Shown here piece by piece: positions 1 through 64,000 of a DNA stretch of 64,000 bases; within the stretch, counting starts at the first letter, position 1, and every line of letters begins with the position of its first letter. Where the stretch lies: NCBI RefSeq assembly GCF_041248615.1, contig NZ_CP158425.1. One strand, given 5' to 3'. The notes beneath the pieces were generated by a model. That model searched no databases and was not told the origin of the DNA. It saw only the letters and a list, made by a program, of their open reading frames with translations. The DNA is from Escherichia coli (GTDB taxonomy: Bacteria; Pseudomonadota; Gammaproteobacteria; Enterobacterales; Enterobacteriaceae). The translations under genes and the position numbers were made by a program.

Positions 1-551
1 CACACTCAGCCATTAACAACCCTATGATTAACCTTCTGGCGCAGGGTCGTGCAGCGAAAATTGCACTGTTTATTTGCACCCAAACCATCTCCGACTTTAT
101 TGCTGCGGCAAGTGTTGAAACTGCCAATCGAATTACGGGGCTCTGCAACAATTATATAAGCTTGCGAGTCAACGATACTCCTACTCAGACGCTTGTTGTA
201 GAGAACTTTGGTAAGAGTGCGATAAGCACAAATATGGTCACTTATACGACCGGTTCAGAAACATCTTTGCCGCATAATAACTTCTCAGGTTCAATCTCAG
301 AAAGAAAGCAGACAACTTTAGAAGAGAGTATTCCAAAGGATCTCTTGGGTCAGGTCCCTATGTTTCACATAGTTGCCAGGCTTCAAGATGGCAGGAAGGT
401 TGTAGGCCAAATCCCTATTGCTGTTGCTGAGAAACAAATGAAGCCAAACACAACTCTGTCGGAAATGCTTTTCAAGAAGGCCGGAAAAGTTACTTTGCGT
501 CAAAATCTCGATATCAAAAATCTTAATAAATTTCTAAGGAAGTTGCATTGA
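1..551 (+). CDS. Type IV coupling protein (TraD/VirD4-like), C-terminal part; ORF open at the left window edge
   Basis: The frame has no stop from nt 3 to the TGA at 549-551. The sequence LLAQGRAAKIALFICTQTISDF resembles the conserved core end of conjugative coupling ATPases. Overlapping co-directional genes follow. Confidence 0.5.
   Translation, partial: HSAINNPMINLLAQGRAAKIALFICTQTISDFIAAASVETANRITGLCNNYISLRVNDTPTQTLVVENFGKSAISTNMVTYTTGSETSLPHNNFSGSISERKQTTLEESIPKDLLGQVPMFHIVARLQDGRKVVGQIPIAVAEKQMKPNTTLSEMLFKKAGKVTLRQNLDIKNLNKFLRKLH
484..498. promoter_or_regulatory. Palindromic operator-like site GAAAAGTWACTTTTC, copy 0 (inside the coupling-protein ORF)
   Basis: GAAAAGTTACTTTGC. Confidence 0.45.
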
Positions 552-1660
552 TGGATGAAAAAATTGTCCTGACGCGCCAGCAAATTTTAAGCTCTGCACT
601 AAAAGTCAGCAAATGTCGCTCGCTCGTAAAAAGGCGCTTTCAGTCTTTGGGTTTAAAGTACGCAGATTCTCAGGAAGTTCGAGATCGGCTAACTAAGATA
701 GAAAAAAACGCGTTTCATCATTTGGGAAAATTTTGTCAGAGCAACGATATCGATTCCCTATTCTCCATGGCAAATACCCTGTCTGAGCTTTTCCTTTTAA
801 AGGGAGAGTTGATCACGACTGATCCCTTTGGGGACCGTGAAACCAGCTACTGGTCGGTACCACAAGGTTCATGCCATGAATGGATTCAATCGCTGACCAC
901 CAGCGAAGGTCCTGAACGTAAATTCGTTAGTTTCCGTATTTCTTTCGATAACAATGACGAACGGTGTGATCTTGTAAAGAAGAATGCCCGTATGCTTGGT
1001 TGTTATCTTTTGCCTTATTTCGTCGATTTGACACGCACGGTGGGCGCATTCATTAATTTGCCAGGTAGTGTCTCTTTTAAACAAGTACAGCGCATCAAAC
1101 CCCAGATTCATCCAGAAACAACACATAGTCATATAGTTACTATTGAGGACTCTCCCTTTCTTTCTCGGTTAAAATTTAAAATCATTACTGCCATAGATCG
1201 GCTTCCTGACCCTAATGGCCTTTATACAAACACCTTTAACAGCATTATTGACCGTGCACTGCTGACTCATCTCAAAACCGAACAGGAAAAAATAGATAGT
1301 CCAAGAGTCTGCAAAAATGTGATTTCGGCTTTTGCCGACTCAACTCTTTCTCTGCCGGTGTTTAACATCGGCCTAAACGAGCAGTACAGATACTGGACGC
1401 CGTGGGGCATCAACTTTATAGAATTTTCCCGCCAGGCCGCAAAAGCAAGGACCGCTGTATTTGTTCCTGATGTGGGACAGATCGAGTGGAAAAGCGCAGA
1501 GCATAAAGAACTGGCGGAGTTAAGCCTCATCGACCAAATCATACCTAAACAGTACCACTGGCTCCTGGGTATCCCGACGATGTGGCGTAACAACTATTGC
1601 AATCACGATCAGAGGCTAGCTCTTTTTCGTGAATGGAGGGAAAGCAATGGCTGCGGATAA
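551..1660 (+). CDS. Hypothetical protein, transfer-region associated
   Basis: ATG at 551 overlaps the upstream TGA (TGATG). 369-aa ORF with no motif I recognise. Confidence 0.55.
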   Translation: MDEKIVLTRQQILSSALKVSKCRSLVKRRFQSLGLKYADSQEVRDRLTKIEKNAFHHLGKFCQSNDIDSLFSMANTLSELFLLKGELITTDPFGDRETSYWSVPQGSCHEWIQSLTTSEGPERKFVSFRISFDNNDERCDLVKKNARMLGCYLLPYFVDLTRTVGAFINLPGSVSFKQVQRIKPQIHPETTHSHIVTIEDSPFLSRLKFKIITAIDRLPDPNGLYTNTFNSIIDRALLTHLKTEQEKIDSPRVCKNVISAFADSTLSLPVFNIGLNEQYRYWTPWGINFIEFSRQAAKARTAVFVPDVGQIEWKSAEHKELAELSLIDQIIPKQYHWLLGIPTMWRNNYCNHDQRLALFREWRESNGCG

Positions 1661-2309
1661 TACAAGCAGAGCAGCAGTGCTCAGAACAATGCTTTTTTTT
1701 GGCATGGTCATTTATTTTGGTTACAGCCTGGCTTTCCAGAATACTGAGGAGCTCAAATATCAGATTACTCAGGAGGTTAATGCAAGCCGGTCCATCATAT
1801 CAAATGACCGTTGGAAGTCTGTTATTGCAAATAGTGAAGCGACTTTAAATTGGTTGGTACATGACTATAAGTTAATTGACTATCTGAATACTATTCTGAT
1901 CCCTGACACCAAAAAACCAGCCAGAGGTATTAACATTGTTGCTGAAAAATTTACCTCTATTAATTACACTATGGCCAAAAACATACCCCTCTTACTTTAT
2001 CAGTCCATTTTCCGGTGGAACTTAATCCTGGGGTGGCTAATCGTTTTTCTGCCCTATCTATTTGCCATGCTAGCAGATGGAATGTACCAGTGGAAATTGA
2101 AGAGGTACGTATTTGGTAAGGTTACAGTTCAGTTTTATCGTATTTGGTTTCGAGCATTTTGGGTGATCAGTGCTTTAACGATGGTCTACCTGGTCATGCC
2201 GAATATGTCACTATTTAACAATATCGCTCAACTTTTCCCACCAGTCGCTTTATTGATACTGGGAATTGCATTGAATCGCTTGTGGTCTAACTTTCAAAAA
2301 CTCATGTAA
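1647..2309 (+). CDS. Integral membrane protein (ICE/plasmid transfer-region type)
   Basis: GGAGGG lies 6 nt before the ATG at 1647, which overlaps the upstream gene. Several hydrophobic helices are present (MLFFGMVIYFGYSLAF, LILGWLIVFLPYLFAML, FWVISALTMVYLVM, LFPPVALLILGIAL). Confidence 0.55.
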   Translation: MAADNTSRAAVLRTMLFFGMVIYFGYSLAFQNTEELKYQITQEVNASRSIISNDRWKSVIANSEATLNWLVHDYKLIDYLNTILIPDTKKPARGINIVAEKFTSINYTMAKNIPLLLYQSIFRWNLILGWLIVFLPYLFAMLADGMYQWKLKRYVFGKVTVQFYRIWFRAFWVISALTMVYLVMPNMSLFNNIAQLFPPVALLILGIALNRLWSNFQKLM

Positions 2310-2319
2310 AGGTGGTCAG

Positions 2320-3501
2320 ATGTTAAGCAGTAAAAAAAGGAAGTCCCCTACAAATATCAAAGAATCGCTCAATGATAACGCTGACCGTTTTTATAAGATG
2401 TTTCGCATTCATACCACGGCAAAAGTTGCTATGTCGCTAATTGCCATGACCGCTGTAGGGTTTTCTTTCTACAATCTTTACGAACAATGGCAGGACGCTG
2501 AAGGGAAGAAAGACCATATAGCTGTAATACGGATTTCTGGCGAGATGGGTACCGGCTCGGAAACGGGCGATGGAACAGTGATCGCAACAGCTCTTGCCAA
2601 AGCTTACAATAATCCCCATGCCAAAGCAGTTATTATCGAGGCAGAGTCAGGTGGTGGTGGTCCCTCTGACGCCATCATTATTTACCGCCAGATAAACGCG
2701 CTTAAAAACCACCAGCCACAGATTGAACGCGTATCAGATGCCGGTTGCTCTCTTTCATCTGTAGCCGCTGACAAGAGTAACAAAACCGGGAGCACAGAAC
2801 GTGGCGATGAAGCACGGTCGAAGCAAAACTCCCTCGAAGTACTCTCCAGCGGTACCGGTCGTTTTTTCTCTGATATCGCAGACTCATATAAACCAATCAT
2901 CGTTAGTGTGAAAGGCATATGCGCATCCGCATGCTATTACGCGGTATCGCCCGCTGATGCAATTTATGCCGACAGTAATGCCCTGATCGGTTCTATCGGT
3001 GTGCGTATGGACCACTGGAATCTGTCAGAGATCATGAGCACAGTAGGCGTCAAGAATGAGCCCCTTACGGCCGGTGAGTTCAAAGATGCTCTTGACCCCT
3101 TCCACCCATTGTCCGATTCAACGAGGGAGTTCATGCAGAAGGAGATCCTGAACACGATGCATGAAAAATTTATAACTGATGTTGAACTTGGACGGGGTAA
3201 AAAGCTTCTCTCGCGTCATGATGCCGATGCTGTTTCTCTCTATTCAGGCCGTGTATGGCCAACACCTCAGGCAGTTAAGTACGGCCTGGTGGATGGAGAT
3301 CTTACGTCAGTAGAGATCCGTACACGTCTTTCAAAAATGTACTCCACTGACACGTTCAAAAACTACAATGAGCCTCATCGTAATCTCCGTTCTGCACTCG
3401 GCATGCTGATGAGCCTGTCTTCAAATATTGAGAGCCTTACCGGTACCACTACCCGCTTGGTAGAATCTGTTAATGCCACCAGCTACCCCTCTGTGAGGTA
3501 A
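2320..3501 (+). CDS. S49 family (SppA-like) serine peptidase with N-terminal membrane anchor
   Basis: The KGICASACYYAVSPADAIYADSNALIGSIGV block matches the SppA/ClpP-fold serine motif region. An N-terminal TM segment is present. A low-complexity insert lies between the two conserved halves. Confidence 0.6.
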   Translation: MLSSKKRKSPTNIKESLNDNADRFYKMFRIHTTAKVAMSLIAMTAVGFSFYNLYEQWQDAEGKKDHIAVIRISGEMGTGSETGDGTVIATALAKAYNNPHAKAVIIEAESGGGGPSDAIIIYRQINALKNHQPQIERVSDAGCSLSSVAADKSNKTGSTERGDEARSKQNSLEVLSSGTGRFFSDIADSYKPIIVSVKGICASACYYAVSPADAIYADSNALIGSIGVRMDHWNLSEIMSTVGVKNEPLTAGEFKDALDPFHPLSDSTREFMQKEILNTMHEKFITDVELGRGKKLLSRHDADAVSLYSGRVWPTPQAVKYGLVDGDLTSVEIRTRLSKMYSTDTFKNYNEPHRNLRSALGMLMSLSSNIESLTGTTTRLVESVNATSYPSVR

Positions 3502-3502
3502 C

Positions 3503-4234
3503 ATGGATGCTTTCAATCTGCTGTGGAGCATTACGGGGGTAGCTTTCATTATCCTTATTTTCGTCGTGTTGCTGTGTCTGTTGGGTTTTATGACCTCTGC
3601 CATAGCGGAACGGCGGACTGCAAAGGCAATTGAATCTGGGCTTCCTGAAGAAGCTCAGGGGCTACTTAGTGATCTCACCTTTCAGTTGTCGGCTCATAGC
3701 ACTACTCAGGTTGATCACATTCTCGTAGCCCCACATGGTATATACGTCATAGAGCAGAAAAACTACGTAGGCAAGCTCTACGGTACTCTGGAGGAAAGCC
3801 ACTGGCGGAAATGGACTCAGTCCCGAACCCTCAAGTTGCAGAACCCGTTTAAGCAAAACCAGGGGCACATCAGGGCTATTCAGTCTGCTCTTAAGGCTAG
3901 AGAACTGGAATGTATCAATGTCGTCATCATAAACGGACGTTGTAAGTTTGATGGCATCAAGCCGGAATGGTTATGTATGGGGATGGACGATTTTATCCAT
4001 AAAGTCAAACAACGACGAGGGCTACGGTTGTTCACACCGGAGTCTGTTCAGCACATCTGTTCGGTGTTGAAGTCAACAAGGAAGTCGCCAGGGCTCTATA
4101 CGGACCTTACTCATATTCACAACATAACGACAAAGTACAAAGCCCCGATGAAATTCGAGCAACGAGTAACATACATTCTGCTCAACTTTATCCATTATCT
4201 GTGGGCAAGTCTGTTCACTAAGCAGAAGCCTTAG
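3503..4234 (+). CDS. NERD (nuclease-related domain) protein with N-terminal TM helix
   Basis: VDHILVAPHGIYVIEQKNYVGKLYG...WRKW...NPFKQNQGHIRAI fits the NERD domain pattern. The start lies 1 nt after the upstream stop. Confidence 0.6.
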   Translation: MDAFNLLWSITGVAFIILIFVVLLCLLGFMTSAIAERRTAKAIESGLPEEAQGLLSDLTFQLSAHSTTQVDHILVAPHGIYVIEQKNYVGKLYGTLEESHWRKWTQSRTLKLQNPFKQNQGHIRAIQSALKARELECINVVIINGRCKFDGIKPEWLCMGMDDFIHKVKQRRGLRLFTPESVQHICSVLKSTRKSPGLYTDLTHIHNITTKYKAPMKFEQRVTYILLNFIHYLWASLFTKQKP

Positions 4235-4273
4235 CGCTCTATCATTGGTAAGGCTGTAAAATGTCTGCAAAAG

Positions 4274-4307
4274 GCCCCATCGGTAAATTGTTGGGGCTTT
4301 TTCTTTG
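4274..4307 (+). terminator. Rho-independent terminator of the rightward transfer-end operon
   Basis: GCCCCA (4274-4279) pairs with TGGGGC (4292-4297) and is followed by TTTTTCTTT. Confidence 0.55.
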
Positions 4308-4520
4308 CGTAGTTCTGATACGGTTTATCCTGTGGAGCATTATGGCCACCAGCCAGCTGGTGACTGGCCAACGCTTTGTATGACGTAGCCTACTCAGGGC
4401 AGGCTATTTTAGAGGGACCGATTTTTATCCGGGCTAATTTAGAAAGAGATAATTTGAACTTAGGCGGGCTGACCACCAGCAGAGAGGTAAATCACTAGCC
4501 GGTGATATTGACAGAAGTCG

Positions 4521-4883
4521 TCAGGGGTTTAACGCCGGAATATTTTGCCAGGCCTCCTGCAAGGTCTGCAAGACTTCTACAAGTGATAGTGACGGCCACA
4601 GGACTGTTTCCGTCATTATCACTCCAGGTGGCTCGCACTCTACTGGTACCAGAATTAAAACAACACGAGTTCCTTTTACCTGGTAGGCAAGGTTTACTGC
4701 CGGTTGGCGGTAGGAGGCCAGTACACCCTCACCATATTGAGCAGGGTTACTTGCCCAGTTCCGCACCATTGCATACACCTGAGGCATATACCGACTATCC
4801 AGATCCCCTTTGGGCCGTCTGAACGGCACGATTTCTTCTGAGCGGTAGGTGGTCGTTGTTGTATTGGTTGTCATCTTTGTCAC
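4521..4883 (-). CDS. Hypothetical protein
   Basis: GGGGAGGTG lies upstream of the ATG at 4883. Preferred over the antisense ORF 4502-4822, which has no RBS. Confidence 0.5.
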   Translation of the reverse strand: MTKMTTNTTTTTYRSEEIVPFRRPKGDLDSRYMPQVYAMVRNWASNPAQYGEGVLASYRQPAVNLAYQVKGTRVVLILVPVECEPPGVIMTETVLWPSLSLVEVLQTLQEAWQNIPALNP

Positions 4884-4939
4884 CTCCCCTGTTCGTCCAT
4901 TTAGAGTTTTAAGCTGCTTTACACATCACACTCAACTGA

Positions 4940-5224
4940 TTATTTAAGCTGGTCATCGTCTCTGGCCAGCATAGCCCAACCATTCGACTGGTTTTCGCGG
5001 GAGTAAGGATTCATTTCAAAATAACTATCTACCGCGTCGCTGTCCGCAACAGAACTGTTGTTAGCTCTCTTTGAACCCTGAACCACTACAGCATCAACCT
5101 CTGCGGCTTTCCCGTTGCGCTGTACCAGGATTTTAACCGTCTTGGGCTTACGTCTTGCGAGCAGTTTGTTGGCGATAAAAAGCACAACAATCCAGGCCAA
5201 AAGCACGTATAAAAATTTATTCAT
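4940..5224 (-). CDS. Small membrane-anchored protein
   Basis: AAGGAGGG RBS. N-terminal hydrophobic helix FLYVLLAWIVVLFIANKLL. Confidence 0.55.
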   Translation of the reverse strand: MNKFLYVLLAWIVVLFIANKLLARRKPKTVKILVQRNGKAAEVDAVVVQGSKRANNSSVADSDAVDSYFEMNPYSRENQSNGWAMLARDDDQLK

Positions 5225-5385
5225 AATGCCCTCCTTTGTATGTGATTATTATACCTGCTTCCATTGCAGGCCAAACAGGTTCGGTGTATGAAAAATAGAC
5301 TTCTCTCCGGCGTATAGCAATCTACTTACTGATCTGTTTTCGTATCAAACTGTATGGCATAACCGAGGGGCGTACGTGGTGAGTC

Positions 5386-5400
5386 AGAAAGTTACTTTTC
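5386..5400. promoter_or_regulatory. Palindromic operator-like site, copy 1
   Basis: AGAAAGTTACTTTTC, intergenic. Confidence 0.5.
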
Positions 5401-5580
5401 CGTAATAGTTAATTTCAGATCCTTCTTCCAGTTACGCTTCAGTATAAAACCGATACCCTCTAATTCAGCATCCTTCACGTTTAATACGCTTCACTTTAAG
5501 GCAGGGCTTTTCGGTTGATATGAATTCTTTTTCCGGTTGCTGGACATGGGTTTCATCCTGATAGTTAAAATTGCAGGCTA

Positions 5581-5883
5581 TCAGTCACCACCACCACCTC
5601 CTCCTCCTCCTCCTCCACCGCCACCATCACAACCACCAGCTATGCTATTTTCACCATTACAATCACCTCCGAGGGGGTTCAAATGGCTGCTCCCCTGTAG
5701 ATGGTGTCCTTGCCAGATCGAACCCGAACCAGCGCCTCCTGAGCGTCTTTGCTTGCCCTGAGGCAATTGTGCAGGCTCACCAGCACCGGCGGTCCCAAAA
5801 ATGTCCCGGGCAATTTTATAAAGAAGGTAAAAAGGTACGCCCAGCATCATAAAAAAGATTACTGAAAATATTACACGTTCCAT
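5581..5883 (-). CDS. Small membrane protein with Gly-rich C-terminus ending in a 13-Gly run
   Basis: AGGAGA RBS and an N-terminal TM helix. The C-terminal GGCDGGGGGGGGGGGGGD is encoded by an imperfect CCN repeat at 5586-5630. Confidence 0.55.
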   Translation of the reverse strand: MERVIFSVIFFMMLGVPFYLLYKIARDIFGTAGAGEPAQLPQGKQRRSGGAGSGSIWQGHHLQGSSHLNPLGGDCNGENSIAGGCDGGGGGGGGGGGGGD

Positions 5884-6315
5884 TGATGATCTCCTGTCTT
5901 GTGAGAGACCAGTTATATCAGGGTGATTCAGTATTTCCGTTTAGAAAAGAGTACTAATTTGGCCCTGTTCGATCTTAATTTGCCATCCGGGAAAAAGTCA
6001 TAGGGATAGGCCTGCCAGAGTCAATAACTTCCAGTGATCTGGAGGAGACCCCGGCTCTCTGAGCCCTCATGGATGGTACGGCTTTACCCCCTGTAAACAG
6101 ATTCACGTTCCGCAGGACAAACATCGACTACTGACGTCTCATATTTGCTGACGCTAATCCGACGTCTCATTGCCGTCTGCTTGTTTTCTTTAAAGGGTGT
6201 ATTAGACGAATATCAAATCGGAATGGTAGGGGATGTGTGGGCACCATGCCCGGCCCTCTTTGAGCATCTGAGAGATTGGAGACCTAGCCGGGTAAGATAG
6301 CTACTTTCTTACGGG

Positions 6316-6684
6316 TTACCCTTCAAATCCAAAGACGAAACGGACGCTGCCGTTCTCCACGTGGAGACGCTTTACTTCTTCGACAAATTCCTGGATCACC
6401 TCTCCGGCGTTATCGGGTGGTATGGCTGACAAAATTTCTTCCGAAGTCAGCCATGAGTATGAATGTTCACCGAATAAATCATCATCTTCGGACGGTATAT
6501 CATCAGGTAATCCGCGTAATGCGTGGATAAAAACTGCTGATGTGCTCGCCCTTTCACGATCTACATCAAATCCGAGCCAGGCAAAGTGGAGATATGATCG
6601 GTCCCCTTTATAATTGCTTGATAAATTAATCCATTTACCAGGCTTTTCTTCCCTTTGAAATCGCCAGCAGATATCAACGCCCAT
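6316..6684 (-). CDS. Hypothetical protein
   Basis: 122-aa ORF with TGGAG 7 nt before the ATG. Confidence 0.5.
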   Translation of the reverse strand: MGVDICWRFQREEKPGKWINLSSNYKGDRSYLHFAWLGFDVDRERASTSAVFIHALRGLPDDIPSEDDDLFGEHSYSWLTSEEILSAIPPDNAGEVIQEFVEEVKRLHVENGSVRFVFGFEG

Positions 6685-6848
6685 TAAGAAACTCCATTAC
6701 TATCGTTCGTATGAGATAACTATCATTTCAGAATACTATGACTTCTTCCCGTATAGAACTAATCGCTCACGCCAACTGGGCGAAGCCAACCGGTTCCGCC
6801 ACTTCGCTCATTGGTTTTTAGGCGTAAGCACTGAAGCCAGTCTCCATG

Positions 6849-7391
6849 CTAACTGGCGAGCCTGCGAAAGTCAGACTCGTTGTTATAAAGCGGCATATCG
6901 TAAGCGGTGTCTGAAATGAACATGCGGATCTGCTCAAGCGTCATGCCACAATGAAAACGGTTTACGCTCACATTGGCCCGGGGGAAGTCAGCACAAAACG
7001 CATTCAAAACATTTTCATGGACAATGCCAATGTTGATCAACGCAGCTGGCCCGTTGTCACGGAAGGATACGACACGGAATCCCCCATACCAGCCTGAATG
7101 GGAGAAAAATGAAAATGCGCCGGATGCCAGACCATTAGACAGGTCATAGCGCAATTTCCCGCACAGAGACTGGCTGTCTTTGCTGTACACGCGATTAATG
7201 AAAATACCGGGACCAACTTCTACCGGCTGCTTGTTGCTTGCTAAACACGGAAAGCCCACCAGCGAAACCTCCCTTTCTCCTGACCAGTTTACCTGATACC
7301 CGGCAGTGAGAAAGTCCGTCAGTTCTACGCCAGAAAGAGCATTAATGGCCGCGATATCGGTAGTCAAAATATTTACGTTTTTCATATTCAT
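6849..7391 (-). CDS. Hypothetical protein
   Basis: 180-aa ORF, co-directional with its neighbours; no recognisable motif. Confidence 0.5.
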   Translation of the reverse strand: MNMKNVNILTTDIAAINALSGVELTDFLTAGYQVNWSGEREVSLVGFPCLASNKQPVEVGPGIFINRVYSKDSQSLCGKLRYDLSNGLASGAFSFFSHSGWYGGFRVVSFRDNGPAALINIGIVHENVLNAFCADFPRANVSVNRFHCGMTLEQIRMFISDTAYDMPLYNNESDFRRLAS

Positions 7392-7452
7392 CTCATCTTT
7401 ATTCTAAAGTGCGTTTTTTGTCTATCAGCCCGAGGATTGAAAATTTGAATAT

Positions 7453-7890
7453 TTAATGTGACAGATAAATACCTGTCACTTTTTCAAAAACAGCCTGTAA
7501 TTGAATATCGAGAGAGTTCATTTTAAAATCCACCAGCTCACCTTTATTATCGCAAACCAAATAAAAATAGGAGTCAAATGCGTCTGTATCTTCATCTTTA
7601 AAAATACGGAAGGAATTAATTTTATCATGCCCTTCAAATTCGGCATGAATACCATAGCGAACCGAGCCGTCATCGAACTGAACAACCCGTCGTACAGAAT
7701 TAATCCGGACGTACTGTTTTAAGGCCCTCGCGAAATCGGCATTTAACGCCAACGCTCGTAAGATTGAATCAGCGGTTTCATTCTGCTTTTTACGATCGTA
7801 TTCAAATATCCCACAGCCGGTGTTACGAAAGACCGGCTGAAGAGCATTAACCAGGTTGAAGGAATCCACGTTTCTGTCGTTTCTGTACAT
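7453..7890 (-). CDS. Hypothetical protein
   Basis: 145-aa ORF with an AGGAGA RBS. Confidence 0.55.
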   Translation of the reverse strand: MYRNDRNVDSFNLVNALQPVFRNTGCGIFEYDRKKQNETADSILRALALNADFARALKQYVRINSVRRVVQFDDGSVRYGIHAEFEGHDKINSFRIFKDEDTDAFDSYFYLVCDNKGELVDFKMNSLDIQLQAVFEKVTGIYLSH

Positions 7891-7934
7891 GAGATATCTC
7901 CTGCCCCTCCGCTATACGAAGGGGCTTGATAGGG

Positions 7935-8231
7935 TTACTGCCAGGCTGCGATCACTTCTTCGCACTGGAAATGAGATAAGCACTGCTGGAGTAGAAGAGC
8001 CAGCACCGCTGTGTTAGGGACGCGATTGTTACACCACGCGTTGAAAAGCAGCTGCCATGGACCGGCATAATACCCGGCCAGTTTCTTTTTTTGTTTAGCT
8101 GTACGGCAGCGGGAAATGGCCTGCTGATAAAGGCTTTCATTCTCATCACCAGCCCGTTTTTGCAGAGTGCGATAAATATACGAATAAAGACTGTCAGAAC
8201 AGTTTGAAGCGTACGCCAGTTGTTTTTTCAT
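7935..8231 (-). CDS. Hypothetical protein
   Basis: 98-aa ORF with a GGAGG RBS. The conserved promoter motif lies at 8275-8286. Confidence 0.55.
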   Translation of the reverse strand: MKKQLAYASNCSDSLYSYIYRTLQKRAGDENESLYQQAISRCRTAKQKKKLAGYYAGPWQLLFNAWCNNRVPNTAVLALLLQQCLSHFQCEEVIAAWQ

Positions 8232-8274
8232 AATACCTCCTGTTTAGAAGTATTATATGTAAACAGCCTCAGCG

Positions 8275-8286
8275 GCTAATAACCCG
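8275..8286 (-). promoter_or_regulatory. Conserved promoter-like motif (minus strand reads ..GGGTTATTAGC)
   Basis: About 45 nt upstream of the ATG at 8231. Confidence 0.4.
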
Positions 8287-8351
8287 TAGCAATATAATTT
8301 GCATTTTTTCTATTTCTGAAGACGCTTTTTAAATTAATATTTACTGAGTTA

Positions 8352-8630
8352 TCACAACTTATTATTCTTCCCGTCTGCTGTTTTATTAATCCCCCAGTTA
8401 GTAATCACGCCAAGTCGGCGCAATTTTTCACGTTGTTCATAAATAAAAAAATCGCCAAGGCAGTCTTTTAAAACTTCACTATCCTGATATTTTATTTTTT
8501 GAAGCATCCTCGCAACTATGGCGCGTTTCAGGAATATGGCTGCATCAGACTCAAGCATTTGTGAGGACTGTCTGACGGTCTCCTGCATGTCGACGATACT
8601 GCTGAGCTTTCGTCTGACCACGCTTAGCAT
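8352..8630 (-). CDS. Hypothetical protein
   Basis: 92-aa ORF with no clear RBS; start uncertain. Confidence 0.35.
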   Translation of the reverse strand: MLSVVRRKLSSIVDMQETVRQSSQMLESDAAIFLKRAIVARMLQKIKYQDSEVLKDCLGDFFIYEQREKLRRLGVITNWGINKTADGKNNKL

Positions 8631-8814
8631 AGTGTCCGGGAACCGCTTAGCGGCTGAATGTAACCCGCAACAACGTTACGCATTGTTTTACTCACTGCAA
8701 TTTTCCATTTAAGTCTGTTTGTTCCACCAGCTGCTAACATCAGCGTTATTCATCCTGAGGTTTCGCCCGCGATTGACAGATCAGAGGCAGCATGGATGAA
8801 ATTGCCAGAGTAGA

Positions 8815-9096
8815 TCACTGCATACGCGAATAGTGGTTTGTATTCAGTTCTGCGTTTGCCTGCTTTTCCAGTGCTGTCATAACCCGGCGGAGCATCGCCA
8901 GAGCCTGAACAGGCGAGCTCCCAAACTGCACTTTCACTTCAGCCGTATCATGATCCTGAATCAGGTCGAGTATATTCACTTCGATCCCTGCCCCGTTTTC
9001 ATCTTTTGCCGTGCACTGAATACTTACCCGGGTCACCGAATCCGTCAGGACTGGCAGTGGGTTAGTTTTGTCTACGTTGATAACAGCCTTCTTCAT
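8815..9096 (-). CDS. Hypothetical protein
   Basis: 93-aa ORF immediately downstream of the ParB-like gene on the same strand. Confidence 0.5.
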   Translation of the reverse strand: MKKAVINVDKTNPLPVLTDSVTRVSIQCTAKDENGAGIEVNILDLIQDHDTAEVKVQFGSSPVQALAMLRRVMTALEKQANAELNTNHYSRMQ

Positions 9097-9161
9097 TGCC
9101 CTGTTTCCCCTTGTCCTGAAAAAGTTACCGACCCGTCCGGATGGAGGGGTCGGTCAGAAAA

Positions 9162-10346
9162 TCATGACTGTCCCTTGTTCATCTTATCAGCATGCTTACG
9201 CAGGTACTCTTTCAGGTCAGCATGAGCGTTGATGATATCGTTCATTTCATCATTGGTCAGAACAAGCGTGTAAGTATCAGTACTGACAGATTCACCTTCT
9301 TTAAGCTTGGCTTCTTCAGCAATACGTTCAAAAATCGGGATCGCGGTGTCTGCAATGACGGTCACAGTCTTTTTGTTCAGAACGCTGGACATGGAAGGTG
9401 CTTTACCTGCCGGGTTCTGTTTAGGAGCGCTGTCCTTTGGAGCTGGAGCCGGTTCCTGTACCGGTGGCGTATCCAGCGTCTCCGTATTGCTTTCATCGTT
9501 CAGTTGATCCGGTACCGGGGTGTTATCGGTAGTATCATCTGCCGGTTGCTCAGCACCGATGTTTTCCGGAGTCTGCGGATCTGCCATGCGCTCTTCTACC
9601 TTGGCAGCTTTGACGAATTTCAGCGTGTTTTTCGTCGCCTTGCCATAGATGGAGATCGCTTTGTTGATGTTATCTACCGCATCCTCACCGCTGTACATAT
9701 ACTCGTCCAGTGCAACGTACATGCTCACCTGATCGCTCACAAGCATGGTCTGTAGTTCAGAAGGCAGGTCCAGTACGCGAACCATCTGGCGAAGATGCTG
9801 CTCTGATTTACCACGTTTTTTTGCCAGTTCCGCAAAGGTCTTAGGCTCTTCTTTATCTTCAACCAGACGCTTAATTGAAAGCGCTTCAGCTACGACAGAC
9901 AGCGCCAGGTTGGAGTTGCCGGTCAGGGTGAAGAGTTCTGCTTTTGAAGCGCTACCGCGAAACTCTTCGCAGCGAATACGAGTAATGCGTTCACGCCCTT
10001 CTGCTTCCAGCTGGCGGTTTGCAATAGCGATGGAACGGATACGGCAAGCCCCCTGACGCAGTACAGGTACGCCATTAACCATCTGAACAACGATAGGCGT
10101 CACGCTGAACGGGTCTTCCATGTAGGCATCGGCCAGGCTGTTCAGGTGTTCCACAACGTGAGGCATTGAATAGTAGAGCTCGCCCATACCGGCCGTGCGG
10201 GTGTTAAAGCCTTCCTGCTCTACAACAACCGAAGGGTCAATGATAAGGCCGTTGCCTTTACGGGCACCGTTACCAGTGCGTTCCAGGTAACCACGAAGGC
10301 TGATTTCGTTGCTGTTGTTTTTTACTTCAGTTTCGATTGCGGACAT
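9162..10346 (-). CDS. ParB N-terminal domain (ParB/KorB-like) protein, paralog 1
   Basis: EGFNTR and VLRQGACR motifs are spaced as in the ParB/sulfiredoxin-fold N-domain. The C-terminal linker is acidic and Pro-rich. Palindromic operator copies lie at 10435-10449 and 10561-10575 upstream. Confidence 0.6.
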   Translation of the reverse strand: MSAIETEVKNNSNEISLRGYLERTGNGARKGNGLIIDPSVVVEQEGFNTRTAGMGELYYSMPHVVEHLNSLADAYMEDPFSVTPIVVQMVNGVPVLRQGACRIRSIAIANRQLEAEGRERITRIRCEEFRGSASKAELFTLTGNSNLALSVVAEALSIKRLVEDKEEPKTFAELAKKRGKSEQHLRQMVRVLDLPSELQTMLVSDQVSMYVALDEYMYSGEDAVDNINKAISIYGKATKNTLKFVKAAKVEERMADPQTPENIGAEQPADDTTDNTPVPDQLNDESNTETLDTPPVQEPAPAPKDSAPKQNPAGKAPSMSSVLNKKTVTVIADTAIPIFERIAEEAKLKEGESVSTDTYTLVLTNDEMNDIINAHADLKEYLRKHADKMNKGQS

Positions 10347-10414
10347 TTTTGTTCTCTTTTTTGGTTGGTTGTTTAACTGCGCTACAACACAACAATACCA
10401 GGTTCGACATTTTT

Positions 10415-10426
10415 CCTAATAGGTTG
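10415..10426 (-). promoter_or_regulatory. Conserved promoter-like motif, variant (CAACCTATTAGG)
   Basis: About 70 nt upstream of the ParB-like paralog 1 start. Confidence 0.4.
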
Positions 10427-10434
10427 CGGAGAAG

Positions 10435-10449
10435 AAAAAGTAACTTTTT
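10435..10449. promoter_or_regulatory. Palindromic operator-like site, copy 2 (overlaps the -35 position of the ParB-like paralog 1 promoter)
   Basis: AAAAAGTAACTTTTT, adjacent to the promoter motif at 10415-10426. Confidence 0.5.
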
Positions 10450-10560
10450 TTAAAAATTTTCCTGAGGCAATACTACTCGATCCGTCCGTTTTAAATCTTC
10501 ACAACAGTGGGCCGTTTTTACGTTTAAGCAAAATAACTGGTTCAGAAGGTGACTCAGAGA

Positions 10561-10575
10561 GAAAAGTTACTTTTC
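10561..10575. promoter_or_regulatory. Palindromic operator-like site, copy 3
   Basis: GAAAAGTTACTTTTC, a perfect 7+1+7 palindrome. Confidence 0.55.
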
Positions 10576-10761
10576 CGGTTGTCTGGGCCAGTGATGGGAG
10601 AGTGGCAGGACAGGAATGGCTAAACCGGTGCGGGTCTCTTGTAAGTCGCAGGGGATTCAGGAGATATAGAGGTAAACTGGTACGTTCAGTTTTTGGATTG
10701 AGCCGGGCTTTTGGCCCGGGCTTAAGGAAGCAGAAATTTGAACGAACTGGCAGGTAATGCT

Positions 10762-10938
10762 TTATGCCGCCGACAGCTGGCCGTCAGTGCTTTGCTGTTC
10801 TGGTTTGACAGTTGGGGGATAACCGGCAGTTAGCCGCTGGCATTCCGCATCACAGAAAGCCCTGAGGTTGCTGAAGACGGACTCCATGAAATCAGCATGA
10901 GCATACGAGTCTACAGGACGTGTCTTGTTATCTTTCAT
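10762..10938 (-). CDS. Small hypothetical protein (58 aa from MKDNKTRP)
   Basis: A GAGGAG RBS precedes the internal ATG at 10938. The longer track ORF (to 10992) lacks an RBS. Confidence 0.4.
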   Translation of the reverse strand: MKDNKTRPVDSYAHADFMESVFSNLRAFCDAECQRLTAGYPPTVKPEQQSTDGQLSAA

Positions 10939-11447
10939 CTTGTTCTCCTCAATCATTATTAAAACCAGCGGATTTAGTTTCTGGCGCTCCATCTGCTGAC
11001 CGGCTTTCCCAGAGAGCAGCGATGTGTCGGGTTCTTTTTCTCATTTTATCGTTTTCATCGGGCCCATCCGGGCGTATAAGAGACCGATTTGGCATGTTTA
11101 GGAAACGTACTGGCGTAATTAAAAGCTGAGGTTGGATTTGGAATAAAAGGATGCTTTTCCCGTTTGTCGGGTCTTTCGCCACCGCTGCACGATGATTCTG
11201 TCAGGCATTCTGCGCCCTCCCAGGCTGCACATCTGGAAACAAGCGTTGGGATGTTCCCTTCCCCTGCTCACCGTAGAAAGATCGGCAAGTCCCGACGGTC
11301 GTTCCGTACGAGCCGGGTCCAAATAATGAATAAATAAAACGCCGCTTCAATTGTATTGACAATAGAAGTCAGGAGGATCATAGTGTCATTCATGGTGCGG
11401 CTTTCGCACCACCGCCCCGGCGGTACCGGGCAGAACTGGAGTACCTC

Positions 11448-12392
11448 ATGAAACTTTCCCGTCAGACGACTTCTGATACTTCTGTTGATGGCCGTTCACG
11501 CGCATATGCCTGGGGCCGTGTCCATTATTTCATTATCGAACATGCACCAATGGCTGAGCTGGTCGCTATTGACGAGCTGCTGGAAAAAGCTGGCTGGAGC
11601 AATGACGGCTGTCCGAACTATGAGAAAGATGACGAGTTTGGTAATGCTGGTTACAGCTGTGGTTACTGGATCGATATTGACAGCGTGGGAAGCTTCAAGG
11701 CTGACTACAAACGTCTTAAGGGGGAGATTAGTGCGCATATCGCCTCAAAGGCGGCAGAGGTGGAGATCCGCGTACTGGACTCGATGTCCGACAAAGAATG
11801 TAAAGATGTTGCCTCGGTGGCATCTACTGTTCGCCGTGACTTACGTACGCAGTCCGAATCGCTTCATTCACTGCGTACAATCGTAACGGTTGATCATTAC
11901 AATCCCTATGTGACCACCAGCCGCCCGCTGAGCATTTCCGCCTGGACACTTATCCACGACTGTCTGAAAACAGGCACCATCAATGACGTCTGTTCACGGT
12001 TGAGTTCATTAATCCTGCACTCTGAAGCCGCGATTGCCCGTTGTAAGGGAAGCTCCGACTACTCTTCGGAACACGCTCAGCTATCGTTTTTTGCTGGTAA
12101 CGACTATGTCACCAGACGCACCCTTGTTGATGCAGCTCACGAAGAGGCTCTGCGAATGAACCGCCGCTTTGATGAACGCATTGCAATGAACGCGGATTCT
12201 GATGCCAGAAGGCTCCAGTGCGAATTCAACCTTAGCAACCATGTCGTACAGCGTAGGACCGTTGAATCTGCTCATATCCAGGCACTCAATGAAGACGTCA
12301 CCCGTTCACAGGCGGAACCACGCTGCCCTGGAAAGCTTCTTCTGAATATGACCAGTCATGAGGAAGTGCGGGACTCACTGAGCGCCTGTTAG
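11448..12392 (+). CDS. Hypothetical protein
   Basis: 314-aa ORF with TGGAG 6 nt upstream. TTGACA at 11365-11370 is a possible -35. Confidence 0.55.
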   Translation: MKLSRQTTSDTSVDGRSRAYAWGRVHYFIIEHAPMAELVAIDELLEKAGWSNDGCPNYEKDDEFGNAGYSCGYWIDIDSVGSFKADYKRLKGEISAHIASKAAEVEIRVLDSMSDKECKDVASVASTVRRDLRTQSESLHSLRTIVTVDHYNPYVTTSRPLSISAWTLIHDCLKTGTINDVCSRLSSLILHSEAAIARCKGSSDYSSEHAQLSFFAGNDYVTRRTLVDAAHEEALRMNRRFDERIAMNADSDARRLQCEFNLSNHVVQRRTVESAHIQALNEDVTRSQAEPRCPGKLLLNMTSHEEVRDSLSAC

Positions 12393-12488
12393 TCCAGCGA
12401 CACCCCCTGCGGCTCTACTACCGGGCCGCAGTCTGCTCCTGCCCAGATGGTGCCAGTGGTGTAATGAATTTGTTTAATAAGGCTAAGT

Positions 12489-13091
12489 ATGATGAATAAA
12501 GAACAACTAATCGACAAACTGGAACGCGTGGTATGTGGTCAGTACTCCTACGAAATGCAGGAGCTTGCGTATTCGGCCCTCTGCTGCATTAAAGGCACCC
12601 CGGACGACTGCGCTAAGTTCCCTGTTACGCGTCCGCTGCCTGACACCTTAGTGGACGTATGGGACGAAATCGGGCAATACCTTGGCACAGGCAAAGCCAT
12701 TGAAACTCGCAGTTGCGGCGTTTCGCTTCTGCTTCATGGACACTGCTACGATTCAAATCATGTGCTTTACTGGCGCAATGCTGGCGCACTTCCAGCAGCT
12801 TGCGATACGCCACTGGCTGGTGGGTCTCGCAAACTGTTCACCTGCTCAGCCTGTGGAGTGGACGGTCTGGATGAACCACCTGAAACCAGTTGCCACTGCT
12901 GCACAGAGGGGGCCCACTGGGTTGAGAGCAGGCTCTTCACCTCCGGGCAGGCAGACCCTGAAGAATTTAGACCCGTGGCGGTCGTGAAAGAGTGTGCAGG
13001 CTCAACGCCGGATGATCGGCTCATCTGGAGTGTGATTGAACAGCTCAACGGCGAACTGGCGGAAGGCGATAAACTATTTAAGCGACGCTGA
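12489..13091 (+). CDS. Hypothetical Cys-rich protein
   Basis: 200-aa ORF, co-directional; CSACG...CHCC cysteine cluster. Confidence 0.5.
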   Translation: MMNKEQLIDKLERVVCGQYSYEMQELAYSALCCIKGTPDDCAKFPVTRPLPDTLVDVWDEIGQYLGTGKAIETRSCGVSLLLHGHCYDSNHVLYWRNAGALPAACDTPLAGGSRKLFTCSACGVDGLDEPPETSCHCCTEGAHWVESRLFTSGQADPEEFRPVAVVKECAGSTPDDRLIWSVIEQLNGELAEGDKLFKRR

Positions 13092-13144
13092 CAGATCACG
13101 GCAGCATTTATAACAGACGAACTCCAGAATAATTTAAAGCAACC

Positions 13145-13501
13145 ATGAACATGAAAAAGCCCAAAGCTGCATTACAGAATGCCATGAAAGAAGATGTGCC
13201 AGCTGTGACACAGATTCAGATGCGATCTACGGTTTCCAGAAAGGTTCGCTATGTAAAACAGGCAAATCGAGAGGGTCTGAAATTATCTGAGTGGATGTCG
13301 CGGCATCTCGACGCTGTCTGTGATACCGCAGATGAGATTCATAAAGGCAAACGCTCAACTCCGGTTGCGCCTGGGAAGATTCCCCCAGAGGTATACCAGG
13401 TGATATACGATCAGTGCGGCGGGTTCGTGGAGTGTGATGCTAATGCCCAGGTTATCTGGGAAGCCTGCCGTAATGCCATTCTTAACGGAGACAAAGGGTA
13501 A
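13145..13501 (+). CDS. Probable ribbon-helix-helix DNA-binding protein (paralog of 38999-39256)
   Basis: VPAVTQIQMRSTVSRKVRYVKQANREGLKLSEWMSRHLDAVCD aligns with VPATAQLQMRVTPDRKLRYVNQAKAEGLGLTDWVQKHMDNVCD. The beta-strand/helix pattern is typical of RHH proteins. Confidence 0.5.
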   Translation: MNMKKPKAALQNAMKEDVPAVTQIQMRSTVSRKVRYVKQANREGLKLSEWMSRHLDAVCDTADEIHKGKRSTPVAPGKIPPEVYQVIYDQCGGFVECDANAQVIWEACRNAILNGDKG

Positions 13502-13546
13502 ACGGCAGGTATCGCCTGTCATTTTACCCTTGTGAGGACAATACTG

Positions 13547-13750
13547 ATGAACCATGAGAGCCGAACTGTATACCTGAACACGGCCATTGAGGCCCTGCTG
13601 AAAGCTGAGGCGGCTCTGAACGATCTGGCATTAGCCTATGAGCTTAAACCTGATGAAAAGGCAAGCGCATGCCATCCCAGAACCGGCACACTTTCCACTG
13701 CGTCCCAGGTAAAAAAACTCCGCCGTGTCCTTGAGAAGCAGAAGGTATGA
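13547..13750 (+). CDS. Small hypothetical protein
   Basis: GAGGAC lies 7 nt before the ATG at 13547; 67 aa. Confidence 0.4.
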   Translation: MNHESRTVYLNTAIEALLKAEAALNDLALAYELKPDEKASACHPRTGTLSTASQVKKLRRVLEKQKV

Positions 13751-14061
13751 AGGGCTGCATCAGCCAGGCCCGGATATAAATACATGCTCTGCCAGGTGAG
13801 TACCACTGCCCGGTAGCCGAATGATAAGTTTTGATTTCACGGTTGCAATTTCTCCCTCTGGCATCACTGCTCCACGATGCACCCCGATCAGCTTAGCGTC
13901 TGAAAATGAAGATGCACCGGACCTGCATGAAGCGGAACGGTGCCCAGCTGAGTGTTTGTGGGCACAATGAACCGCAATTTCATGATGGGAATGAAAGATG
14001 GCTGGTGGCCCGCTGATATGAACGCTTACCCTGCATAACGTTACTAACCACAATCTTTTCA

Positions 14062-14101
14062 CTAAAAGAAAAAAGGGTTCCTCCGCTTTAGAGGAACCCT
14101 T
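14062..14101 (-). terminator. Rho-independent terminator (leftward)
   Basis: Perfect 11-bp stem: AAGGGTTCCTC (14073-14083) pairs with GAGGAACCCTT (14091-14101). A T-run follows on the minus strand (A-run 14062-14072 on plus). Confidence 0.6.
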
Positions 14102-14138
14102 TCAAAAGGTGCCGATGGCATACTAATCCACACCCTGA

Positions 14139-14163
14139 AAAGAGGGGGGTTGCCCCCCTCTTT
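14139..14163 (-). other. 3'-terminal stem-loop of the hok mRNA
   Basis: AAAGAGGGGGG (14139-14149) pairs with CCCCCCTCTTT (14153-14163), directly after the hok stop codon. Confidence 0.5.
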
Positions 14164-14168
14164 GTCAG

Positions 14169-14327
14169 CTACTTACCGGATTCGTAGGCCAGGATAGCAA
14201 ATACCTCCCTTGTTCCGTCTTTCATCCGCAACTCGCAAAGCGAGTTTCGTGTGAGCCAGGTGAATATCAACAGCGTTAAACAAACTATTAATATGCACAA
14301 AACAATGGGTTGGTTCGGCATTTTCAT
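14169..14327 (-). CDS. hok: Hok/Gef family type I toxin (52 aa)
   Basis: [52 protein letters not shown] is near-collinear with R1 Hok (..[42 protein letters not shown]). Confidence 0.9.
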
Positions 14328-14340
14328 GGCCTTCTTCTCC

Positions 14341-14440
14341 TTGCATTTAAGCAGGCAAGAGGCTACGCTGTGTGTGACTAGCATACAGGGGCCTCGGGTT
14401 AATTGAAAAATTACTCGGGGCTTTCTGCTTTTACCACAGT
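14341..14440 (+). ncRNA. sok: Probable Sok-like antisense RNA region (boundaries approximate)
   Basis: Antisense to the hok leader. TTGCAT (14341-14346), a 17-nt spacer and TACGCT (14364-14369) form a promoter-like pair. Placement is by analogy with hok/sok loci; the 3' end was not resolved. Confidence 0.35.
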
Positions 14441-14488
14441 CAAACAGTGTTACCGCTGGCTGGGGCAAAAGCCTCCAGCACCAGCGTC

Positions 14489-14516
14489 ATTATATCACTC
14501 TGCCCTGATCAGCCAA
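14489..14516 (-). promoter_or_regulatory. hok mRNA promoter
   Basis: On the minus strand: TTGGCT (14511-14516), a 16-nt spacer and TATAAT (14489-14494), about 160 nt upstream of the hok ATG. Confidence 0.55.
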
Positions 14517-14681
14517 ACACCCTGCCTGCATAAATCATTGATTTATAATTTATTTGACATGAGTCACTTCCGGTTGTCGGAGACAGTCTTTTTACACTAA
14601 AGAAAAGGGTAACGGGCAGCTGCTTGGTCGGAACATACAGTGCAGTTCCTGCCCGTTTAATTTCCGGATGCAATGGTAGGA

Positions 14682-15287
14682 TCAGGAGGCACTGGTTCCG
14701 TTGATTAGGGAAAGCTTATGTGCCTGAATACGGCTGTATTCGAGATGGGATGGAATATTACAGATGCGCTCCAGTCGATCATGCAGCCTCGTGTAGGTCA
14801 GTCGATGAATACCGGACATTTCATCAAGTAGCCAGCGCTTGATGTAAGGGTTACAGGAAAGCCGGGCAAGATCGTCGTCATCCACTTCGTCAAAGAACCA
14901 GTACTGCTCCATCGGGACTACCTGAAATATCCACGGCCGGGGATAGTCCCCTGTGACAACCAAAAACCATGCGAGAAAGCATAGACACAGCTCAACGATC
15001 ATCAGCATCGAAAATTGCGAATAACTTAGACCAGGCACATAGGGTGAACTATCCGCAACATACCCCCTGAACAATTCCGCCACAAGGTAGCCCAATAGCG
15101 ACAAGGCCAGCATCAGGGTCAGGATTAATCCCCCATTAAACGCTACCGAAGCCTTTTGAACCCGATCAGGTGCTGTCCGGCTGCGATAGTTGGTCACTAC
15201 TCTTTCTACAAGTGCCCTTATGGCAGCCTGTTCTTTACTGACATCAGCTCCGGAAAAACCGGACGGGCTTTTATTTAATTCAGTCAT
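14682..15287 (-). CDS. Membrane protein, unknown function
   Basis: CAGGAG RBS. Two to three long hydrophobic segments (LILTLMLALSLLGYLVAELF, MLMIVELCLCFLAWFLVV). Confidence 0.55.
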   Translation of the reverse strand: MTELNKSPSGFSGADVSKEQAAIRALVERVVTNYRSRTAPDRVQKASVAFNGGLILTLMLALSLLGYLVAELFRGYVADSSPYVPGLSYSQFSMLMIVELCLCFLAWFLVVTGDYPRPWIFQVVPMEQYWFFDEVDDDDLARLSCNPYIKRWLLDEMSGIHRLTYTRLHDRLERICNIPSHLEYSRIQAHKLSLINGTSAS

Positions 15288-15502
15288 ACCCCACTCCTGT
15301 TATGTGCTCTACTGAACAAACACGTAGATCATACAGAGCTCACGGACGCACTCCTGCCAGATAAAGGAGGGAATTTGGCTGTAAGACGGTTAGCCAACAG
15401 TTCAGGTTATGCGTGGGATCCGGCCAGTCAGAAAGGATTCCGTTATTAACAGGCAAGGTTAAAGGCAGATGGACGTTGAAATTGTGGATGCTAAAAGGGG
15501 TA

Positions 15503-15784
15503 TTACTCTTTTTCCTGCATAGCGGCTTTTTCAGCCCGGGTGGCCAGGCGAGCATTTCCGAAAGGTTCACGGACAAGCAGGGGCTTCTCCTTCTTCCAGC
15601 CCCTGATAGCCGTTTCTCCAAAACGACGTGGTGCATTGCCGTTCCAGCGAGCAATCACATGATTATCATGAATTTCTATAATGACAACGGGGTGGACAAT
15701 GACCGTTGTAATGGTGGTATTTCCCATTTTGGTACGGGTTACAGACCAAACCTGCATCCCGGATTCCAGCTGGCTGATTTTCAT
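15503..15784 (-). CDS. Hypothetical protein
   Basis: AAGGA RBS. Preferred over the overlapping ORFs 15340-15654 and 15413-15826. Confidence 0.45.
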   Translation of the reverse strand: MKISQLESGMQVWSVTRTKMGNTTITTVIVHPVVIIEIHDNHVIARWNGNAPRRFGETAIRGWKKEKPLLVREPFGNARLATRAEKAAMQEKE

Positions 15785-16158
15785 ATTATATCCTTAAGCC
15801 AACACGAACTGCGCCACAAAAATTAATGTGGCGCAATTTACCATAAACAATAAACATCAGATACCCGTGAAGAGATTTCCCTTTATTTTAAAATTCTTCT
15901 GGAGAAAAAATGATATTTCCAGAAGAAGTCAGCGAAATTCAGAAACGGCCATCACAATGGTGCTGCGCTGACGCTGGCGTTCTGCCTTGCGCTGCCTGCG
16001 GCGATAGATCTATTTTGCGCTGACGTAAGGGCAGTCCTCACGGGTATACCAGCAGCAGCCGCAAGGTTCGGGCCGGGGTTTTCCGGCAAGTCCAAATGGT
16101 TTCATCAAGTCACCTTTTTAATATTTTTAATGGCAAGATACTTCCCTAACACATTGTT

Positions 16159-16470
16159 TTATCGCATATAACGCTGTTGCATAAACAGATACAGATAACC
16201 CTCAGGAGAAAACATGCAAAGGTTATCAGTGATAACCGCATCCAGATACCGAGTGTCAGTCTGTAAACGTTTTATCACCAGAAAATGTGCTGCCGCAGCC
16301 TTAATGCCAGAACTACCGTTTACAACATTATGTATACCCGCTTCGAATAACGAACGAGCATGAATTACCTTTTCCCGGGCCGCTTCGATCTCCGCATTAA
16401 TAACGCATTGCCGCGCCTGGATGACTGCCTCTCCGGTTAAATCGCGGAAATTCATTAGAGATGTGATCAT
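16159..16470 (-). CDS. Hypothetical protein
   Basis: TGGAGAG RBS. The conserved promoter motif lies at 16522-16534. Confidence 0.5.
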   Translation of the reverse strand: MITSLMNFRDLTGEAVIQARQCVINAEIEAAREKVIHARSLFEAGIHNVVNGSSGIKAAAAHFLVIKRLQTDTRYLDAVITDNLCMFSPEGYLYLFMQQRYMR

Positions 16471-16521
16471 GATTAACTCTCCAGATTATGTGGAATCATT
16501 ATAACAACTGGCATCCCGCCA

Positions 16522-16534
16522 CAAATAACCTGAG
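16522..16534 (-). promoter_or_regulatory. Conserved promoter-like motif (CTCAGGTTATTTG)
   Basis: About 52 nt upstream of the ATG at 16470. TTCAAA lies 15 nt further upstream. Confidence 0.4.
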
Positions 16535-16692
16535 AAAAATTCTTTGAAATATTCCTATATATAAGGAATTACAGTCGGAAAAGAAACGATGAAATAGCGC
16601 CGACCGCTTAAAATCGATAAATTAAAATGGACGGCACTGGAATGAAAAACTGAAAGTAGTAAGACCGTAATTATCCTTCACGGATGTAAGCT

Positions 16693-16893
16693 TTATAAGA
16701 GGAGTACTGGCAAAGCTTTGCCAAGTACTTCGGCGGTTGTGTCTACGATTTTACGGATGTCATCGATCTGCGAAGGCTTATTCAACACCACCGTAAAAAG
16801 CTCTCCTTCGTTATCAGCCTGCTCGCAGTTTCCGTATCGGCTCCCGTCGTACAGCTGCACAATACGTGACATAGAAGACTTTGTTTGTTTCAT
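16693..16893 (-). CDS. Small hypothetical protein
   Basis: AGGTG RBS; 66 aa. Confidence 0.45.
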   Translation of the reverse strand: MKQTKSSMSRIVQLYDGSRYGNCEQADNEGELFTVVLNKPSQIDDIRKIVDTTAEVLGKALPVLLL

Positions 16894-16932
16894 GGCTTTG
16901 CACCTGCTTTTAGGCAGTTTGGTTACTGGTTA

Positions 16933-17157
16933 TCAGAAGCTGGTTTCATGCGCTTCCGGCTGGGACACGAACTGGTATTTGACGCCGCCAGGCACACCTA
17001 CTGCTTCGGCAATAGAGTCGCAAAGCCGCGATAAATCATTTAGTGTCATCGGATATTCAATATCTACAGAATATAAAGCACCTGCATTTTCAGCATCTTC
17101 GATGTTTTTATACTGGGCACTAAATATAGCAATGGTCTGAATTTCGTGGTTATGCAT
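16933..17157 (-). CDS. Small protein, paralog of 23435-23674
   Basis: LYSVDIEYPMTLNDLSRLCDSIAEAVGVPGGVKYQF aligns with LFTLDIEHPMTLNDLSLLCESVADAVGAPGGIKYEI. AAGGA RBS. Confidence 0.6.
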   Translation of the reverse strand: MHNHEIQTIAIFSAQYKNIEDAENAGALYSVDIEYPMTLNDLSRLCDSIAEAVGVPGGVKYQFVSQPEAHETSF

Positions 17158-17170
17158 GAACCGGTCCTTA

Positions 17171-17199
17171 TTAAATTATAAAAGCCACCCGAGAGTGGC
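17171..17199 (-). terminator. Possible rho-independent terminator (leftward)
   Basis: GCCAC pairs with GTGGC (17184-17188 and 17195-17199), followed by TTTTATAATTT on the minus strand. The stem is short. Confidence 0.4.
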
Positions 17200-17211
17200 C
17201 TGAGTTGAAAC

Positions 17212-17415
17212 TTAAATCTGTGAAGTATTTTTGAGAGATTTTTTGCGATCCAGATGCCGGGCAACAATGGTTCCGATAACAAGTAGCATGATGACCGCAC
17301 TGAAGAAGGTGCTGTCAGGGACGCCCTGGAAAAAATCACTGAAACTGTAAACAATAAAAATCAATGCGCAAAAATAGAAAACGATACGAACATAAGGGGT
17401 AAAAAACATTTTCAT
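17212..17415 (-). CDS. Small membrane protein
   Basis: GGAAGG RBS; two hydrophobic helices in 67 aa. Confidence 0.5.
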   Translation of the reverse strand: MKMFFTPYVRIVFYFCALIFIVYSFSDFFQGVPDSTFFSAVIMLLVIGTIVARHLDRKKSLKNTSQI

Positions 17416-17553
17416 CGGTTGCCTTCCATTCAGGGAGAATTCTCAGTAATTACATCACACCTGAAGAGAAACTATTTTCGTATAAATGAGCATTTTCGAC
17501 ATATCAGAGGGGGGGTTTACTCATAAATGAGGTAGTAAGGGTCACACTTGAGG

Positions 17554-17568
17554 TGAAAGTTACTTTCC
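17554..17568. promoter_or_regulatory. Palindromic operator-like site, copy 4
   Basis: TGAAAGTTACTTTCC. Confidence 0.5.
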
Positions 17569-17594
17569 TGGCTGCGAACGAACTATCTCAAATG

Positions 17595-17888
17595 TTAGAG
17601 GTGTGCGTTCGCCTTGAGAGCCTCATGCCCTGAGGAGCTCAACTTGAGCCGATAGTATAAACCTGGCTCCAGATGGCTTGCTGGCTGGCATAACTCCACG
17701 AGGCCGAGCCGGAACAGGACCGGAGAGCTCCTGCACGTCACATCATCAGGATTCCCCATAAACGTACGCCGTTCTCTGGCCCGTCTGAAATTGCCAGAGA
17801 TATCATAGACCGTGCCGGATGCCATCCGTCGTAACACGTAAATCTGTGCCATTGTAAGCTTCTGGGCGGAACTGCTTAAACCTGACAT
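17595..17888 (-). CDS. Hypothetical protein
   Basis: GGAGG RBS; 97 aa. Confidence 0.5.
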   Translation of the reverse strand: MSGLSSSAQKLTMAQIYVLRRMASGTVYDISGNFRRARERRTFMGNPDDVTCRSSPVLFRLGLVELCQPASHLEPGLYYRLKLSSSGHEALKANAHL

Positions 17889-18178
17889 ACCTTCCCCTCC
17901 TTATATAAAACAATCCGCCAGCAGCTCGACTGGCGGACAATGTTTGACTGGCAACAGCAAGGACATACTATTTAGTGACAAGTTTGATCTTGGTTTCACT
18001 CATTCGAAGTCGAAACTCCTGAAAACCCTGCTCTACCGCTAACTCCAGCCACTCAACGGGAATGGTATAGCTACAATCAGACCCACCCAAAGCGGCATCA
18101 CAAGCGTAATCCCAGTCCTCATCCTGAACCGCCCCGGGAATCCTGGAGACTAAACTTCCTGAGAAAGAGGTAAACAGG

Positions 18179-18505
18179 ATGACTAAAAATACTCGTTTTT
18201 CCCCCGAAGTCCGTCAACGGGCAGTCCGTATGGTTCTGGAAAGTCAGAGCGAATATGACTCACAATGGGCGACAATTTGTTCCATTGCTCCAAAGATTGG
18301 CTGTACGCCGGAGACTCTGCGTGTCTGGGTTCGCCAGCATGAGCGGGATACCGGGGGCGGTGATGGAGGGCTCACCACCGCTGAACGTCAGCGTCTGAAA
18401 GAGCTGGAACGTGAAAATCGTGAACTGCGCCGCAGTAACGATATCCTTCGCCAGGCTTCCGCTTATTTTGCGAAGGCGGAGTTCGACCGCCTCTGGAAAA
18501 AATGA
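18179..18505 (+). CDS. IS3-family transposase OrfA (HTH)
   Basis: The 108-aa [22 protein letters not shown]... matches IS629/IS1203 OrfA as I remember it. An A6 run at 18497-18502 lies at the orfA/orfB junction. Confidence 0.9.
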
Positions 18506-19392
18506 TGCCACTGCTGGATAAGCTGCGTGAGCAGTACGGGGTCGGACCGCTATGCAGCGAACTGCATATTGCCCCGTCAACGTATTACCACTGTCAGCAA
18601 CAGCGACATCATCCGGATAAACGCAGTGCCCGTGCGCAGCGCGATGACTGGCTGAAGAAAGAGATACAGCGCGTATACGATGAAAATCACAAGGTATACG
18701 GTGTGCGTAAAGTCTGGCGTCAGTTGTTACGGGAAGGTATCAGAGTGGCCAGATGCACTGTGGCACGTCTCATGGCGGTTATGGGACTTGCCGGTGTTCT
18801 CCGGGGTAAAAAGGTCCGTACGACCATCAGCCGGAAAGCCGTTGCCGCAGGCGACCGCGTAAACCGTCAGTTCGTGGCAGAACGACCTGACCAGCTGTGG
18901 GTGGCTGATTTTACTTACGTCAGCACATGGCGGGGCTTCGTCTATGTGGCGTTCATCATTGATGTGTTTGCCGGATACATCGTGGGGTGGCGGGTCTCAT
19001 CGTCCATGGAAACGACATTCGTGCTGGATGCACTGGAGCAGGCGTTATGGGCCCGTCGACCGTCCGGCACGGTCCATCACAGTGATAAAGGTTCTCAGTA
19101 TGTATCGCTGGCCTACACACAGCGGCTTAAGGAAGCCGGATTACTGGCATCAACAGGAAGTACAGGCGACTCGTATGACAACGCGATGGCGGAGAGCATC
19201 AATGGTCTTTACAAAGCGGAGGTAATACACCGTAAGAGCTGGAAAAACCGTGCAGAAGTGGAACTGGCCACACTCACGTGGGTGGACTGGTATAACAATC
19301 GACGATTGCTGGAAAGGCTGGGCCATACTCCTCCGGCAGAAGCAGAAAAAGCTTATTATGCTTCCATCGGAAACGATGATCTGGCAGCCTGA
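18502..19392 (+). CDS. IS3-family transposase OrfB (DDE integrase core)
   Basis: 296 aa with the VADFTYV...HSDKGSQY...[18 protein letters not shown] signature. Probably expressed as an OrfAB fusion by -1 frameshifting (inferred from IS3-family biology). Confidence 0.9.
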
Positions 19393-19776
19393 GTTCACAG
19401 ATAAAACACTCTCCAGGAAACCCGGGGCGGTTCATCCAGTTTTGGATTCATCCCCTGGGCGTAAGCCACAGTATCGCGGGATGCGGGAGAGCCCTCAAGC
19501 TCAGCATTAGTGATCAGGTATACACCATGACTGTGCGCGAGAAGCACTTTTGGCACCAGATGTGTGCTGGCAATTTTTGAGGATGAGGGAAAGAAAACCC
19601 TACCAGCTTTACGCGCCTCTTCTTCAGTCTGTCCCTCAGCGTTAAGGAGGGCTCCCCCCGGATAGCATGCCGGGTCATAGATCTGATCTGCGGTGACCGA
19701 AAACGTTTTTGCGGTGCGAATTTCTTCGATCAGTTTATTAATATCCGCCATTTCAAATACGAGAGTGGTCACAGGC

Positions 19777-20088
19777 TTACTCTCCCTCTTCAGTGGACAA
19801 CATCAGATACTTTGTTGCCAGCAGAAGCTCTCCCACATCCTTGAGGGACAATTCAGCTTTGCCTTCTACGGCAAGCTGCAAGCGCTGTCGAATTGCATGA
19901 ACAGAATCTGAAGATAAAGATGCCATTTTGCGCAAAACGGCATTAGCCTTTTCTACAGCAGGATACAGAATTTCTGAGTTGGTATTATCTTCGTCATTAT
20001 CAAAGATAATTTCAGAATCCATATTGATGTTATCTTCAAGCCAGCTTGAAAGCACTTCAAGTAATGACATCACCTTTTCAATTTGCAT
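19777..20088 (-). CDS. Acidic hypothetical protein
   Basis: A GAGGAGG RBS precedes the ATG at 20088 (MQIEKV...). The track ORF start at 20124 lacks an RBS. Confidence 0.5.
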   Translation of the reverse strand: MQIEKVMSLLEVLSSWLEDNINMDSEIIFDNDEDNTNSEILYPAVEKANAVLRKMASLSSDSVHAIRQRLQLAVEGKAELSLKDVGELLLATKYLMLSTEEGE

Positions 20089-20137
20089 ATCGCCTCCTCT
20101 GTTAATGTGAAACAAATATAACAAAGTGGCTTACCCG

Positions 20138-20151
20138 GCTAATAACCTGAG
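20138..20151 (-). promoter_or_regulatory. Conserved promoter-like motif (CTCAGGTTATTAGC)
   Basis: About 50 nt upstream of the ATG at 20088. Confidence 0.45.
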
Positions 20152-20388
20152 CAGAAAGTTTTCGCACTTTGTTTGAAAACAACTTTTCTGCTCAGGTTAA
20201 TGTTAAAGTCGCTGTGTAAAAGATAAAGGGCACTAAAGATGATTTAAGCATCAAACAGACTAAATCGGATTCCGTCTTTTATATCGCTTTTAAAATAGAA
20301 TGAATGAAATATAAATTTAGCGTTTATGATTGAACGCTGTAGAGGTTGATTTATCCAGTGATATTCAGTTTGGGGCCTTAAAAAGGTT

Positions 20389-20619
20389 TTATTTTGGATT
20401 CGAATTACAAAGGGAGCACCGACATTTTTCTGGGGGCTCCCGCAGAGAAAAAGCGGTGAGGCTATGAAGACGAAGAGGAGGTATTCGACGAAATACTGTA
20501 TGGCCACAGGAGAGCTTCAGCACCCATATCCTGCCGTCTCGCTCGCCTGTAATGATTTCAACATGTACAACGTCATACCACGTAGTTGTATTTCTCACTT
20601 TGTTTATGCTTCCTGACAC
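20389..20619 (-). CDS. Small Cys-containing hypothetical protein
   Basis: GTG start inside the end of the upstream gene, with no RBS. CGH...CRCSLC cysteines suggest a zinc ribbon. Confidence 0.35.
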   Translation of the reverse strand: MSGSINKVRNTTTWYDVVHVEIITGERDGRIWVLKLSCGHTVFRRIPPLRLHSLTAFSLREPPEKCRCSLCNSNPK

Positions 20620-20924
20620 CGTGTGAACGCAATCTTCGTCTGGATGCGTTCATAGATGGAAAACTGCCTTTCAATGGAACCGGCATTAGACAGTAATTCA
20701 TGAAGCTCAGCAGAGTCTGTATCGGGAACGATAGCTACAGAAACTCCATATCTCCGTCCAATTTTGATTAGGTGCGCAAGCTGTTCTTTTTCGGATTCTG
20801 TGAGCATTGCCAGATCTCTTCCGGACACCTGCTCTATAAACGAACCAAGGTTTTTGGGAAAAAAGGGTTCGGCATCAGAGTTATGTGCTGGGCGCGTCTG
20901 CGGCTTATCGAAGCTATTGGGCAT
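20604..20924 (-). CDS. Hypothetical protein
   Basis: 106-aa ORF. Operator palindrome at 21074-21088 upstream. Confidence 0.45.
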   Translation of the reverse strand: MPNSFDKPQTRPAHNSDAEPFFPKNLGSFIEQVSGRDLAMLTESEKEQLAHLIKIGRRYGVSVAIVPDTDSAELHELLSNAGSIERQFSIYERIQTKIAFTRCQEA

Positions 20925-21073
20925 GAATAGAACCTATACAGTTAGAGAACTGGAGAATGGATAAAGACTCTATGAAAATCAGTTGTGCTACACTCGAATG
21001 CTAATCAAGCTTTATGATGGCTTTAGTAGGGATGGCCGTCAACTTAAACCGATAAGAAGGGAGCCATTTATCG

Positions 21074-21088
21074 TTAAAGTAACTTTCC
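21074..21088. promoter_or_regulatory. Palindromic operator-like site, copy 5
   Basis: TTAAAGTAACTTTCC. Confidence 0.5.
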
Positions 21089-21103
21089 CGGATGATGCTC
21101 TTT

Positions 21104-21331
21104 TTACGAAATAAGTTTCTCACACTCCTGTATAAGAGTCGCCCTGGAACGAGATCGACTGGCTTTGCTTAATGAAGAGCGTAGTTGATGTTCATCAACC
21201 CCATCAGCGATAAACTGACCGATTTTTGTTTCAAGCCGCTGCATTGCCTCGTAAAGCTTGGCATCCGCATTATTTTTAAGAAACCTCAGTATATAATCAG
21301 CAATAATTTGGACGGGAGTGAACTTATACAT
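21104..21331 (-). CDS. Small hypothetical protein
   Basis: AAGGA RBS; 75 aa. Confidence 0.5.
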   Translation of the reverse strand: MYKFTPVQIIADYILRFLKNNADAKLYEAMQRLETKIGQFIADGVDEHQLRSSLSKASRSRSRATLIQECEKLIS

Positions 21332-21558
21332 TATGTATCCTTAAGACGTTGTGTTAAATGATTCAAAAAAATTTATAACCAGACGTAAATTATTATACAT
21401 AAGTAAGCACTTTAGCTAACAAGCTGGAGGAGTGAATTTCGGTTAGCAACTATATTTTAGAAGCTGATTGCTGAATAGACAAAGCCCGGCTTACCGGGCA
21501 TTCATTTAATTAGATGCTAGAAATCTGACCCGTCGTCTGACTTTTATTCCAGGCAGAG

Positions 21559-22170
21559 TTAGGAACTAATAATGATGGCCTGGTCAGTTTGAGGAAGCCG
21601 GTTTCCTCTGATAAATGCAGGGTGGTTTAAACGAGAAGAAGAAATGGTCATCGCCAGAAATGTCTCTTCACGCGAACGCAGAAATTCCCCCCATGAATAG
21701 GTTTCCCATACGTCGTGAGAAAGGTCGGATTCCTTTATGTACCGGGATTGCATTGTTGGCTCAAAATCGACAGGGGCTAAACTGTCATAGGATGGATGAA
21801 CACGGTACCCCAATCCCTCCTCCGTCTGATGGTATGCATGTGCCAAAAGGACATCGTGGGAGACCAGGTCATAGTCGTTGTCCTGAACGAGCGTTTTTAC
21901 GGTATGACTAATTTCCCCAAAGCCGTCTATTTCCCAGAGCGTTATCATTGTGAACTCAGCTAAAGTTCGTGGGCTCTTTACCAGAAAGCCATTTAATGCT
22001 CGTCGCCCCTTCAGCATGCCAACGTGGTAGGTCTTGTTGGGATAGGGTTTCATTGCCACCAGCGAATCAGCTTTAAGCTCAAGTGACAATTCAGGGACAG
22101 ACACGGACATGAGAGTACACTTGTTTTTCATATGGTGAAGAATACGTGGCACAAGATGCAGATACATCAT
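21559..22170 (-). CDS. Hypothetical protein
   Basis: AAGGAG RBS; 203 aa; no recognisable motif. Confidence 0.5.
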   Translation of the reverse strand: MMYLHLVPRILHHMKNKCTLMSVSVPELSLELKADSLVAMKPYPNKTYHVGMLKGRRALNGFLVKSPRTLAEFTMITLWEIDGFGEISHTVKTLVQDNDYDLVSHDVLLAHAYHQTEEGLGYRVHPSYDSLAPVDFEPTMQSRYIKESDLSHDVWETYSWGEFLRSREETFLAMTISSSRLNHPAFIRGNRLPQTDQAIIISS

Positions 22171-22281
22171 TTTCTCCTTTTATGGATATAACTGGCAGAT
22201 CCTCAGCAGCATCAAAATAGTTAATAGACTTTTTTAATTGGTTAACCACTGTTGATTGACTTGTTTTATGTCTCTGAGAAA

Positions 22282-22848
22282 TTATTCGTTTTGTTTCTGT
22301 TCGTTATACTGCTCAAACCAGAAGACGACCGGTTTTACTACAATATGAAGCAAACCAAAACGTTCTGCGGTACGGAAATTCACGCTATATGCGCGAGCCC
22401 GTTCAACCTGTTTGGTAATTTCATTTCTCATTCCTTCAACACTAAAAGCTCCTTTAAAAAGGTTGCAGGGAGCGCATGATGGAAATAAGTTTTCTATTGC
22501 ATGCAGTTCAGGGTGCATAACCTTACCCGTACTTCGGGCAACATGAGTTACGCCGCTGCCGACCGGGGCTCTCACCAGTTCAAAGTCGCGTCGAACAGGC
22601 TCAACATGATCGGCATGCCACCCTTTTTCAGGAAGCTTGCAACCACAATAGGCACAACGCCCCCCAAATTTCATTCGCAGCTCAGCTCGCTGTATTTTAG
22701 AGATCTTATTTTTAGGTTTTGAGAACCTACCATCAGGTGATTCCGCTTTGGATAACTTTGCTGAGGGCTCAGGTAACTCAACTAAATTCCCGTTGATATT
22801 TATCACCTTGACCATATCATTTTCCGCCTTTACTAATCTCACGGGCAC
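22282..22848 (-). CDS. HNH endonuclease
   Basis: CAYCGCKL...WHADHVEPV...HAIENLFPSCAPCNLFKG is a classic HNH (CxxC...H..H...N...CxxC) signature. The start is either GTG at 22848 or ATG at 22815. Confidence 0.75.
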   Translation of the reverse strand: MPVRLVKAENDMVKVININGNLVELPEPSAKLSKAESPDGRFSKPKNKISKIQRAELRMKFGGRCAYCGCKLPEKGWHADHVEPVRRDFELVRAPVGSGVTHVARSTGKVMHPELHAIENLFPSCAPCNLFKGAFSVEGMRNEITKQVERARAYSVNFRTAERFGLLHIVVKPVVFWFEQYNEQKQNE

Positions 22849-22875
22849 AGGAGCTGGCTTAAGTAACCGCTGAAG

Positions 22876-23064
22876 TTAACAGCCACTGACTGCCTCTACC
22901 CAGACCTTCTGTTTATACTCAATAGGCCACCCCTCTTTATCTGCCCGGATGACGCAATCATTTACCGTGGTGCGTGACCGGATACGAACATCAAGCGGAA
23001 GCGAATCGTTATCCACACGAGCCTGTGCCTCATTTAAAATGCGTAAAAACATCTCTTTGGTCAT
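22876..23064 (-). CDS. Small hypothetical protein
   Basis: ATGA overlap with the upstream gene (23061-23064). Confidence 0.45.
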   Translation of the reverse strand: MTKEMFLRILNEAQARVDNDSLPLDVRIRSRTTVNDCVIRADKEGWPIEYKQKVWVEAVSGC

Positions 23065-23372
23065 TCAGATACCCCCTCAACTTTGCGAATTTTGATCAGA
23101 TGAGGGCGATTCAGTTTACAAAGTTGTTCTGTCGCTTCATCAATCGAATTGAACCGATGAGCCTCTTCGATATTTAAAGTCCAGTATTTCGCTTTCCCTT
23201 CTCCCAGATCGGACTCAAAATAATTTCGCTTTACATCCATTTTTTTAGGCCTGCCATTTATCTTGACGACATTATGTCTGTCATCAAAAAGAAATTCGTC
23301 CCCCTCAAAAGTGATTAATACAAATGGCCCCTCAGGCTTGGAAGTCCGGGGACTTCCCATTTTCAAAGTCAT
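23061..23372 (-). CDS. Hypothetical protein
   Basis: GAGAGG RBS; 103 aa. Confidence 0.5.
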   Translation of the reverse strand: MTLKMGSPRTSKPEGPFVLITFEGDEFLFDDRHNVVKINGRPKKMDVKRNYFESDLGEGKAKYWTLNIEEAHRFNSIDEATEQLCKLNRPHLIKIRKVEGVSE

Positions 23373-23434
23373 ACTTCAGCCTCTCGATAGAACTCATGAA
23401 ACCTCAAATTAAAATGGACTCACACCACACTGAT

Positions 23435-23674
23435 TCAGTATTCCTCCTGAACCCCATTAGGCTCTGTTGTGATTTCATATTTAATACCGCCAGGTGCTCC
23501 CACAGCGTCCGCGACCGACTCACACAGCAGCGAGAGATCGTTGAGGGTCATTGGGTGTTCAATGTCCAGCGTGAAGAGTTTCCCGGCTTGCTTGGCGGCT
23601 GTCTTGTCAGCATGTTCAGCATTAAAAAGGTATACGGTGTGTTTTTCCTGAGCGGGGGTATTTTGATTTTGCAT
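23435..23674 (-). CDS. Small protein, paralog of 16933-17157
   Basis: Shared PMTLNDLS.LC.S.A.AVG.PGG.KY block. AAGGA RBS. Confidence 0.6.
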   Translation of the reverse strand: MQNQNTPAQEKHTVYLFNAEHADKTAAKQAGKLFTLDIEHPMTLNDLSLLCESVADAVGAPGGIKYEITTEPNGVQEEY

Positions 23675-23804
23675 TGATGATCCTTTTGTTTAGTTCCCCG
23701 ATTCCGGGGGTGAGTGAATTAATTTAAATTTATATTTGTCTGGTTTAATTAGAACGTTTCCAGGCTATGCGTAAACAGGTAATGCAAAGGCTGTATCAAC
23801 AGGA

Positions 23805-23819
23805 TTAAAGTTACTTTTC
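23805..23819. promoter_or_regulatory. Palindromic operator-like site, copy 6
   Basis: TTAAAGTTACTTTTC. Confidence 0.5.
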
Positions 23820-23923
23820 TGGATGCAGCAACGCTTGGACATGATGTCCACATTACATCACGATCAAAGCTAAGTTTTTTTTGTATAACCCCTTCATTTT
23901 CGTGTGTTTCGCGTTTCAGACGC

Positions 23924-26308
23924 TTATACGACCTGCCTGACCATCCTCATCAGAAGGCGGTTTAACAGTCCTTTCGCTGTCGGGCGATTGCTATCGACAT
24001 AGTAAAAACCTGTTTTGGTCGTACCGTGAGCACTGCTCAGCACCCTCAGTTCCCAGATAACGTCACGGATAACGCCGCCATTTTCTGGCTTAAGGCATTC
24101 AGATAAATGGCGCATGAAACGAGCTCTTACGGCACGGTAATAGCGGAACTCCTCTGGCTGGTTAGTATTTTCTTTCACCCGGAGTCGCTGGTTACACAGA
24201 GTTAGAACTGCATCCATCATTCCCGCCTTCAGCTTCGCCTGGATCGCACCTTGTTGCTGTTCCCTCTCACCTTCGAGTAACGTTAAGATTCTTTCTCCGA
24301 GTGCCGTCTTGTTGTGTACGTGCAACTGTACACAGGCAGCTACGCATGCCCAGAATCTGAACTTTTTTATCTGTCCACGCAATTTCCGGGCTACAACCTG
24401 ACGGTATGCAGTATCGCTGAGTATTTTAAAACGCCGACTGGCAACCAGCTCTGGAAGCGACACTCTTTCGCCTATCCCCAGGCGGGAAAAGGTTTGTCCC
24501 CGTTGTGCGAGACGATGATAGACAGCGCCCTTCCCTTTTGAAATTCGGACCGCGCCATAACGAAGAAGATACTGAGCAGCAGTCGTTGGAGTAAACTCAC
24601 CGTCAGCGATGCTCTGGCGTAACCCGTCGTATTCATGCCAGATAATCCAGGACGCCGTATCTTCTTCAACAGTCAGCTCATCCTCTTCCTCGAATGCCAC
24701 GACGACAGAACTGCTCTCTCCGGTCTTTAGGCTACGTGAAGCCCTGGGGTCAGCCTGCCCGTCAAAATAGGTCATCAGCGGCAACGTATCAGTCAGTCCA
24801 TCATAAGCTGTACCGAACCGGCCTCCGGGCAGTTTCATCCAGAGTGGAGCTGGCATTGGTGTACGGGCCACAGGCAGCATGTCAGGCTCATCCTCAAGAA
24901 GGTCCAGATCGGCCTCTTCCCAGACTCTGCGATAGATCTCAATTGCCCGAAACGGGCGAGGGTTGAAACAGTGCAACGACCAGAGGAAATCAACGTGGAT
25001 CACGTTTGCTTCATGTACAAGCCGAAATTGTGGCTCAGCCATACGACGGTTATAAGCCGTATCGTCCACCTCGCCGGAAAGTAGCTTTCTGCGATGCTTT
25101 GCCGCACGTCTGGCTTCAACATAATCAAGGCTGCAACAGACATGAAAAAGACGTTCAGTCAGGGACGAAGAAAAGATATTGGGTTGAAGACGCACATACC
25201 CGCCTTCGAACACTTTACGACCGATATAATCCCGCAGGCTCCAGTCGTACTGGATCTTAGAAAGAAATCGCTGAAGACGACTTAGGCCTGCCTGATAACC
25301 ATATTTCTCAGGGTCAGTGCGAAGGAGCGTTTCCATTGAATGGTCAACCCCTACGGCTGTGCAAAGCGAGCACCCATATCTAGCCCCACAAGCTGAGGTT
25401 CGCGTGGGTTTCTCCGGCGACCAGATACACTCTCCGGTGGCGTCTTTATAAAGCGTTGCCAGGCTGAAGTTATCCGGCATAAAGCTTGGTAAAGGGAAGC
25501 GGGATTCGGAACCACAGGCCATTAGAAAAGACCAGATGTCCTGAGTGCGCCACTCCTTTACTGGATAGAGTTCACCACCGTGCTCAGTCAGGGTTACTTT
25601 CCTCGCCTGCCCTCCCATTTTGAGGATATTTCCGGCCCTTCGGGCACTTTCATCATCCCTGGAGCCCAGCATCAGGCATACCCTGCTTCGTACGGATGCC
25701 GGGGCGTTTTTTAGATAACGAGCTTTGGCCTTGCGCAGGGGGGCGATTTTGTAGTCGGTTGAGCACTGACGGGTTGAAGAATTAGTCCAGGTCGGAAGTC
25801 CACGTCCAGTCAGAATGCGGCCTACCCAGCTCTGCGTAAGAGACGGTTGGGCGACAAGGACTGTGACCGGTAGCTGGTGTTCAGCAATGAACATTCTAAG
25901 CTGGTTGAGAACCTGTGAAGCCTGATAGTGCATCTCAGGGTTTTCGATCAGCGTATCGGACATCTGAATGAAATGATGTTCGCTGATATTTGTGCCGTTA
26001 CGTACTGCCCTGATCAATGCCATCAGAAATAGGTGAAGAAGAGAATGGGAGTCTTTACCGCCACTGTATCCCACGCACATCGTCCATCCGTCCGTAATAG
26101 CCTGATAAATAGCAGATGTGGCTGACGTGACCAGAGAAGAAAGACTCACAGTCTCCTTTTCATCGGTATAGTTCAGATCGGCATCGGTTGTCAGGGTCTC
26201 CCAAACATCAGCCCATTTATCATGTTTCAAAATGGCAGCATTAGCCGCCTCAGGAAAAATAACTTCTGAGGGTAATTCAAGGAATGAGTCACTTTTTTCA
26301 ATAAACAT
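23924..26308 (-). CDS. DndC / PAPS-reductase-like PP-loop ATPase with a long C-terminal extension (794 aa)
   Basis: PP-loop motif VGYSGGKDSHSLLHL. Downstream cysteine motif ARYGCSLCTAVGVDHSMETLL resembles the DndC/IbrA family (R[FY]GC.xCT...D.SME). The roughly 330-aa C-terminal region is unassigned. Confidence 0.65.
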   Translation of the reverse strand: MFIEKSDSFLELPSEVIFPEAANAAILKHDKWADVWETLTTDADLNYTDEKETVSLSSLVTSATSAIYQAITDGWTMCVGYSGGKDSHSLLHLFLMALIRAVRNGTNISEHHFIQMSDTLIENPEMHYQASQVLNQLRMFIAEHQLPVTVLVAQPSLTQSWVGRILTGRGLPTWTNSSTRQCSTDYKIAPLRKAKARYLKNAPASVRSRVCLMLGSRDDESARRAGNILKMGGQARKVTLTEHGGELYPVKEWRTQDIWSFLMACGSESRFPLPSFMPDNFSLATLYKDATGECIWSPEKPTRTSACGARYGCSLCTAVGVDHSMETLLRTDPEKYGYQAGLSRLQRFLSKIQYDWSLRDYIGRKVFEGGYVRLQPNIFSSSLTERLFHVCCSLDYVEARRAAKHRRKLLSGEVDDTAYNRRMAEPQFRLVHEANVIHVDFLWSLHCFNPRPFRAIEIYRRVWEEADLDLLEDEPDMLPVARTPMPAPLWMKLPGGRFGTAYDGLTDTLPLMTYFDGQADPRASRSLKTGESSSVVVAFEEEDELTVEEDTASWIIWHEYDGLRQSIADGEFTPTTAAQYLLRYGAVRISKGKGAVYHRLAQRGQTFSRLGIGERVSLPELVASRRFKILSDTAYRQVVARKLRGQIKKFRFWACVAACVQLHVHNKTALGERILTLLEGEREQQQGAIQAKLKAGMMDAVLTLCNQRLRVKENTNQPEEFRYYRAVRARFMRHLSECLKPENGGVIRDVIWELRVLSSAHGTTKTGFYYVDSNRPTAKGLLNRLLMRMVRQVV

Positions 26309-26480
26309 ATATTTTCCTGAACCACGGCATATGCTGCATCACTGATATTTTTATTAGAACTTTAAAATAACTACAGCGCAACCATTTAGCGAAATTATAT
26401 TAAATCAAAATCACGCAAATTTAATTCTTAAATAGATTTAAAATAAAAACCCATTGTAATTTAATCTCCCAGCACAGCTA

Positions 26481-26930
26481 TTAGATATAGGTTGGTGGTG
26501 TAATAAAAGCCGTGACATTTGTTTTCAACTCAGACAGCGGAATTGAAGGAGTGTTAAGAGTCATGTCATCACCACAATGGCGTGGTAGAGCAGAAAGCTG
26601 AAATGAATCTTTCATCACCCTAATAACCGGGCATTCCGTACGTGCTGATGGCATTACTTCCCGCAGCATCGCTTCCTGCCTTGTGCTATCGCTATGCTTA
26701 TATTCATCCTGGTCTGTTATTTCTTGAATTTCATCTTCACCACAAAATGACCAGTTAGCGTCATAGAAGTAAAACTCAGTTAACTGAAGATCGTTTTTTT
26801 TCACGTATGTCGCCAATTTGCGGATACGCTGTTCAAGCATTGTATCTATCCGTAAGGAAACACTTTGCGGAACATCACTTGCAAAGTCATTGATGCAAAC
26901 AACGGTAGATACTATGAATTTATTGGTCAT
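26481..26930 (-). CDS. Hypothetical protein
   Basis: TGGAG RBS; 149 aa. Confidence 0.5.
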   Translation of the reverse strand: MTNKFIVSTVVCINDFASDVPQSVSLRIDTMLEQRIRKLATYVKKNDLQLTEFYFYDANWSFCGEDEIQEITDQDEYKHSDSTRQEAMLREVMPSARTECPVIRVMKDSFQLSALPRHCGDDMTLNTPSIPLSELKTNVTAFITPPTYI

Positions 26931-26981
26931 GGCAGGCTCCAGGCCACCGGGGGAACCGGTGGCTACGGTTATCAGGCAGGC

Positions 26982-27773
26982 TTATGCGCCGCAAAGGGTG
27001 TCAAGGGAAGGAAGAAGCTTGCTCAGCTTGTCGTAATCGAGCGGAGACAGTTCTGTAACGAGTTCGACCGAAAGACTGGTGTTGTCTTCTTCACTCAGAA
27101 TATAGATTCCGTCTTCTGGCTCTTTTCCGGCACATGCCTTCAGTCGTCTGTTAACGACCTCCTGGGCTGAATCCGCTACGTCGCAGCTCAGGACATAGCT
27201 TGCCACATAGCTGCTCTCACCGTGGTAATGCGTCACTTTACACAGAGCATACTGGATACCGGCTTTGTGAGCCTCATTCATGAGACGAGAAAACTGACAG
27301 CCATCCTGGTAATAGTGGGTATCCTTTGTGACCAGAATAGTCATACCCCCAAATTCATCTGTCCGGCTTTTACTGCATGTAAATGCAGCAGTAATTGTTA
27401 CCATTTCCGGGAGGTCGAATACCGACAGCACGGCAGTTGTGAGGCAAATTGCATGGTCAAGATCAATAGTCTCTCCATGAAAAACTGACAGCCCACTGCT
27501 GTTAACTTCTGTTGCGAACGACAGTTCATAATTACAGTCTGGGCAGGATGGTTGCCCAAAGCTCGGCTCTGAAGGGTCATACTCAGGGTGGTTCTCAATA
27601 ATACTGAGAATCAGCTTCTCAGTCAGAGAACAATCTGCCAGTGGCTTATCAAGCAAACGCTCACCTTCTGCAATTTCTGCTTCGGTAACGAATGTGATTG
27701 CTTCTTGTGCCATTTTAGCCTGCTCCTGAGTGCAGGGAATAATAAACGACGCCAGAGTATAATTATCTGCCAC
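26982..27773 (-). CDS. Hypothetical acidic protein
   Basis: GTG start with AAGGAG 6 nt upstream; 263 aa. The conserved promoter motif lies at 27841-27854. Confidence 0.55.
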   Translation of the reverse strand: MADNYTLASFIIPCTQEQAKMAQEAITFVTEAEIAEGERLLDKPLADCSLTEKLILSIIENHPEYDPSEPSFGQPSCPDCNYELSFATEVNSSGLSVFHGETIDLDHAICLTTAVLSVFDLPEMVTITAAFTCSKSRTDEFGGMTILVTKDTHYYQDGCQFSRLMNEAHKAGIQYALCKVTHYHGESSYVASYVLSCDVADSAQEVVNRRLKACAGKEPEDGIYILSEEDNTSLSVELVTELSPLDYDKLSKLLPSLDTLCGA

Positions 27774-27840
27774 AGTTGACTCCTTGATTATTTAATTAAT
27801 GTATTTGATGAGAAGATCATAACAAACACACTACTACCAA

Positions 27841-27854
27841 CTAATAACCTGAAG
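27841..27854 (-). promoter_or_regulatory. Conserved promoter-like motif (CTTCAGGTTATTAG)
   Basis: About 68 nt upstream of the GTG at 27773. TTCTAA sits at the -35 position with a 16-nt spacer. Confidence 0.45.
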
Positions 27855-27940
27855 TCGTTTTTTTAGAAAAAATATTAAGAAGAATATGAACACCACCTCA
27901 TCTTAAATTAATATTGTTCAGGATTAATATTCATTTTTGC

Positions 27941-27968
27941 AAATAAAAACCGCCAGACGGCGGCTTTT
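27941..27968 (-). terminator. Rho-independent terminator (works in both directions by sequence)
   Basis: CCGCC-AGAC-GGCGG stem flanked by an A-run upstream and a T-run downstream. Confidence 0.55.
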
Positions 27969-27999
27969 ATAAAGAGGGAAATATCATTGGAAGCTGAAA

Positions 28000-28257
28000 T
28001 TACTTCACGGCAGGCCGACAAATTACGCGACTGCTGTGAGCTGAAGCGAAACTTGTAGAGGAAACTATAATCACCTTTTCTAAGTCGTCGGCACTGTCGG
28101 CAATATGATGCCGAAAAGCCTCCTCTGCATCACCAGGGGAATCGGCTTCGACCGGGTAGGCCTGATCATCATCATCAAACATAATGCGCCCGGAAATGAG
28201 ATAAAGTCGGCTCAAATCTGGCGTCGCTGCGCTCGTGCTTCGTTCGTTCAGATTCAT
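28000..28257 (-). CDS. Small acidic hypothetical protein
   Basis: ACGGAGA RBS; 85 aa; Asp-rich (FDDDDQ, DSPGDAEE). Confidence 0.5.
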   Translation of the reverse strand: MNLNERSTSAATPDLSRLYLISGRIMFDDDDQAYPVEADSPGDAEEAFRHHIADSADDLEKVIIVSSTSFASAHSSRVICRPAVK

Positions 28258-28322
28258 TTTTTCTCCGTCTGTTGCTCGTAAAAAGAATGACGCCGGTTTA
28301 AAAGGCGTCGCCAGGGTTCAGG

Positions 28323-28649
28323 CTAAAACGCAGGGTTGCCATCGAGGAAGCTCATTGGCTGGCCAATAGCGGATGCCACCCTGAGAATTTCACCTGGTGT
28401 GGCATAGCGCAGCATTTCTGAGCGTCCAAATTTCTGATACTCATCTACTGACATCTTTCTCCACTCGGGGTGAGGATCTTTTCCGCACAGTGACCAGTTG
28501 CTTTCAGAGGAATCACGACGGAGAACGTACACATCAAGCGAGGCTGTAAGCCCGCTTCCATATCCCCGCTGCGCTACAATACGAACCTGAGAACCATCGT
28601 CGCGTTGCAACGTCTGGGTTAATTTCGTGATAGGATCCTGAGAATGCAT
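28323..28649 (-). CDS. Hypothetical protein
   Basis: GAGGT RBS. The promoter motif lies at 28711-28723. Confidence 0.5.
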   Translation of the reverse strand: MHSQDPITKLTQTLQRDDGSQVRIVAQRGYGSGLTASLDVYVLRRDSSESNWSLCGKDPHPEWRKMSVDEYQKFGRSEMLRYATPGEILRVASAIGQPMSFLDGNPAF

Positions 28650-28710
28650 GCCATTTACCTCGTTTTTAAAAGAATTACCGTAAGTAAATGATACCGAATC
28701 GAGAATTCTG

Positions 28711-28723
28711 GCTAATAGGTCAG
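28711..28723 (-). promoter_or_regulatory. Conserved promoter-like motif, variant (CTGACCTATTAGC)
   Basis: About 62 nt upstream of the ATG at 28649. Confidence 0.4.
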
Positions 28724-28853
28724 AAGAAAAAATATTGCATATTTTTGAAGTGTAGGATAATGATTAGAATAAAATGGCCTGAATAAATCGTTAGCTTTAA
28801 CTCTGCTTATTTCAGAAAAACTCTGAATTAGTAGTGATGGAAAACGACGCGGT

Positions 28854-28868
28854 GAAAAGTAACTTTTA
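28854..28868. promoter_or_regulatory. Palindromic operator-like site, copy 7
   Basis: GAAAAGTAACTTTTA. Confidence 0.5.
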
Positions 28869-28890
28869 CACCGCAATTCAGAAAAAAGTT

Positions 28891-29211
28891 TCAGTTAGTC
28901 ACATTACGAATAACCCGGCTTACTTTCGCATGTGCGTTCCCCTGCATGTTAAAGTAAAGCCCTCCGGGCAGACTCGTCGCCCACTTAACGCCTCGCTCAG
29001 CCATACGCTTCGGTGTTTCCAGCCAACCACGAGGAATATTGCCCGGAACGTTACCGATAACCCGTCAAATGCATGCTGCTACCCGGATGCCGCCGGGAAT
29101 ATCGCATTTGGATTCAACAATATGCATGACCTCAGATAAAGCACCATGCCGCTGGACATGATCGCCAATGTGCAACTCGATAGGAGAAGCCATTTCTGAA
29201 TCTGACTTCAT
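28891..29211 (-). pseudogene. 106-codon ORF interrupted by a single in-frame TGA (codon 49)
   Basis: AAAGGTGGA RBS and ATG at 29211. Reads MKSDSEMASPIELHIGDHVQ...GGIRVAACI-TGA(29065-29067)-RVIGNVPGNIPRGWLETPKRMAERGVKW...NVTN*. Both halves are in the same frame. Confidence 0.45.
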
Positions 29212-29491
29212 ATCTGTCCACCTTTAATTTAGAAACCGTCTAAATTACCAAATTAGTTAATCCAACAACATCTGTATCACAACCATCAATTTGTTTTTGT
29301 TGGGTCTATATCGTAGAAACAAGTGAATAATGAATACACTCGTTAATACAGACAACCGGAAATGAATGACTACCTGATTATCTCAGCGGTATATGCTAAG
29401 CCGTTAATATTGCCATTCTCTGGTGGAACCACTGCTAAATGAATAAACCGTTTGTCGCTTCAAACCACTTTATCAAAACCGTTAACTTGCA

Positions 29492-30742
29492 TTAAGTCCG
29501 ATACAGTTCGGCGAGCTCATCCAGCATGGGGTTACTCTTATATCCCGGTGCGGCCGTAAAAAGGTTTCGGGAAATCGCCAGCCACTCCATGATTTTGTCC
29601 GTCGCCAGCCAACGTCTGCCAAGTCGCTCGGCTGCGATGGGGACTTTATGCAAGCCAGCGAAGGGATCTACAACAAGATCTCCCGGCTCTGTCAAAAACT
29701 CAATCAGAAACGCTGCAAGCCTGGTAGGAGACGTTGCACCGTGCAGCGGAAAACCGAGCTCGCGGGCAATGGAATGGCAAAATCTCGTATCAGCGCAGCT
29801 ATTGCCGTAAAACAAAGTATTCTTGGGGATCGTTCCTTCTGTTTTATTTCCAAAGGAACCGCTTTTAAGCTGGTACGCCCCATCACCATAAAAGGTCGTG
29901 CGATTTTCACCGCCTGCTGCCTGCAATTTTAGATGCTGGTCTGAATGCGGTTGTAGTACACGTAAGTTGTTTGAACGAACCTTACTCGCATCATTGGTAA
30001 ACCACAGCACAGGCTCATACGATGAGCAGAGCTGCACCCGTTGCTTACATGCCCAGTGCGTTGGCGATGGGGGCTTACTGCGATTCACCCACTGAAGCCT
30101 GTCCATGAGCTCAAGCCCCAGCTTGTCACATAATGCCAGTGTCAGACGCTCCAGATACAGAGAACGTGAAGGCCTACCCCTATTAAAGCTATCTTGAGTG
30201 ATATTCAATGCCACACTTGCGCCCGGTACAAGCTGTTTCACGATCGGTTCGAGGATACGCAGAAGCCAGTCAATATAAGCCTGCTCGCCACGCCCCCCTC
30301 CGTGCCCGTAGTCTCTTGAATTTCGAAGGAGGTAAGGTGGCGAGGTCAGGCAAAGATGAATTTGCTCGGTGATATTGCTGAAGAAGGCATAGGCGTTTCC
30401 AAAAACCGATGCCCCAAGAGAAGTTGAGAAACCGACAACACAGAGCTTTTCCCATGACTCATGCAGGTTTGTTTTCGTCTTAGAGGCGTATCTCCAGACG
30501 CCCCGTTTTTCTGGAACGCGTTCGATGACCCCGGCCTGACGGAGAGTCTGCTGAAACCAGCGAACCTTATGTTTGACGCCGCTGGTTCTGGTTTTATCTG
30601 ACCCAAATTCTTTCAGTTCGTGCAATTCGGCATCCGACATGCCAGTTTTACGCTGCACTTCGCGATAAAGCTCGTCGTTGGTCAACGGCGATTCGGAGGC
30701 AGCGTAGATATGCGCAATTAAGTCCGTATTAATCGTACTCAT
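29492..30742 (-). CDS. DNA methyltransferase, beta-class N4/N6 family (SPPY motif), orphan
   Basis: Motif IV LTSPPY lies before motif I VVDPFAGLHKVPIAAERLGRRWLATD, which is the beta-class order. The first ~90 aa look like an N-terminal winged-helix domain. No adjacent endonuclease was recognised. Confidence 0.75.
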   Translation of the reverse strand: MSTINTDLIAHIYAASESPLTNDELYREVQRKTGMSDAELHELKEFGSDKTRTSGVKHKVRWFQQTLRQAGVIERVPEKRGVWRYASKTKTNLHESWEKLCVVGFSTSLGASVFGNAYAFFSNITEQIHLCLTSPPYLLRNSRDYGHGGGRGEQAYIDWLLRILEPIVKQLVPGASVALNITQDSFNRGRPSRSLYLERLTLALCDKLGLELMDRLQWVNRSKPPSPTHWACKQRVQLCSSYEPVLWFTNDASKVRSNNLRVLQPHSDQHLKLQAAGGENRTTFYGDGAYQLKSGSFGNKTEGTIPKNTLFYGNSCADTRFCHSIARELGFPLHGATSPTRLAAFLIEFLTEPGDLVVDPFAGLHKVPIAAERLGRRWLATDKIMEWLAISRNLFTAAPGYKSNPMLDELAELYRT

Positions 30743-30910
30743 CAGCCATCCTAATGGGGATACAGTTATTATATCGGCCTGATGGTTGGAAGTGAGATTA
30801 CTAAATCAGACCGATCTGGTTTGTTGAAGACTTTGCCAAATCATGCAGCACAGCTGGGCTTGCACAGAGCGAGCCGGGCTCCTTTAGCGGAGACACCTTC
30901 GCAAGTTGGA

Positions 30911-31519
30911 TTAATCAGCCTCAAGATTCTGGAACTCAATGAGCTTTTGCTCACACTCCTCCCTGCCCCACGATCCCTGCCAGTCACAGATGTCCCGGTA
31001 CTTACTTTCCAGCTTATCCATCTGTGCGAGATTAGCTGTTGCGAAGTCTGTCCATATGTCATGCCAGCAAGCGTTGTACGTAACGCCAGCTGGTGGACAA
31101 TACTCCATTGCATCAGCATTAATAATTTCAACGCGAAGATCGGTTGCAAACGAGGCTGCAACGAGGTTAATAACATCCTGTTCTTTTTCGATTACCGTGA
31201 CATGGGTTACATCGTCTTTCTGAAGAATGGCGTGGAGCACCATACCAAGACCAAGACCATTAATGAGCACCCGCCCGGTGGCTCGCTCTATAAAATCCTG
31301 GCAGGTTCGGATCTCCATCGGGGTATTGGACATCACCACATCCCAGCCGTTGGACAAGCGGCGATATCTACCGGGCGGGATAAACTCATCTGTATTACCA
31401 GTACACTCGGCACGAAGGGCGAGGGTCAGCGCCTTATCTGTGGTAATTTCGAAAGTGTCCAGTTTCCAAGTTCCGGACTTGCCGTCTTTAACGGGTAAAT
31501 CAGAAAAGCAGCTCTTCAT
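30911..31519 (-). CDS. Class I SAM-dependent methyltransferase fold protein
   Basis: RVLINGLGLGMVLHAIL...VTVIEKE...IINADAMEY matches motif I, the acidic residue after beta-2, and motif III. The start is uncertain (ATG 31519 or TTG 31531). Confidence 0.5.
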   Translation of the reverse strand: MKSCFSDLPVKDGKSGTWKLDTFEITTDKALTLALRAECTGNTDEFIPPGRYRRLSNGWDVVMSNTPMEIRTCQDFIERATGRVLINGLGLGMVLHAILQKDDVTHVTVIEKEQDVINLVAASFATDLRVEIINADAMEYCPPAGVTYNACWHDIWTDFATANLAQMDKLESKYRDICDWQGSWGREECEQKLIEFQNLEAD

Positions 31520-31674
31520 CGAGGCAACCAAAATTCCAGTAGTTTTGTTACGCTGAACCTACCACAAACCCGCTCTTAATGAAGGCATCAGGAGCGATAG
31601 CGATCTTTGAGGCATCGTTTAAAACAGCGGCATCCTGTAACAGACACCCGATATTTTTTTTAATGCCGCAGGTG

Positions 31675-31932
31675 TTAAAGGTAGCGTTGCAAAGTTGCAA
31701 CATCTTCAGGGGCAACCTCCACGCAGCTCCTGACACTGTAGTGATTTTCGCCGTTGTAGTCATAAACCCCACCGTCTTCAAAACTCAGCTGTTCAACCTC
31801 GCCAGCACACTCGGAAATCAGTGCCGTCTGGCAAGCATTTTTCTCACAATCGCTGACGAGTATACGAACATAGCTTTTCTCATGGTCGCCGTTACGGTTC
31901 TGGATCTTTACGATAAAGTGTTTTTCAGACAT
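31675..31932 (-). CDS. Small hypothetical protein
   Basis: GGAGG RBS; 85 aa. Confidence 0.55.
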   Translation of the reverse strand: MSEKHFIVKIQNRNGDHEKSYVRILVSDCEKNACQTALISECAGEVEQLSFEDGGVYDYNGENHYSVRSCVEVAPEDVATLQRYL

Positions 31933-31996
31933 TTGTGCCTCCAGCTCAGGTTGAGGTTAATTTAGCGTTGCCCCGGTTCACCGGGGCAAGAATAAA

Positions 31997-32425
31997 TCAA
32001 CCCTTAATGAAATTGTGCCCCCAGGTGTTAGGCTTAAATGCCTGCTCTTTGATATATGTTTTCATTACCTTGCAGGTTTTTTTCAGGGCTTTGGTATTGG
32101 CATCGGTTACTGGGATAAAATGGCGAGAATGACGGTTTTCCCGGTACTGCTTATCAGCGTTTGGGTCAATTGCTTCGCTTTGCAGGAGCCCTTCGTGCCT
32201 GCCAATTACTATTACGTAGTTCATTTCACCTGAAACACGATCCGTGAGTAATTGAAGGGAAATATCAGCTGCTCGCGTGGCCTGGCTTGCAGATATTTTT
32301 GCATGCAAGAAAGCCCCCTTTCTGAATTTGGCCGGAGTTAGCCCTGTAATATCCTCAACACTAAAATTAAGTGAGGAAAGAATTGAAAATAAGTCGCAGC
32401 TAATGACTTCAGTATTATTAGGCAT
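31997..32425 (-). CDS. Hypothetical protein
   Basis: 142-aa ORF, co-directional. Confidence 0.5.
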   Translation of the reverse strand: MPNNTEVISCDLFSILSSLNFSVEDITGLTPAKFRKGAFLHAKISASQATRAADISLQLLTDRVSGEMNYVIVIGRHEGLLQSEAIDPNADKQYRENRHSRHFIPVTDANTKALKKTCKVMKTYIKEQAFKPNTWGHNFIKG

Positions 32426-32519
32426 TTTACCCGTCCCCGTCCATATTCATGATACGGTAATGATACCAGGTCGATATCATTACCTAATAACTTGGTGAAA
32501 GAAAATCTGTAATTTTTAG

Positions 32520-32897
32520 TTAACTAAAATTAATAGTCTCAATACTGCTCAAGAATTCTTTTTTTACGTCCGGTGTAAAAGGTATACGTTCAATGTATTT
32601 ATAAAGTGTCGCAAATGTTTTGGGTTCAATGTTTCGGGAGATAATGTCATCAATCGGATCTTCGAACATATTGATAAAGATATCGACATGCTGCTCTCCG
32701 CTTTCTGATGCCTTTGAAAGAAGACTGACCACTTCAATGTAGCGATTATCCTGCTCTGCAATGAACAACCAGTGCCCTTCGTTAAAGGCGGGTGCAGCGC
32801 TGTAGCGTTTAACAACAATTTCTGAAAGATTATATCCTGCCTGATTCAGCAGATTATTAAAGTTGAGTTGAGTTGAAATCACGTCTAACGTTTTCAT
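32520..32897 (-). CDS. Hypothetical protein
   Basis: GGAGG RBS. The promoter motif lies at 32945-32957. Confidence 0.55.
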   Translation of the reverse strand: MKTLDVISTQLNFNNLLNQAGYNLSEIVVKRYSAAPAFNEGHWLFIAEQDNRYIEVVSLLSKASESGEQHVDIFINMFEDPIDDIISRNIEPKTFATLYKYIERIPFTPDVKKEFLSSIETINFS

Positions 32898-32944
32898 AAA
32901 ACCTCCTTTTCATCTGTACTTATTATACTGTTACCCAACCCCCA

Positions 32945-32957
32945 GCTAATAACCTCC
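32945..32957 (-). promoter_or_regulatory. Conserved promoter-like motif (GGAGGTTATTAGC)
   Basis: About 48 nt upstream of the ATG at 32897. TTCTGA sits at the -35 position. Confidence 0.45.
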
Positions 32958-33065
32958 CAGCAAATTTTCAGAAAAAAAACACCGCCTTTTATTTAAGATT
33001 GAACACATCCTTTTTAAATACCAACAATGATTATGAAACCACAATGTAAGTGAAGCGCCATTATG

Positions 33066-33080
33066 GAAAAGTAACTTTTG
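33066..33080. promoter_or_regulatory. Palindromic operator-like site, copy 8
   Basis: GAAAAGTAACTTTTG. Confidence 0.5.
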
Positions 33081-33304
33081 TGCAGCTCATAAATTTTATT
33101 TATTAGTTACGTTCCTTTGTCTTGTGGTCGAAGTTCATCAGGCGAGGCCTAAGAAGAATATGTGTGGTTTCAGCCAATGCGGTGATCGGGCATTATAATT
33201 TGGTCGGGCTATTATACGTGGGTAAAGGTAGTGGTAGGGAGAGGATCAGGTTAAATTGCATTTTCCCGGTTGCCTTCCCTGGCCTACCGGTTTCAGGTCA
33301 GACG

Positions 33305-34486
33305 CTAAGACCAGCGGTAATACTTAAAGTAGTCCTCATTTACAGCCAAAAACTCCCTTAAACCGTTCATTAATCCCTTTTCAAACGCTGTAACGATAAA
33401 CCGGTATCCGTCCAGTGTTTCAATGTAGTAGATCCCGCCCGGTGTTATTCCAACATGCAACACCTCGGCTGTCATCATAAACTGGCCTTCCGGAAAATCA
33501 TGCGACAGGTATATAAAACCCGTCGTGGCCGGTGCGGGTGTGGCATTCACTAAGACACCGTTAAACTGCTGCCCGTGCCTCGCCGGTACAAGCTCACTTC
33601 CCCTGGTTGACTTATCGAGCAGCCCCTTAACATCTTTTTGCTCTTTAGATGAGGTATAGCCCCGCACATCACTCCCATCACCTGGGCGAGAGCCGGTGCC
33701 GACATGTGCAAGACGACGGTAAGCGCTGCGCATATTGATGTGGCAGGATGCCCCGGCTCTACCCTGAAGCCTTACGCCAAAATCTTCGCAAAGTAATAAA
33801 ATCTGACGTAGCTGGTGTTCATACACGGACGCAGAAAGTGAAAGGTTGAAACTGGAAAAGGTCAGTTCTAAAACCTTTTCCCGTTTGTCATTGAAATGTG
33901 CTTCCAGCCTGATGATTGGCTTTTCCGACATTGCAAAAGCTTTGTCCGTTGCTCTGTACCGGCATTCATCTCCGAAACATTCTTCAACAACGCTGGCTAT
34001 AACCGTGTCGTGATCGCCATCTTCCGGAGCTGGCACAAAGATTTCAAATTGTGCCGGTGTCTCCGGCTCCAGCAGAACGGGATATAAACGCGGAGAATTA
34101 AGCAATGCGCATTCAGAATTAATGAGCTTAACCCAGGCGCTTTTGTCGTCCGGATCCTTAAGCTGCTGTCCAAGGTTATCGCAAAAGTCTACTATCTGAC
34201 GGGTATGCTCATCCGTGACTGCACAGATCAGGTTAAGACCATGCGTGGCCATACTCAATTCCCGGGTTCGGGACTGGGAATTGATCGACCAGGGGTTAAG
34301 TGAAAGCGAAATAGGGCTTATGGAAGGGACGACCGTCTCATTCTGCAAATCTGTAAGCTGGCAGTTCGCAGTAGGCTTCGGGGAAAGGGTACTAAATATG
34401 TAACTTGCCTGTTGTTTAGTACTGGCCTGGATATAAAACATCGCGTCCATGCTTGTATCCCGGGATGAAATTGAAAATAGCTTCAT
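33305..34486 (-). CDS. Hypothetical 393-aa protein directly downstream of the HigB-like toxin
   Basis: The start is 8 nt after the toxin stop, with a TAAGG RBS. No helix-turn-helix or other motif recognised. Confidence 0.55.
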   Translation of the reverse strand: MKLFSISSRDTSMDAMFYIQASTKQQASYIFSTLSPKPTANCQLTDLQNETVVPSISPISLSLNPWSINSQSRTRELSMATHGLNLICAVTDEHTRQIVDFCDNLGQQLKDPDDKSAWVKLINSECALLNSPRLYPVLLEPETPAQFEIFVPAPEDGDHDTVIASVVEECFGDECRYRATDKAFAMSEKPIIRLEAHFNDKREKVLELTFSSFNLSLSASVYEHQLRQILLLCEDFGVRLQGRAGASCHINMRSAYRRLAHVGTGSRPGDGSDVRGYTSSKEQKDVKGLLDKSTRGSELVPARHGQQFNGVLVNATPAPATTGFIYLSHDFPEGQFMMTAEVLHVGITPGGIYYIETLDGYRFIVTAFEKGLMNGLREFLAVNEDYFKYYRWS

Positions 34487-34494
34487 TTTTAACC

Positions 34495-34791
34495 TTAATG
34501 GATGAGCGATTTATAGTCATGTGCTGACAAATGGACATTATGTGCGCCATCATTCCATTCAAAGAATAATCGATACTTAGAGTTTACTCGAATGGAGGAA
34601 TAACGGTTTGACGTCATTCTTAAGCGTTCATAACGCAAGCTGTTGGATAATAACTCCCGCTCACTCTGGACATTATCCAGCGTTTCGAGTCGACACAGAA
34701 TCGCGTTAATAATTTCAGAAGGAATACCTGCCGTTGTTTTTCCATTACGGAAGAACTTTTCAAGCCGTCTGTCTTTAAATGAATGGATCAT
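34495..34791 (-). CDS. HigB-like toxin (RelE/ParE superfamily, plasmid-maintenance killer type)
   Basis: MIHSFKDRRLEKFFRNGKTTAGIP...RLETLD...SIRVNSKYRLFFEWNDGAHNVHLSAHDY follows the MIKSFKHKGLKLLFEKG..GVP...RL..ID...SI.V...WRI.F....GDAY.L...DYH pattern of HigB killer proteins. GGAGG RBS. Confidence 0.65.
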   Translation of the reverse strand: MIHSFKDRRLEKFFRNGKTTAGIPSEIINAILCRLETLDNVQSERELLSNSLRYERLRMTSNRYSSIRVNSKYRLFFEWNDGAHNVHLSAHDYKSLIH

Positions 34792-34840
34792 AGTTCCTCC
34801 GTAATAATTGACCTTAAAATTAAATTAAAAGGGCTTTGAA

Positions 34841-35311
34841 TTAATGAATCCCTAAAATGCGGGCGGCGACTGCCAGCTGCTTATCACTTAACTGACGCTG
34901 GTGGGTTAAAGAAGACTTAAGGCTTTCCAGAAAATTATTACTGCTGGATTGCTGGGTGATTGCATCAACCATTTTTTGATGAGATCTGCACCATGCATTG
35001 AACGCAGAGTTGTGGGCGTTTTCAGTCCTCAAACGCTCGTTTTGCAAGGATGCTGACACTTTGCGGGCAGCTTGAGCATTAATGCGGTACAGCGCATTCA
35101 GCGTGTAAGAAGTGCGGGTCGTTTCGAGGCTGTAACCCGTGGCTTTACAAGCCATACAGCGACTTCTATAAAAATGCTTACGCTCTCCCCGACCATTGCA
35201 TTTATCGCAAAGAATACGAAAAGTATATTCCGCAGTACCTTTTACAGAATCAACACAGCGGATTTTTGCGCTGGAGATTTCAATTCCACTGCGATCATAA
35301 TATTTGGTCAT
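34841..35311 (-). CDS. Zinc-ribbon protein (CxxCxGxG type)
   Basis: CDKCNGRG...CMACKATG motif. GGAGG RBS. The promoter motif lies at 35365-35378. Confidence 0.55.
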   Translation of the reverse strand: MTKYYDRSGIEISSAKIRCVDSVKGTAEYTFRILCDKCNGRGERKHFYRSRCMACKATGYSLETTRTSYTLNALYRINAQAARKVSASLQNERLRTENAHNSAFNAWCRSHQKMVDAITQQSSSNNFLESLKSSLTHQRQLSDKQLAVAARILGIH

Positions 35312-35364
35312 AATGTGATTCCTCCGGTTAGTTCTGGAGTAATCATGACAGAATGAATCTACTG

Positions 35365-35378
35365 GCTAATAACCTGAG
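35365..35378 (-). promoter_or_regulatory. Conserved promoter-like motif (CTCAGGTTATTAGC)
   Basis: About 54 nt upstream of the ATG at 35311. Confidence 0.45.
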
Positions 35379-35745
35379 AGTAAATATTTTAAAAAAACAT
35401 TGAGAGAGGGTCTGCAAATTTATACACGAAGGATTCAAATATAATTTTGTTTAAAAAATTAAGAGCATTCTGAAGTAAAAGTGCATCAAAAAGCATTCAT
35501 GGATAAATCATGTACTGGTGCCAGCCATTTAAACGCGGGCATTGTTCCGGAGTGATTAAACGGTTTAGCATCATAGATTAAAACCAAAAGGAAGGCGTCC
35601 TTCCCGTCTCGGGAATATTACTTTCCCGTTTGCAATTTAAGAGCCACTTAATGAGAAAGTAATAATTAAGTCATGCTCAACTCTACATATTACATTGAGG
35701 ATGGCGTAACAGGGTACGGCATACTACCGCACCCTTCTGAAGAGC

Positions 35746-38136
35746 TTATGTTTGAGGGAATTCTATAGCAAATGTGGCCGTGCCAGATTGACCACTTACA
35801 GCGGGAGTAACGGGATACGTGCGCTCTTCACCATTACCAAGATCCAGTGACAGCGATTTAGTTTCACCAGGCTGGACCGTAACTCCGGCAACCGTAACGC
35901 CGAACTGGGCATTTTTCTGAACAGTCAGGGTTCCGTTTAACTGTCCGGTAATGATAGAACCGTCCTGACGCCGCAACACACTGGTTCGGATGATGGCCAG
36001 CGGCGTGTTGTCCGTTGCTTTCAGTGCTACGGCTGTGGCCAGCGTCTTGAGATTATCCAGCATAATCAGATTCGCAGGCTGGTAGGTAAAATTAAGCGTT
36101 TTAGTGGTCCGGTTACCTGATTCGTCAATAGCCAGTGCCTCCAGATGATACATCTGTCCCGATTCGTCAGTGTTGGGGAAGATTCTGGGGTATTCCGGAA
36201 TAAAGACATCCTTGGATAACGGCGTGAATGCCAGGGTGACCTTTTCAGAGTTAGGTCCACCAGCGAGCTGAAGCGATGTCAGGGAAGCATCCCCAGAGGC
36301 ATCAGTAACGCTTATGCGAAGGTTCTCAAGCCCTTTAACCAGTTTTCCTTCTGCGTCTGCGCCATTAAAACTGAACGCGATAACCGGAAGCGTTGAGTCA
36401 ATTTTCAGCGGTGCATTAAGCGTTTTGGTTCCGGTGTTTCCAACAAGATCCGTGGCAGAGACGCTAACCACCGTATAATCCCCGTCCGGTAGACCAGCGT
36501 ATGAGAAGGTGGCGTTTTTGGTTTTATAATCGCTTTCACTGACGGTCACAGGCTTCAGCGTGAAAGGTTCCCCCCGGGCATTTTTAAGGGTGGCTTCGAA
36601 AACTTTGGTATCCCAGTAGCTGATGTTCCAGGCGTTGACGCGATCATTATCGGTGGCCGTCATAGTGATTGTCTTGGAGGCCTTGTTTACCTGAGCGACA
36701 TTAACCACCGGTGGGTTGTTATCCCAGATAACCGTAAAATTACCAGCAAGCGCATCGAATATGCTGTCACCATCTTTTCCCGAGTAAAGGTGCAGATACT
36801 CAAATCCTTTGTCACTGGTGTAGTTGAAGTTAACCGTCATCTCGCATGAACTTTGTCCGATAGGTATAGTGCAGAACCAGGCTGCATTTTTTACCGTTCT
36901 GAACTTTTGCACGTATGGTCGGGGTTCAGCGGTTACCTTTATGCGGCTAATGGTGGCGGTTTTAACGCTGATTGAGGCCTGAGTTAACCACTCACTGGTA
37001 TCACTCCGGTACATCTCTTTAGCCACTATCTTCGGGGCTATTTCCATCGCCGGGGCTGGAGTGAAGTTGAGGGAGTTATGATGAATTCGTCTTACTCCTC
37101 CTGCCAGAGTCTGGAATTCATGATAAGTATCCCCCACATTGGGATATATGTATTTGAAAGTATAAATATTATAAGTGCTATCGGACGTCTGGAAATTCGA
37201 GTCCGCCCAGCCATATTTGGAACCGTTAACAGCAGTAAAGTCACTTTTTTTCCTTAATACCCGTACGGAAATAGGGTTCTGGAAGACGGTCATGCCAGAC
37301 TGATAAGTGACCCATGATCCGGTAGTGGCGTCCTGCACCTGGATGATATCGTCAGGCTTAACCCGATCAATTACGCTTCGGCGGCTTAGTTCGATCCTGT
37401 TTCCCGCTTTGTCATAAAGGTAGATCCCCACTTTATATTCAGAGCGGTTTTCCGGTGCCAGGGCATTGCTGCTTGCGTCGGCGACTTGAACGGTTACGCT
37501 ACCTTCCACTGTATTAATTTCCGCTGGCTTTTTACGCTCCACTCCAGCGGCATCGGTTATGAAATATTCAGCATTAGCAAGCCCGGAACCTTTATCACTC
37601 AGTCCATTAAAGACCAGTGCCTGGACGCTGGCGTACTGCATACCGGCTGGTACTGAAGTGAAGATCGCTTCGCTGCCAAAGTTCCACCCGTTTCTCGTAT
37701 AACTTATGGTACCCGTTGCCGGAGGCGTTCGGTCAATTGCAAGCGGGTAATCCTGCCGGGAGACCTCCTTCCCTTGCAAGTCGGTAATCACCTCTCTGAG
37801 GGTGAAGCTATCTTCTCCCATCGCTGGTACGGTCAGAGTCTTGCCGTAATAATCAAAGCCTGTCGAAGATGTGGTACGGTCATCTACGGTAACCAGGCTG
37901 CTTTTCGTGCTCCAGATGAGGCTCCCGTCACTTTTCAGCAGACTGAGCGTAATATAACGGTCCAGACCGGAAATAACGGCAACGTCAAAGCTCGTTACCG
38001 GATTAATCCATACGGATGCAGGCGATACGGTCTTTTTAACGTTCAGGGTATCTTTAAAGCTGAATTCTGCGATTTCAGCGGAAGCTCCTGCGCTGAAACC
38101 TGCAAATGCAATAAGCAGGGCTAGTTTGATTTTCAT
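35746..38136 (-). CDS. Secreted large beta-rich (Ig-like repeat?) protein, paralog A
   Basis: AGGAGA RBS before the ATG at 38136. Signal peptide MKIKLALLIAFAGFSAGASA. Shares GLDRY, YYGK.L.PA.GE, GLENLRI, GGP and EYPRIFPN blocks with 43689-46109 and 50384-52840. Confidence 0.7.
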   Translation of the reverse strand: MKIKLALLIAFAGFSAGASAEIAEFSFKDTLNVKKTVSPASVWINPVTSFDVAVISGLDRYITLSLLKSDGSLIWSTKSSLVTVDDRTTSSTGFDYYGKTLTVPAMGEDSFTLREVITDLQGKEVSRQDYPLAIDRTPPATGTISYTRNGWNFGSEAIFTSVPAGMQYASVQALVFNGLSDKGSGLANAEYFITDAAGVERKKPAEINTVEGSVTVQVADASSNALAPENRSEYKVGIYLYDKAGNRIELSRRSVIDRVKPDDIIQVQDATTGSWVTYQSGMTVFQNPISVRVLRKKSDFTAVNGSKYGWADSNFQTSDSTYNIYTFKYIYPNVGDTYHEFQTLAGGVRRIHHNSLNFTPAPAMEIAPKIVAKEMYRSDTSEWLTQASISVKTATISRIKVTAEPRPYVQKFRTVKNAAWFCTIPIGQSSCEMTVNFNYTSDKGFEYLHLYSGKDGDSIFDALAGNFTVIWDNNPPVVNVAQVNKASKTITMTATDNDRVNAWNISYWDTKVFEATLKNARGEPFTLKPVTVSESDYKTKNATFSYAGLPDGDYTVVSVSATDLVGNTGTKTLNAPLKIDSTLPVIAFSFNGADAEGKLVKGLENLRISVTDASGDASLTSLQLAGGPNSEKVTLAFTPLSKDVFIPEYPRIFPNTDESGQMYHLEALAIDESGNRTTKTLNFTYQPANLIMLDNLKTLATAVALKATDNTPLAIIRTSVLRRQDGSIITGQLNGTLTVQKNAQFGVTVAGVTVQPGETKSLSLDLGNGEERTYPVTPAVSGQSGTATFAIEFPQT

Positions 38137-38269
38137 GGGTTGTCTCCTGATCAGGTTCCCCATGATACTTTTTCAGTGTTCGAGATCTTTTCGGGAAAAT
38201 AGCTAATTTTAATGTTTTTCTTTTCTGCCCGGCGGGACTTGTTTTGTTTACGTAAATGCAAAAATACAA

Positions 38270-38284
38270 GAAAAGTTACTTTTT
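38270..38284. promoter_or_regulatory. Palindromic operator-like site, copy 9 (upstream of paralog A)
   Basis: GAAAAGTTACTTTTT followed by GATAG, as in copy 12. Confidence 0.5.
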
Positions 38285-38539
38285 GATAGGGTTAAAATTA
38301 GGTTTTCCCAATTTCCAGAAGCAAGCGAAAGCAGAACTAGCTTAATAGCCATTAAAAACGCCATGCCTATTGATAAATAAAGCTCATTACATTTAATGAT
38401 TAGAGCATTTAAAACTGAATTAGCGAAAGAATTTCGGTTAGCTTTTTATTGCATGAGTGAAACAGTATTAATAATCCGGAGCCATCAGAACGTACTCTAA
38501 AGACTCCGGTATACAGATATCTTGCCAGTAAAAATGGCC

Positions 38540-38791
38540 TTACTCCTCATCATCCCCCAGCGCTTTTTTGATGGCGCGGCGGCGGGCTGCATCACCTACA
38601 CGATATCCGACTGAATATACGTCATTCAACCGGCGCAGAATAAGATTTATTTCCTCATCCTGAATGTAGGCAGGTAAACACAGAACTACGTCGCCATCTT
38701 CATCATAGACTCGAACAACTTCCTTCTGCCCATCTCGCTCGCGAATAATCTGGACATGCTGAACCCTGGTGTAATCTGGGATTACGCTCAT
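38540..38791 (-). CDS. Small hypothetical protein
   Basis: 83-aa ORF, co-directional. Confidence 0.5.
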   Translation of the reverse strand: MSVIPDYTRVQHVQIIRERDGQKEVVRVYDEDGDVVLCLPAYIQDEEINLILRRLNDVYSVGYRVGDAARRRAIKKALGDDEE

Positions 38792-38823
38792 TTTAAATAT
38801 CTCTCTTTAATTGTTGTTACCAG

Positions 38824-39027
38824 TTAGCTATAAGCCGGTTTATTCAGGTACTCAGTGTTCTGCACAGCAATCGCCTGTTCGTGGATCATTAACACTGCTG
38901 GGCGGGCTTTAAGGCGCTTGCTGGTGAGAAAACGCTTCACTTCTTTAAGTTCGCTGCCAGCCGACAGCATATTGAAGACATGCTGTTTGAGACTGTTGTT
39001 ATTTTTGGCCACTTGTTTCTCCATCAT
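38824..39027 (-). CDS. Small hypothetical protein
   Basis: The start ATG at 39027/39024 overlaps the end of the upstream gene. No strong RBS. Confidence 0.35.
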   Translation of the reverse strand: MMEKQVAKNNNSLKQHVFNMLSAGSELKEVKRFLTSKRLKARPAVLMIHEQAIAVQNTEYLNKPAYS

Positions 39028-39256
39028 CTTTGTACATGGTTGTGTCGGGCTGGCCTGCCAGATCACACACGTTATCCATATGCTTTTGGACCCAGTCTGT
39101 TAGACCCAGGCCTTCGGCCTTTGCCTGATTGACGTAACGCAGTTTCCGATCAGGGGTAACCCGCATCTGTAGTTGTGCCGTCGCTGGAACCGCCTCTTTC
39201 AGGGCGTTAAGGCCCCTCTGATCACGGGCCTGATTTGATGGTTTACCGTTTGGCAT
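38999..39256 (-). CDS. Probable ribbon-helix-helix DNA-binding protein (paralog of 13145-13501)
   Basis: See the alignment given under 13145-13501. Confidence 0.5.
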   Translation of the reverse strand: MPNGKPSNQARDQRGLNALKEAVPATAQLQMRVTPDRKLRYVNQAKAEGLGLTDWVQKHMDNVCDLAGQPDTTMYKDDGETSGQK

Positions 39257-39680
39257 CTGAGGTATCGCTCTCCCGGCGAGCGGTGGACGACTCTAATTCT
39301 TTTGCGATTGCTTTATCTACGGCATCCAGCTGCATAGCAAACTTGATTTCAAGCGAACAGCGTAATGCCTTCAGGGCGCGTTCTTTGGTGCTGTATTGTG
39401 GTATGCCGTTCTGGCTACCATTCATGCCTCGCATGCGGCGGGAGGTTGCATCGACAACCTCTCCCTCTTCCCGTGTGCCGTGAACCGTAGTTCCGCTCCA
39501 TGTCGGATAAACAGTGCCAGTGGCGGTGTTGAAGCTCCAGCCGTTTTGGTATTCCCCCGAGACCTCTGGTACGGGCATATCGCGTTCAACGCTATAGTCA
39601 GACCAGCGTAAAGCGCGGTTTATTCTGGCCTGTGCCACCAGCTCATCATAGGCGGCTTGTTCTTTTTTATTCATCGCCAT
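39243..39680 (-). CDS. Hypothetical protein
   Basis: AAGGAG upstream; 145 aa. Confidence 0.5.
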   Translation of the reverse strand: MAMNKKEQAAYDELVAQARINRALRWSDYSVERDMPVPEVSGEYQNGWSFNTATGTVYPTWSGTTVHGTREEGEVVDATSRRMRGMNGSQNGIPQYSTKERALKALRCSLEIKFAMQLDAVDKAIAKELESSTARRESDTSDAKR

Positions 39681-39783
39681 TTAGGGCAATCTCCTTAAAG
39701 GGGAATTAGGTGTTATATCGGTACGTAAGTGCTTTTCAGGCCTAATCTCTGACAAGGCCTGATGTGCCAGACTGCCGTTGCAT

Positions 39784-40308
39784 TCACCGTTTTATGGCGG
39801 TTGACTGAGCCTCATTAAGAGCCGCAATTAGTTCAGGCGAAGTCGGCTCCAGATTTTTGGAAGCGTTCAGCAGCTCCTTAAGTGAAGAGATTTCCTTTGG
39901 CTCTACCTGGTTTGCTTCAGGAGCCGTTTTTTGAACTTCATCCAGAGTACGCTGTGCACCGTTATCCAGCACCAGCACACCCCCAGCACGAATTTCTGAA
40001 ATGGTGCGCACCGTATACATCATTTTATCCCAGACACGGCTACCAACCTCGATCCCGGAATCAGCTACTTTTTTTTCATTATGCTTTTGAAAAATTTCTT
40101 CTAACCATGTGGTGAAGCGCTTTCCAAAAGTATTGGCGGCTAAAGAAGTGCAGGAATAAACCTGTTCGACCTGTTTTGTTCCATTTTTATCAGTGAATGT
40201 AATGAGACCGATTCGTCCACTGTTAACAGTGTAAAAGCGAGGTTGAAAGCCAGCTTTGAGAAGGTTTTCAATAGCTGAAAAAAAATCTTTTTTGAGCATC
40301 GGTTTCAA
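39784..40308 (-). CDS. Hypothetical protein
   Basis: TTG start with AAGGA 8 nt upstream (alternative ATG at 40299); 174 aa. Confidence 0.45.
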   Translation of the reverse strand: MKPMLKKDFFSAIENLLKAGFQPRFYTVNSGRIGLITFTDKNGTKQVEQVYSCTSLAANTFGKRFTTWLEEIFQKHNEKKVADSGIEVGSRVWDKMMYTVRTISEIRAGGVLVLDNGAQRTLDEVQKTAPEANQVEPKEISSLKELLNASKNLEPTSPELIAALNEAQSTAIKR

Positions 40309-40566
40309 GATGGTTTTCCTTTTATGCCCGGTGCCGCCGGGACGGTGGCATTAAATATACGCCATGTAAGTAAATTAATTTTTACCCATTTGATTGTCAA
40401 TACAAACAAAAAATAAACCATGTTTATTATTTTACCAGCGATGCTATTTTAAAGTCCGTCTAAAATAAAAAACCAAAAAGTTAAATTTGAAGCCATCCTT
40501 CCTAAATTCATTTCTTGCGCATATTAGCCCCTGCTTTAAGTATATAATTTTTGAAAAAGTTGTCTG

Positions 40567-40579
40567 GAGGTTATTAGCT
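40567..40579 (+). promoter_or_regulatory. Conserved promoter-like motif (GGAGGTTATTAGC), rightward copy
   Basis: About 50 nt upstream of the ATG at 40629. TTTGAA lies 16 nt upstream of TATTAG. Confidence 0.45.
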
Positions 40580-40628
40580 CGTGCATCTGGATTGTTAATA
40601 TAAAGCCAACACAGAAAAGGAAAACAAA

Positions 40629-41393
40629 ATGTATAAATTAGTATCTCCTCGTGAACTGACTGAGATTATTACCGGTTTACTGCTTAAACCTGAACTCCTT
40701 GGTGAGCTGGACTCACCAGAAAAGCATCGGATGTTTATGGCAGATTTAGGCCGGGTGGTGGCAGAACATTGTGGAGGTCTGGTAAACAGCGTCGTCTTGC
40801 CAGGAGCTGAAGTTACAGTGCCGGATGGGTTACCGCTTAACGGCCAGCCAGTACGTTATCTCGGAATCAAAGAGAGCATCCCTCACCTCCTTGTAGAGCC
40901 TGATGCTTCCTTACCTTCGCTCGCTAAAAACGTCTGGATGTATGCAGATCCTGAAGGCTGGAAAGAACATTTTGGAGCTGAGGAAGACTGCCTTACTCAT
41001 GAAATGATGCAGCTGTTCCGTAAAGGTATCCAGGCTCTTCAGAAGGAGCATGATACCCCTGAAATTAGCCTCACACTTCAGGACTGGCGCCTGGAGGAGG
41101 AAACACTGAGAGAAGAGGACAGTCAGGCCTATCAGGTCAGCGTTACCGGCCAACATAACATCCACTGTGAAGTTGTTAACAAGGAAGGTAACCCCTGTTT
41201 TGGTGTCATGTTCGAAATCGATCAGGGTGTGCCTGCCTTACACATCAACACCGGCGGGGATATGTTGCTCCACATTCATTGCGCCCATAACGGACTCGTT
41301 CTGACCCCTGATGCAAGCGGTCAGCGATTTGAGAAGGCTCCCGTTGACCGCTTCGCTTATAACAGCCCATCCCTGCTGTTGTCTGCCGACTAA
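40629..41393 (+). CDS. Hypothetical protein
   Basis: AAGGAAA RBS. The promoter motif (plus orientation) lies at 40567-40579. Confidence 0.55.
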   Translation: MYKLVSPRELTEIITGLLLKPELLGELDSPEKHRMFMADLGRVVAEHCGGLVNSVVLPGAEVTVPDGLPLNGQPVRYLGIKESIPHLLVEPDASLPSLAKNVWMYADPEGWKEHFGAEEDCLTHEMMQLFRKGIQALQKEHDTPEISLTLQDWRLEEETLREEDSQAYQVSVTGQHNIHCEVVNKEGNPCFGVMFEIDQGVPALHINTGGDMLLHIHCAHNGLVLTPDASGQRFEKAPVDRFAYNSPSLLLSAD

Positions 41394-41473
41394 CCAAGGC
41401 CAAATCTGAATTGTCCTGTTTAAGTAACCAACCCGCTGCCGCCAGGCGGGTAAATCCTCTTAATGGAGTTTTA

Positions 41474-42235
41474 ATGCAAATCTCAACTGAAGTTCTGAAC
41501 GTCTTATCTCGCTGCCGTGCTGAAGGGAACTTTCTTTTCCTGGCCGACCAGCTCGACCGCAGCATTTATGTTAAGACAAACAAAGTGCTGGAAGCTGCCG
41601 GTGGCAAATGGAACCGAAAAGAGCAGGCACATATTTTTACGGCGGATGCAGCTGAGCGTATCGAGCAAATCATTCTGACAGGTTCGGTCGACATCCCACG
41701 TGATTTGTTCAATTTCTTCCCTACCCCTGAGAATTTAGTCACAGATATGGTTCTACGCGCTGAACCAGCTGCCGGGGAACGTGTTCTGGAGCCTGAGTTT
41801 GGTGATGGCCGCATTCTGAAAGCCTTAAAACTGGCGGCTCCGGATGCATTGATTACCGGGATCGAATTGAACGATGAGCGATTCCTTGCAGTGAAGAACG
41901 ATAGTGTCCTTAGCACAGGGGCCGAGCTGGTGCATACCGACTTTCTTGGGTACCAGCCCGATGAAACTTTTGATGTTATCGTTATGAATCCACCATTCCT
42001 TAAACGCTCTGACGTTAAACATGTCATGCATGCCATCGCAATGCTCGCTAAGCGAGGTCGCTTACAGGCCATTCTGTCAGCTGGGGTATTGTTCCGGGAA
42101 GACACACTGACAAAAGCGCTCAGGGAGCGAGTCAAACAACTTGGCGGACAAATTTCGCCTCTTCCGGATGATACATTTAGGGAGTCCGGAACAAAGGTCA
42201 AAACAGCCCGCCTTGAAATTGATCTTCGCCGCTAA
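41474..42235 (+). CDS. N6-adenine-type DNA methyltransferase (NPPF motif), orphan
   Basis: Motif I VLEPEFGDGRIL and motif IV FDVIVMNPPF. ATG at 41474 is preceded by TGGAG. Paralogous to the C-terminal half of the IS-disrupted gene at 54842-55913. Confidence 0.7.
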   Translation: MQISTEVLNVLSRCRAEGNFLFLADQLDRSIYVKTNKVLEAAGGKWNRKEQAHIFTADAAERIEQIILTGSVDIPRDLFNFFPTPENLVTDMVLRAEPAAGERVLEPEFGDGRILKALKLAAPDALITGIELNDERFLAVKNDSVLSTGAELVHTDFLGYQPDETFDVIVMNPPFLKRSDVKHVMHAIAMLAKRGRLQAILSAGVLFREDTLTKALRERVKQLGGQISPLPDDTFRESGTKVKTARLEIDLRR

Positions 42236-42328
42236 CTGACAAGCAACCGGAAAGAAATCTTAATACGAGTAGCCGGTTAAAGTTACCTGACCGGCTTAAC
42301 TGACTAAATCAATAAAGAGTGAACAGAA

Positions 42329-42592
42329 ATGACGCATACTGCCGTTTCTCAGGCTAATAGTGCTTTGCAGCTACCCACGCTGGAGCATGTCTACGCACTT
42401 CTGAAAGCAAATTGTAAACCTGACCGCTTTGACGGGCGTGACGGACCCGTGTGGGGCCAGGAATACTCGTGGAATCTGGCAAAAGATCGCTTACAGGATC
42501 TGGAGAAATACGGTAAGGCATATGTCTCCCGTCATGAAGACCGTATGGGGGAAGGATTTAGTTTTGGTCCTGACCTGTTAATTATTCGCTAA
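42329..42592 (+). CDS. Small hypothetical protein
   Basis: 87-aa ORF, co-directional. Confidence 0.45.
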   Translation: MTHTAVSQANSALQLPTLEHVYALLKANCKPDRFDGRDGPVWGQEYSWNLAKDRLQDLEKYGKAYVSRHEDRMGEGFSFGPDLLIIR

Positions 42593-42612
42593 CGCTCTTA
42601 AGGCCTGATGAT

Positions 42613-43224
42613 ATGGTAAGCACAACTGGAAAAAATATGTTTTCAAAGCCTATGACCACTTTCACACCAGAACGTATTGAACAAATTTTGGAATTTTCCG
42701 AGGGTAGTAACCCAAGCGAAGCAATGAGTCTTAGAGCTGACGAAGTTGCTGTACTGGCACGTATTGGAAAGGCAGTTATGTCGATTGCGCCTGTTTATCA
42801 GTGCGAGTTTTGCCACCATGACGCAACCGGGCAACTTCAGTGGCACTGGGAAGATGTGAACAAAGCTTTTTATGATAAATACGATCCAGACAGACGCGGA
42901 AGACGTCGAATCCTCTATACCGCCCCGCCGATGCCTTTAGTTTCGGCTGACCTGCTTAACATGGCTTCATCTGCTATTGAAGACTTGCTCACTAACAAAG
43001 ACAGAAGTGGTGCGGGAATGTGGAATGACATTCCAGAACAGCTACGACGCGCAGCAGAACTGGTAATGGATAATAGCCGGGCCGCTGAAATAGAAGCGAT
43101 GCTGATGCGTCTTTATGTAGAATGTGACACCGGTGAGCGCAGAGGCAACGGCAGTCAATCTGGCGTAGCAATGCCTTCGTGGCAAACCGTTGAAGAGGCA
43201 CGTGTGTTGCTGGGGGTGAAATGA
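42613..43224 (+). CDS. Hypothetical protein
   Basis: 203-aa ORF, co-directional. Confidence 0.45.
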   Translation: MVSTTGKNMFSKPMTTFTPERIEQILEFSEGSNPSEAMSLRADEVAVLARIGKAVMSIAPVYQCEFCHHDATGQLQWHWEDVNKAFYDKYDPDRRGRRRILYTAPPMPLVSADLLNMASSAIEDLLTNKDRSGAGMWNDIPEQLRRAAELVMDNSRAAEIEAMLMRLYVECDTGERRGNGSQSGVAMPSWQTVEEARVLLGVK

Positions 43225-43688
43225 TGCAGTTCTCGCCAGGGCAGTTTGTAATTCACAACAAGAAGCGCCTTGCGGAACGAAGGTAGACGTACTGACTGAG
43301 GTTCACTCCCCTCTCGACTGGTGGCGTAATACCGCCAGGTTTTGATTCATATATGCCGTCCGTTAACGCATTTATATCTGTCATACCTAATTTATCCTGA
43401 TTCTTTTTTACACAAAGTAAAAGCATCACTTAATGCGATATGTGGATGCCGATAGTTTCAGGCTAATGTTATAAGTTTTGCAATCGTTGCCAGTTTGGAT
43501 ACCACAGCAATGTCAGATGTAATTCCAAAAAGAAAGATTTACGTCCTGAACGCACAATAAGGTTTGTCGAAAGGCAAATTATAGATTTGTAATTTCGAGC
43601 ACCATATGGAGAAGTTTTTTATACTTTTACGAACATAGTGACCTTTAGGAAAAGCTTAAAATAACACCAAACCTAAAGGGGAATAAGA

Positions 43689-46109
43689 ATGAAACATCTC
43701 GCTTTTATTACTGCTGTAGCCGGACTCGGTATGTCTGTTCAGGCCCCAGCTCAGATATATGAATCGGCCTTTAAGGACACGAACGGTATTGAGATCCACG
43801 CCCCGTCTTCTCGTCTTATGCTTAATCCGGCATCACCGGTAACTTTGACACTTATTTCAGGTCTTGATCGTTTCGTTAATGTCAAAGTCACGAAAGACAC
43901 TGGAACTGTCATTCTTAATACTACGACTACACGGACGGGTGTATCAGACCGACTAACAGCTGCTGACGGTAGTGAGTTCTACGGCAAAAAAGTAACTTTG
44001 CCTGCTTTGGGTGAAGGCAAATTTGTCGTTCAGATAAACGTGTTAGATCTCAATCAGAAGCCTGTAGCGACCTATAACTATAACTGGCTAATTGATGTCA
44101 CCCCTCCAGCGGCAAATGCTCTTACCGCTAATACTGGTTCTGGCTCTACCGCTGGTGACGTGTGGAAGCTTGGATTAGAGGCAACGGGGCAGTATGACTT
44201 CACCTCTTCGGGCGTAAGTGATGCAAATGGTATTGATAAGGGCCTAATATATATTTACAGGCAGGACGGTAGCCTCTACAGCACTACACAGATGCAGTAT
44301 GACGTATCCGGCCAAAAGATGTACCACACTTACTCTAAGAATTCAGTTAAGGGAACCGGAATACCAGACAGCAACCTGGATGAAGACTTTACTGCAAAAG
44401 TTGTTATCTTCGATAACGCAGGTAATAGCCGAACGCTGCCAACTCAAAAATTTCGCTACGACAACACGCTGGGTGAGATGACACTGTGGGCCGTTCATGA
44501 TCCAAATACGTCTTCCAGCGTCGTACCCGGGGTTTCTAATTATCCGGCTTACAAAGCCGGTATGGTCGTTAACGAAAACCCTATTCGATTAGTCTACCGG
44601 ATCCCAAAATCTAACTACCGTGCTTATTCAGAAGGTGGGCTTCAGTTCATCAATCAATATTCCGCCCCCAAAGAGATAGCTGTAGACAGCACTTATGCTT
44701 ATGTTGAAATGACTCTTCCCTATGGCTCAATTAATGGGGATATGGCTCGTATGGCGAACTTTGGCCAGTGGGGAGGGTATTATCCGTCATACAGCCTCGT
44801 TCTAAACCCATCTGCAAACCAAACGCCTGCATTTGCGGGTACCTGGGTAGATTTCCTCGATGATAAGGGGAACTGGGTTAAGTGGAAGGATTTTGAGAGT
44901 GTGGCTTCATCACGACTGCCAATTAAAATTTCCCGACTTCGTTTTAACGTTGAAGCCCGGCCCTTTGCACAGGAGATCGGCGGTAAGGCGACCTGCACCA
45001 TTCCGGCAGGAAAAACCTCGTGTGAAGCGCCTGAGACGTTTGATATGGCCTTGGGTACCCAGGGCTACAATAGAATCCTTTACTTCGTTCGCAGCATCAG
45101 CAATCCCATTTTGCGGTCTGAGCAATGGATTATGACACGCTGGAACAATAAACAACTGCCGGTAATAAACTCGATATCATATGACGAGACTAACAAGCAG
45201 CTGGATGTACTGGCGTCACTTGAAGGCGATGGTAACTGGTTCGACTCGGTCTCATTGAGGGAATTTTATCTTTCCGATAAGAACACCGGTACCCGGATGT
45301 CACCAACAGGCGTAATCAAATCTCGTATCTCAGGTAACTACACGATTGCTTATGATTTATCCCGTCAGTCTGAAGGAAAATACAACGTTGAGGTCAACAT
45401 CAGGGACTTCTTCCAGAACCAGACCAATAAAACTTTCGGAGAAATTGCTCTGGATAACACTCCTCCGACAGTGGCCATAACATTCGACGGAAAGCCGGTA
45501 AAAGACGATACGGTAGTGTACGGCCTGGAGAACCTCAGGATCGCTCTGGCAGATAATCTGACAACCCCGAGGATAACCCGTCTTCAGCTCGTAGGTGGCC
45601 CCACAGCTGATAACGTTGAGCTTACGTGGTCACCGGCAGGCAAAGATACATACATGCCTGAGTATCCGAGGCTGTTCCCAAATTTCGAACCATCTGAAAA
45701 TTATTCAATTAGCGTAACAGTTGCCGATAGTCAGTCGAATACCAAAACCTATACTCAGAAGTTCAGTTATCTACCGAATAACCTTGTGCAGTTACATAAT
45801 CTACGCACATTGTCGGTCAGTTCACCTCTCAAAACGACAGATGGCGTACCACTTGCGTACCTGTCCACTAACGTTCTGCGTAAGACAAATGGAGAAATTG
45901 CTAAAGGGGTCCAGAACGCAACGCTGACTGTGCGGAAGGATGCAGCCTTCGGTATTAAATTTAATGGGGCACAGGCGGCTCCAGGCGAGTCAGTTGAGGT
46001 GCAAATAGATATGGGCCAGGGGGATAATCTTCTGTTACCCGTTTATCCTTCCGAAAATGGGAAAGTTGGCACCTCAGAATTCATGATTCAGATCGACGAG
46101 TTGAAGTAA
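43689..46109 (+). CDS. Secreted large beta-rich (Ig-like repeat?) protein, paralog B
   Basis: AGGGGA RBS. Signal peptide MKHLAFITAVAGLGMSVQAPA. Long collinear similarity to 50384-52840, for example RFNVEARPFAQEIGGKATCTIPAGKTSC against RFNVQARPYDQKITGGATCSIPAGSTTC. Confidence 0.7.
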   Translation: MKHLAFITAVAGLGMSVQAPAQIYESAFKDTNGIEIHAPSSRLMLNPASPVTLTLISGLDRFVNVKVTKDTGTVILNTTTTRTGVSDRLTAADGSEFYGKKVTLPALGEGKFVVQINVLDLNQKPVATYNYNWLIDVTPPAANALTANTGSGSTAGDVWKLGLEATGQYDFTSSGVSDANGIDKGLIYIYRQDGSLYSTTQMQYDVSGQKMYHTYSKNSVKGTGIPDSNLDEDFTAKVVIFDNAGNSRTLPTQKFRYDNTLGEMTLWAVHDPNTSSSVVPGVSNYPAYKAGMVVNENPIRLVYRIPKSNYRAYSEGGLQFINQYSAPKEIAVDSTYAYVEMTLPYGSINGDMARMANFGQWGGYYPSYSLVLNPSANQTPAFAGTWVDFLDDKGNWVKWKDFESVASSRLPIKISRLRFNVEARPFAQEIGGKATCTIPAGKTSCEAPETFDMALGTQGYNRILYFVRSISNPILRSEQWIMTRWNNKQLPVINSISYDETNKQLDVLASLEGDGNWFDSVSLREFYLSDKNTGTRMSPTGVIKSRISGNYTIAYDLSRQSEGKYNVEVNIRDFFQNQTNKTFGEIALDNTPPTVAITFDGKPVKDDTVVYGLENLRIALADNLTTPRITRLQLVGGPTADNVELTWSPAGKDTYMPEYPRLFPNFEPSENYSISVTVADSQSNTKTYTQKFSYLPNNLVQLHNLRTLSVSSPLKTTDGVPLAYLSTNVLRKTNGEIAKGVQNATLTVRKDAAFGIKFNGAQAAPGESVEVQIDMGQGDNLLLPVYPSENGKVGTSEFMIQIDELK

Positions 46110-46117
46110 CTACCCGG

Positions 46118-46149
46118 AGCCGACAGTAAAACTGACGGCTTCAATTTTA
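46118..46149 (+). terminator. Probable terminator after paralog B
   Basis: AGCCGACAG (46118-46126) pairs with CTGACGGCT (46132-46140) with one A-A mismatch, followed by TCAATTTTA. Confidence 0.4.
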
Positions 46150-46210
46150 CTGCCCTCCTCGACTCCGATCAGCCAGTACGTCTTCAGAGATTCGCAAGGA
46201 AGAACCGAAA

Positions 46211-46225
46211 GAAAAGTTACTTTAA
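46211..46225. promoter_or_regulatory. Palindromic operator-like site, copy 10 (at the edge of the iteron array)
   Basis: GAAAAGTTACTTTAA. Confidence 0.45.
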
Positions 46226-46276
46226 TCGTACGTTTCCAGCGATGCTTTCAAAAGACAATGCATACTCGTTGATTAC

Positions 46277-48112
46277 GACAATGGGAGTGAGTGTCGAACC
46301 CCTTGAGTAAGGATACTTGGTAAATATACAGCCCCGGGGATTCTCTTCCTTCAACCGGGGATGACAACGGGAGTGAGTCCGGCAACTCACACCTGTTGTC
46401 ACTTCTCTGACATATCGTCATACGAGCTTACTCAAGCGCATCCACAAAGATGGGATCGTTTTGAATCTAAACTGGTACTGGTTAGCCAGTCACTTGCATC
46501 TACTCCCCCGTCGATATTTAAGTGACAATTGTAGTGATCTGCAATACTGGTGTCTCAGAAACACTGACGACGGTAGAGACTCAATACCCTAACCCCTGAC
46601 AACAGAAGTGAGCTTAGAGGTGTTACGCTGCTGTCACCTAATGCTTGGGAATTGCCTGACTCACAACCATTGTCATCCGGAGCTACTGATTAACGTTGAA
46701 CCGCTGGACTTTAATGACAGTGGTAGTGATGGATAGGCTCATTTCCATTGTCGTCATTTTATCGGACAAGCCTCTTCGTCCTACAGGTTTAAGCTGACAA
46801 TGGTAGTGATTGGATGATCTCACTACTGTTGTCACTCAGTTCTTTGAGCGGACCCTTCCCTCGGTTGGTCGGCATTAACAACGGTAGTGACTCGATTGGC
46901 TCACTGCCATTGTCATCGTGTAAATGACGTACCTTATCAGCTCAGCTGAAAGCAATGACAACGGTAGTGACTCTAATTGCTCACTGCCATTGTCGTCGTG
47001 TCTATTGAGAGCCTTATCAGTGCACCTGAAAAGCAATGACAACGGTAGTGATTCTAATGGCTCACTACCGTTGTCACCGTGTGTATTGAGAGGATGGTCC
47101 ACCTAACTGGACGTATATGACAATGGTAGTGACTTTAATAGCTCACTACCATTGTCGGTGTGTGAATTGAGAGGATGAGCAGCTCAGCTGTACGTCCATG
47201 ACAATGGTAATGACTTAATGAGCTCACTACCGTTGTCACCCTGTTAATTAAGAGGCTCATCTGCTCTTCTGGAAGGCTATGACAACGGAAGTGACTTGCT
47301 GGGCTCACTGCCATTGTCGCCGTATGAATTGAGAGGATCATCCGCTCTTCTGGATGGCAATGACAACGGTAATGACTTAATAGGCTCACTACCATTGTCA
47401 CCCTGTGAATTGAGAGGATGATCTGCTTAACCAGACGGCCATGACAACGGTAGTGACTTTCTGGGCTCAATACCGTTGTCACCCTGTGAGTTAAGAGGTT
47501 GACCCGCTCTACTGGACGGCCATGACAACGGTAGTCACTTTCTGGGCTCACTACCGTTGTCACCCTGTGAGTTAAGAGGTTGACCCGCTCTACTGGACGG
47601 CCATGACAACGGTAGTCACTTTCTGGGCTCACTACCGTTGTCGCCATATAGAATGAGAGGAGCATCAGCTCAACTGAACGGCAATGACTACAGTAATGAG
47701 CTGGATGAAGCATAACCATTGACATCTGGCCCAACCGGAAGCCGTATTCGCCAATCCAATCGAGATTCACAATGGCCGTGACTCGCCGCATTAAGTTCCG
47801 GTGTCCTCCCAAAGCTGAACGCACACTCGGAGGACAATGACAATGCCAGTAAGGTACACATCATTACCATTGTCACTATAGCTACCAGAGAAGCCGGGAT
47901 TTGAATGTCGATGGTAGTGAGTGGGTCAACTCACTGCCATTGTCACCCCGTTACGATATTTTCCGTTGGATGTACTGGCCAATGAAGTAAAGCGTAGAAA
48001 CCGGGTGTTAACAGGTGACTCAGGAGAAAGCGTTGAATTTCGCAATCTCGATCTACATAGGGTGGTAGAGAACAATGACAACGGTAATGACTTTTGACTC
48101 ATTACCGTTGAC
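46277..48112. repeat. Array of about 20 inverted iteron pairs (RepA-site palindromes) downstream of repA
   Basis: Each unit is GACAAYGGTAGTGA, 8-10 nt, then TCACTRCCRTTGTC. The arm sequence equals the direct iterons at 49496-49593 and 49919-50017. Confidence 0.85.
46796..47685. repeat. Core of the array: 11 tandem units of 80-81 bp
   Basis: Left arms start at 46796, 46877, 46957, 47038, 47119, 47200, 47281, 47362, 47443, 47524 and 47605. The spacers between pairs are also conserved. Confidence 0.9.
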
Positions 48113-48187
48113 GTGAAAGAGCGGGCTGGGACTAACGAAAATCGAAGAAGTAATTTAGCACCCGGAGCCTAAACCGCCGGGTTAACT

Positions 48188-49276
48188 TTAGCTGGCGTTG
48201 CTGTTCTTTTTCTGGCTTCGAAGACTACGAATATAGCGCAGTTCTTCAGCGGTTAAATCATGGACGGTAAGAACATCATCGCCGTCAATCGGGTCAGCTG
48301 GTGGGCATAACTCACCTTCTAAAACAGAAGACCCTGAGTTCTCTTCTTCATCTTCAACCACTTCTAAAGGAGGCTGAGTATTGTTCAAATTCAGATCGGG
48401 ATCCCGCTTATGAATCTGGAAGTATACTTTTCCGTCTTTCTTAATTTCGGTGTACTTGAGGTATCCTATCGATGCCAACTCTTCAAGAGCCTTTCTCACG
48501 GTAGCATTCTGACTATTTGCTCGTGTTTTGAGGTTCAGACGATTTTTCAGCCGAGTAAGGGATATCGGTATAGGATTTGGCGGTAATGACTCTATGAACG
48601 TATAGAGAGCCTGGGCGCTTTCCTTCTTGGCCAACTCCTTAATTGCCTTCAGCTGCATCAAAACCTTATGATCGTATTGATAGAGCTCGAAAATCTTAGG
48701 ATCAACCTGAAGGACAACCTGATCTGATTCCGGGTCTAACAGGGCAGACTGTACCAGATGCGTTGTATAGACTTTGGACGAGTTATTACTGGTGAACGAC
48801 AAGGTAACGGATGCTAACCTGCGTAAGGAGGCGTCTATACGTTTTCTGGACGCTGTAGATGAGCGATAATTTTCAGGCGTACATAGCTTGAGGAATTCAG
48901 TGAATTTTAAGCTTATCGTGTCATTGTTAATCGGATGATTGGCATAGGTTCGAATGATGCCCATCCACGTCTTAAAATCTACTGACATATTAAGACGCTC
49001 ACCGACAATTGAAATATTGGTGAACCCCTCGCTCTCCATTAAAGAGAGCGTCTGTAACTCTTTCGTTGCGTCAAAGCCAACCGTTTTATATTCCCGATTT
49101 TGACGCCCCACACTCTTTGGTGATGGGACGAACAGCCCGAGCCGCATCAAAGCAATAGACTGCACCGTACGGTTGCTGTTAGGACGCAAAATGATGTCTT
49201 TACCTGATTCTTTCTCTCTAACAGAGAAAGCCCTGGTGACCAGGTCCTGCTGCTCAGTATCTTTCTCTTTAGTCAT
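48188..49276 (-). CDS. repA: Replication initiator RepA, P1/RepFIB type, with an acidic C-terminal extension
   Basis: [28 protein letters not shown] and [31 protein letters not shown] align with the P1 RepA blocks [28 protein letters not shown] and [31 protein letters not shown] (from memory). Iterons flank the gene on both sides. Confidence 0.85.
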   Translation of the reverse strand: [362 protein letters not shown]

Positions 49277-49339
49277 AATTAGTTATCACTGAATGTGTAA
49301 ACAGATTGGTGAATAGTAAGCCCCAGCGAACTCTATGTC

Positions 49340-49490
49340 ACTGGATGGATCATTGTGATGATCCATATCTGTGCATAAGTTCTACCTAAAAAAACGACTC
49401 CACTCATTAAAACTTGGCAAAAACTCTTTGCATACAATGACCTGCAACTCTTATCAACAACGGATCAGATCAAGTTAAAAAGATCTAATG
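49340..49490. promoter_or_regulatory. GATC-rich repA promoter/origin-proximal region
   Basis: GATC at 49348, 49360, 49463, 49468 and 49482. Palindrome GGATCAT-TGTG-ATGATCC at 49347-49364. AT-rich. Confidence 0.5.
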
Positions 49491-49495
49491 AAAAG

Positions 49496-49593
49496 TCACT
49501 ACTATTGTCGCTCTGATCACTACTGATGTCAAAAAACTCATTACCAACGTTATAATAATCACTACTAATGTCAAAATAATCACTACTGTTGTC
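49496..49593. repeat. Origin iteron set 1: five direct repeats at exact 21-bp spacing
   Basis: TCACTACTATTGTC (49496), TCACTACTGATGTC (49517), TCATTACCAACGTT (49538), TCACTACTAATGTC (49559), TCACTACTGTTGTC (49580). Confidence 0.85.
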
Positions 49594-49796
49594 ACTGATC
49601 ACGTCTCAGGCCTTGTGCCGTCTGGCCTGGAGGCAGCGGGGATCTCTTTTGATCTATCAGGAACACTAAGGTACTAATTATTGGAACTACCTTGTGGAAA
49701 ATGGGGATAAATAAATGCTTAGTTCTTATACAGGTCTCAACTTGCCTCCCTGATAAAAACTGTCGTCAAAGCTAAATCACAGCCACAGGCATTTTC

Positions 49797-49805
49797 GGTG
49801 GATAA
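49797..49805. promoter_or_regulatory. DnaA-box-like sequence
   Basis: GGTGGATAA is the reverse complement of TTATCCACC, an 8/9 match to TTATCCACA. It lies between the two iteron sets. Confidence 0.3.
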
Positions 49806-49918
49806 ATTTTTGAGAAATAGAAGCATACATGCAGACTCGTGTCGCAAGTAATTGAAAGTAATGATTTATTTAAATAATGCGAGTCACCTTACCTCACAGT
49901 GGAAGTTTAAGTCTAACC

Positions 49919-50017
49919 TCACTACCATTGTCACTTAAAATCATTACCAACGTCGAAATAGTCTCTACCATTGTCTTTTAAGTCACTCCCGTTGTCACTT
50001 ATGTCGCTACTGTTGTC
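49919..50017. repeat. Origin iteron set 2: five direct repeats at 21-22-bp spacing
   Basis: TCACTACCATTGTC (49919), TCATTACCAACGTC (49941), TCTCTACCATTGTC (49962), TCACTCCCGTTGTC (49983), TCGCTACTGTTGTC (50004). Confidence 0.85.
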
Positions 50018-50245
50018 AGTGACAATGCTCCAGCCCAGTAACCATGCGGCCTACAGCGTACCGGGATCTTCTTTGTACTCTCTGGCACCTTTGGGATCAT
50101 TTATTGGATCTACATGAGGGATAAAATCTTTTGACGATTTCGTAGTGCAGTTATACCAGCGACTTAGCAAGACAAAAGCTGCAATTTAGTGACGAGTTAC
50201 TAGTCTGCCCAACAAGAGCAATGCAGAGAAGATATGTGGTGAAAT

Positions 50246-50279
50246 GACCATGGTAGTGAGTCTAATCACTACCATGGTC
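50246..50279. repeat. Isolated inverted iteron pair
   Basis: GACCATGGTAGTGA (50246-50259), 6 nt, then TCACTACCATGGTC (50266-50279). Confidence 0.8.
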
Positions 50280-50383
50280 CGCAGTAAGCGTTACTTACGC
50301 AATGAACGTCGGACTGATTTGCAACAACATGGGCTACGGCGCATCAGAAGGCGGCCGTTGTGCTTCAGCAAAACAGCCCTGCT

Positions 50384-52840
50384 TTATTTTAATTCTTCAA
50401 TGTTAATCATGAACTCAGATCTGCCAGTAAGGCCGGATACAGCAGGGAAAATAGGAAAGCTACGGCTGTCCCCGAGCCCCAAATCCAGTTGAAGCTCTTT
50501 GCTTTCACCTGGCATCGCAGAAACGCCATTTACAGTCACGCCGAATGCAGCGTCCTTACGGACAGTAAGCACTGCGTCCTGAAGCCCTGTAGCGATTGAA
50601 CCATCCTTTTTACGCAGCTGGCTGGCATACAGAACAGCCAGAGCAGTATTGTCAGATGTTTTGAGAGAAGCATTGACAGCTAAGGTTTTCAGATTCTCTA
50701 GCCTGACGAGATTGTTTGGAAGGTAGTTAAATTCGACTGAGCTTTCTTTAACGTTGTTCATCTCATCTTTGGCCTGAACTGTGAGAGTGTATGTTTCGCC
50801 TTCATTAAGAGACGGAAAGATCTTGGGATAATTAGGTGCATACAGGTTGTTTCCCAGATTCACCCAAGACAATTCCACCGCATCAGAAACAGGGCCACCG
50901 CGAAGAGTCATACGGCTTAAGGATGGTTTAGTTAGAGCATCGGTGAGCTGTATACGGACGTTCTCCAGCCCATATACTGTTACGTTTTTGCTGATCGGTT
51001 TTCCTTCGTAGCTAATACTTACAGATGGTGCTGTATTATCAACGACAACTGTTTGATAAGGGAGGTTACCGGTATTGTTGAATGTATCTTGGGCATTAAT
51101 CACCACGTTATAACTGCCTTCTGGTACCTCTTTCATGTTGAACTCATACGTGTAGTTCCCAGACGCCATATTTCTACCTGTTTGTTTGCCGGTTACGCTT
51201 ATTTCTGCGTTGTTACGGTTTTTATCTGACAACCAAACTCGATTTACATAAACATGGTCGAAATATGAACCATCTCCAGGTTGATTCACGTAAACCTGGA
51301 GAATGTTGGTGGTTTCATTGTAATCAAATCCAGTGACGGAGGGACCCAGTGTATGCCAGGCTATATTCTCCCATATAGGGGCAAAGAAGGTTGCTTCGGT
51401 GGTTGACCTTACTTCATAGCCACTATGAAGATAACCGGTAGTGCCATTTATAATATCCTGGGGCAAAGAGACGGTACAGGTTGTTGAGCCAGCTGGAATA
51501 CTGCATGTTGCTCCGCCAGTGATTTTTTGATCATATGGCCTGGCCTGTACATTGAATCGGATATTAGTAAGTTTTATAGGCATATCAGATGCCTTGAACA
51601 GGTTCCAGTTTACGCTGTTGAACCATGTTCCATCAGCCTTTTGTCGTTCTATGGGTGAACTTCCCCAAGCCGGACTCTTTACAGAGGCAGGATCCCAGTT
51701 GAGCCAGCTGGCATACTGACCAAGATCTCCTCCAGACCATTGATATGTATTCACAGGTCTATAGTAGTTTCCATCTAAGGCACCCTGTGGCAGCTTAACT
51801 TCCACGTAGACATAGGTGGCATCTTCGGAAAGGACCTGTACTCCGCCATAGTTATTGGTAATGCTCATGCCACCATTTCGATATGGCTTCCAGTTAGTTC
51901 TTGGGATACGTATAACCAACTTGTAGGGGTTTTCCAGCACTGTAAGGCCTCGTTTAAACGGGACGTATCCCGAAGAAATGCCGGGTACAACACTGGTGCT
52001 TACACGTGAGTCATGAACTGCAAATGGCGTAAATTCTCCCATTTGATCGTCATATAAAAACCGCTGGGGAGGAATGTTAAGCGTATTTCCTGCCAGGTCC
52101 GTAACGATGAAATTGAAGGTGAATTCTTCATCAAGATCACTTGAGGGCATGCCAGCCTGGGTGTTCATATCTTTAATCCACGGATAGAACGCACGTTTAT
52201 TGGCTGTGTCATAACTCAGGTTATTGTCGGAGACCACAGAACCATTACTTCGTTTAATGACAAGACGGATCTTGTCAATTCCACTAGCATCCTCAATACC
52301 GTCTGCAAATATAGAAAACTGGCCACTACCGCCTCGGCCCAACTCCCAAAGTGGCCCAGAAAGTACCATGTCGTAACCTGCGTTTTGACTCGGATAAATA
52401 CTCTTATAGCGTGGAGGAGTTGTATCAACGATGAAATGATAAGTAGATGTGCTCACTACAGTCTGGCGAATATCCAGAGTTTCATTGACTACAGTAAAGG
52501 TCCCTTCTCCGAGCGCCGGTAGAACCATATCCTTTCCATAGTATTCTGTTCCATCGGCAGCAACGATACGATCTGCAACGCTCGTTTTGGTCGAGACGGA
52601 GGAATACATAACCTTTTTATCGCTGTCTCGTGTGACCGTCACTCGCTCGTACCGATCAAGACCCGATATCAAGTTCAGAGTCAAAACACCAGCGGGATTA
52701 AGATATGTTTGTGTTGCAGGTTTGATATTCCGAACAGCCTTATTGGTATCTGTAAATGAGTAGCTAAATACCTGAGCATGTGCCGAAGATACAGTAGCAA
52801 GGGCAGTTGCAACCATGCAGCCAATTAGAGTTTTACGCAT
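50384..52840 (-). CDS. Secreted large beta-rich (Ig-like repeat?) protein, paralog C
   Basis: GGAG RBS. Signal peptide MRKTLIGCMVATALATVSSAHA. C-terminus SEFMINIEELK against SEFMIQIDELK in paralog B. Confidence 0.7.
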   Translation of the reverse strand: MRKTLIGCMVATALATVSSAHAQVFSYSFTDTNKAVRNIKPATQTYLNPAGVLTLNLISGLDRYERVTVTRDSDKKVMYSSVSTKTSVADRIVAADGTEYYGKDMVLPALGEGTFTVVNETLDIRQTVVSTSTYHFIVDTTPPRYKSIYPSQNAGYDMVLSGPLWELGRGGSGQFSIFADGIEDASGIDKIRLVIKRSNGSVVSDNNLSYDTANKRAFYPWIKDMNTQAGMPSSDLDEEFTFNFIVTDLAGNTLNIPPQRFLYDDQMGEFTPFAVHDSRVSTSVVPGISSGYVPFKRGLTVLENPYKLVIRIPRTNWKPYRNGGMSITNNYGGVQVLSEDATYVYVEVKLPQGALDGNYYRPVNTYQWSGGDLGQYASWLNWDPASVKSPAWGSSPIERQKADGTWFNSVNWNLFKASDMPIKLTNIRFNVQARPYDQKITGGATCSIPAGSTTCTVSLPQDIINGTTGYLHSGYEVRSTTEATFFAPIWENIAWHTLGPSVTGFDYNETTNILQVYVNQPGDGSYFDHVYVNRVWLSDKNRNNAEISVTGKQTGRNMASGNYTYEFNMKEVPEGSYNVVINAQDTFNNTGNLPYQTVVVDNTAPSVSISYEGKPISKNVTVYGLENVRIQLTDALTKPSLSRMTLRGGPVSDAVELSWVNLGNNLYAPNYPKIFPSLNEGETYTLTVQAKDEMNNVKESSVEFNYLPNNLVRLENLKTLAVNASLKTSDNTALAVLYASQLRKKDGSIATGLQDAVLTVRKDAAFGVTVNGVSAMPGESKELQLDLGLGDSRSFPIFPAVSGLTGRSEFMINIEELK

Positions 52841-52994
52841 ATGATGCTCCGGGAATAGGTTATAGCCTTATTCTACGGATTCAGCCTACAAGGTCCGGTC
52901 GGATAAAGTGATAATTTGCCTGTTAAAAGAGACATCAAGTGAGAAAGCAACCAACGTACAGAATGCAAAATGGCGGCAGTGCATCTGGATGACG

Positions 52995-53009
52995 CAAAAG
53001 TAACTTTTT
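52995..53009. promoter_or_regulatory. Palindromic operator-like site, copy 11 (upstream of paralog C)
   Basis: CAAAAGTAACTTTTT. Confidence 0.5.
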
Positions 53010-53059
53010 GTATCCACTTTTTTGGATTTTAGCCTTCAAAATGAGTATTCAACCAATCA

Positions 53060-53074
53060 TAAAAGTAACTTTTG
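53060..53074. promoter_or_regulatory. Palindromic operator-like site, copy 12 (upstream of paralog C)
   Basis: TAAAAGTAACTTTTG followed by ATAG. Confidence 0.5.
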
Positions 53075-53212
53075 ATAGACGCTGCTCCTTTATGTTTGCC
53101 AATTGTGCTGATATGTTTGTAAATTCAAGGAAGCGAGATTTTAAAAGCATCTGTTGAGTCAAATTTATGTAAAATAACAGGGAAACCATCACTTCTAGGT
53201 TGAGGAAACCCA

Positions 53213-53839
53213 ATGTTATACATGCTCTTATGCTGTTTTCTGATGCTCAACAGTACATTCGTTATGTTCAGAGCAATGTCTGCAATAAGTAAAGGATCCG
53301 CTAAAGAAAACCGGTCTGAAATATCGCTGATAGTCCTAGCAACACTTGGAATCGCATCACCATTCATTGTCGCAATGATTACTATTAATGAAAGTATGAC
53401 ATCTAAAACAGTAACAGATTTTTCTTTGGGTGCTCAGTGGTACGGAATGGTTTCAGCGGTAGCGCTAATGGGGTTATATGCTCGACGCGTTTGGAAAGAG
53501 AAGAAGTCCTTATTTACTGGCGCTTTCCTGGCCTCTTCCTTAATGGCCTTTATTTTTACTGACAGCCTTGTTTTCGTATCCCAGAAGGACACCGGCGTTC
53601 TGGCTACTTTCGTACTCGATAAAAACGCTGGAGATATTGATTGTAGTCGCCCGGCTATGATTGTCCATTACAGTAAAGGTGTTCCAACGGACTGGCGTTG
53701 CCCAACCAGTATCATGTTGATGGCGTATTCTTCATATCCTTTTTTACCCTGGCCTGAGTATAGCCATGGTACCAGCCAGTCTCTTACGGTTGTTATTGAT
53801 ACATTTATGGAAAACGCTGTTAATCTCAGCCAAAAATAA
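53213..53839 (+). CDS. Polytopic membrane protein
   Basis: GAGGAA RBS. At least five hydrophobic segments. Confidence 0.55.
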   Translation: MLYMLLCCFLMLNSTFVMFRAMSAISKGSAKENRSEISLIVLATLGIASPFIVAMITINESMTSKTVTDFSLGAQWYGMVSAVALMGLYARRVWKEKKSLFTGAFLASSLMAFIFTDSLVFVSQKDTGVLATFVLDKNAGDIDCSRPAMIVHYSKGVPTDWRCPTSIMLMAYSSYPFLPWPEYSHGTSQSLTVVIDTFMENAVNLSQK

Positions 53840-53844
53840 AAAAT

Positions 53845-53866
53845 AAACCTCTCTAGTGAGAGGTTT
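53845..53866. terminator. Bidirectional rho-independent terminator
   Basis: AAACCTCTC-TAGT-GAGAGGTTT, a 9-bp stem between convergent genes. A-run before it and T-run after it. Confidence 0.65.
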
Positions 53867-53896
53867 TATAAACCTGAGCCACCAATCTAATTAACT

Positions 53897-54178
53897 CTAT
53901 ATTTTTGTTTTAGCTTTTTTAAAGATAGACTTACCGAATAAAACAGCAATTATAGAGCAAAGGCCTGGCGTTAGGACAAAAGCTAATAATGCACTGCCAA
54001 AACTTGTCATTTCAGGCACCAGGAACCAGCTGATAGGCCACGTCAGGGCTGGTAAATTTAGCGGATCATAAAGCGCATGTAGAGCGCTTAACACACAGTA
54101 AAGTGCTAAAAAGCAAACTAGATAAACAACGATCCACATTTTAATTTGCTCAGCAATTTCAAATTTTGGACTGCCCAT
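53897..54178 (-). CDS. Small membrane protein
   Basis: 93 aa with three hydrophobic helices. Overlaps the upstream gene by 20 nt. Confidence 0.5.
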   Translation of the reverse strand: MGSPKFEIAEQIKMWIVVYLVCFLALYCVLSALHALYDPLNLPALTWPISWFLVPEMTSFGSALLAFVLTPGLCSIIAVLFGKSIFKKAKTKI

Positions 54179-54620
54179 GCTTTACCTCAGTGGCTGAATA
54201 TTGATGGTTAATATCTTTAATCACCCGTAAGCACTTAGTGCATACCTTAGTTCGATTTGTCTGCTTGTCCAGAGTGTATTTAACTTCAAGTTGACCTCCA
54301 GCATTAAGCAAAGTGAGCATCTCATCTTCTAACACGCTTCGGTAAATGGTCTTGGCCGAGAGTGTGCCCGGTAAAGAGTACTCAACATAATTGTTTGAAA
54401 CTCTTACCGATTTAGGGATTTTACCACTGAGCTGGGTTTCATTCGTTGAAGGCATTACAGTTACTTTAATCACAGTTGCCGGTGACCAGAAATCCTGATA
54501 ACGCACTTTATGAATTTTATCAGCTCTAAGGCCTAACCACACATTTCCGGCGATAAGAACAATAAGCAATCCATAAACTGATCGTCGAATGTTACGCCTT
54601 TTAATCACAATGTCCCCCAT
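54159..54620 (-). CDS. Membrane-anchored hypothetical protein
   Basis: 153 aa with an N-terminal TM segment YGLLIVLIAGNVWLGL. Exact start uncertain. Confidence 0.5.
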   Translation of the reverse strand: MGDIVIKRRNIRRSVYGLLIVLIAGNVWLGLRADKIHKVRYQDFWSPATVIKVTVMPSTNETQLSGKIPKSVRVSNNYVEYSLPGTLSAKTIYRSVLEDEMLTLLNAGGQLEVKYTLDKQTNRTKVCTKCLRVIKDINHQYSATEVKHGQSKI

Positions 54621-54668
54621 CCCTCAAATATCATTCTAAATAACTGCACCAGGATATCATGAGCGTAA

Positions 54669-54845
54669 TTAATAGAATTCTTCATAACCGGGGTTTTCAG
54701 TTGAGTTTGCGGACTCTTTACTTTGCGGTTTCTCACCCTCTAGTTGAGTATCCCTGACAGGCTTGGATTTACCCATGCTCCTCTGAAAGGTATCCATAAC
54801 AAACTCAATATCTTCTTCTGGCAGGCTGGTGGGTTGGTTGCTCAT
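54669..54845 (-). CDS. Small hypothetical protein (58 aa, below the track cutoff)
   Basis: ATGA overlap with the stop of the methyltransferase gene (54842-54845). Reads MSNQPTSLPEEDIEFVMDTF...NPGYEEFY*. Confidence 0.35.
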   Translation of the reverse strand: MSNQPTSLPEEDIEFVMDTFQRSMGKSKPVRDTQLEGEKPQSKESANSTENPGYEEFY

Positions 54846-55967
54846 AGGACTTCCTCTTGTTGAATACGTTCGGCGTACAGGATGCGAACCGAAACGGTCG
54901 TGTTTTCAAACTCGTTCTCAAAAACGTCCATCCATTCCGTCCGGAATTCTTCCCCCAAAAGGTTATCGAGCCCCTGAAGAGATAATGGAAGAACGGCTGC
55001 TAGAGATCCCCCGGCTGCGAGATGAGATGCAGCTGCCTGGAGATGCCGCCTGGCCCGGTTATCGGCAAAAGGTGGGTTCATCACGACATAATCAAACTTC
55101 TTCTGTTGATTAGACTTAGACCATGTGAGGAAGTCAGCTTCTGTCGTATCGTATCCCTTAGCCCGGGAGATAAGGCAATTCAAAGTATCAAGCTCGATGC
55201 CAGTAACGATCACACCGGCAGGGAATGATTTAAGCAAATCCGCATGGCCAATATTAGGCTCCAGGAGGGTATCCCCTTCCCCTGCACCAAGCAGGGAAGA
55301 TACATATTCGCTGATTCGGCAAGATGAAGGGTAAAACTGATGCGATACAATATCAGGCATCTCCCCTATCTGGCCGATGTAACGAATAACCTCACACGGA
55401 TCATAGGAAAATGTCACATCGTATTTTGTTACTGTTGCCCCTAAGAACCGAAGGGTGTCAGCGGCAACACTCGAAGATTTGCGTTCGGCGAGAGACCCTA
55501 AAGATGTCCAGCAACTCCATTTATTGTCCCCGTCATTTTTAAACATCAGTTCAGAAAGCTGCATCCGGGTATCAAAGTCGATGCACTGCTTAAGTACAGG
55601 GAATGCCTCCAAAGATTTCTTGCTATGAGCCATACGGTCGGCAGGTAATGCCAGCGGTACGATAGCTGATAAAATATTGTTAAGCCGCTCGGCGATATCA
55701 GGGTGGACGTCAATATGCATTGATCCATTTTTGTAAACCCTGAAACGAATACTGTTGCCATCGATGCAGATCCATTTTCTGAACCCCTCATGTTCGACCA
55801 ACGCCTCAACCAATGATTTGGTGTTATGGATCGCCTTCACCTGTTCGCCACGGAAGAATGCGCATATAACGCGGAGCTCGCTCAGCGGTGAAATGCCAGA
55901 CTCTTTAAAATCCTGAACCGCCCCGGGAATCCTGGAGACTAAACTTCCTGAGAAAGAGGTAAACAGG

Positions 55968-56294
55968 ATGACTAAAAATACTCGTTTTTCCCCCGAAGTC
56001 CGTCAACGGGCAGTCCGTATGGTTCTGGAAAGTCAGGATGAATATGACTCACAGTGGGCGGCAATTTGTTCCATTGCCCCAAAGATTGGCTGTACGCCGG
56101 AGACTCTGCGTGTCTGGGTTCGCCAGCATGAGCGGGATACCGGGGGCGGTGATGGTGGGCTCACCAGCGCTGAACGTCAGCGTCTGAAAGAGCTGGAACG
56201 TGAAAATCGTGAACTGCGCCGCAGTAACGATATCCTTCGCCAGGCTTCCGCTTATTTTGCGAAGGCGGAGTTCGACCGCCTCTGGAAAAAATGA
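55968..56294 (+). CDS. IS3-family transposase OrfA
   Basis: 108 aa; differs from copy 1 at a few residues ([18 protein letters not shown]). Confidence 0.9.
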
Positions 56295-57181
56295 TGCCAC
56301 TGCTGGATAAGCTGCGTGAGCAGTACGGGGTCGGACCGGTATGCAGCGAACTGCATATTGCCCCGTCAACGTATTACCATTGTCAGCAACAGCGACATCA
56401 TCCGGATAAACGCAGTGCCCGTGCGCAGCACGATGACTGGCTGAAGAGAGAGATACAGCGCGTATACGATGAAAATCATCAGGTGTACGGTGTGCGTAAA
56501 GTCTGGCGTCAGTTGTTACGGGAAGGAATCAGGGTGGCCAGATGTACAGTGGCGCGCCTCATGGCGGTTATGGGACTTGCCGGTGTTCTCCGGGGTAAAA
56601 AGGTCCGTACGACCATCAGCCGGAAAGCCGTTGCCGCAGGCGACCGCGTAAACCGTCAGTTCGTGGCAGAACGACCTGACCAGCTGTGGGTGGCTGATTT
56701 TACTTACGTCAGCACATGGCGGGGCTTCGTCTATGTGGCGTTCATCATTGATGTGTTTGCCGGATACATCGTGGGGTGGCGGGTCTCATCGTCCATGGAA
56801 ACGACATTCGTGCTGGATGCACTGGAGCAGGCGTTATGGGCCCGTCGACCGTCCGGCACGGTCCATCACAGTGATAAAGGTTCTCAGTATGTATCGCTGG
56901 CCTACACACAGCGGCTTAAGGAAGCCGGATTACTGGCATCAACAGGAAGTACAGGCGACTCGTATGACAACGCGATGGCGGAGAGCATCAATGGTCTTTA
57001 CAAAGCGGAGGTAATACACCGTAAGAGCTGGAAAAACCGTGCAGAAGTGGAACTGGCCACACTCACGTGGGTGGACTGGTATAACAATCGACGATTGCTG
57101 GAAAGGCTGGGCCATACTCCTCCGGCAGAAGCAGAAAAAGCTTATTATGCTTCCATCGGAAACGATGATCTGGCAGCCTGA
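56291..57181 (+). CDS. IS3-family transposase OrfB
   Basis: 296 aa, near-identical to copy 1 OrfB. Confidence 0.9.
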
Positions 57182-57900
57182 GTTCACAGATAAAACACTC
57201 TCCAGGAAACCCGGGGCGGTTCAATCCACCCTTAATTTCTGCCAGGGGTATTTAGACGGCTCGCAAACTCCGGTAGTGATCATGCGGGTGGAGAACCCAA
57301 AAGCTTTGTTTGTCTTGTGACTGCGGCTCAGAGACTGGAAGACGTCGTAAACCCTTTCTTTAATAAATTGATTGCGGTCATTAAGCAAAGCAACGACTGT
57401 GCCCACTACAGCGTCAGCTGTGAAATCAGGGATCACCTGAGGCGGCATAATATAACGGTCGGCCGTAAACTGCTTATCCCATTCGTTACGTTTGGCATCC
57501 GACATGATAGGCAAAACATCAGTGAGTGCCATAACGCGTTTCCAGTATTCTGATCTCAGAGCGTTTTCTGCGAACAAGGCATCCGCTTCTGAGATGCTGT
57601 GGTTGTAGCCTGAGAGATAAGAATAAAGTTTCTGGTGATTGTGGGTTTTGAACTGGACAGCCATGAGTTTCAACAAGCAGAGTTCATCATTATAGGACTC
57701 AACAAGATCCGCGATAATGCCGAGCTCTTTGCGCATATCTGGAAGAAATGTTTCAGGAGAGCTAACCACCAGGCTATGAGAGGTTGTTAAAGCCAGTACG
57801 CTGTGACCTGCATTATCGGGTTTAGCTTCAGAATCAAGAGATGACATTTTACCGGTCCTTTAGAAAAAACTTTTACCAGGATAGCAACGTCGCTCAGTAA

Positions 57901-57914
57901 CCTAATAGGTTCAG
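57901..57914 (-). promoter_or_regulatory. Conserved promoter-like motif, variant (CTGAACCTATTAGG)
   Basis: About 54 nt upstream of the ATG at 57847. Confidence 0.4.
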
Positions 57915-57978
57915 TGACACGAAAAAGTTTTTTATGTCTCTGAATAAAACTTAAAGATGTCAACTCATAGAAAGAAGC

Positions 57979-58005
57979 AAAAAAAAAGCCCCGCATAAAC
58001 GGGGC
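57979..58005 (-). terminator. Rho-independent terminator of the ParB-like paralog 2 gene
   Basis: GCCCC (57988-57992) pairs with GGGGC (58001-58005). Nine U follow on the minus strand (A-run 57979-57987). Confidence 0.65.
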
Positions 58006-58094
58006 AAGAACGATACATGGAGGTTTAAAAAAGGCGGGCAAAAAGCCTGAATCCTTAATGACTCTGACAAAACCAGCACTTTGCCAAAAGTAAA

Positions 58095-59258
58095 TTATTC
58101 TGCGTCCGGCTGTGGGTCAGTATCCTGATCGGTCTCTTCCCCTGCCTTCTTAGCATTTTTTTTACGTGGGTATTTTGGCTTCTCACCATTAAGTTTTGCC
58201 TGACGATTCTCCGCACGGCGAAGCTGCTTGTTCTCTGATTCTGTGATCTCTTTTGAAAGATTTCTCAACATCTCCAGAGTACTGCGGTTCAACGTAATGT
58301 TGATTTCTTCGTCAGCACTTGAATCTGTCAGCTCCGGCAATTCAATATCCCCCAGTTTCTGTAATAAGCTGGTGGTGATGAGTTTGACGCCTTCTACGGC
58401 TTTTGTGGCAATAACCGGCGGAATCCGTGCTGGCTTGAAGTCTGAAGGTCTGACTCGTACCTGACCATGTTGGGTTTTTTTCACCGTGATGCCATTCGCA
58501 TCGGCCTGCTCAAGTTCTGCGATCATCTTCTTGATACGTGAAATTGCTTCTGTTTCGCCGAGCTCATCGATCAGTGAAAGCACGTTAACATACGAAATAG
58601 CGTCAGCATGAATCCATTTCTTGATAACAACAGAACAGGTTGTCAGGCGGATAAGAGAACTGATGGTCGTCGGGCTTTTATTTTCACGTTGAGCAATTCG
58701 TTCGAGTGACCAGCCAGCAAGAGAATGTAGGCGACGATAGGACTCGCCAAGCGCAACAGGAGAAAGCGCAAGACCACGGTTACCATCAATGGTCGCGAGC
58801 TCACAGCCAATTTCATCTTCTTTAATCTCAACGCAAAGGATTGTGATGTCATGATCTTCATCACATGCCATCATTGCGGCTTTTAAACGGCAGTGCCCCT
58901 GGCGAACAAAAGGTACCCCATCAATGACACGTACTCGGATAGGGTCTACATAGTCACCTCGAATGTAGGCATTCTTGATGTTGTAGATGTGTTCTTCAAC
59001 CTCAGGGAGCTTATAGTAATCGTCACCCATTCCCATTTCGCGGGAGTTGAAGCCTGGCGTGACCTGAATTACTGAAGGGTGGATAGCCCATGCTTTCTGG
59101 TCACTTACTTCAGTACAAAGTTCAGGGTTTGCATCACGGAACTGTTTAAGCCCAGTGACGTAACGGCCTGTGCCAGTAACTACTGAAAAGGCAACATGGG
59201 CCGTTTTAAAGACCTTGTCATTAGCTTGCTGTGTAGGTTCTGTCAGTAAAACACTCAT
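58095..59258 (-). CDS. ParB N-terminal domain (ParB/KorB-like) protein, paralog 2
   Basis: PGFNSREMGMGDDYY and FVRQGHCRLKAAMMA are collinear with paralog 1 (EGFNTRTAGMGELYY, VLRQGACRIRSIAIA). ACGGAG RBS. Confidence 0.6.
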   Translation of the reverse strand: MSVLLTEPTQQANDKVFKTAHVAFSVVTGTGRYVTGLKQFRDANPELCTEVSDQKAWAIHPSVIQVTPGFNSREMGMGDDYYKLPEVEEHIYNIKNAYIRGDYVDPIRVRVIDGVPFVRQGHCRLKAAMMACDEDHDITILCVEIKEDEIGCELATIDGNRGLALSPVALGESYRRLHSLAGWSLERIAQRENKSPTTISSLIRLTTCSVVIKKWIHADAISYVNVLSLIDELGETEAISRIKKMIAELEQADANGITVKKTQHGQVRVRPSDFKPARIPPVIATKAVEGVKLITTSLLQKLGDIELPELTDSSADEEINITLNRSTLEMLRNLSKEITESENKQLRRAENRQAKLNGEKPKYPRKKNAKKAGEETDQDTDPQPDAE

Positions 59259-59534
59259 AGGGGCTCCGTTACATTTTTCTGCTTACTTTCTGCGTAGCGG
59301 GGATACTACCGAAAAAAAAATTCATAATTTTTCGCAAAAAAGGTACTTTTTGAGCCTATTCTGATTTTTTACAAAAAAAGGTGGCTCCCCATTACTTGTG
59401 ATGGCATAAAAATCGCTTCATAAACAAATACATAAATCCAAAACATAAAGTTCAGGTATAAGTGAGGAAAAATCTTATAAATCCGAAATGCTGAAAGTCA
59501 AAACTGTGCGTCTTAAACAACTTTTTTTTGCTCC

Positions 59535-59547
59535 CTAAGTTATTAGT
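59535..59547 (+). promoter_or_regulatory. Conserved promoter-like motif, variant (CTAAGTTATTAGT), rightward copy
   Basis: About 80 nt upstream of the dam-like ATG. Confidence 0.35.
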
Positions 59548-59627
59548 TAAAGCCCGTGGTTAGGTACGATACCAGCACCTAAATTTCTCTCTCAGGTATA
59601 GACACTTTGACTCGACATCTCAGACAC

Positions 59628-60440
59628 ATGCCGATAATCAAATGGGCTGGTGGAAAAACGAAACTGATGCCTTTCATCAGCCATCACTACCCACACGATC
59701 ATAGTTGCCGGTGGGTAGAACCCTTTATAGGCGGTGGTGCCGTTTTTCTGAACATGTTTGCACAAAATGCATTGCTTGCAGATAGCAATCCAGACTTGAT
59801 CAACCTATACAGGACTATTCAAAGACAGAAAACTAACTTTATAAATCAGGTCCAAAACTTGGCGGATAAAACCTTTGTCGAAAAGGACTACTATGAGATG
59901 AGGGACCGTTTCAACAAAACCTGTATTTCTGGTCAATCGCTTCAAAGAGCGGCTTTGTTTTACTCCCTGAATCGCCTGGGCTATAACGGTATGTGCCGCT
60001 ATAACTCAGAAAGAATCTATTCAGTGCCGTGGGGGAAACATACAGAACTGAAGCTTGACCTCAATAAAATAGACTACCTTTCATTTCGTCTTTCAGGTAT
60101 TGAACTGATCACCGCTGGTTTTGAGGAGACTCTGGCCGCAACCGGTGAAGGAGATCAGATTTACTGTGATCCGCCATATGACAAAACAAGCAAAACTAGT
60201 TTTGTCAGTTACGATGGTAAACCGTTCAGCCAAAGCGACCACGTGCTGTTAGCAAATATGCTCGTTGACGCTCACAGAAAAGGCGCTGCTGTTGCGATAT
60301 CAAATAGCCTGACATCATTCACTTTGGGCCTCTATGAAGAGCGTGGATTCGTCATACACAGACTCAGCGCTTACCGATCCGTAGGAAGTAAGCCGAATAC
60401 ACGGAAAACGGAAACAGAAATACTGGCCGTGCTGAAATAG
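59628..60440 (+). CDS. dam: Dam-family (D12 class) DNA adenine methyltransferase
   Basis: IKWAGGKTKL...VEPFIGGGAVFLN...YNGMCRYN...IYCDPPY is collinear with E. coli Dam (LKWAGGK...VEPFVGAGSVFLN...YNGLCRYN...VYCDPPY). The track ORF starts at TTG 59607; the ATG is at 59628. Confidence 0.85.
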   Translation: MPIIKWAGGKTKLMPFISHHYPHDHSCRWVEPFIGGGAVFLNMFAQNALLADSNPDLINLYRTIQRQKTNFINQVQNLADKTFVEKDYYEMRDRFNKTCISGQSLQRAALFYSLNRLGYNGMCRYNSERIYSVPWGKHTELKLDLNKIDYLSFRLSGIELITAGFEETLAATGEGDQIYCDPPYDKTSKTSFVSYDGKPFSQSDHVLLANMLVDAHRKGAAVAISNSLTSFTLGLYEERGFVIHRLSAYRSVGSKPNTRKTETEILAVLK

Positions 60441-60448
60441 AGTAAATT

Positions 60449-61306
60449 CTAATCAACTAGGCTAATCCATTCCTCAAAAGTTAATACCTCAGGGTAAGTT
60501 CGTTGAACATAAGGTATAAACTGAAGCTCTTCTATTCTCCGGTCGCCCCTCTTTCCTTCGCAAATAAATGAAATGAGTCCTTGCTGAGAAAGGCCAGTAA
60601 GGACGCTCATAAGTCTTATATTTAGACTTTTAAGCTGTAAGTCGTTATTAATGTCCTCCACTTTATGAGAGCTCTGGCCTGAACGTTTAAGATACTCGTA
60701 AACCATGAAATTCGAATTTCGTCGTTTTAACAATTTTTCGGTTATGCATTCCTGAATGAAGTCGCCAAGAGCATCTAAAAGCGGACTGAGAACTACCGGG
60801 AAAGTTAATGTGTAACTTTGAGAAGTTTTAGACAAAGTGAATGAGTTTAGAAAGCTAAAGTTTAGTCTCTTTTTTGAATATGGAACATAAGCGACAAGAG
60901 TAGTCGACATAACAGTAAGTAAAGCTTCAAGATGGTTCACTGTTATTAAAGTGGTTTTATCTGTATTTCTAAGATTATGGAAATCAATAAACGCTACTCT
61001 TGAACGGCTAAGCCAATCTTGTACTTTAATGTCGATAGAAAATTGCGAGATATGATTTGAACATTCATTTTGGGTGATAGGGCATGCAGACGAAAGATGG
61101 TTATGGATTATCATGCATAGCACAAAAAAAGGAAAACGGCAGGCTGTGGGGCATTGAAAACCGGTTAAAGAAAGCTTAGACGTTTCATATGCGCTTACCG
61201 GAAAAGTAACTTTTCTTAACGTTGGCTTTGACGATGTTCTTGCATTTTTACAAATGAAACCGAGACCCAGATCATTGTGCATTTTAAAGTCCATCTCCAT
61301 CATCAC
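60449..61306 (-). CDS. Hypothetical protein
   Basis: AAGGTG lies upstream of a cluster of ATGs at 61297-61306; 285 aa; AT-rich. Contains operator palindrome copy 61201-61215. Confidence 0.45.
   Translation of the reverse strand: MMMEMDFKMHNDLGLGFICKNARTSSKPTLRKVTFPVSAYETSKLSLTGFQCPTACRFPFFVLCMIIHNHLSSACPITQNECSNHISQFSIDIKVQDWLSRSRVAFIDFHNLRNTDKTTLITVNHLEALLTVMSTTLVAYVPYSKKRLNFSFLNSFTLSKTSQSYTLTFPVVLSPLLDALGDFIQECITEKLLKRRNSNFMVYEYLKRSGQSSHKVEDINNDLQLKSLNIRLMSVLTGLSQQGLISFICEGKRGDRRIEELQFIPYVQRTYPEVLTFEEWISLVD
61201..61215. promoter_or_regulatory. Palindromic operator-like site, copy 13 (inside ORF 60449-61306)
   Basis: GAAAAGTAACTTTTC, a perfect palindrome. Confidence 0.45.
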
Positions 61307-61537
61307 CTTTTAGCCTTAACTGTATGGTATTGGTATACAAAAAATTAAAATTATAATTAATAAGATTATCATTTTTTTACAATAGAAAAGGTTCTGATAG
61401 AGGGGAATTTAAATGTAAAAGATTTATACTCGCAGATCTTTATGAGGGATAAAACCCATTGCGTAAGCAACAATATTACGTGAGTGAGTCCTAACGACAG
61501 TTAAAGTCTTGGCTCTATATTTAAGCAGCAAAAACAT

Positions 61538-62254
61538 TTAACTGTCTTGGAGTTTATTTAACTTAAAAACTGTTATTGCAGCATAATTTTTCGAATCAAA
61601 TTCATAGAATTTTCTGACTTTTCCAGTCAAATGATAACGTTCACCCAATAAAATGTGATCCTGTTTATCGGCCGTTAAAGCGATCCCGTCATTTCTAACT
61701 TTACCAGTAAATGTAAAAAAATAACTCCCTTTACTTTTTGCGTACGCGGCCCTGACTTCAGTAAATGTTAGTTCAATGCTTATGACCTGGCCGATATTGT
61801 AGCTATGTTTTAAAATTTCTTGTTCATTTTCCGGAGTTTCAGACAACATCACATCAAAAGTTGTAAAGAAACAATCCAGCTGGCGTTCTGTCAAGAAACG
61901 GTTATTGTCTAATTGCGCCAATATACTATTAGAAAACTTAGTGTTAGCCTTTTTTGCTTTCTCAATAAGGACGTGGTTTCTGGATTTCCATGCTTCGAGT
62001 GTTGGGTTAACACGCAGTTCCGGAATGTTATCGAGAAAGGTAATTGGCTCTAGTGCCACTAATTTTTCAATAATGGGTCCAACTGTTTGTACCCCATGAC
62101 ACTTTTCACATAAATCAGCCCCTTTGTGGCCTGTGCCCGCACATTCGTTACATTCTCTTTCGATAGGTGCATAATAATTTCCATCTCCGTTAAGTGATAC
62201 ATTCACTGAGGCTGGTACCATATGACCATCAAGAGTAAAGAAAAGAGATTTCAT
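61538..62254 (-). CDS. Zinc-ribbon (CxxCxGxG) protein
   Basis: CNECAGTGHKGADLCEKCHG motif. Overlaps the upstream gene by 4 nt. Confidence 0.5.
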   Translation of the reverse strand: MKSLFFTLDGHMVPASVNVSLNGDGNYYAPIERECNECAGTGHKGADLCEKCHGVQTVGPIIEKLVALEPITFLDNIPELRVNPTLEAWKSRNHVLIEKAKKANTKFSNSILAQLDNNRFLTERQLDCFFTTFDVMLSETPENEQEILKHSYNIGQVISIELTFTEVRAAYAKSKGSYFFTFTGKVRNDGIALTADKQDHILLGERYHLTGKVRKFYEFDSKNYAAITVFKLNKLQDS

Positions 62255-62451
62255 TTTCGAAACACCTCCAAACGTGCCTCTACGATTGCTACAGCTTCTT
62301 TCACAGTTTTTTCATAGTGGTCATGCCCTTCAGGAAATTGATCAAAACGTTTACCGTGTTCTAACTCTTCCATGTTGCGTTTAAGGACTTCATGAGTTAG
62401 AAGCAAATCACTATAATTATCGATAAGAGTCAGCTTTATAGGTTTAATCAC
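62251..62451 (-). CDS. Small hypothetical protein
   Basis: GTG start with GAGGA 8 nt upstream; 66 aa. Confidence 0.45.
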   Translation of the reverse strand: MIKPIKLTLIDNYSDLLLTHEVLKRNMEELEHGKRFDQFPEGHDHYEKTVKEAVAIVEARLEVFRK

Positions 62452-62468
62452 TCAACTAATCCTCGTTT

Positions 62469-63524
62469 TTAATATTCCTTAAGGAGATCTCGAATTTCCA
62501 GAAGCTCTTCTAATTTTGGTTTAGAAACAATGATTGCTGTATTTTCGTCGTTAAGTAAAGACAATAAAATATTTAGCTTTTCATCATTCAAGATTATTTG
62601 AACACCATCATTGGAAAATATTACATTATTACTATTAACATTTTTGAACAAGTGTGCACTATCTCTACCAAATTTTAGTTCTGTTTGAGTATTCGTTATA
62701 GATTCCGTATGTGTACTTTCCACAAGCTCAAGAAATTCAGATTTTAGCCGTTCTGTTTTCTTATGCGAGAGGCGCTTAATACCCAAAGTCTTACGAGTGA
62801 CTGCCGAATTTTTCTTTTCTGGTCCGCCTTTATTTAAGGTGTCTGGTCCTGCTCCAGCTGCATTGTGTTCAGGTATGCCTACAATTTTGCTCGTTGTAGT
62901 CTCAATATTCTTAACGCCAGGTAAGAAACCTTCTATATGTTTTAAAACCATTTTGTGATCGTTGGAATATTTTAACATTATTTCAATGGCGAGCGTTTTT
63001 TTGATTAGATTTAGGCTAATCAAACGTTGAAGCTCTAATGGCATATCAAGGATTTTTAGCATATTACGAATTGCGGTAGTTGATCGTTGATATCGCATTG
63101 CTAGTTCTTCAACCGAATACCCGAGACTAACAGCATGAGCTAATGCATGAGCTTGCCCAACCGGATTTAGCCCATTGCTTCTGTTACCATCGAGGTTCTC
63201 AAGGTATTCTTCAATTTCGTTTTTATAATCGATTAGGATAACAGATAATTTTGGAATATTAGCACCTTCAGAAATTGCTAATTTTAAGCCATGAAAACGA
63301 GTATGACCTTGACGAACTAAATATTTACCTTTTCTTTTTACGACCTTGATCATATCAACCTGCCTTCCTTCCTTAAAGGCTTGTTTGATTGACACAATCA
63401 TCGACTTGACAGGTTCTTGTTCGTAACACAAATCTCCGATTACCGCCTCTCGGGGATTAAATCCCTTTTCAATTTCAACTAGATTAGTATCCACTTCAAT
63501 GACTGTATGTTTGCTGTTGTTCAT
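62469..63524 (-). CDS. ParB N-terminal domain (ParB/KorB-like) protein, paralog 3
   Basis: KGFNPREAVIGDLCY and LVRQGHTRFHGLKLA motifs. GGAGG RBS. AT-rich codon usage compared with paralogs 1 and 2. Confidence 0.6.
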   Translation of the reverse strand: MNNSKHTVIEVDTNLVEIEKGFNPREAVIGDLCYEQEPVKSMIVSIKQAFKEGRQVDMIKVVKRKGKYLVRQGHTRFHGLKLAISEGANIPKLSVILIDYKNEIEEYLENLDGNRSNGLNPVGQAHALAHAVSLGYSVEELAMRYQRSTTAIRNMLKILDMPLELQRLISLNLIKKTLAIEIMLKYSNDHKMVLKHIEGFLPGVKNIETTTSKIVGIPEHNAAGAGPDTLNKGGPEKKNSAVTRKTLGIKRLSHKKTERLKSEFLELVESTHTESITNTQTELKFGRDSAHLFKNVNSNNVIFSNDGVQIILNDEKLNILLSLLNDENTAIIVSKPKLEELLEIRDLLKEY

Positions 63525-63752
63525 ATCTTCCTCCTGTTTACTACATGATACATGAACCTCAAATTTGCCAAATAGGGCTGATACATCTAAAAGGTAAACT
63601 CAAAAAATTTGCTTAATAAAATTAAAATAAAAACTGTCTTGAATAAAACAATGATAGTAGACCCTCGTTCATTTCCGTTTGCGATCTGTAGATATTGTTA
63701 AAGGAGCGCTATTCCTTGTTTTATATGGACTTATCATTGTTTTCAACAGGAT

Positions 63753-63802
63753 AGATCAATTCTTTAGATCACTAAAGATCAATAGAGTTCAAGTAAAGAT
63801 CA
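63753..63802. repeat. Four AGATCA motifs phased at 11-12 and 21 bp
   Basis: AGATCA at 63753, 63765, 63776 and 63797. Confidence 0.5.
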
Positions 63803-63848
63803 CGGCATCTTTAACTCATTGATTATAGTGACTTTATGAAAGGATCCG

Positions 63849-63945
63849 GCATTCGGATGCATGCGAAAAGCATTTGAATGAATAAGGAAGGCATTTACTG
63901 GAATGCTTATGGCATTTAGGTTAATGCGTAAAAAGCATTTGCAAG
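63849..63945. repeat. Five direct GCATT(T/C) repeats at 21-23-bp spacing (cut by the window edge?)
   Basis: GCATTC at 63849; GCATTT at 63870, 63891, 63912 and 63935. Each is followed by a (G)AATG-like submotif. Confidence 0.55.
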
Positions 63946-64000
63946 AATATGTTATAAACAGTTTGCCAAATGAAAATCTTATCACCGACGAGTTAAGTTA

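Follow-up and report, generated by a model that had tools for sequence, protein, structure and literature searches.

The downstream iteron field of the IncHI2 replicon RepHI2A: head-to-head iteron pairs in a probable RepA sink and handcuffing locus

IncHI2 plasmids carry, directly 3' of the initiator gene repHI2 of their RepHI2A replicon, a field of about 37 iterons which by analogy with the incA locus of plasmid P1 is probably an enlarged RepA sink and handcuffing locus and which, on the same analogy, most likely keeps the plasmid copy number low. The window considered here (the whole stretch of 64,000 nucleotides that was analyzed) is that of an IncHI2 plasmid, and the array in it is already known rather than new. 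As far as sequence comparison of the diverged lineages goes, the conserved unit of the field is the paired site and not the 81-bp phase.

The field extends from 46277 to 48112 (no strand is assigned to it or to any of the arrays and head-to-head pairs below) and contains 37 copies of the core GACAAYGGTAGTGA with at most three mismatches. A core scan with GACAACGGTAGTGA, in which up to three mismatches were allowed, gave 48 matches within 46277–50279 versus seven weak ones in the remaining ~60 kb of the window; the 37 cores of the field were counted in 46200–48187, i.e., between the repHI2 stop and the next gene. Thirty of them are arranged as 15 clear head-to-head pairs with an offset of 22–24 bp. 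Eleven of the 15 pairs are in 80–81-bp phase and make up the regular tandem part (46796–47685; 11 units of 80–81 bp each), which grows to 13 units when the degenerate edge units at 46716 and 47686 are included. In a regular unit, 38 bp are taken up by the head-to-head iteron pair (14 + 10 + 14) and the next 43 bp by a spacer, the right arm starting 24 bp after the start of the left arm. Tandem Repeats Finder (TRF) reports an 81-bp tandem array at 46871–47699 (10.3 copies, 78% matches), the end of which is 489 bp from the repA stop, and the full paired pattern has 24 strand matches (12 pairs) versus none expected from shuffled sequences, so the repeat array is real. The preliminary description of this DNA, which spoke of about 20 pairs phased at 81 bp, thus had the array right and the number of pairs too high; the eleven left-arm coordinates that it gave (46796 to 47605, in steps of 80–81 bp) are all correct. 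Its spacing of about eight helical turns has to be revised, since 81 bp corresponds to 7.7 turns, which is not an integer.

Outside the regular part, where the outer pairs (at 46363, 46716, 47907, and 48077) and about seven further sites, single or degenerate, are found, the spacing is irregular. The pair at 46363–46400 (core scan) lies off the 81-bp phase at the distal end, and that at 46716–46752 (core scan; offset 23) is degenerate and forms the distal edge of the regular array. The pair at 47907–47944, found by both the core and the pair scan, lies in the interval between the regular array and repA. The field begins 75 bp past the repA stop with a pair of offset 22 (48077–48112; core scan). 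The GC content of the array is 0.46–0.51. An origin-unwinding element was considered for the array and rejected because the array is not AT-rich. Also rejected was the binding of a second factor to the spacer. The spacer motif is confined to the array and missing from related lineages, for which reason the spacer is taken to be duplicated passenger sequence; it would have been carried along during tandem duplication of single units or of blocks of two to three units.

The gene repHI2 (repHI2A; here also repA; 48188–49276, minus strand) encodes an iteron-type initiator of 362 amino acids, which is ~50% identical to the RepA of RepFIB, 44% to RepHI1A of R27, and 38% to RepHI1B of R27. RepHI2 alone has no sequence match in Pfam, NCBIfam, or PDB, and its family was therefore assigned via its homologs: of 41 aligned homologs (46–89% identical to RepHI2; the R27 proteins 36–42%) 38 match Rep3_N (WH1) and 26 match Rep3_C (WH2). 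This makes RepHI2 a predicted member of the WH1-WH2 iteron-initiator family. A profile of the alignment found no solved structure by sequence.

Upstream of repA there are two sets of five direct iterons with 21-bp spacing, both on the minus strand and both found by the core scan and by TRF: a proximal set in repA orientation (49496–49594) and a distal set (49919–50018). Inside the proximal iterons is the best promoter-like match of the region (−35 at 49532, −10 ending at 49504). The stretch between the two sets (49600–49918, minus strand) is AT-rich (GC 0.37–0.41), contains a DnaA-box-like TTATCCACC at 49797–49805 plus GATC sites, and is presumed to be the origin-opening region. Beyond the distal iterons follows an isolated perfect head-to-head pair GACCATGGTAGTGA with a 6-bp spacer (50246–50279). 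The 14-nt core of both direct-iteron sets is identical to that of the downstream field; this identity, already claimed from the first reading of the sequence, is borne out by the core scan. The AT-rich/DnaA-box region and the field are on opposite sides of repA, and the ~37 sites of the field compare with 10 at the origin.

The array had initially been regarded as unrecognised. It is, however, present in the reference IncHI2 plasmid R478. In the passages of PMC4980987 and PMC8490738 that deal with R478, the studies on this plasmid (Page, Whelan and Colleran 2001; Gilmour et al. 2004) are cited for "76-bp" or "twelve 80-81 bp iterons," and for long iterons that are ~500 bp away from repHI2 and for whose activity there is evidence from cloning. 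The RepHI2A long iterons of R478 are the same locus as the field described here, and at the level of the element there is no difference: the two have the gene order in common, including the flanking repHI2 on one side and an Ig-like gene of the IncHI2 backbone on the other, and the 2077-bp gap is the same in both; within it R478 has an 81-bp array, to which TRF assigns 10.2 copies, and the paired pattern that was used on the window finds 13 pairs in R478. The field thus agrees with the R478-type RepHI2A array in its location, in its ~10–12 units of 80–81 bp, and in its distance of ~500 bp from repHI2. In the literature we found neither the array nor inverted iterons described except in the citations in PMC4980987 and PMC8490738, and in the IncHI2 comparative papers repHI2A appears merely as a marker.

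When it was checked whether relatives carry the array, the region matched 1127 plasmids in PLSDB typed as IncHI2 and was 100% identical to many IncHI2A-typed plasmids in which repHI2 is annotated. By TRF, the array has 8.3–11.2 units in the IncHI2 lineages, and it is only in whole units that these lineages differ. From the pC309/R478-type lineage that of the window differs by ~2% substitutions, and with respect to the pTB601 lineage the window has one extra unit, which is a recent duplication. Indeed, units 47443, 47524, and 47605 are near-identical, and there is a large IncHI2 lineage without exactly one of these three, so the recent expansion suspected from the sequence is real.

The assignment of the field rests on comparison with known control loci. 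Like P1 incA and F incC, it reuses the core of the origin iterons and lies 3' of the initiator gene, away from the origin. The repeats of RepFIB (P307), which has an initiator related to RepHI2 (~50% identical RepA), are likewise found directly 3' of rep and likewise have the sequence of the origin iterons. In order, the replicon consists of the AT-rich/DnaA-box region, five iterons with a promoter-like site, repA, and the downstream field, as in P1 and RepFIB, and the promoter-like site inside the proximal iterons has its counterpart in P1 incC. This does not mean that the loci are equal in size. The downstream loci of P1 (incA), F (incC), and RepFIB (P307) have 5–9 sites, whereas RepHI2A has ~37, 30 of them in fixed head-to-head pairs. 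That the classical loci P1 incA and F incC work with so few sites counts against the sink and handcuffing reading. The preliminary description had the downstream clusters of P1 and RepFIB as short sets of direct repeats, which is roughly right, except that RepFIB-type relatives have 10–13 sites in mixed orientation.

Expanded arrays are also found elsewhere. In R27 (IncHI1), the RepHI1A replicon is a sister IncHI replicon (RepA 44% identical) with an expanded, regularly phased array 3' of repA. It has 13 copies over ~650 bp, which are direct repeats at 43–44 bp, and its core CAAATGCTTTTC is unlike that of RepHI2A and has at most an imperfect inverted partner. The family of repeats (FR) in oriP of Epstein-Barr virus (EBV) has ~20 palindromic sites for EBNA1 next to the DS origin and is a maintenance and tethering element. 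With RepHI2A it has in common a long array of dyad-symmetric initiator sites apart from a few start sites; this is an analogy only, because protein and host are unrelated, and an FR-like role is not needed for RepHI2A. For the Acinetobacter III-4a megaplasmids (pALWED1.1), ten 83–84-bp tandem "iterons" near a Rep_3-type rep gene are described in the relevant part of PMC8490738, where the authors expressly compare them to the R478 array; these units, however, are located on the opposite side of rep, and that part of the paper reports no sequence similarity to the R478 array (PMC8490738).

What is kept in evolution can be seen from two diverged lineages with RepA 86% and 88% identical to RepHI2, which have 33 and 29 downstream sites, respectively, so that the three lineages have 29–37 sites over 1.3–1.8 kb. 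In the two lineages the head-to-head offsets are 20–25 bp with a mode of 24, and the distances from pair to pair vary from 34 to 153 bp; the 81-bp period is absent from both, and their spacers are unrelated to those of the window. In the 86% lineage, repA and the origin are colinear with those of the window at 76–78% nucleotide identity, and downstream the palindromic pairs alone match. The RepFIB-type relatives (~50% identical) have downstream iterons that are mostly single (10–13, as given above), and in relatives that are 60% identical (contigs with phage-like replication and recombination genes) there is no long downstream gap. A scan of genome contigs found close relatives only.

A sink and handcuffing function, one of several guesses offered in the preliminary description, is favored because the sites are the origin iteron, because they are positioned 3' of repA as in P1, F, and RepFIB, and because the pairs persist in the diverged lineages. 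According to this proposal, the ~37 predicted RepA sites would soak up RepHI2 protein, and the field would pair with the origin iterons through RepA-RepA contacts. Pairing in cis would result in looping over 1.4–3.7 kb, pairing in trans between sister plasmids in handcuffing, and a rise in copy number could in this way shut off initiation at once. From the conservation of the 24-bp head-to-head offset it seems that each pair is bound by two RepA protomers, which would cooperate across the dyad. A cloned array would be expected to exert strong incompatibility.

It is also conceivable, but in our view unlikely, that the head-to-head pair at its fixed 24-bp offset is the working unit and provides for a dimeric or cooperative RepHI2 binding that the origin iterons cannot give. 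In the form of this alternative in which a pair is occupied by a RepHI2 dimer (dimers being inactive in initiation in this protein family) and not by two monomers, the element would be qualitatively unlike incA and could serve dimer storage or sequestration, plasmid pairing, segregation tethering, or fork pausing (compare the 20 palindromic EBNA1 sites); to this, too, we give only a small chance. An offset of 22–25 bp (mode 24) in three lineages with unrelated spacers indicates that the protein is arranged across the dyad in a defined geometry, and the origin iterons are never paired head-to-head at such an offset. Furthermore, dimers of Rep_3 initiators (RepE, π, RepA of pPS10) bind inverted repeats. 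The known dimer operators, however, consist of the WH2 half of the iteron alone at short spacing, whereas the arms here are full iterons of 14–17 nt, with the presumptive WH2 halves (TGACAA) at the outer ends, ~32 bp apart. Moreover, outlying pairs still differ in their offset (20–25 bp), and IncHI plasmids already have two partition systems (PMC5955447). A strictly kept 24-bp offset would fit dimer binding as well, which is a different mechanism, and to that extent speaks against the sink and handcuffing reading. If the dimeric or cooperative alternative were true, a RepHI2-type field would be a distinct control device, beyond a bigger incA, which could act as a dimer trap or, in the manner of FR, in pairing, tethering, or fork pausing, and the "81-bp iteron" of the literature would be a duplication artefact masking the pair unit.

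Neutral tandem amplification, in which slippage or unequal recombination multiplied one control-iteron pair into copies that are mostly passengers without a selected role, is quite improbable. It would explain that outside IncHI2 neither the 81-bp phase nor the spacers are kept, that gain and loss is by whole units, and that near-identical neighbors bear witness to recent duplication. Between two IncHI2 lineages the arms have 2.3% and the spacers 2.7% substitutions (p = 0.75), a comparison of low power at such divergence, and in some plasmids the distal part of the array, which is degenerate, contains an IS element with no obvious harm (a second replicon is also there). Arms that are not measurably more conserved than spacers and a tolerated distal insertion are in keeping with neutral amplification and count against the sink and handcuffing reading. 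On the other hand, three lineages independently keep 29–37 sites even without a tandem repeat to generate them, the arm columns are the most invariant positions within the units, and the number of units stays at ~8–11 over more than 1000 plasmids.

Long phased repeat arrays are typical of parC and parS sites, and a centromere-like site had been considered in the preliminary description together with a cruciform-forming element. A centromere, to which a ParB- or ParR-type adaptor rather than RepA would bind, is very unlikely. The open reading frame at 58095–59258, 10 kb away, has a borderline ParB-HTH match (22.7 bits versus a cut-off of 22.6), but the core of the repeats is identical to the origin iterons beside repA, there is no adjacent par operon (NTPase plus adaptor), no ParA or ParM gene is found within the annotated neighborhood, and the parAB and parMR loci of IncHI plasmids are in the Tra2 region, the par genes of R27 being beside Tra2 (PMC5955447).

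Also very unlikely is a structural nucleic-acid element, whether as DNA cruciforms or as transcript hairpins such as those of a terminator, an insulator, or a small RNA. Perfect units do fold to −14 to −16 kcal/mol (z about −9), and the pair at 48077–48112 just past repA has on the minus strand the score of a terminator-like hairpin. But compensatory changes between the arms are not seen: the mismatches within pairs number 16 versus 15.8 ± 1.6 expected after random re-pairing. The arms of a pair thus vary independently of each other, which argues against a cruciform or hairpin. The hairpin energies lie between −16 and −6 kcal/mol, units other than the perfect ones reaching only −6 to −8 kcal/mol, the 10-nt loops disfavor cruciform extrusion, and neither promoters nor terminators are enriched in the array, for which an Rfam search gave only a sub-threshold match to mir-71 (E = 0.66). 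Finally, the repeats almost certainly do not encode a repetitive protein: the 229-amino-acid reading frame on the minus strand (47135–47824) is open in the window and in R478, and in a few records a hypothetical protein is annotated there, but it starts with GTG, 81 bp are 27 codons so that a stop-free unit stays open however often it is repeated, the corresponding region of the 86–88% lineages has no called gene, and in the single Pfam match of the frame no stretch is significant by itself.

RepHI2A is the signature replicon of IncHI2 plasmids, and these plasmids are major vehicles for mcr-1, mcr-9, carbapenemase genes, and genes for heavy-metal resistance. What is added here is that the pair is conserved rather than the phase, that the arms do not covary, that there are no partition genes nearby, and that the IncHI2 lineages differ by whole units. 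Since these differences are whole 81-bp units, the array is a source of assembly and typing artefacts. The new point is a modest one: the published "long iteron" can be resolved into two ordinary iterons, which form a conserved head-to-head pair, and a spacer that is not conserved, and this pair is a concrete, testable unit for binding studies. By analogy with P1 incA, the array is probably the main determinant of the very low copy number and of the incompatibility of IncHI2 plasmids, and it would for this reason be a sensible target for curing or interference strategies.

The repeats downstream of repA form a genuine array that lies far beyond chance expectation and can be made out by direct reading of positions 44000-49500. 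When the whole 64-kb window was scanned for the 14-nt iteron core (GACAACGGTAGTGA, up to three mismatches), 48 matches fell within 46277-50279 and 7 weak ones elsewhere, and the paired pattern (14 nt, N10, reverse complement) gave 24 strand matches, i.e., 12 pairs, with 0 expected from 100 shuffles. Between 46200 and 48187 there are 37 sites, which include 15 plus/minus neighbour couples 22-24 bp apart. Eleven of these pairs keep an 81-bp phase, from which the other four (46363, 46716, 47907, and 48077) and some seven single or degenerate sites depart. The GC content of the array (0.46-0.51) is ordinary and not AT-rich. The preliminary description had counted about 20 pairs phased at 81 bp, which holds for the array and is somewhat too high for the number; its eleven left-arm positions are all right, with steps of 80-81 bp and with the right arm starting 24 bp after the left. 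Tandem Repeats Finder (TRF) also finds the 81-bp period (46871-47699, 10.3 copies, 78% matches). Periods of 162 bp and 243 bp score still higher (46866-47699), which indicates that blocks of two and three units have been duplicated. It is to be noted that 81 bp correspond to 7.7 helical turns, which is no whole number and not the eight or so once proposed, whereas 243 bp (23.1 turns) come near to one.

The element is the already described RepHI2A long-iteron array of IncHI2 plasmids and not, as first thought, an unrecognised one. By megablast, 46200-48200 matches 1127 PLSDB plasmids from Escherichia, Salmonella, Enterobacter, and others, many of them with 100% identity; they are typed IncHI2A and the gene is annotated repHI2. 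For example, in the IncHI2 reference plasmid R478 the 2077-bp gap between the end of an Ig-like gene (258187) and repHI2 (260265-261353) is arranged as in the window and holds 10.2 copies of the 81-bp repeat, and 13 pairs are found with the window's pair pattern. In their passages on R478, a review citing Page et al. (2001) mentions iterons of "up to even 76-bp" (PMC4980987), and another paper gives, second-hand, twelve 80-81 bp iterons about 500 bp from repHI2 and activity of the cloned repeats (PMC8490738). The distance in the window between the end of the TRF array and the repA stop codon is 489 bp. What is added here is that the long iteron splits into a conserved head-to-head iteron pair and a non-conserved spacer.

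This division became apparent from two related lineages, one of Citrobacter/Kluyvera plasmids (L002 and L016), in which RepA is 86% identical to RepHI2, and one represented by a metagenomic contig (L017, 88%). Both have two upstream sets of 21-bp direct iterons, as in the window, and a gene-free downstream field of 1.3-1.5 kb with 33 sites (86% lineage) or 29 sites (88% lineage). In L002, repA and the origin are colinear with the window at 76-78% nucleotide identity, and downstream of repA the palindromic pairs alone match, in either orientation. No 81-bp period was found by TRF in L002, which has just a two-copy 145-bp duplication, or in L017, which has nothing of the kind. The head-to-head neighbours are nevertheless 21-25 bp apart, with a mode of 24; this applies to 10 of 11 in L002, and in L017 the offsets are 20-25 bp. 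The distances from pair to pair vary from 34 to 153 bp. The head-to-head pair with its spacer of about 10 bp is therefore the conserved, selected unit, and the 81-bp phase in IncHI2 is, by this comparison, a by-product of tandem duplication. Neutral amplification of the whole array would account for the 81-bp regularity, but fails on the 29-37 paired sites that are kept in lineages without tandem repeats.

In an alignment of the units the two 14-nt arms vary least, the core reaching about 16-17 nt (TGACAAYGGTAGTGAC), and conservation is moderate in the 10-nt centre and in the 43-bp spacer; the spacer motif was not found elsewhere in the window. Units 47443, 47524, and 47605 are indeed near-identical, and when four IncHI2 lineages were aligned, exactly one of the three proved to be missing from the pTB601 lineage; pAMPD03 additionally lacks unit 46877, and the pC309/R478-type lineage has an equal number of units with about 2% substitutions. 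Among 60 evenly spaced records out of the 1127 PLSDB matches, the span was the same as in the window in 29 (2598-2601 bp), shorter by one unit in 23 (2520-2521 bp), and shorter by two in one (2440 bp). The largest count met was 11.2 units, in an IncHI2 plasmid whose array has ISKpn18 inserted in its degenerate distal part. Unit number thus shifts by whole units only and within a narrow range. ISKpn18 lies in this distal part in several IncHI2 plasmids (e.g., L023, NZ_CP093408.1, 4650-5950 and 6285-7187).

The repA gene (362-aa ORF, 48188-49276, minus strand) ends 75 bp from the nearest pair. Read in the sense of repA, its upstream region begins with an isolated perfect head-to-head pair with a 6-bp spacer (GACCATGGTAGTGA, 50246-50279), located between the distal iterons and the stop codon of an Ig-like gene. 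There follow five distal direct iterons (49919-50018; TRF 21-bp array 49960-50018), an AT-rich stretch (GC 0.37-0.41) with a DnaA-box-like TTATCCACC and GATC sites, five proximal direct iterons (49496-49594; TRF 21-bp array 49516-49594) holding the region's best promoter-like match, a perfect 22-bp palindrome (ATGGATCAT-CACA-ATGATCCAT, 49345-49366) with two GATC sites, and the repA start codon. The palindrome may serve as an operator or as a site sensitive to SeqA/Dam. At 59607-60440 the window has a gene for a Dam-type methylase. The layout matches that of P1/RepFIB: origin, iterons with embedded promoter, rep, and then downstream iterons. In place of the isolated pair the 86-88% lineages have a tail-to-tail pair past a downstream HNH gene (L002 5259/5285; L017 8283/8309). 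Three paralogous Ig-like genes of about 805-818 aa (DUF4165 + Big_3_2 + Big_3_3) bracket the replicon at 35746-38163 (minus), 43689-46109 (plus), and 50384-52840 (minus), and RepHI1B of R27 (L006) is likewise bracketed, so that in IncHI backbones the replicon and genes of this kind seem to move as a set. An ORF for an IS3-family transposase (296 aa; rve + HTH_21) occurs twice, at 18502-19392 and 56291-57181 (both plus). Plasmid pM160133_p1, which matches the replicon region with 100% identity, carries mcr-1.1/ISApl1 at the equivalent of 17975-20770; an ORF of this type is absent there in the window, which therefore derives from another IncHI2 plasmid.

The one further alternative with some novelty, a dimer trap or FR-like element, is improbable. 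A centromere-like site, proposed in the preliminary description, is also unlikely: the sites are RepA iterons, there is no par operon nearby, and the par loci of IncHI plasmids are located by Tra2 (PMC5955447). The sole hint is a 387-aa ORF 10 kb off (58095-59258, minus) with a borderline ParB-HTH match (22.7 bits; cut-off 22.6), near which no gene for a ParA partner was found. The same surroundings in R27 and R478 contain a gene of about this length (385-387 aa), annotated "DNA-binding protein" in R27 and hypothetical protein in R478. A cruciform-forming element, also suggested at first, does not agree with the arms: if base pairing were selected, arms within a pair should match better than arms across pairs, but the within-pair mismatches were 16 as compared with 15.8 ± 1.6 after random re-pairing. 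Perfect units fold with -14 to -16 kcal/mol and the others with -6 to -8, throughout with a 10-nt loop, and no Rfam match was found in the array; the arms thus act as individually constrained protein sites. That the 229-aa GTG-start ORF running through the array (47135-47824, minus) encodes a protein is very unlikely. It is open also in R478, and a few records have a hypothetical protein annotated at this place, but no gene is called at the equivalent place in the other lineages, the ORF stays open because 81 bp are 27 codons, and its Pfam FCSD_central match (33.5 bits) has no significant single stretch and looks like a repeat artefact.

RepHI2 is about 50% identical to RepFIB-type RepA, 44% to RepHI1A, and 38% to RepHI1B of R27. 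RepHI2 itself has no match in Pfam-A, the NCBIfam HMMs, or PDB sequences, which reflects a sensitivity gap. Of 41 aligned homologues, 38 match Rep3_N (WH1) and 26 Rep3_C (WH2), and RepHI2 is therefore treated as a two-winged-helix iteron initiator. Its C-terminus carries a partly acidic extension of about 70 aa, which is absent from RepHI1A and RepHI1B. Downstream iterons number 13 in the RepFIB-type relative from Pantoea and 10 in that of an IncFIB-typed 107-kb Salmonella Typhi plasmid, most of them single and of mixed orientation. In R27 the repA gene of RepHI1A is followed by 13 direct copies (CAAATGCTTTTC) spaced 43-44 bp apart (L005, 38344-39007). The RepHI1A-like replicon of R478 (L010, 1-876) has only a few scattered copies in this downstream position, and no long downstream gap was found in 60%-identical relatives on contigs with phage-like replication and recombination genes. 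Downstream iteron fields thus are the rule in the family of RepHI2, and those of IncHI replicons are enlarged; the arrangement in pairs is a peculiarity of the RepHI2 clade.

The field most likely corresponds to incA of P1, incC of F, and the downstream repeats of RepFIB, as judged by position, sequence, and family. The geometry of the dyad, fixed at 24 bp, is suggestive of cooperative binding of two protomers, either two monomers or a dimer, to each pair. It is reasonable, in view of established iteron biology, to regard the field as the RepA sink or handcuffing locus that had been considered from the beginning. The activity reported second-hand for cloned R478 repeats (PMC8490738) agrees with this role, as does incC, the downstream iteron locus of the RepFIA-like replicon of R27, which binds the initiator and matters for stability (PMC4853401). 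With about 37 sites versus 10 at the origin, the RepHI2A sink would be several times larger than in classical systems. The field would titrate RepHI2 and would handcuff the origin iterons in cis and in trans, and both together would cap the copy number and bring about strong incompatibility.

Follow-up and report, generated by a model that had tools for sequence, protein, structure and literature searches.

Why does an iteron plasmid keep two complete copies of its replication origin? The question is raised by a locus within a 64,000-nucleotide stretch of Escherichia coli DNA (contig NZ_CP158425.1; hereafter the window), where two tandem sets of iterons, each followed by a related flank, neighbour a gene annotated as the IncHI-type initiator RepHI2. 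Positions 49300-50300 match many IncHI2 plasmids at 100% identity, and the region almost certainly forms the origin-bearing side of RepHI2 (RepHI2A), the iteron replicon of the IncHI2 (R478-type) resistance plasmids, equipped with two P1-type units. Whereas the RepHI2 replicon has long been known, its two-unit origin architecture is under-described. The RepHI2A region of R478 is reported to replicate autonomously when cloned (Page et al. 2001, the study that defined the minimal replicon). IncHI2 plasmids rank among the main vehicles of multidrug, colistin (mcr-9) and metal resistance in Salmonella, E. coli and Enterobacter. A correct origin map, comprising two P1-type units, DnaA boxes, Dam-site pairs and a very large control array, locates the sequences that set copy number, incompatibility and replicon typing and supplies concrete targets for curing or interference. 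More generally, at least two Rep clades retain a complete origin unit in duplicate under selection where a single one suffices for P1 and classical RepFIB, and the RepHI2 origin is a simple natural system in which to ask why. The best overall explanation, to which we assign a probability of about 0.75, is a RepHI2 origin with two selected P1-type units, of which module 1 is principal and module 2 secondary.

Architecture of the origin region

The initiator gene repHI2 (48188-49276, minus strand; 362 aa) belongs to the P1 RepA/RepFIB family, as identified from the annotated RepHI2 of pSTM6-275 and from homology. The relationship with P1 RepA is settled by direct BLASTP (41% identity over 266 aa, E = 2e-73), given that Pfam and NCBIfam scans of RepHI2 matched no family and a PDB sequence search with it returned noise only. 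RepHI2 shares 43% identity with a RepHI1B-type Rep and 86% with a Citrobacter homologue, and is distinguished from P1 RepA by an extra acidic C-terminal tail of 65 aa (approximately residues 298-362).

The two units lie in direct orientation, 424 bp apart, and each begins with five iterons at a spacing of about 21 bp, just where the sequence-only reading had placed them. Set 1 (49496-49593, plus strand) comprises five 14-nt cores of consensus TCACTACNNTTGTC starting at 49496, 49517, 49538, 49559 and 49580, at 21-bp spacing. Set 2 (49919-50017, plus strand) follows the same consensus, with starts at 49919, 49941, 49962, 49983 and 50004 and spacings of 22, 21, 21 and 21 bp. One iteron per set deviates to TCATTACCAACGTY, the third copy in set 1 (TCATTACCAACGTT) and the second in set 2 (TCATTACCAACGTC).

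Each set is followed by an origin core of the P1 oriR-core type, recognised by alignment to the annotated P1 oriR and by an independent profile and, for the second core, also by blastn. Core 1 (49594-49716, plus strand) contains a GATC at 49597, a G+C stretch at 49598-49637 (35% A+T) and, from 49639, the phased heptamers GGGATCT, TGATCT, GGAACA, GGTACT and GGAACT, two of the five with GATC. These are followed by tandem DnaA boxes, TTTTCCACA and TTATCCCCA, at 49693-49701 and 49702-49710 (minus strand), at the offset of the tandem boxes of P1. Core 2 (50018-50135, plus strand) has its G+C stretch at 50022-50061 (42% A+T) and, from 50063, the heptamers GGGATCT, TGTACT, GGCACC, GGGATCA and GGATCT, three of the five with GATC. 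The flanks of both G+C stretches are approximately 61-67% A+T. In IncHI2 the DnaA-box position of core 2 is degenerate (GAGGGATAA; TTATCCCTC has three mismatches), and no DnaA box within one mismatch occurs at the canonical position of module 2. A 40-mer duplex-stability profile resolves two G+C barriers and a heptamer stretch that is somewhat weaker in module 1, a difference that is not decisive.

In each unit, GGGATCT lies 59 nt beyond the start of the last iteron. Local alignment of the flank at 49598-49918 with that at 50022-50341 scores 27, compared with 18.2 +/- 2.2 for shuffles, of which 3 in 1000 reach 27, and the aligned stretch begins at offset 41 in both flanks, placing them in identical register. 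A profile built from 13 origin cores of other replicons, with RepHI2-clade sequences excluded, matches 49598-49711 (E = 5.8e-15) and 50024-50124 (E = 1.4e-14) and nothing else in the region. Alignment score and profile together confirm the earlier observation that a related segment follows each set. A third, mirrored core at 49277-49495 was considered and dropped, being detected by neither profile. Five other replicons have a related core just upstream of a RepB-family rep gene, with five iterons on one side of the core and a DnaA box on the other. By blastn, the module 2 flank matches P1-family phages (79% over 86 bp, E = 2e-7) and core 2 also matches RepHI1B-type origins.

The resemblance to P1 oriR pointed out by the sequence-only reading is therefore one of true homology, on the combined evidence of RepA identity, collinear flanks and the match to P1-family phages. 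Both units align with the annotated P1 oriR collinearly and without gaps through the G+C stretch, the Dam-site heptamers and the DnaA boxes. Common to the two systems is a progression from five 21-bp-spaced iterons through a G+C spacer of equal length and 11-bp-phased heptamers to the DnaA-box position, with heptamer phasing and DnaA-box offset identical and GGWWCT-like repeats kept. P1 incC has five annotated copies at 21-22-bp spacing, as does each RepHI2 module, and in both systems the iterons are flanked by DnaA boxes and a control iteron array follows rep. The systems differ in that P1 has one origin unit and RepHI2 two. In addition, the P1 origin iterons abut rep and hold its promoter, whereas set 1 is separated from the repHI2 start by 219 bp, which makes autoregulation by way of the iterons conjectural. 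Promoter-like sites are present in the leader (49341-49313, minus strand) and within the iterons (49532-49504), but as a promoter and terminator scan found such sites no commoner than in shuffles, no firm promoter claim is made.

Replication from P1 oriR depends on Dam methylation, and its core in the hemimethylated state is a target of SeqA. At the five Dam positions of P1, GATC is found at two in module 1 and two in module 2, which has one further GATC at the position of P1's non-GATC heptamer. With cores poorer in GATC than P1, Dam dependence of RepHI2 is plausible but not implied. The heptamer stretch is the part of the P1 origin that melts, and single-base changes in the P1 heptamers are reported by Brendler et al. 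1991 to block that origin. Several RepHI2 heptamers differ from those of P1, and the heptamer requirement in RepHI2 must, on that account, differ from P1's.

Across the region, GATC occurs at 49348, 49360, 49463, 49468, 49482, 49515, 49597, 49641, 49651, 50065, 50095 and 50107. That GATC is frequent here, as first noticed by eye, holds up when counted against the window average of 3.5 per kb: nine sites fall within 49348-49667 versus 1.1 expected (Poisson P = 2e-6), making this the densest 320 bp of the window, and 12 within 49348-50110 versus 2.6 expected (P = 1.6e-5). Sites 5-14 bp apart are grouped at 49348/49360, 49463/49468/49482, 49641/49651 and 50095/50107. The part with the most GATC (five sites in 49348-49485) belongs to neither module; it falls between repHI2 and set 1, in a Rep-proximal spacer or leader of 219 bp (49277-49495) that is A+T- and GATC-rich (66% A+T in 49348-49495). 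Its first two GATC sites are 12 bp apart, and it holds a perfect DnaA box, TTATGCACA, at 49370-49378 (minus strand) and a DnaA-like box, TTATCAACA, at 49451-49459 (plus strand). The DnaA-box-like sequence previously noted at 49797-49805, within the inter-module spacer (49717-49918), is confirmed as GGTGGATAA (TTATCCACC on the minus strand). In total, five DnaA-like boxes are present in 1107 bp against 0.8 expected (P = 0.0014). Within 49277-50383, the IHF consensus WATCAANNNNTTR has no match, and the ATG-initiated ORFs of at least 20 aa are all of 38 aa or fewer and unconvincing. An Rfam search of 46000-50600 at a permissive threshold returned only a chance miRNA match (E = 0.67), giving no RNA-family explanation for the conserved cores. 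The GC-skew profile has no switch at the locus and is thus silent on which origin is used.

Conservation of the two modules

The distribution of the locus was assessed in 72,556 plasmid records, about 1,130 of which carry the RepHI2 replicon at 95% identity or more. The locus is at least 99% identical in approximately 1,120 plasmids including R478 (NC_005211), which is 100% identical to the window over module 2 (49919-50140). At an identity of at least 95%, about 1125 plasmids contain module 1, 1122 module 2 and 1126 RepHI2. Only around 20 of the 1126 records cover the locus partially, among them pJT01 with an IS91-linked break at 49721/49722. IncHI2 plasmids also possess a second replicon of the same family as RepHI2. 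Natural disruption variants are therefore both too rare and too confounded to be usable as functional evidence, and natural retention argues less strongly for necessity than it would in a plasmid with only one replicon.

Divergence was read at two depths, against a sister clade (the 86% clade) and, more shallowly, against a 97% variant. A scan of genome contigs yielded close relatives only (99-86%), and those at intermediate distance were recovered by tblastn against plasmids. Identity to the 86% clade is 85% for set 1, 80% for core 1, 77% for set 2 and 77% for core 2, compared with 40-42% for adjacent spacers and 43-48% for synonymous third positions. Core 1 includes an unchanged block of 46 nt. 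The 77% of core 2 runs up to TTATTGGAnCT, beyond which the DnaA part is 36% identical; here the 86% clade has TGTGGAAAA, a good box. The inter-module spacer, at 40%, is at the level of saturated synonymous sites and is unalignable between clades except for the DnaA box at 49797-49805, which is conserved. The leader reaches 62-66%, above the 40-42% of unconstrained spacers, and both of its DnaA boxes and four of its five GATC sites are kept in the 86% clade. The contrast between module 2 and the spacers is highly significant (Fisher P = 4e-17). Against the 97% variant, the modules have 4 changes in 438 bp and the flanks 29 in 585 bp (P = 2e-4), with no differences in set 2 and a single change in the 118 bp of core 2.

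This pattern of substitution points to purifying selection on both modules, and both units are very probably functionally constrained. The sequence-only reading had offered a decayed duplicate as an alternative. A functionless, decaying module 2 would accommodate its degenerate DnaA box and the restriction of GATC to three of its five heptamers. It is contradicted, however, by conservation far above neutral at two time depths, by retention of module 2 in 1122 of some 1126 IncHI2 plasmids and by a fit to the family profile as good as that of module 1, and is considered highly improbable. At 55%, the identity between the two cores is lower than that of either to the cores of other replicons (60-66%), so the duplication is ancient rather than a recent tandem event. 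Since both are old paralogues that selection has kept intact, each unit has a role that depends on its core and not on the iterons alone.

Related replicons and the history of the doubling

The Rep family of RepHI2 is shared with RepFIB-family replicons (the classical IncFIB of F, pO145 and pSLT; IncFIB(K); the pESI type) and with RepHI1B-type replicons, the Reps being approximately 41-47% identical by global alignment and 49-52% by local tblastn. Their origin cores are of the same family and are found by one profile, yet upstream of rep only one core is detectable in the sampled RepFIB and RepHI1B-type replicons, whereas RepHI2 has two. The same doubling is also seen in pHCM2-like IncFIB replicons (S. 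Typhi 106.7-kb, E. coli 112-kb and Enterobacter 109-kb plasmids) and in a 171-kb plasmid of Pantoea agglomerans. In these, as in RepHI2, two tandem units of five iterons and a P1-type core lie upstream of rep, and the Reps (351-357 aa) have an acidic C-terminal tail related to that of RepHI2, with the motif L[ST]xEE...R..K. Tandem duplication of the whole unit, called unusual in the sequence-only reading, is hence real and uncommon but not unique. The layouts differ in detail: the pHCM2-like and Pantoea units are approximately 350-380 bp apart rather than 424 bp, their proximal iterons lie directly against rep, as those of P1 do and those of RepHI2 do not, their iteron sequences differ from those of RepHI2, and their tandem DnaA boxes are at the distal core instead of the proximal one.

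It is unlikely, though conceivable, that the RepHI2 origin is a mosaic, with the second unit recombined in from another P1/RepFIB-family replicon, its iterons having since acquired RepHI2 specificity by conversion. Such a history concerns where the unit came from, not its function, and is compatible with our preferred explanation. Core 2 indeed has higher identity to the single cores found in RepHI1B-type and P1-like elements (64-65%) than to core 1 (55%), the closest relatives of core 1 are the distal pHCM2-like cores (66%), and IncHI2 plasmids carry a second replicon of the same family. The alignments span only about 120 nt, however, so these differences in identity amount to around a dozen positions. 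Both sets also share the RepHI2 consensus, even to the deviant copy, and the occurrence of the double layout in another Rep clade with a RepHI2-related C-terminal tail fits one old duplication.

Proposed initiation and copy-number control

By analogy with P1, RepHI2 monomers would fill the five iterons of a unit, after which DnaA on the flanking boxes together with RepHI2 would open the heptamer stretch, and the closely spaced GATC pairs may allow control by Dam and SeqA. Module 1 is taken as the principal origin in IncHI2 on account of DnaA boxes on both sides, an easier-melting heptamer stretch and the 46-nt invariant block, with module 2 as a second, weaker or conditional initiation site. 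The comparisons support an iteron origin in which the whole unit of five iterons and flank occurs twice, as originally read, its origin function being putative. The odds that both units can initiate appear even.

A somewhat unlikely alternative is that the locus combines one origin, probably module 1, with one control element, the other unit being an incompatibility locus that titrates or handcuffs RepHI2, or an initiator-loading site that never melts. The missing good DnaA box at the canonical position of module 2 in IncHI2 and its more stable heptamer stretch would suit such a role, and the replicon uses many non-origin iterons for control, just as P1 has a separate control array, incA. Titration, however, needs iterons only, whereas the G+C stretch and heptamers of core 2 are conserved like iterons (77% against 40-42% for neutral sequence), with just the one change from the 97% variant. 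The core-iteron spacing of module 2 is, moreover, exactly that of module 1 and P1, and the sister clade retains a good DnaA box at module 2.

Beyond the preferred explanation of a principal and a secondary unit, we tentatively raise the rather doubtful proposal that both units are active origins of one initiator, a two-origin design inherited in a Rep subfamily (RepHI2, pHCM2-like IncFIB and Pantoea) with the shared acidic tail. If so, the tail may bridge Rep bound at the two units or, alternatively, the choice of origin may be switched by host, temperature or methylation state. One initiator serving more than one origin on a plasmid has precedents in R6K (alpha, beta and gamma) and F RepFIA (oriV and oriS). 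The origins of those plasmids are structurally unlike or share one iteron set, whereas RepHI2 has two complete, collinear, tandem copies.

Copy number in the P1-based model would be limited by a downstream array and the lone inverted iteron pair, through titration of RepHI2 and pairing with the origin iterons (handcuffing). The array (46277-48112), predicted to bind RepHI2 and a counterpart of P1 incA, was delineated by an iteron scan, Tandem Repeats Finder and pair enumeration. It contains approximately 35 iteron matches, all past the repHI2 stop codon, including 15 head-to-head pairs with gaps of 8-10 bp (10 bp in 13 of these). Its core consists of 10.3 tandem copies of an 81-bp repeat (46871-47699, Tandem Repeats Finder) and ends 489 bp from the repHI2 stop codon. 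The RepHI2 array thus consists of 15 inverted pairs in 81-bp units, in contrast to nine direct iterons in P1. For R478, PMC8490738 describes twelve iterons of 80-81 bp situated approximately 500 bp away from repHI2, with reference to Gilmour 2004 and Page 2001, and reports the long iterons to be functional by cloning. It places the array next to the start codon of repHI2, whereas by the present reading the array lies 3' of the gene. The sequence-only reading did not include this much larger array, which lies across repHI2 from the two modules.

The lone head-to-head pair at 50246-50279, already recognised by inspection, is confirmed with perfect 14-nt arms (50246-50259 and 50266-50279; 100% complementary) and a 6-nt gap. 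The pair is specific to the IncHI2 lineage; it is present in the 97% variant and missing from the 86% clade. It resembles one 81-bp unit of the downstream array less 4 nt, with an alignment score of 41 against 13.7 +/- 2.3 for shuffles.

Two P1 oriR-type units upstream of repHI2

Sequence reading of 49000-50700, a repeat finder and a window-wide scan for TCACTACNNTTGTC agree on the two sets of five iterons claimed by the sequence-only reading, with starts at 49496, 49517, 49538, 49559 and 49580 (set 1) and at 49919, 49941, 49962, 49983 and 50004 (set 2). The repeat finder also returned a perfect lone inverted pair (50246-50259 / 50266-50279). One copy per set is a deviant iteron, TCATTACCAACGTY, at rank 3 in set 1 and rank 2 in set 2. 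Its departure from TTGTC is retained (…ACCGTT and …AACGTC) in the Citrobacter/Kluyvera sister clade whose Rep is 86% identical to RepHI2 (the 86% clade). Its retention and its unequal rank in the two sets suggest that selection keeps a weak or special site and that the sets once shifted register by one iteron. The deviant copies at 49538-49551 and 49941-49954 read TCATTACCAACGTT and TCATTACCAACGTC.

All twelve GATC positions listed by the sequence-only reading are exact, and the density it proposed is borne out: 49348-49667 holds 9 sites against 1.1 expected (P = 2e-6), the densest 320-bp stretch of a window with 225 (3.5 per kb). Five DnaA-like boxes (TTATNCACA with one mismatch allowed) occur in 49277-50383 against 0.8 expected (P = 0.0014), with a perfect box at 49370-49378 and a tandem pair at 49693-49710. 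The flanks following the iteron sets, described earlier as related, do align in one register, with a score of 27 against 18.2 ± 2.2 for shuffles (3/1000 reaching 27).

Between repHI2 and set 1 lies an A+T-rich leader of 219 bp with five GATC sites and two DnaA boxes, whereas the corresponding P1 interval is only 56 bp. A perfect 9-bp inverted repeat at 49348-49369, ATGGATCAT-TGTG-ATGATCCAT, contains the two GATC sites closest to repHI2 and lies immediately upstream of a promoter-like -35 element. The 86% clade has lost the palindrome but still has the two GATC sites, 12 bp apart.

By sensitive blastn many plasmids of E. coli, Salmonella and Klebsiella match the module 2 flank at 79-85%, a Duffyella megaplasmid matches that of module 1, and in two Citrobacter plasmids a 77% homologue covers both modules. 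In these foreign replicons the matching piece comes after their own five iterons and shortly before a RepB-family rep gene. Blastn also gives direct hits of the module 2 flank to P1-family phages, at 79% over 86 bp (E = 2e-7). P1 oriR, annotated in the reference record with five incC iterons, five Dam sites and tandem DnaA boxes, aligns collinearly with the two modules of the window, their two Citrobacter counterparts and three further cores. The aligned sequences have in common a G+C-rich stretch, the invariant GGGATCT with more GGATCT-like repeats following it in 11-bp phase, TTATTGGAnCT and, at equal offset, a DnaA-box position, which is degenerate in module 2 of IncHI2. The last iteron stands 59 nt from GGGATCT in each module, and a profile of 13 cores from other replicons, with the RepHI2 clade excluded, matches modules 1 and 2 at E = 5.8e-15 and 1.4e-14. 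This alignment, fixed spacing and independent profile argue that each iteron set with its flank is a complete P1 oriR-type origin unit. Together with the 41% identity of RepHI2 to P1 RepA (E = 2e-73), they sustain the P1 resemblance first suggested. GATC occupies only 2/5 of P1's Dam positions in core 1 and likewise 2/5 in core 2, so Dam dependence of the RepHI2 origin is no more than plausible.

Many large conjugative plasmids typed as IncHI2, from Salmonella, E. coli and Enterobacter, carry the origin region at 100% identity, and the IncHI2 reference plasmid R478 does so for module 2. The adjacent minus-strand gene (48188-49276) is annotated in pSTM6-275 as the IncHI-type initiator RepHI2. 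Searches of Pfam and NCBIfam recognised no family for RepHI2, which is 43% identical to a RepHI1B-type Rep and carries ~65 additional acidic residues at its C-terminus. RepHI2 is a known replicon, reported as cloned from R478 in 2001.

Selection on both units and age of the doubling

Against the 86% clade, where identity at synonymous third positions has saturated at 43-48% and serves as neutral yardstick, iteron set 1 (49496-49593) retains 85% identity, core 1 (49594-49716) 80%, and iteron set 2 (49919-50017) and core 2 (50018-50135) 77% each. The inter-module spacer falls to 40%, with the DnaA box at 49797-49805 its sole surviving element, and DNA beyond module 2 to 42%. That module 2 is a decaying duplicate is thus very improbable: it is conserved well above the spacers (Fisher P = 4e-17), the modules of a closer, 97% variant carry 4 changes in 438 bp against 29 in 585 bp of flanks (P = 2e-4), and at ≥95% identity module 2 is present in 1122 plasmids, module 1 in ~1125 and RepHI2 in 1126. 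A unit serving pure titration is unlikely, since the core outside the iterons is conserved too. In the IncHI2 plasmid pJT01 (NZ_MH179305), an IS91-family-associated rearrangement whose breakpoint (49721/49722) coincides exactly with the core 1 end parts module 2 from module 1 and repHI2.

Cores 1 and 2 share only 55% identity, while in the same alignment orthologous cores of the RepHI2 and 86% clades share 69-80%, which places the core duplication, on sequence divergence, long before the split of these clades. Core 1 shares 66% identity with the distal core of an S. Typhi IncFIB plasmid of 106.7 kb and 60% with P1; for core 2 the figure is 64-65% against RepHI1B-type and P1-like elements, which have a single core each. 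Profile scanning of the loci retrieved, accompanied by sequence reading for double-core replicons, counts two cores upstream of rep in RepHI2 and the 86% clade, and likewise in a Pantoea plasmid and three IncFIB plasmids of the pHCM2-like kind. One core was counted in P1, a P1-like phage, RepHI1B-type and Duffyella replicons, classical RepFIB (pO145, pSLT and one further Salmonella plasmid), IncFIB(K) and pESI-type. A rough Rep tree did not join the two double-core groups. In all double-core Reps sampled (351-370 aa) the C-terminus is an acidic tail that finishes with a helix-like motif, L[ST]xEE..[IL]..[LI]R..K (in RepHI2, residues about 298-362, window 48188-48385); in single-core Reps (286-336 aa) it is missing or replaced by another tail. 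The tail may be linked to the double origin. The 86% clade has a third, partial, inverted core ~330 bp past module 2 (E = 2.4e-8; 5193-5275 of the fetched Citrobacter pRHB35-C21_2 locus, 2220-2302 of that from Kluyvera georgiana).

The literature consulted other than the primary papers describes the long iterons but no doubled P1-type core. The findings that selection acts on each unit, that the duplication is old and that it recurs in other replicons may be new, an incremental addition.

Predicted operation and the downstream array

By homology with P1, RepHI2 would occupy the five iterons and DnaA the flanking boxes, and the phased heptamer stretch beside the G+C barrier would open. SeqA could sequester the origin via close GATC pairs (49641/49651, 50095/50107, 49348/49360, 49463-49482), and the downstream array and lone inverted pair would hold copy number down. 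Module 1 is taken as the putative main origin in IncHI2 because DnaA boxes lie on either side of it, 46 nt within it form an invariant block and its heptamer stretch is the less stable of the two. Module 2, whose DnaA box is degenerate in IncHI2 and good in the 86% clade, is taken as a candidate second or conditional site.

The array, very large and of control type (46277-48112, ~35 iteron matches), lies downstream of repHI2, the position of incA in the P1 annotation. Its core is an 81-bp tandem repeat in 10.3 copies; the array holds 15 head-to-head iteron pairs, their gap mostly 10 bp. A 229-aa ORF entirely within the repeats (47135-47824) is probably spurious. The 'iterons' targeted by HI2 replicon-typing PCR are presumably those of this array. 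The lone inverted pair (50246-50279) resembles one such array unit with 4 nt taken out and is absent from the 86% clade. The array corresponds to the twelve 80-81-bp iterons reported ~500 bp from repHI2 in R478 (PMC8490738); here they sit beyond the repHI2 stop codon, whereas that paper puts them beside the rep start codon.

Surroundings of the replicon

Near the window end the independent profile weakly matches a third P1-type core (63731-63960, minus strand; E = 1.7e-4), with five GATC in 63745-63803, then GCATTT-type direct repeats at ~63850-63960. This is probably where a second replicon of the plasmid, a single-core one, has its origin; the rep of that replicon (291 aa; 1-876 in pSTM6-275), with 43% identity to RepHI2, is situated immediately beyond the window end. 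Paralogous large Ig-like genes (DUF4165, Big_3_2, Big_3_3) at 43689-46109 (+) and 50384-52840 (-) bracket the entire RepHI2 replicon.
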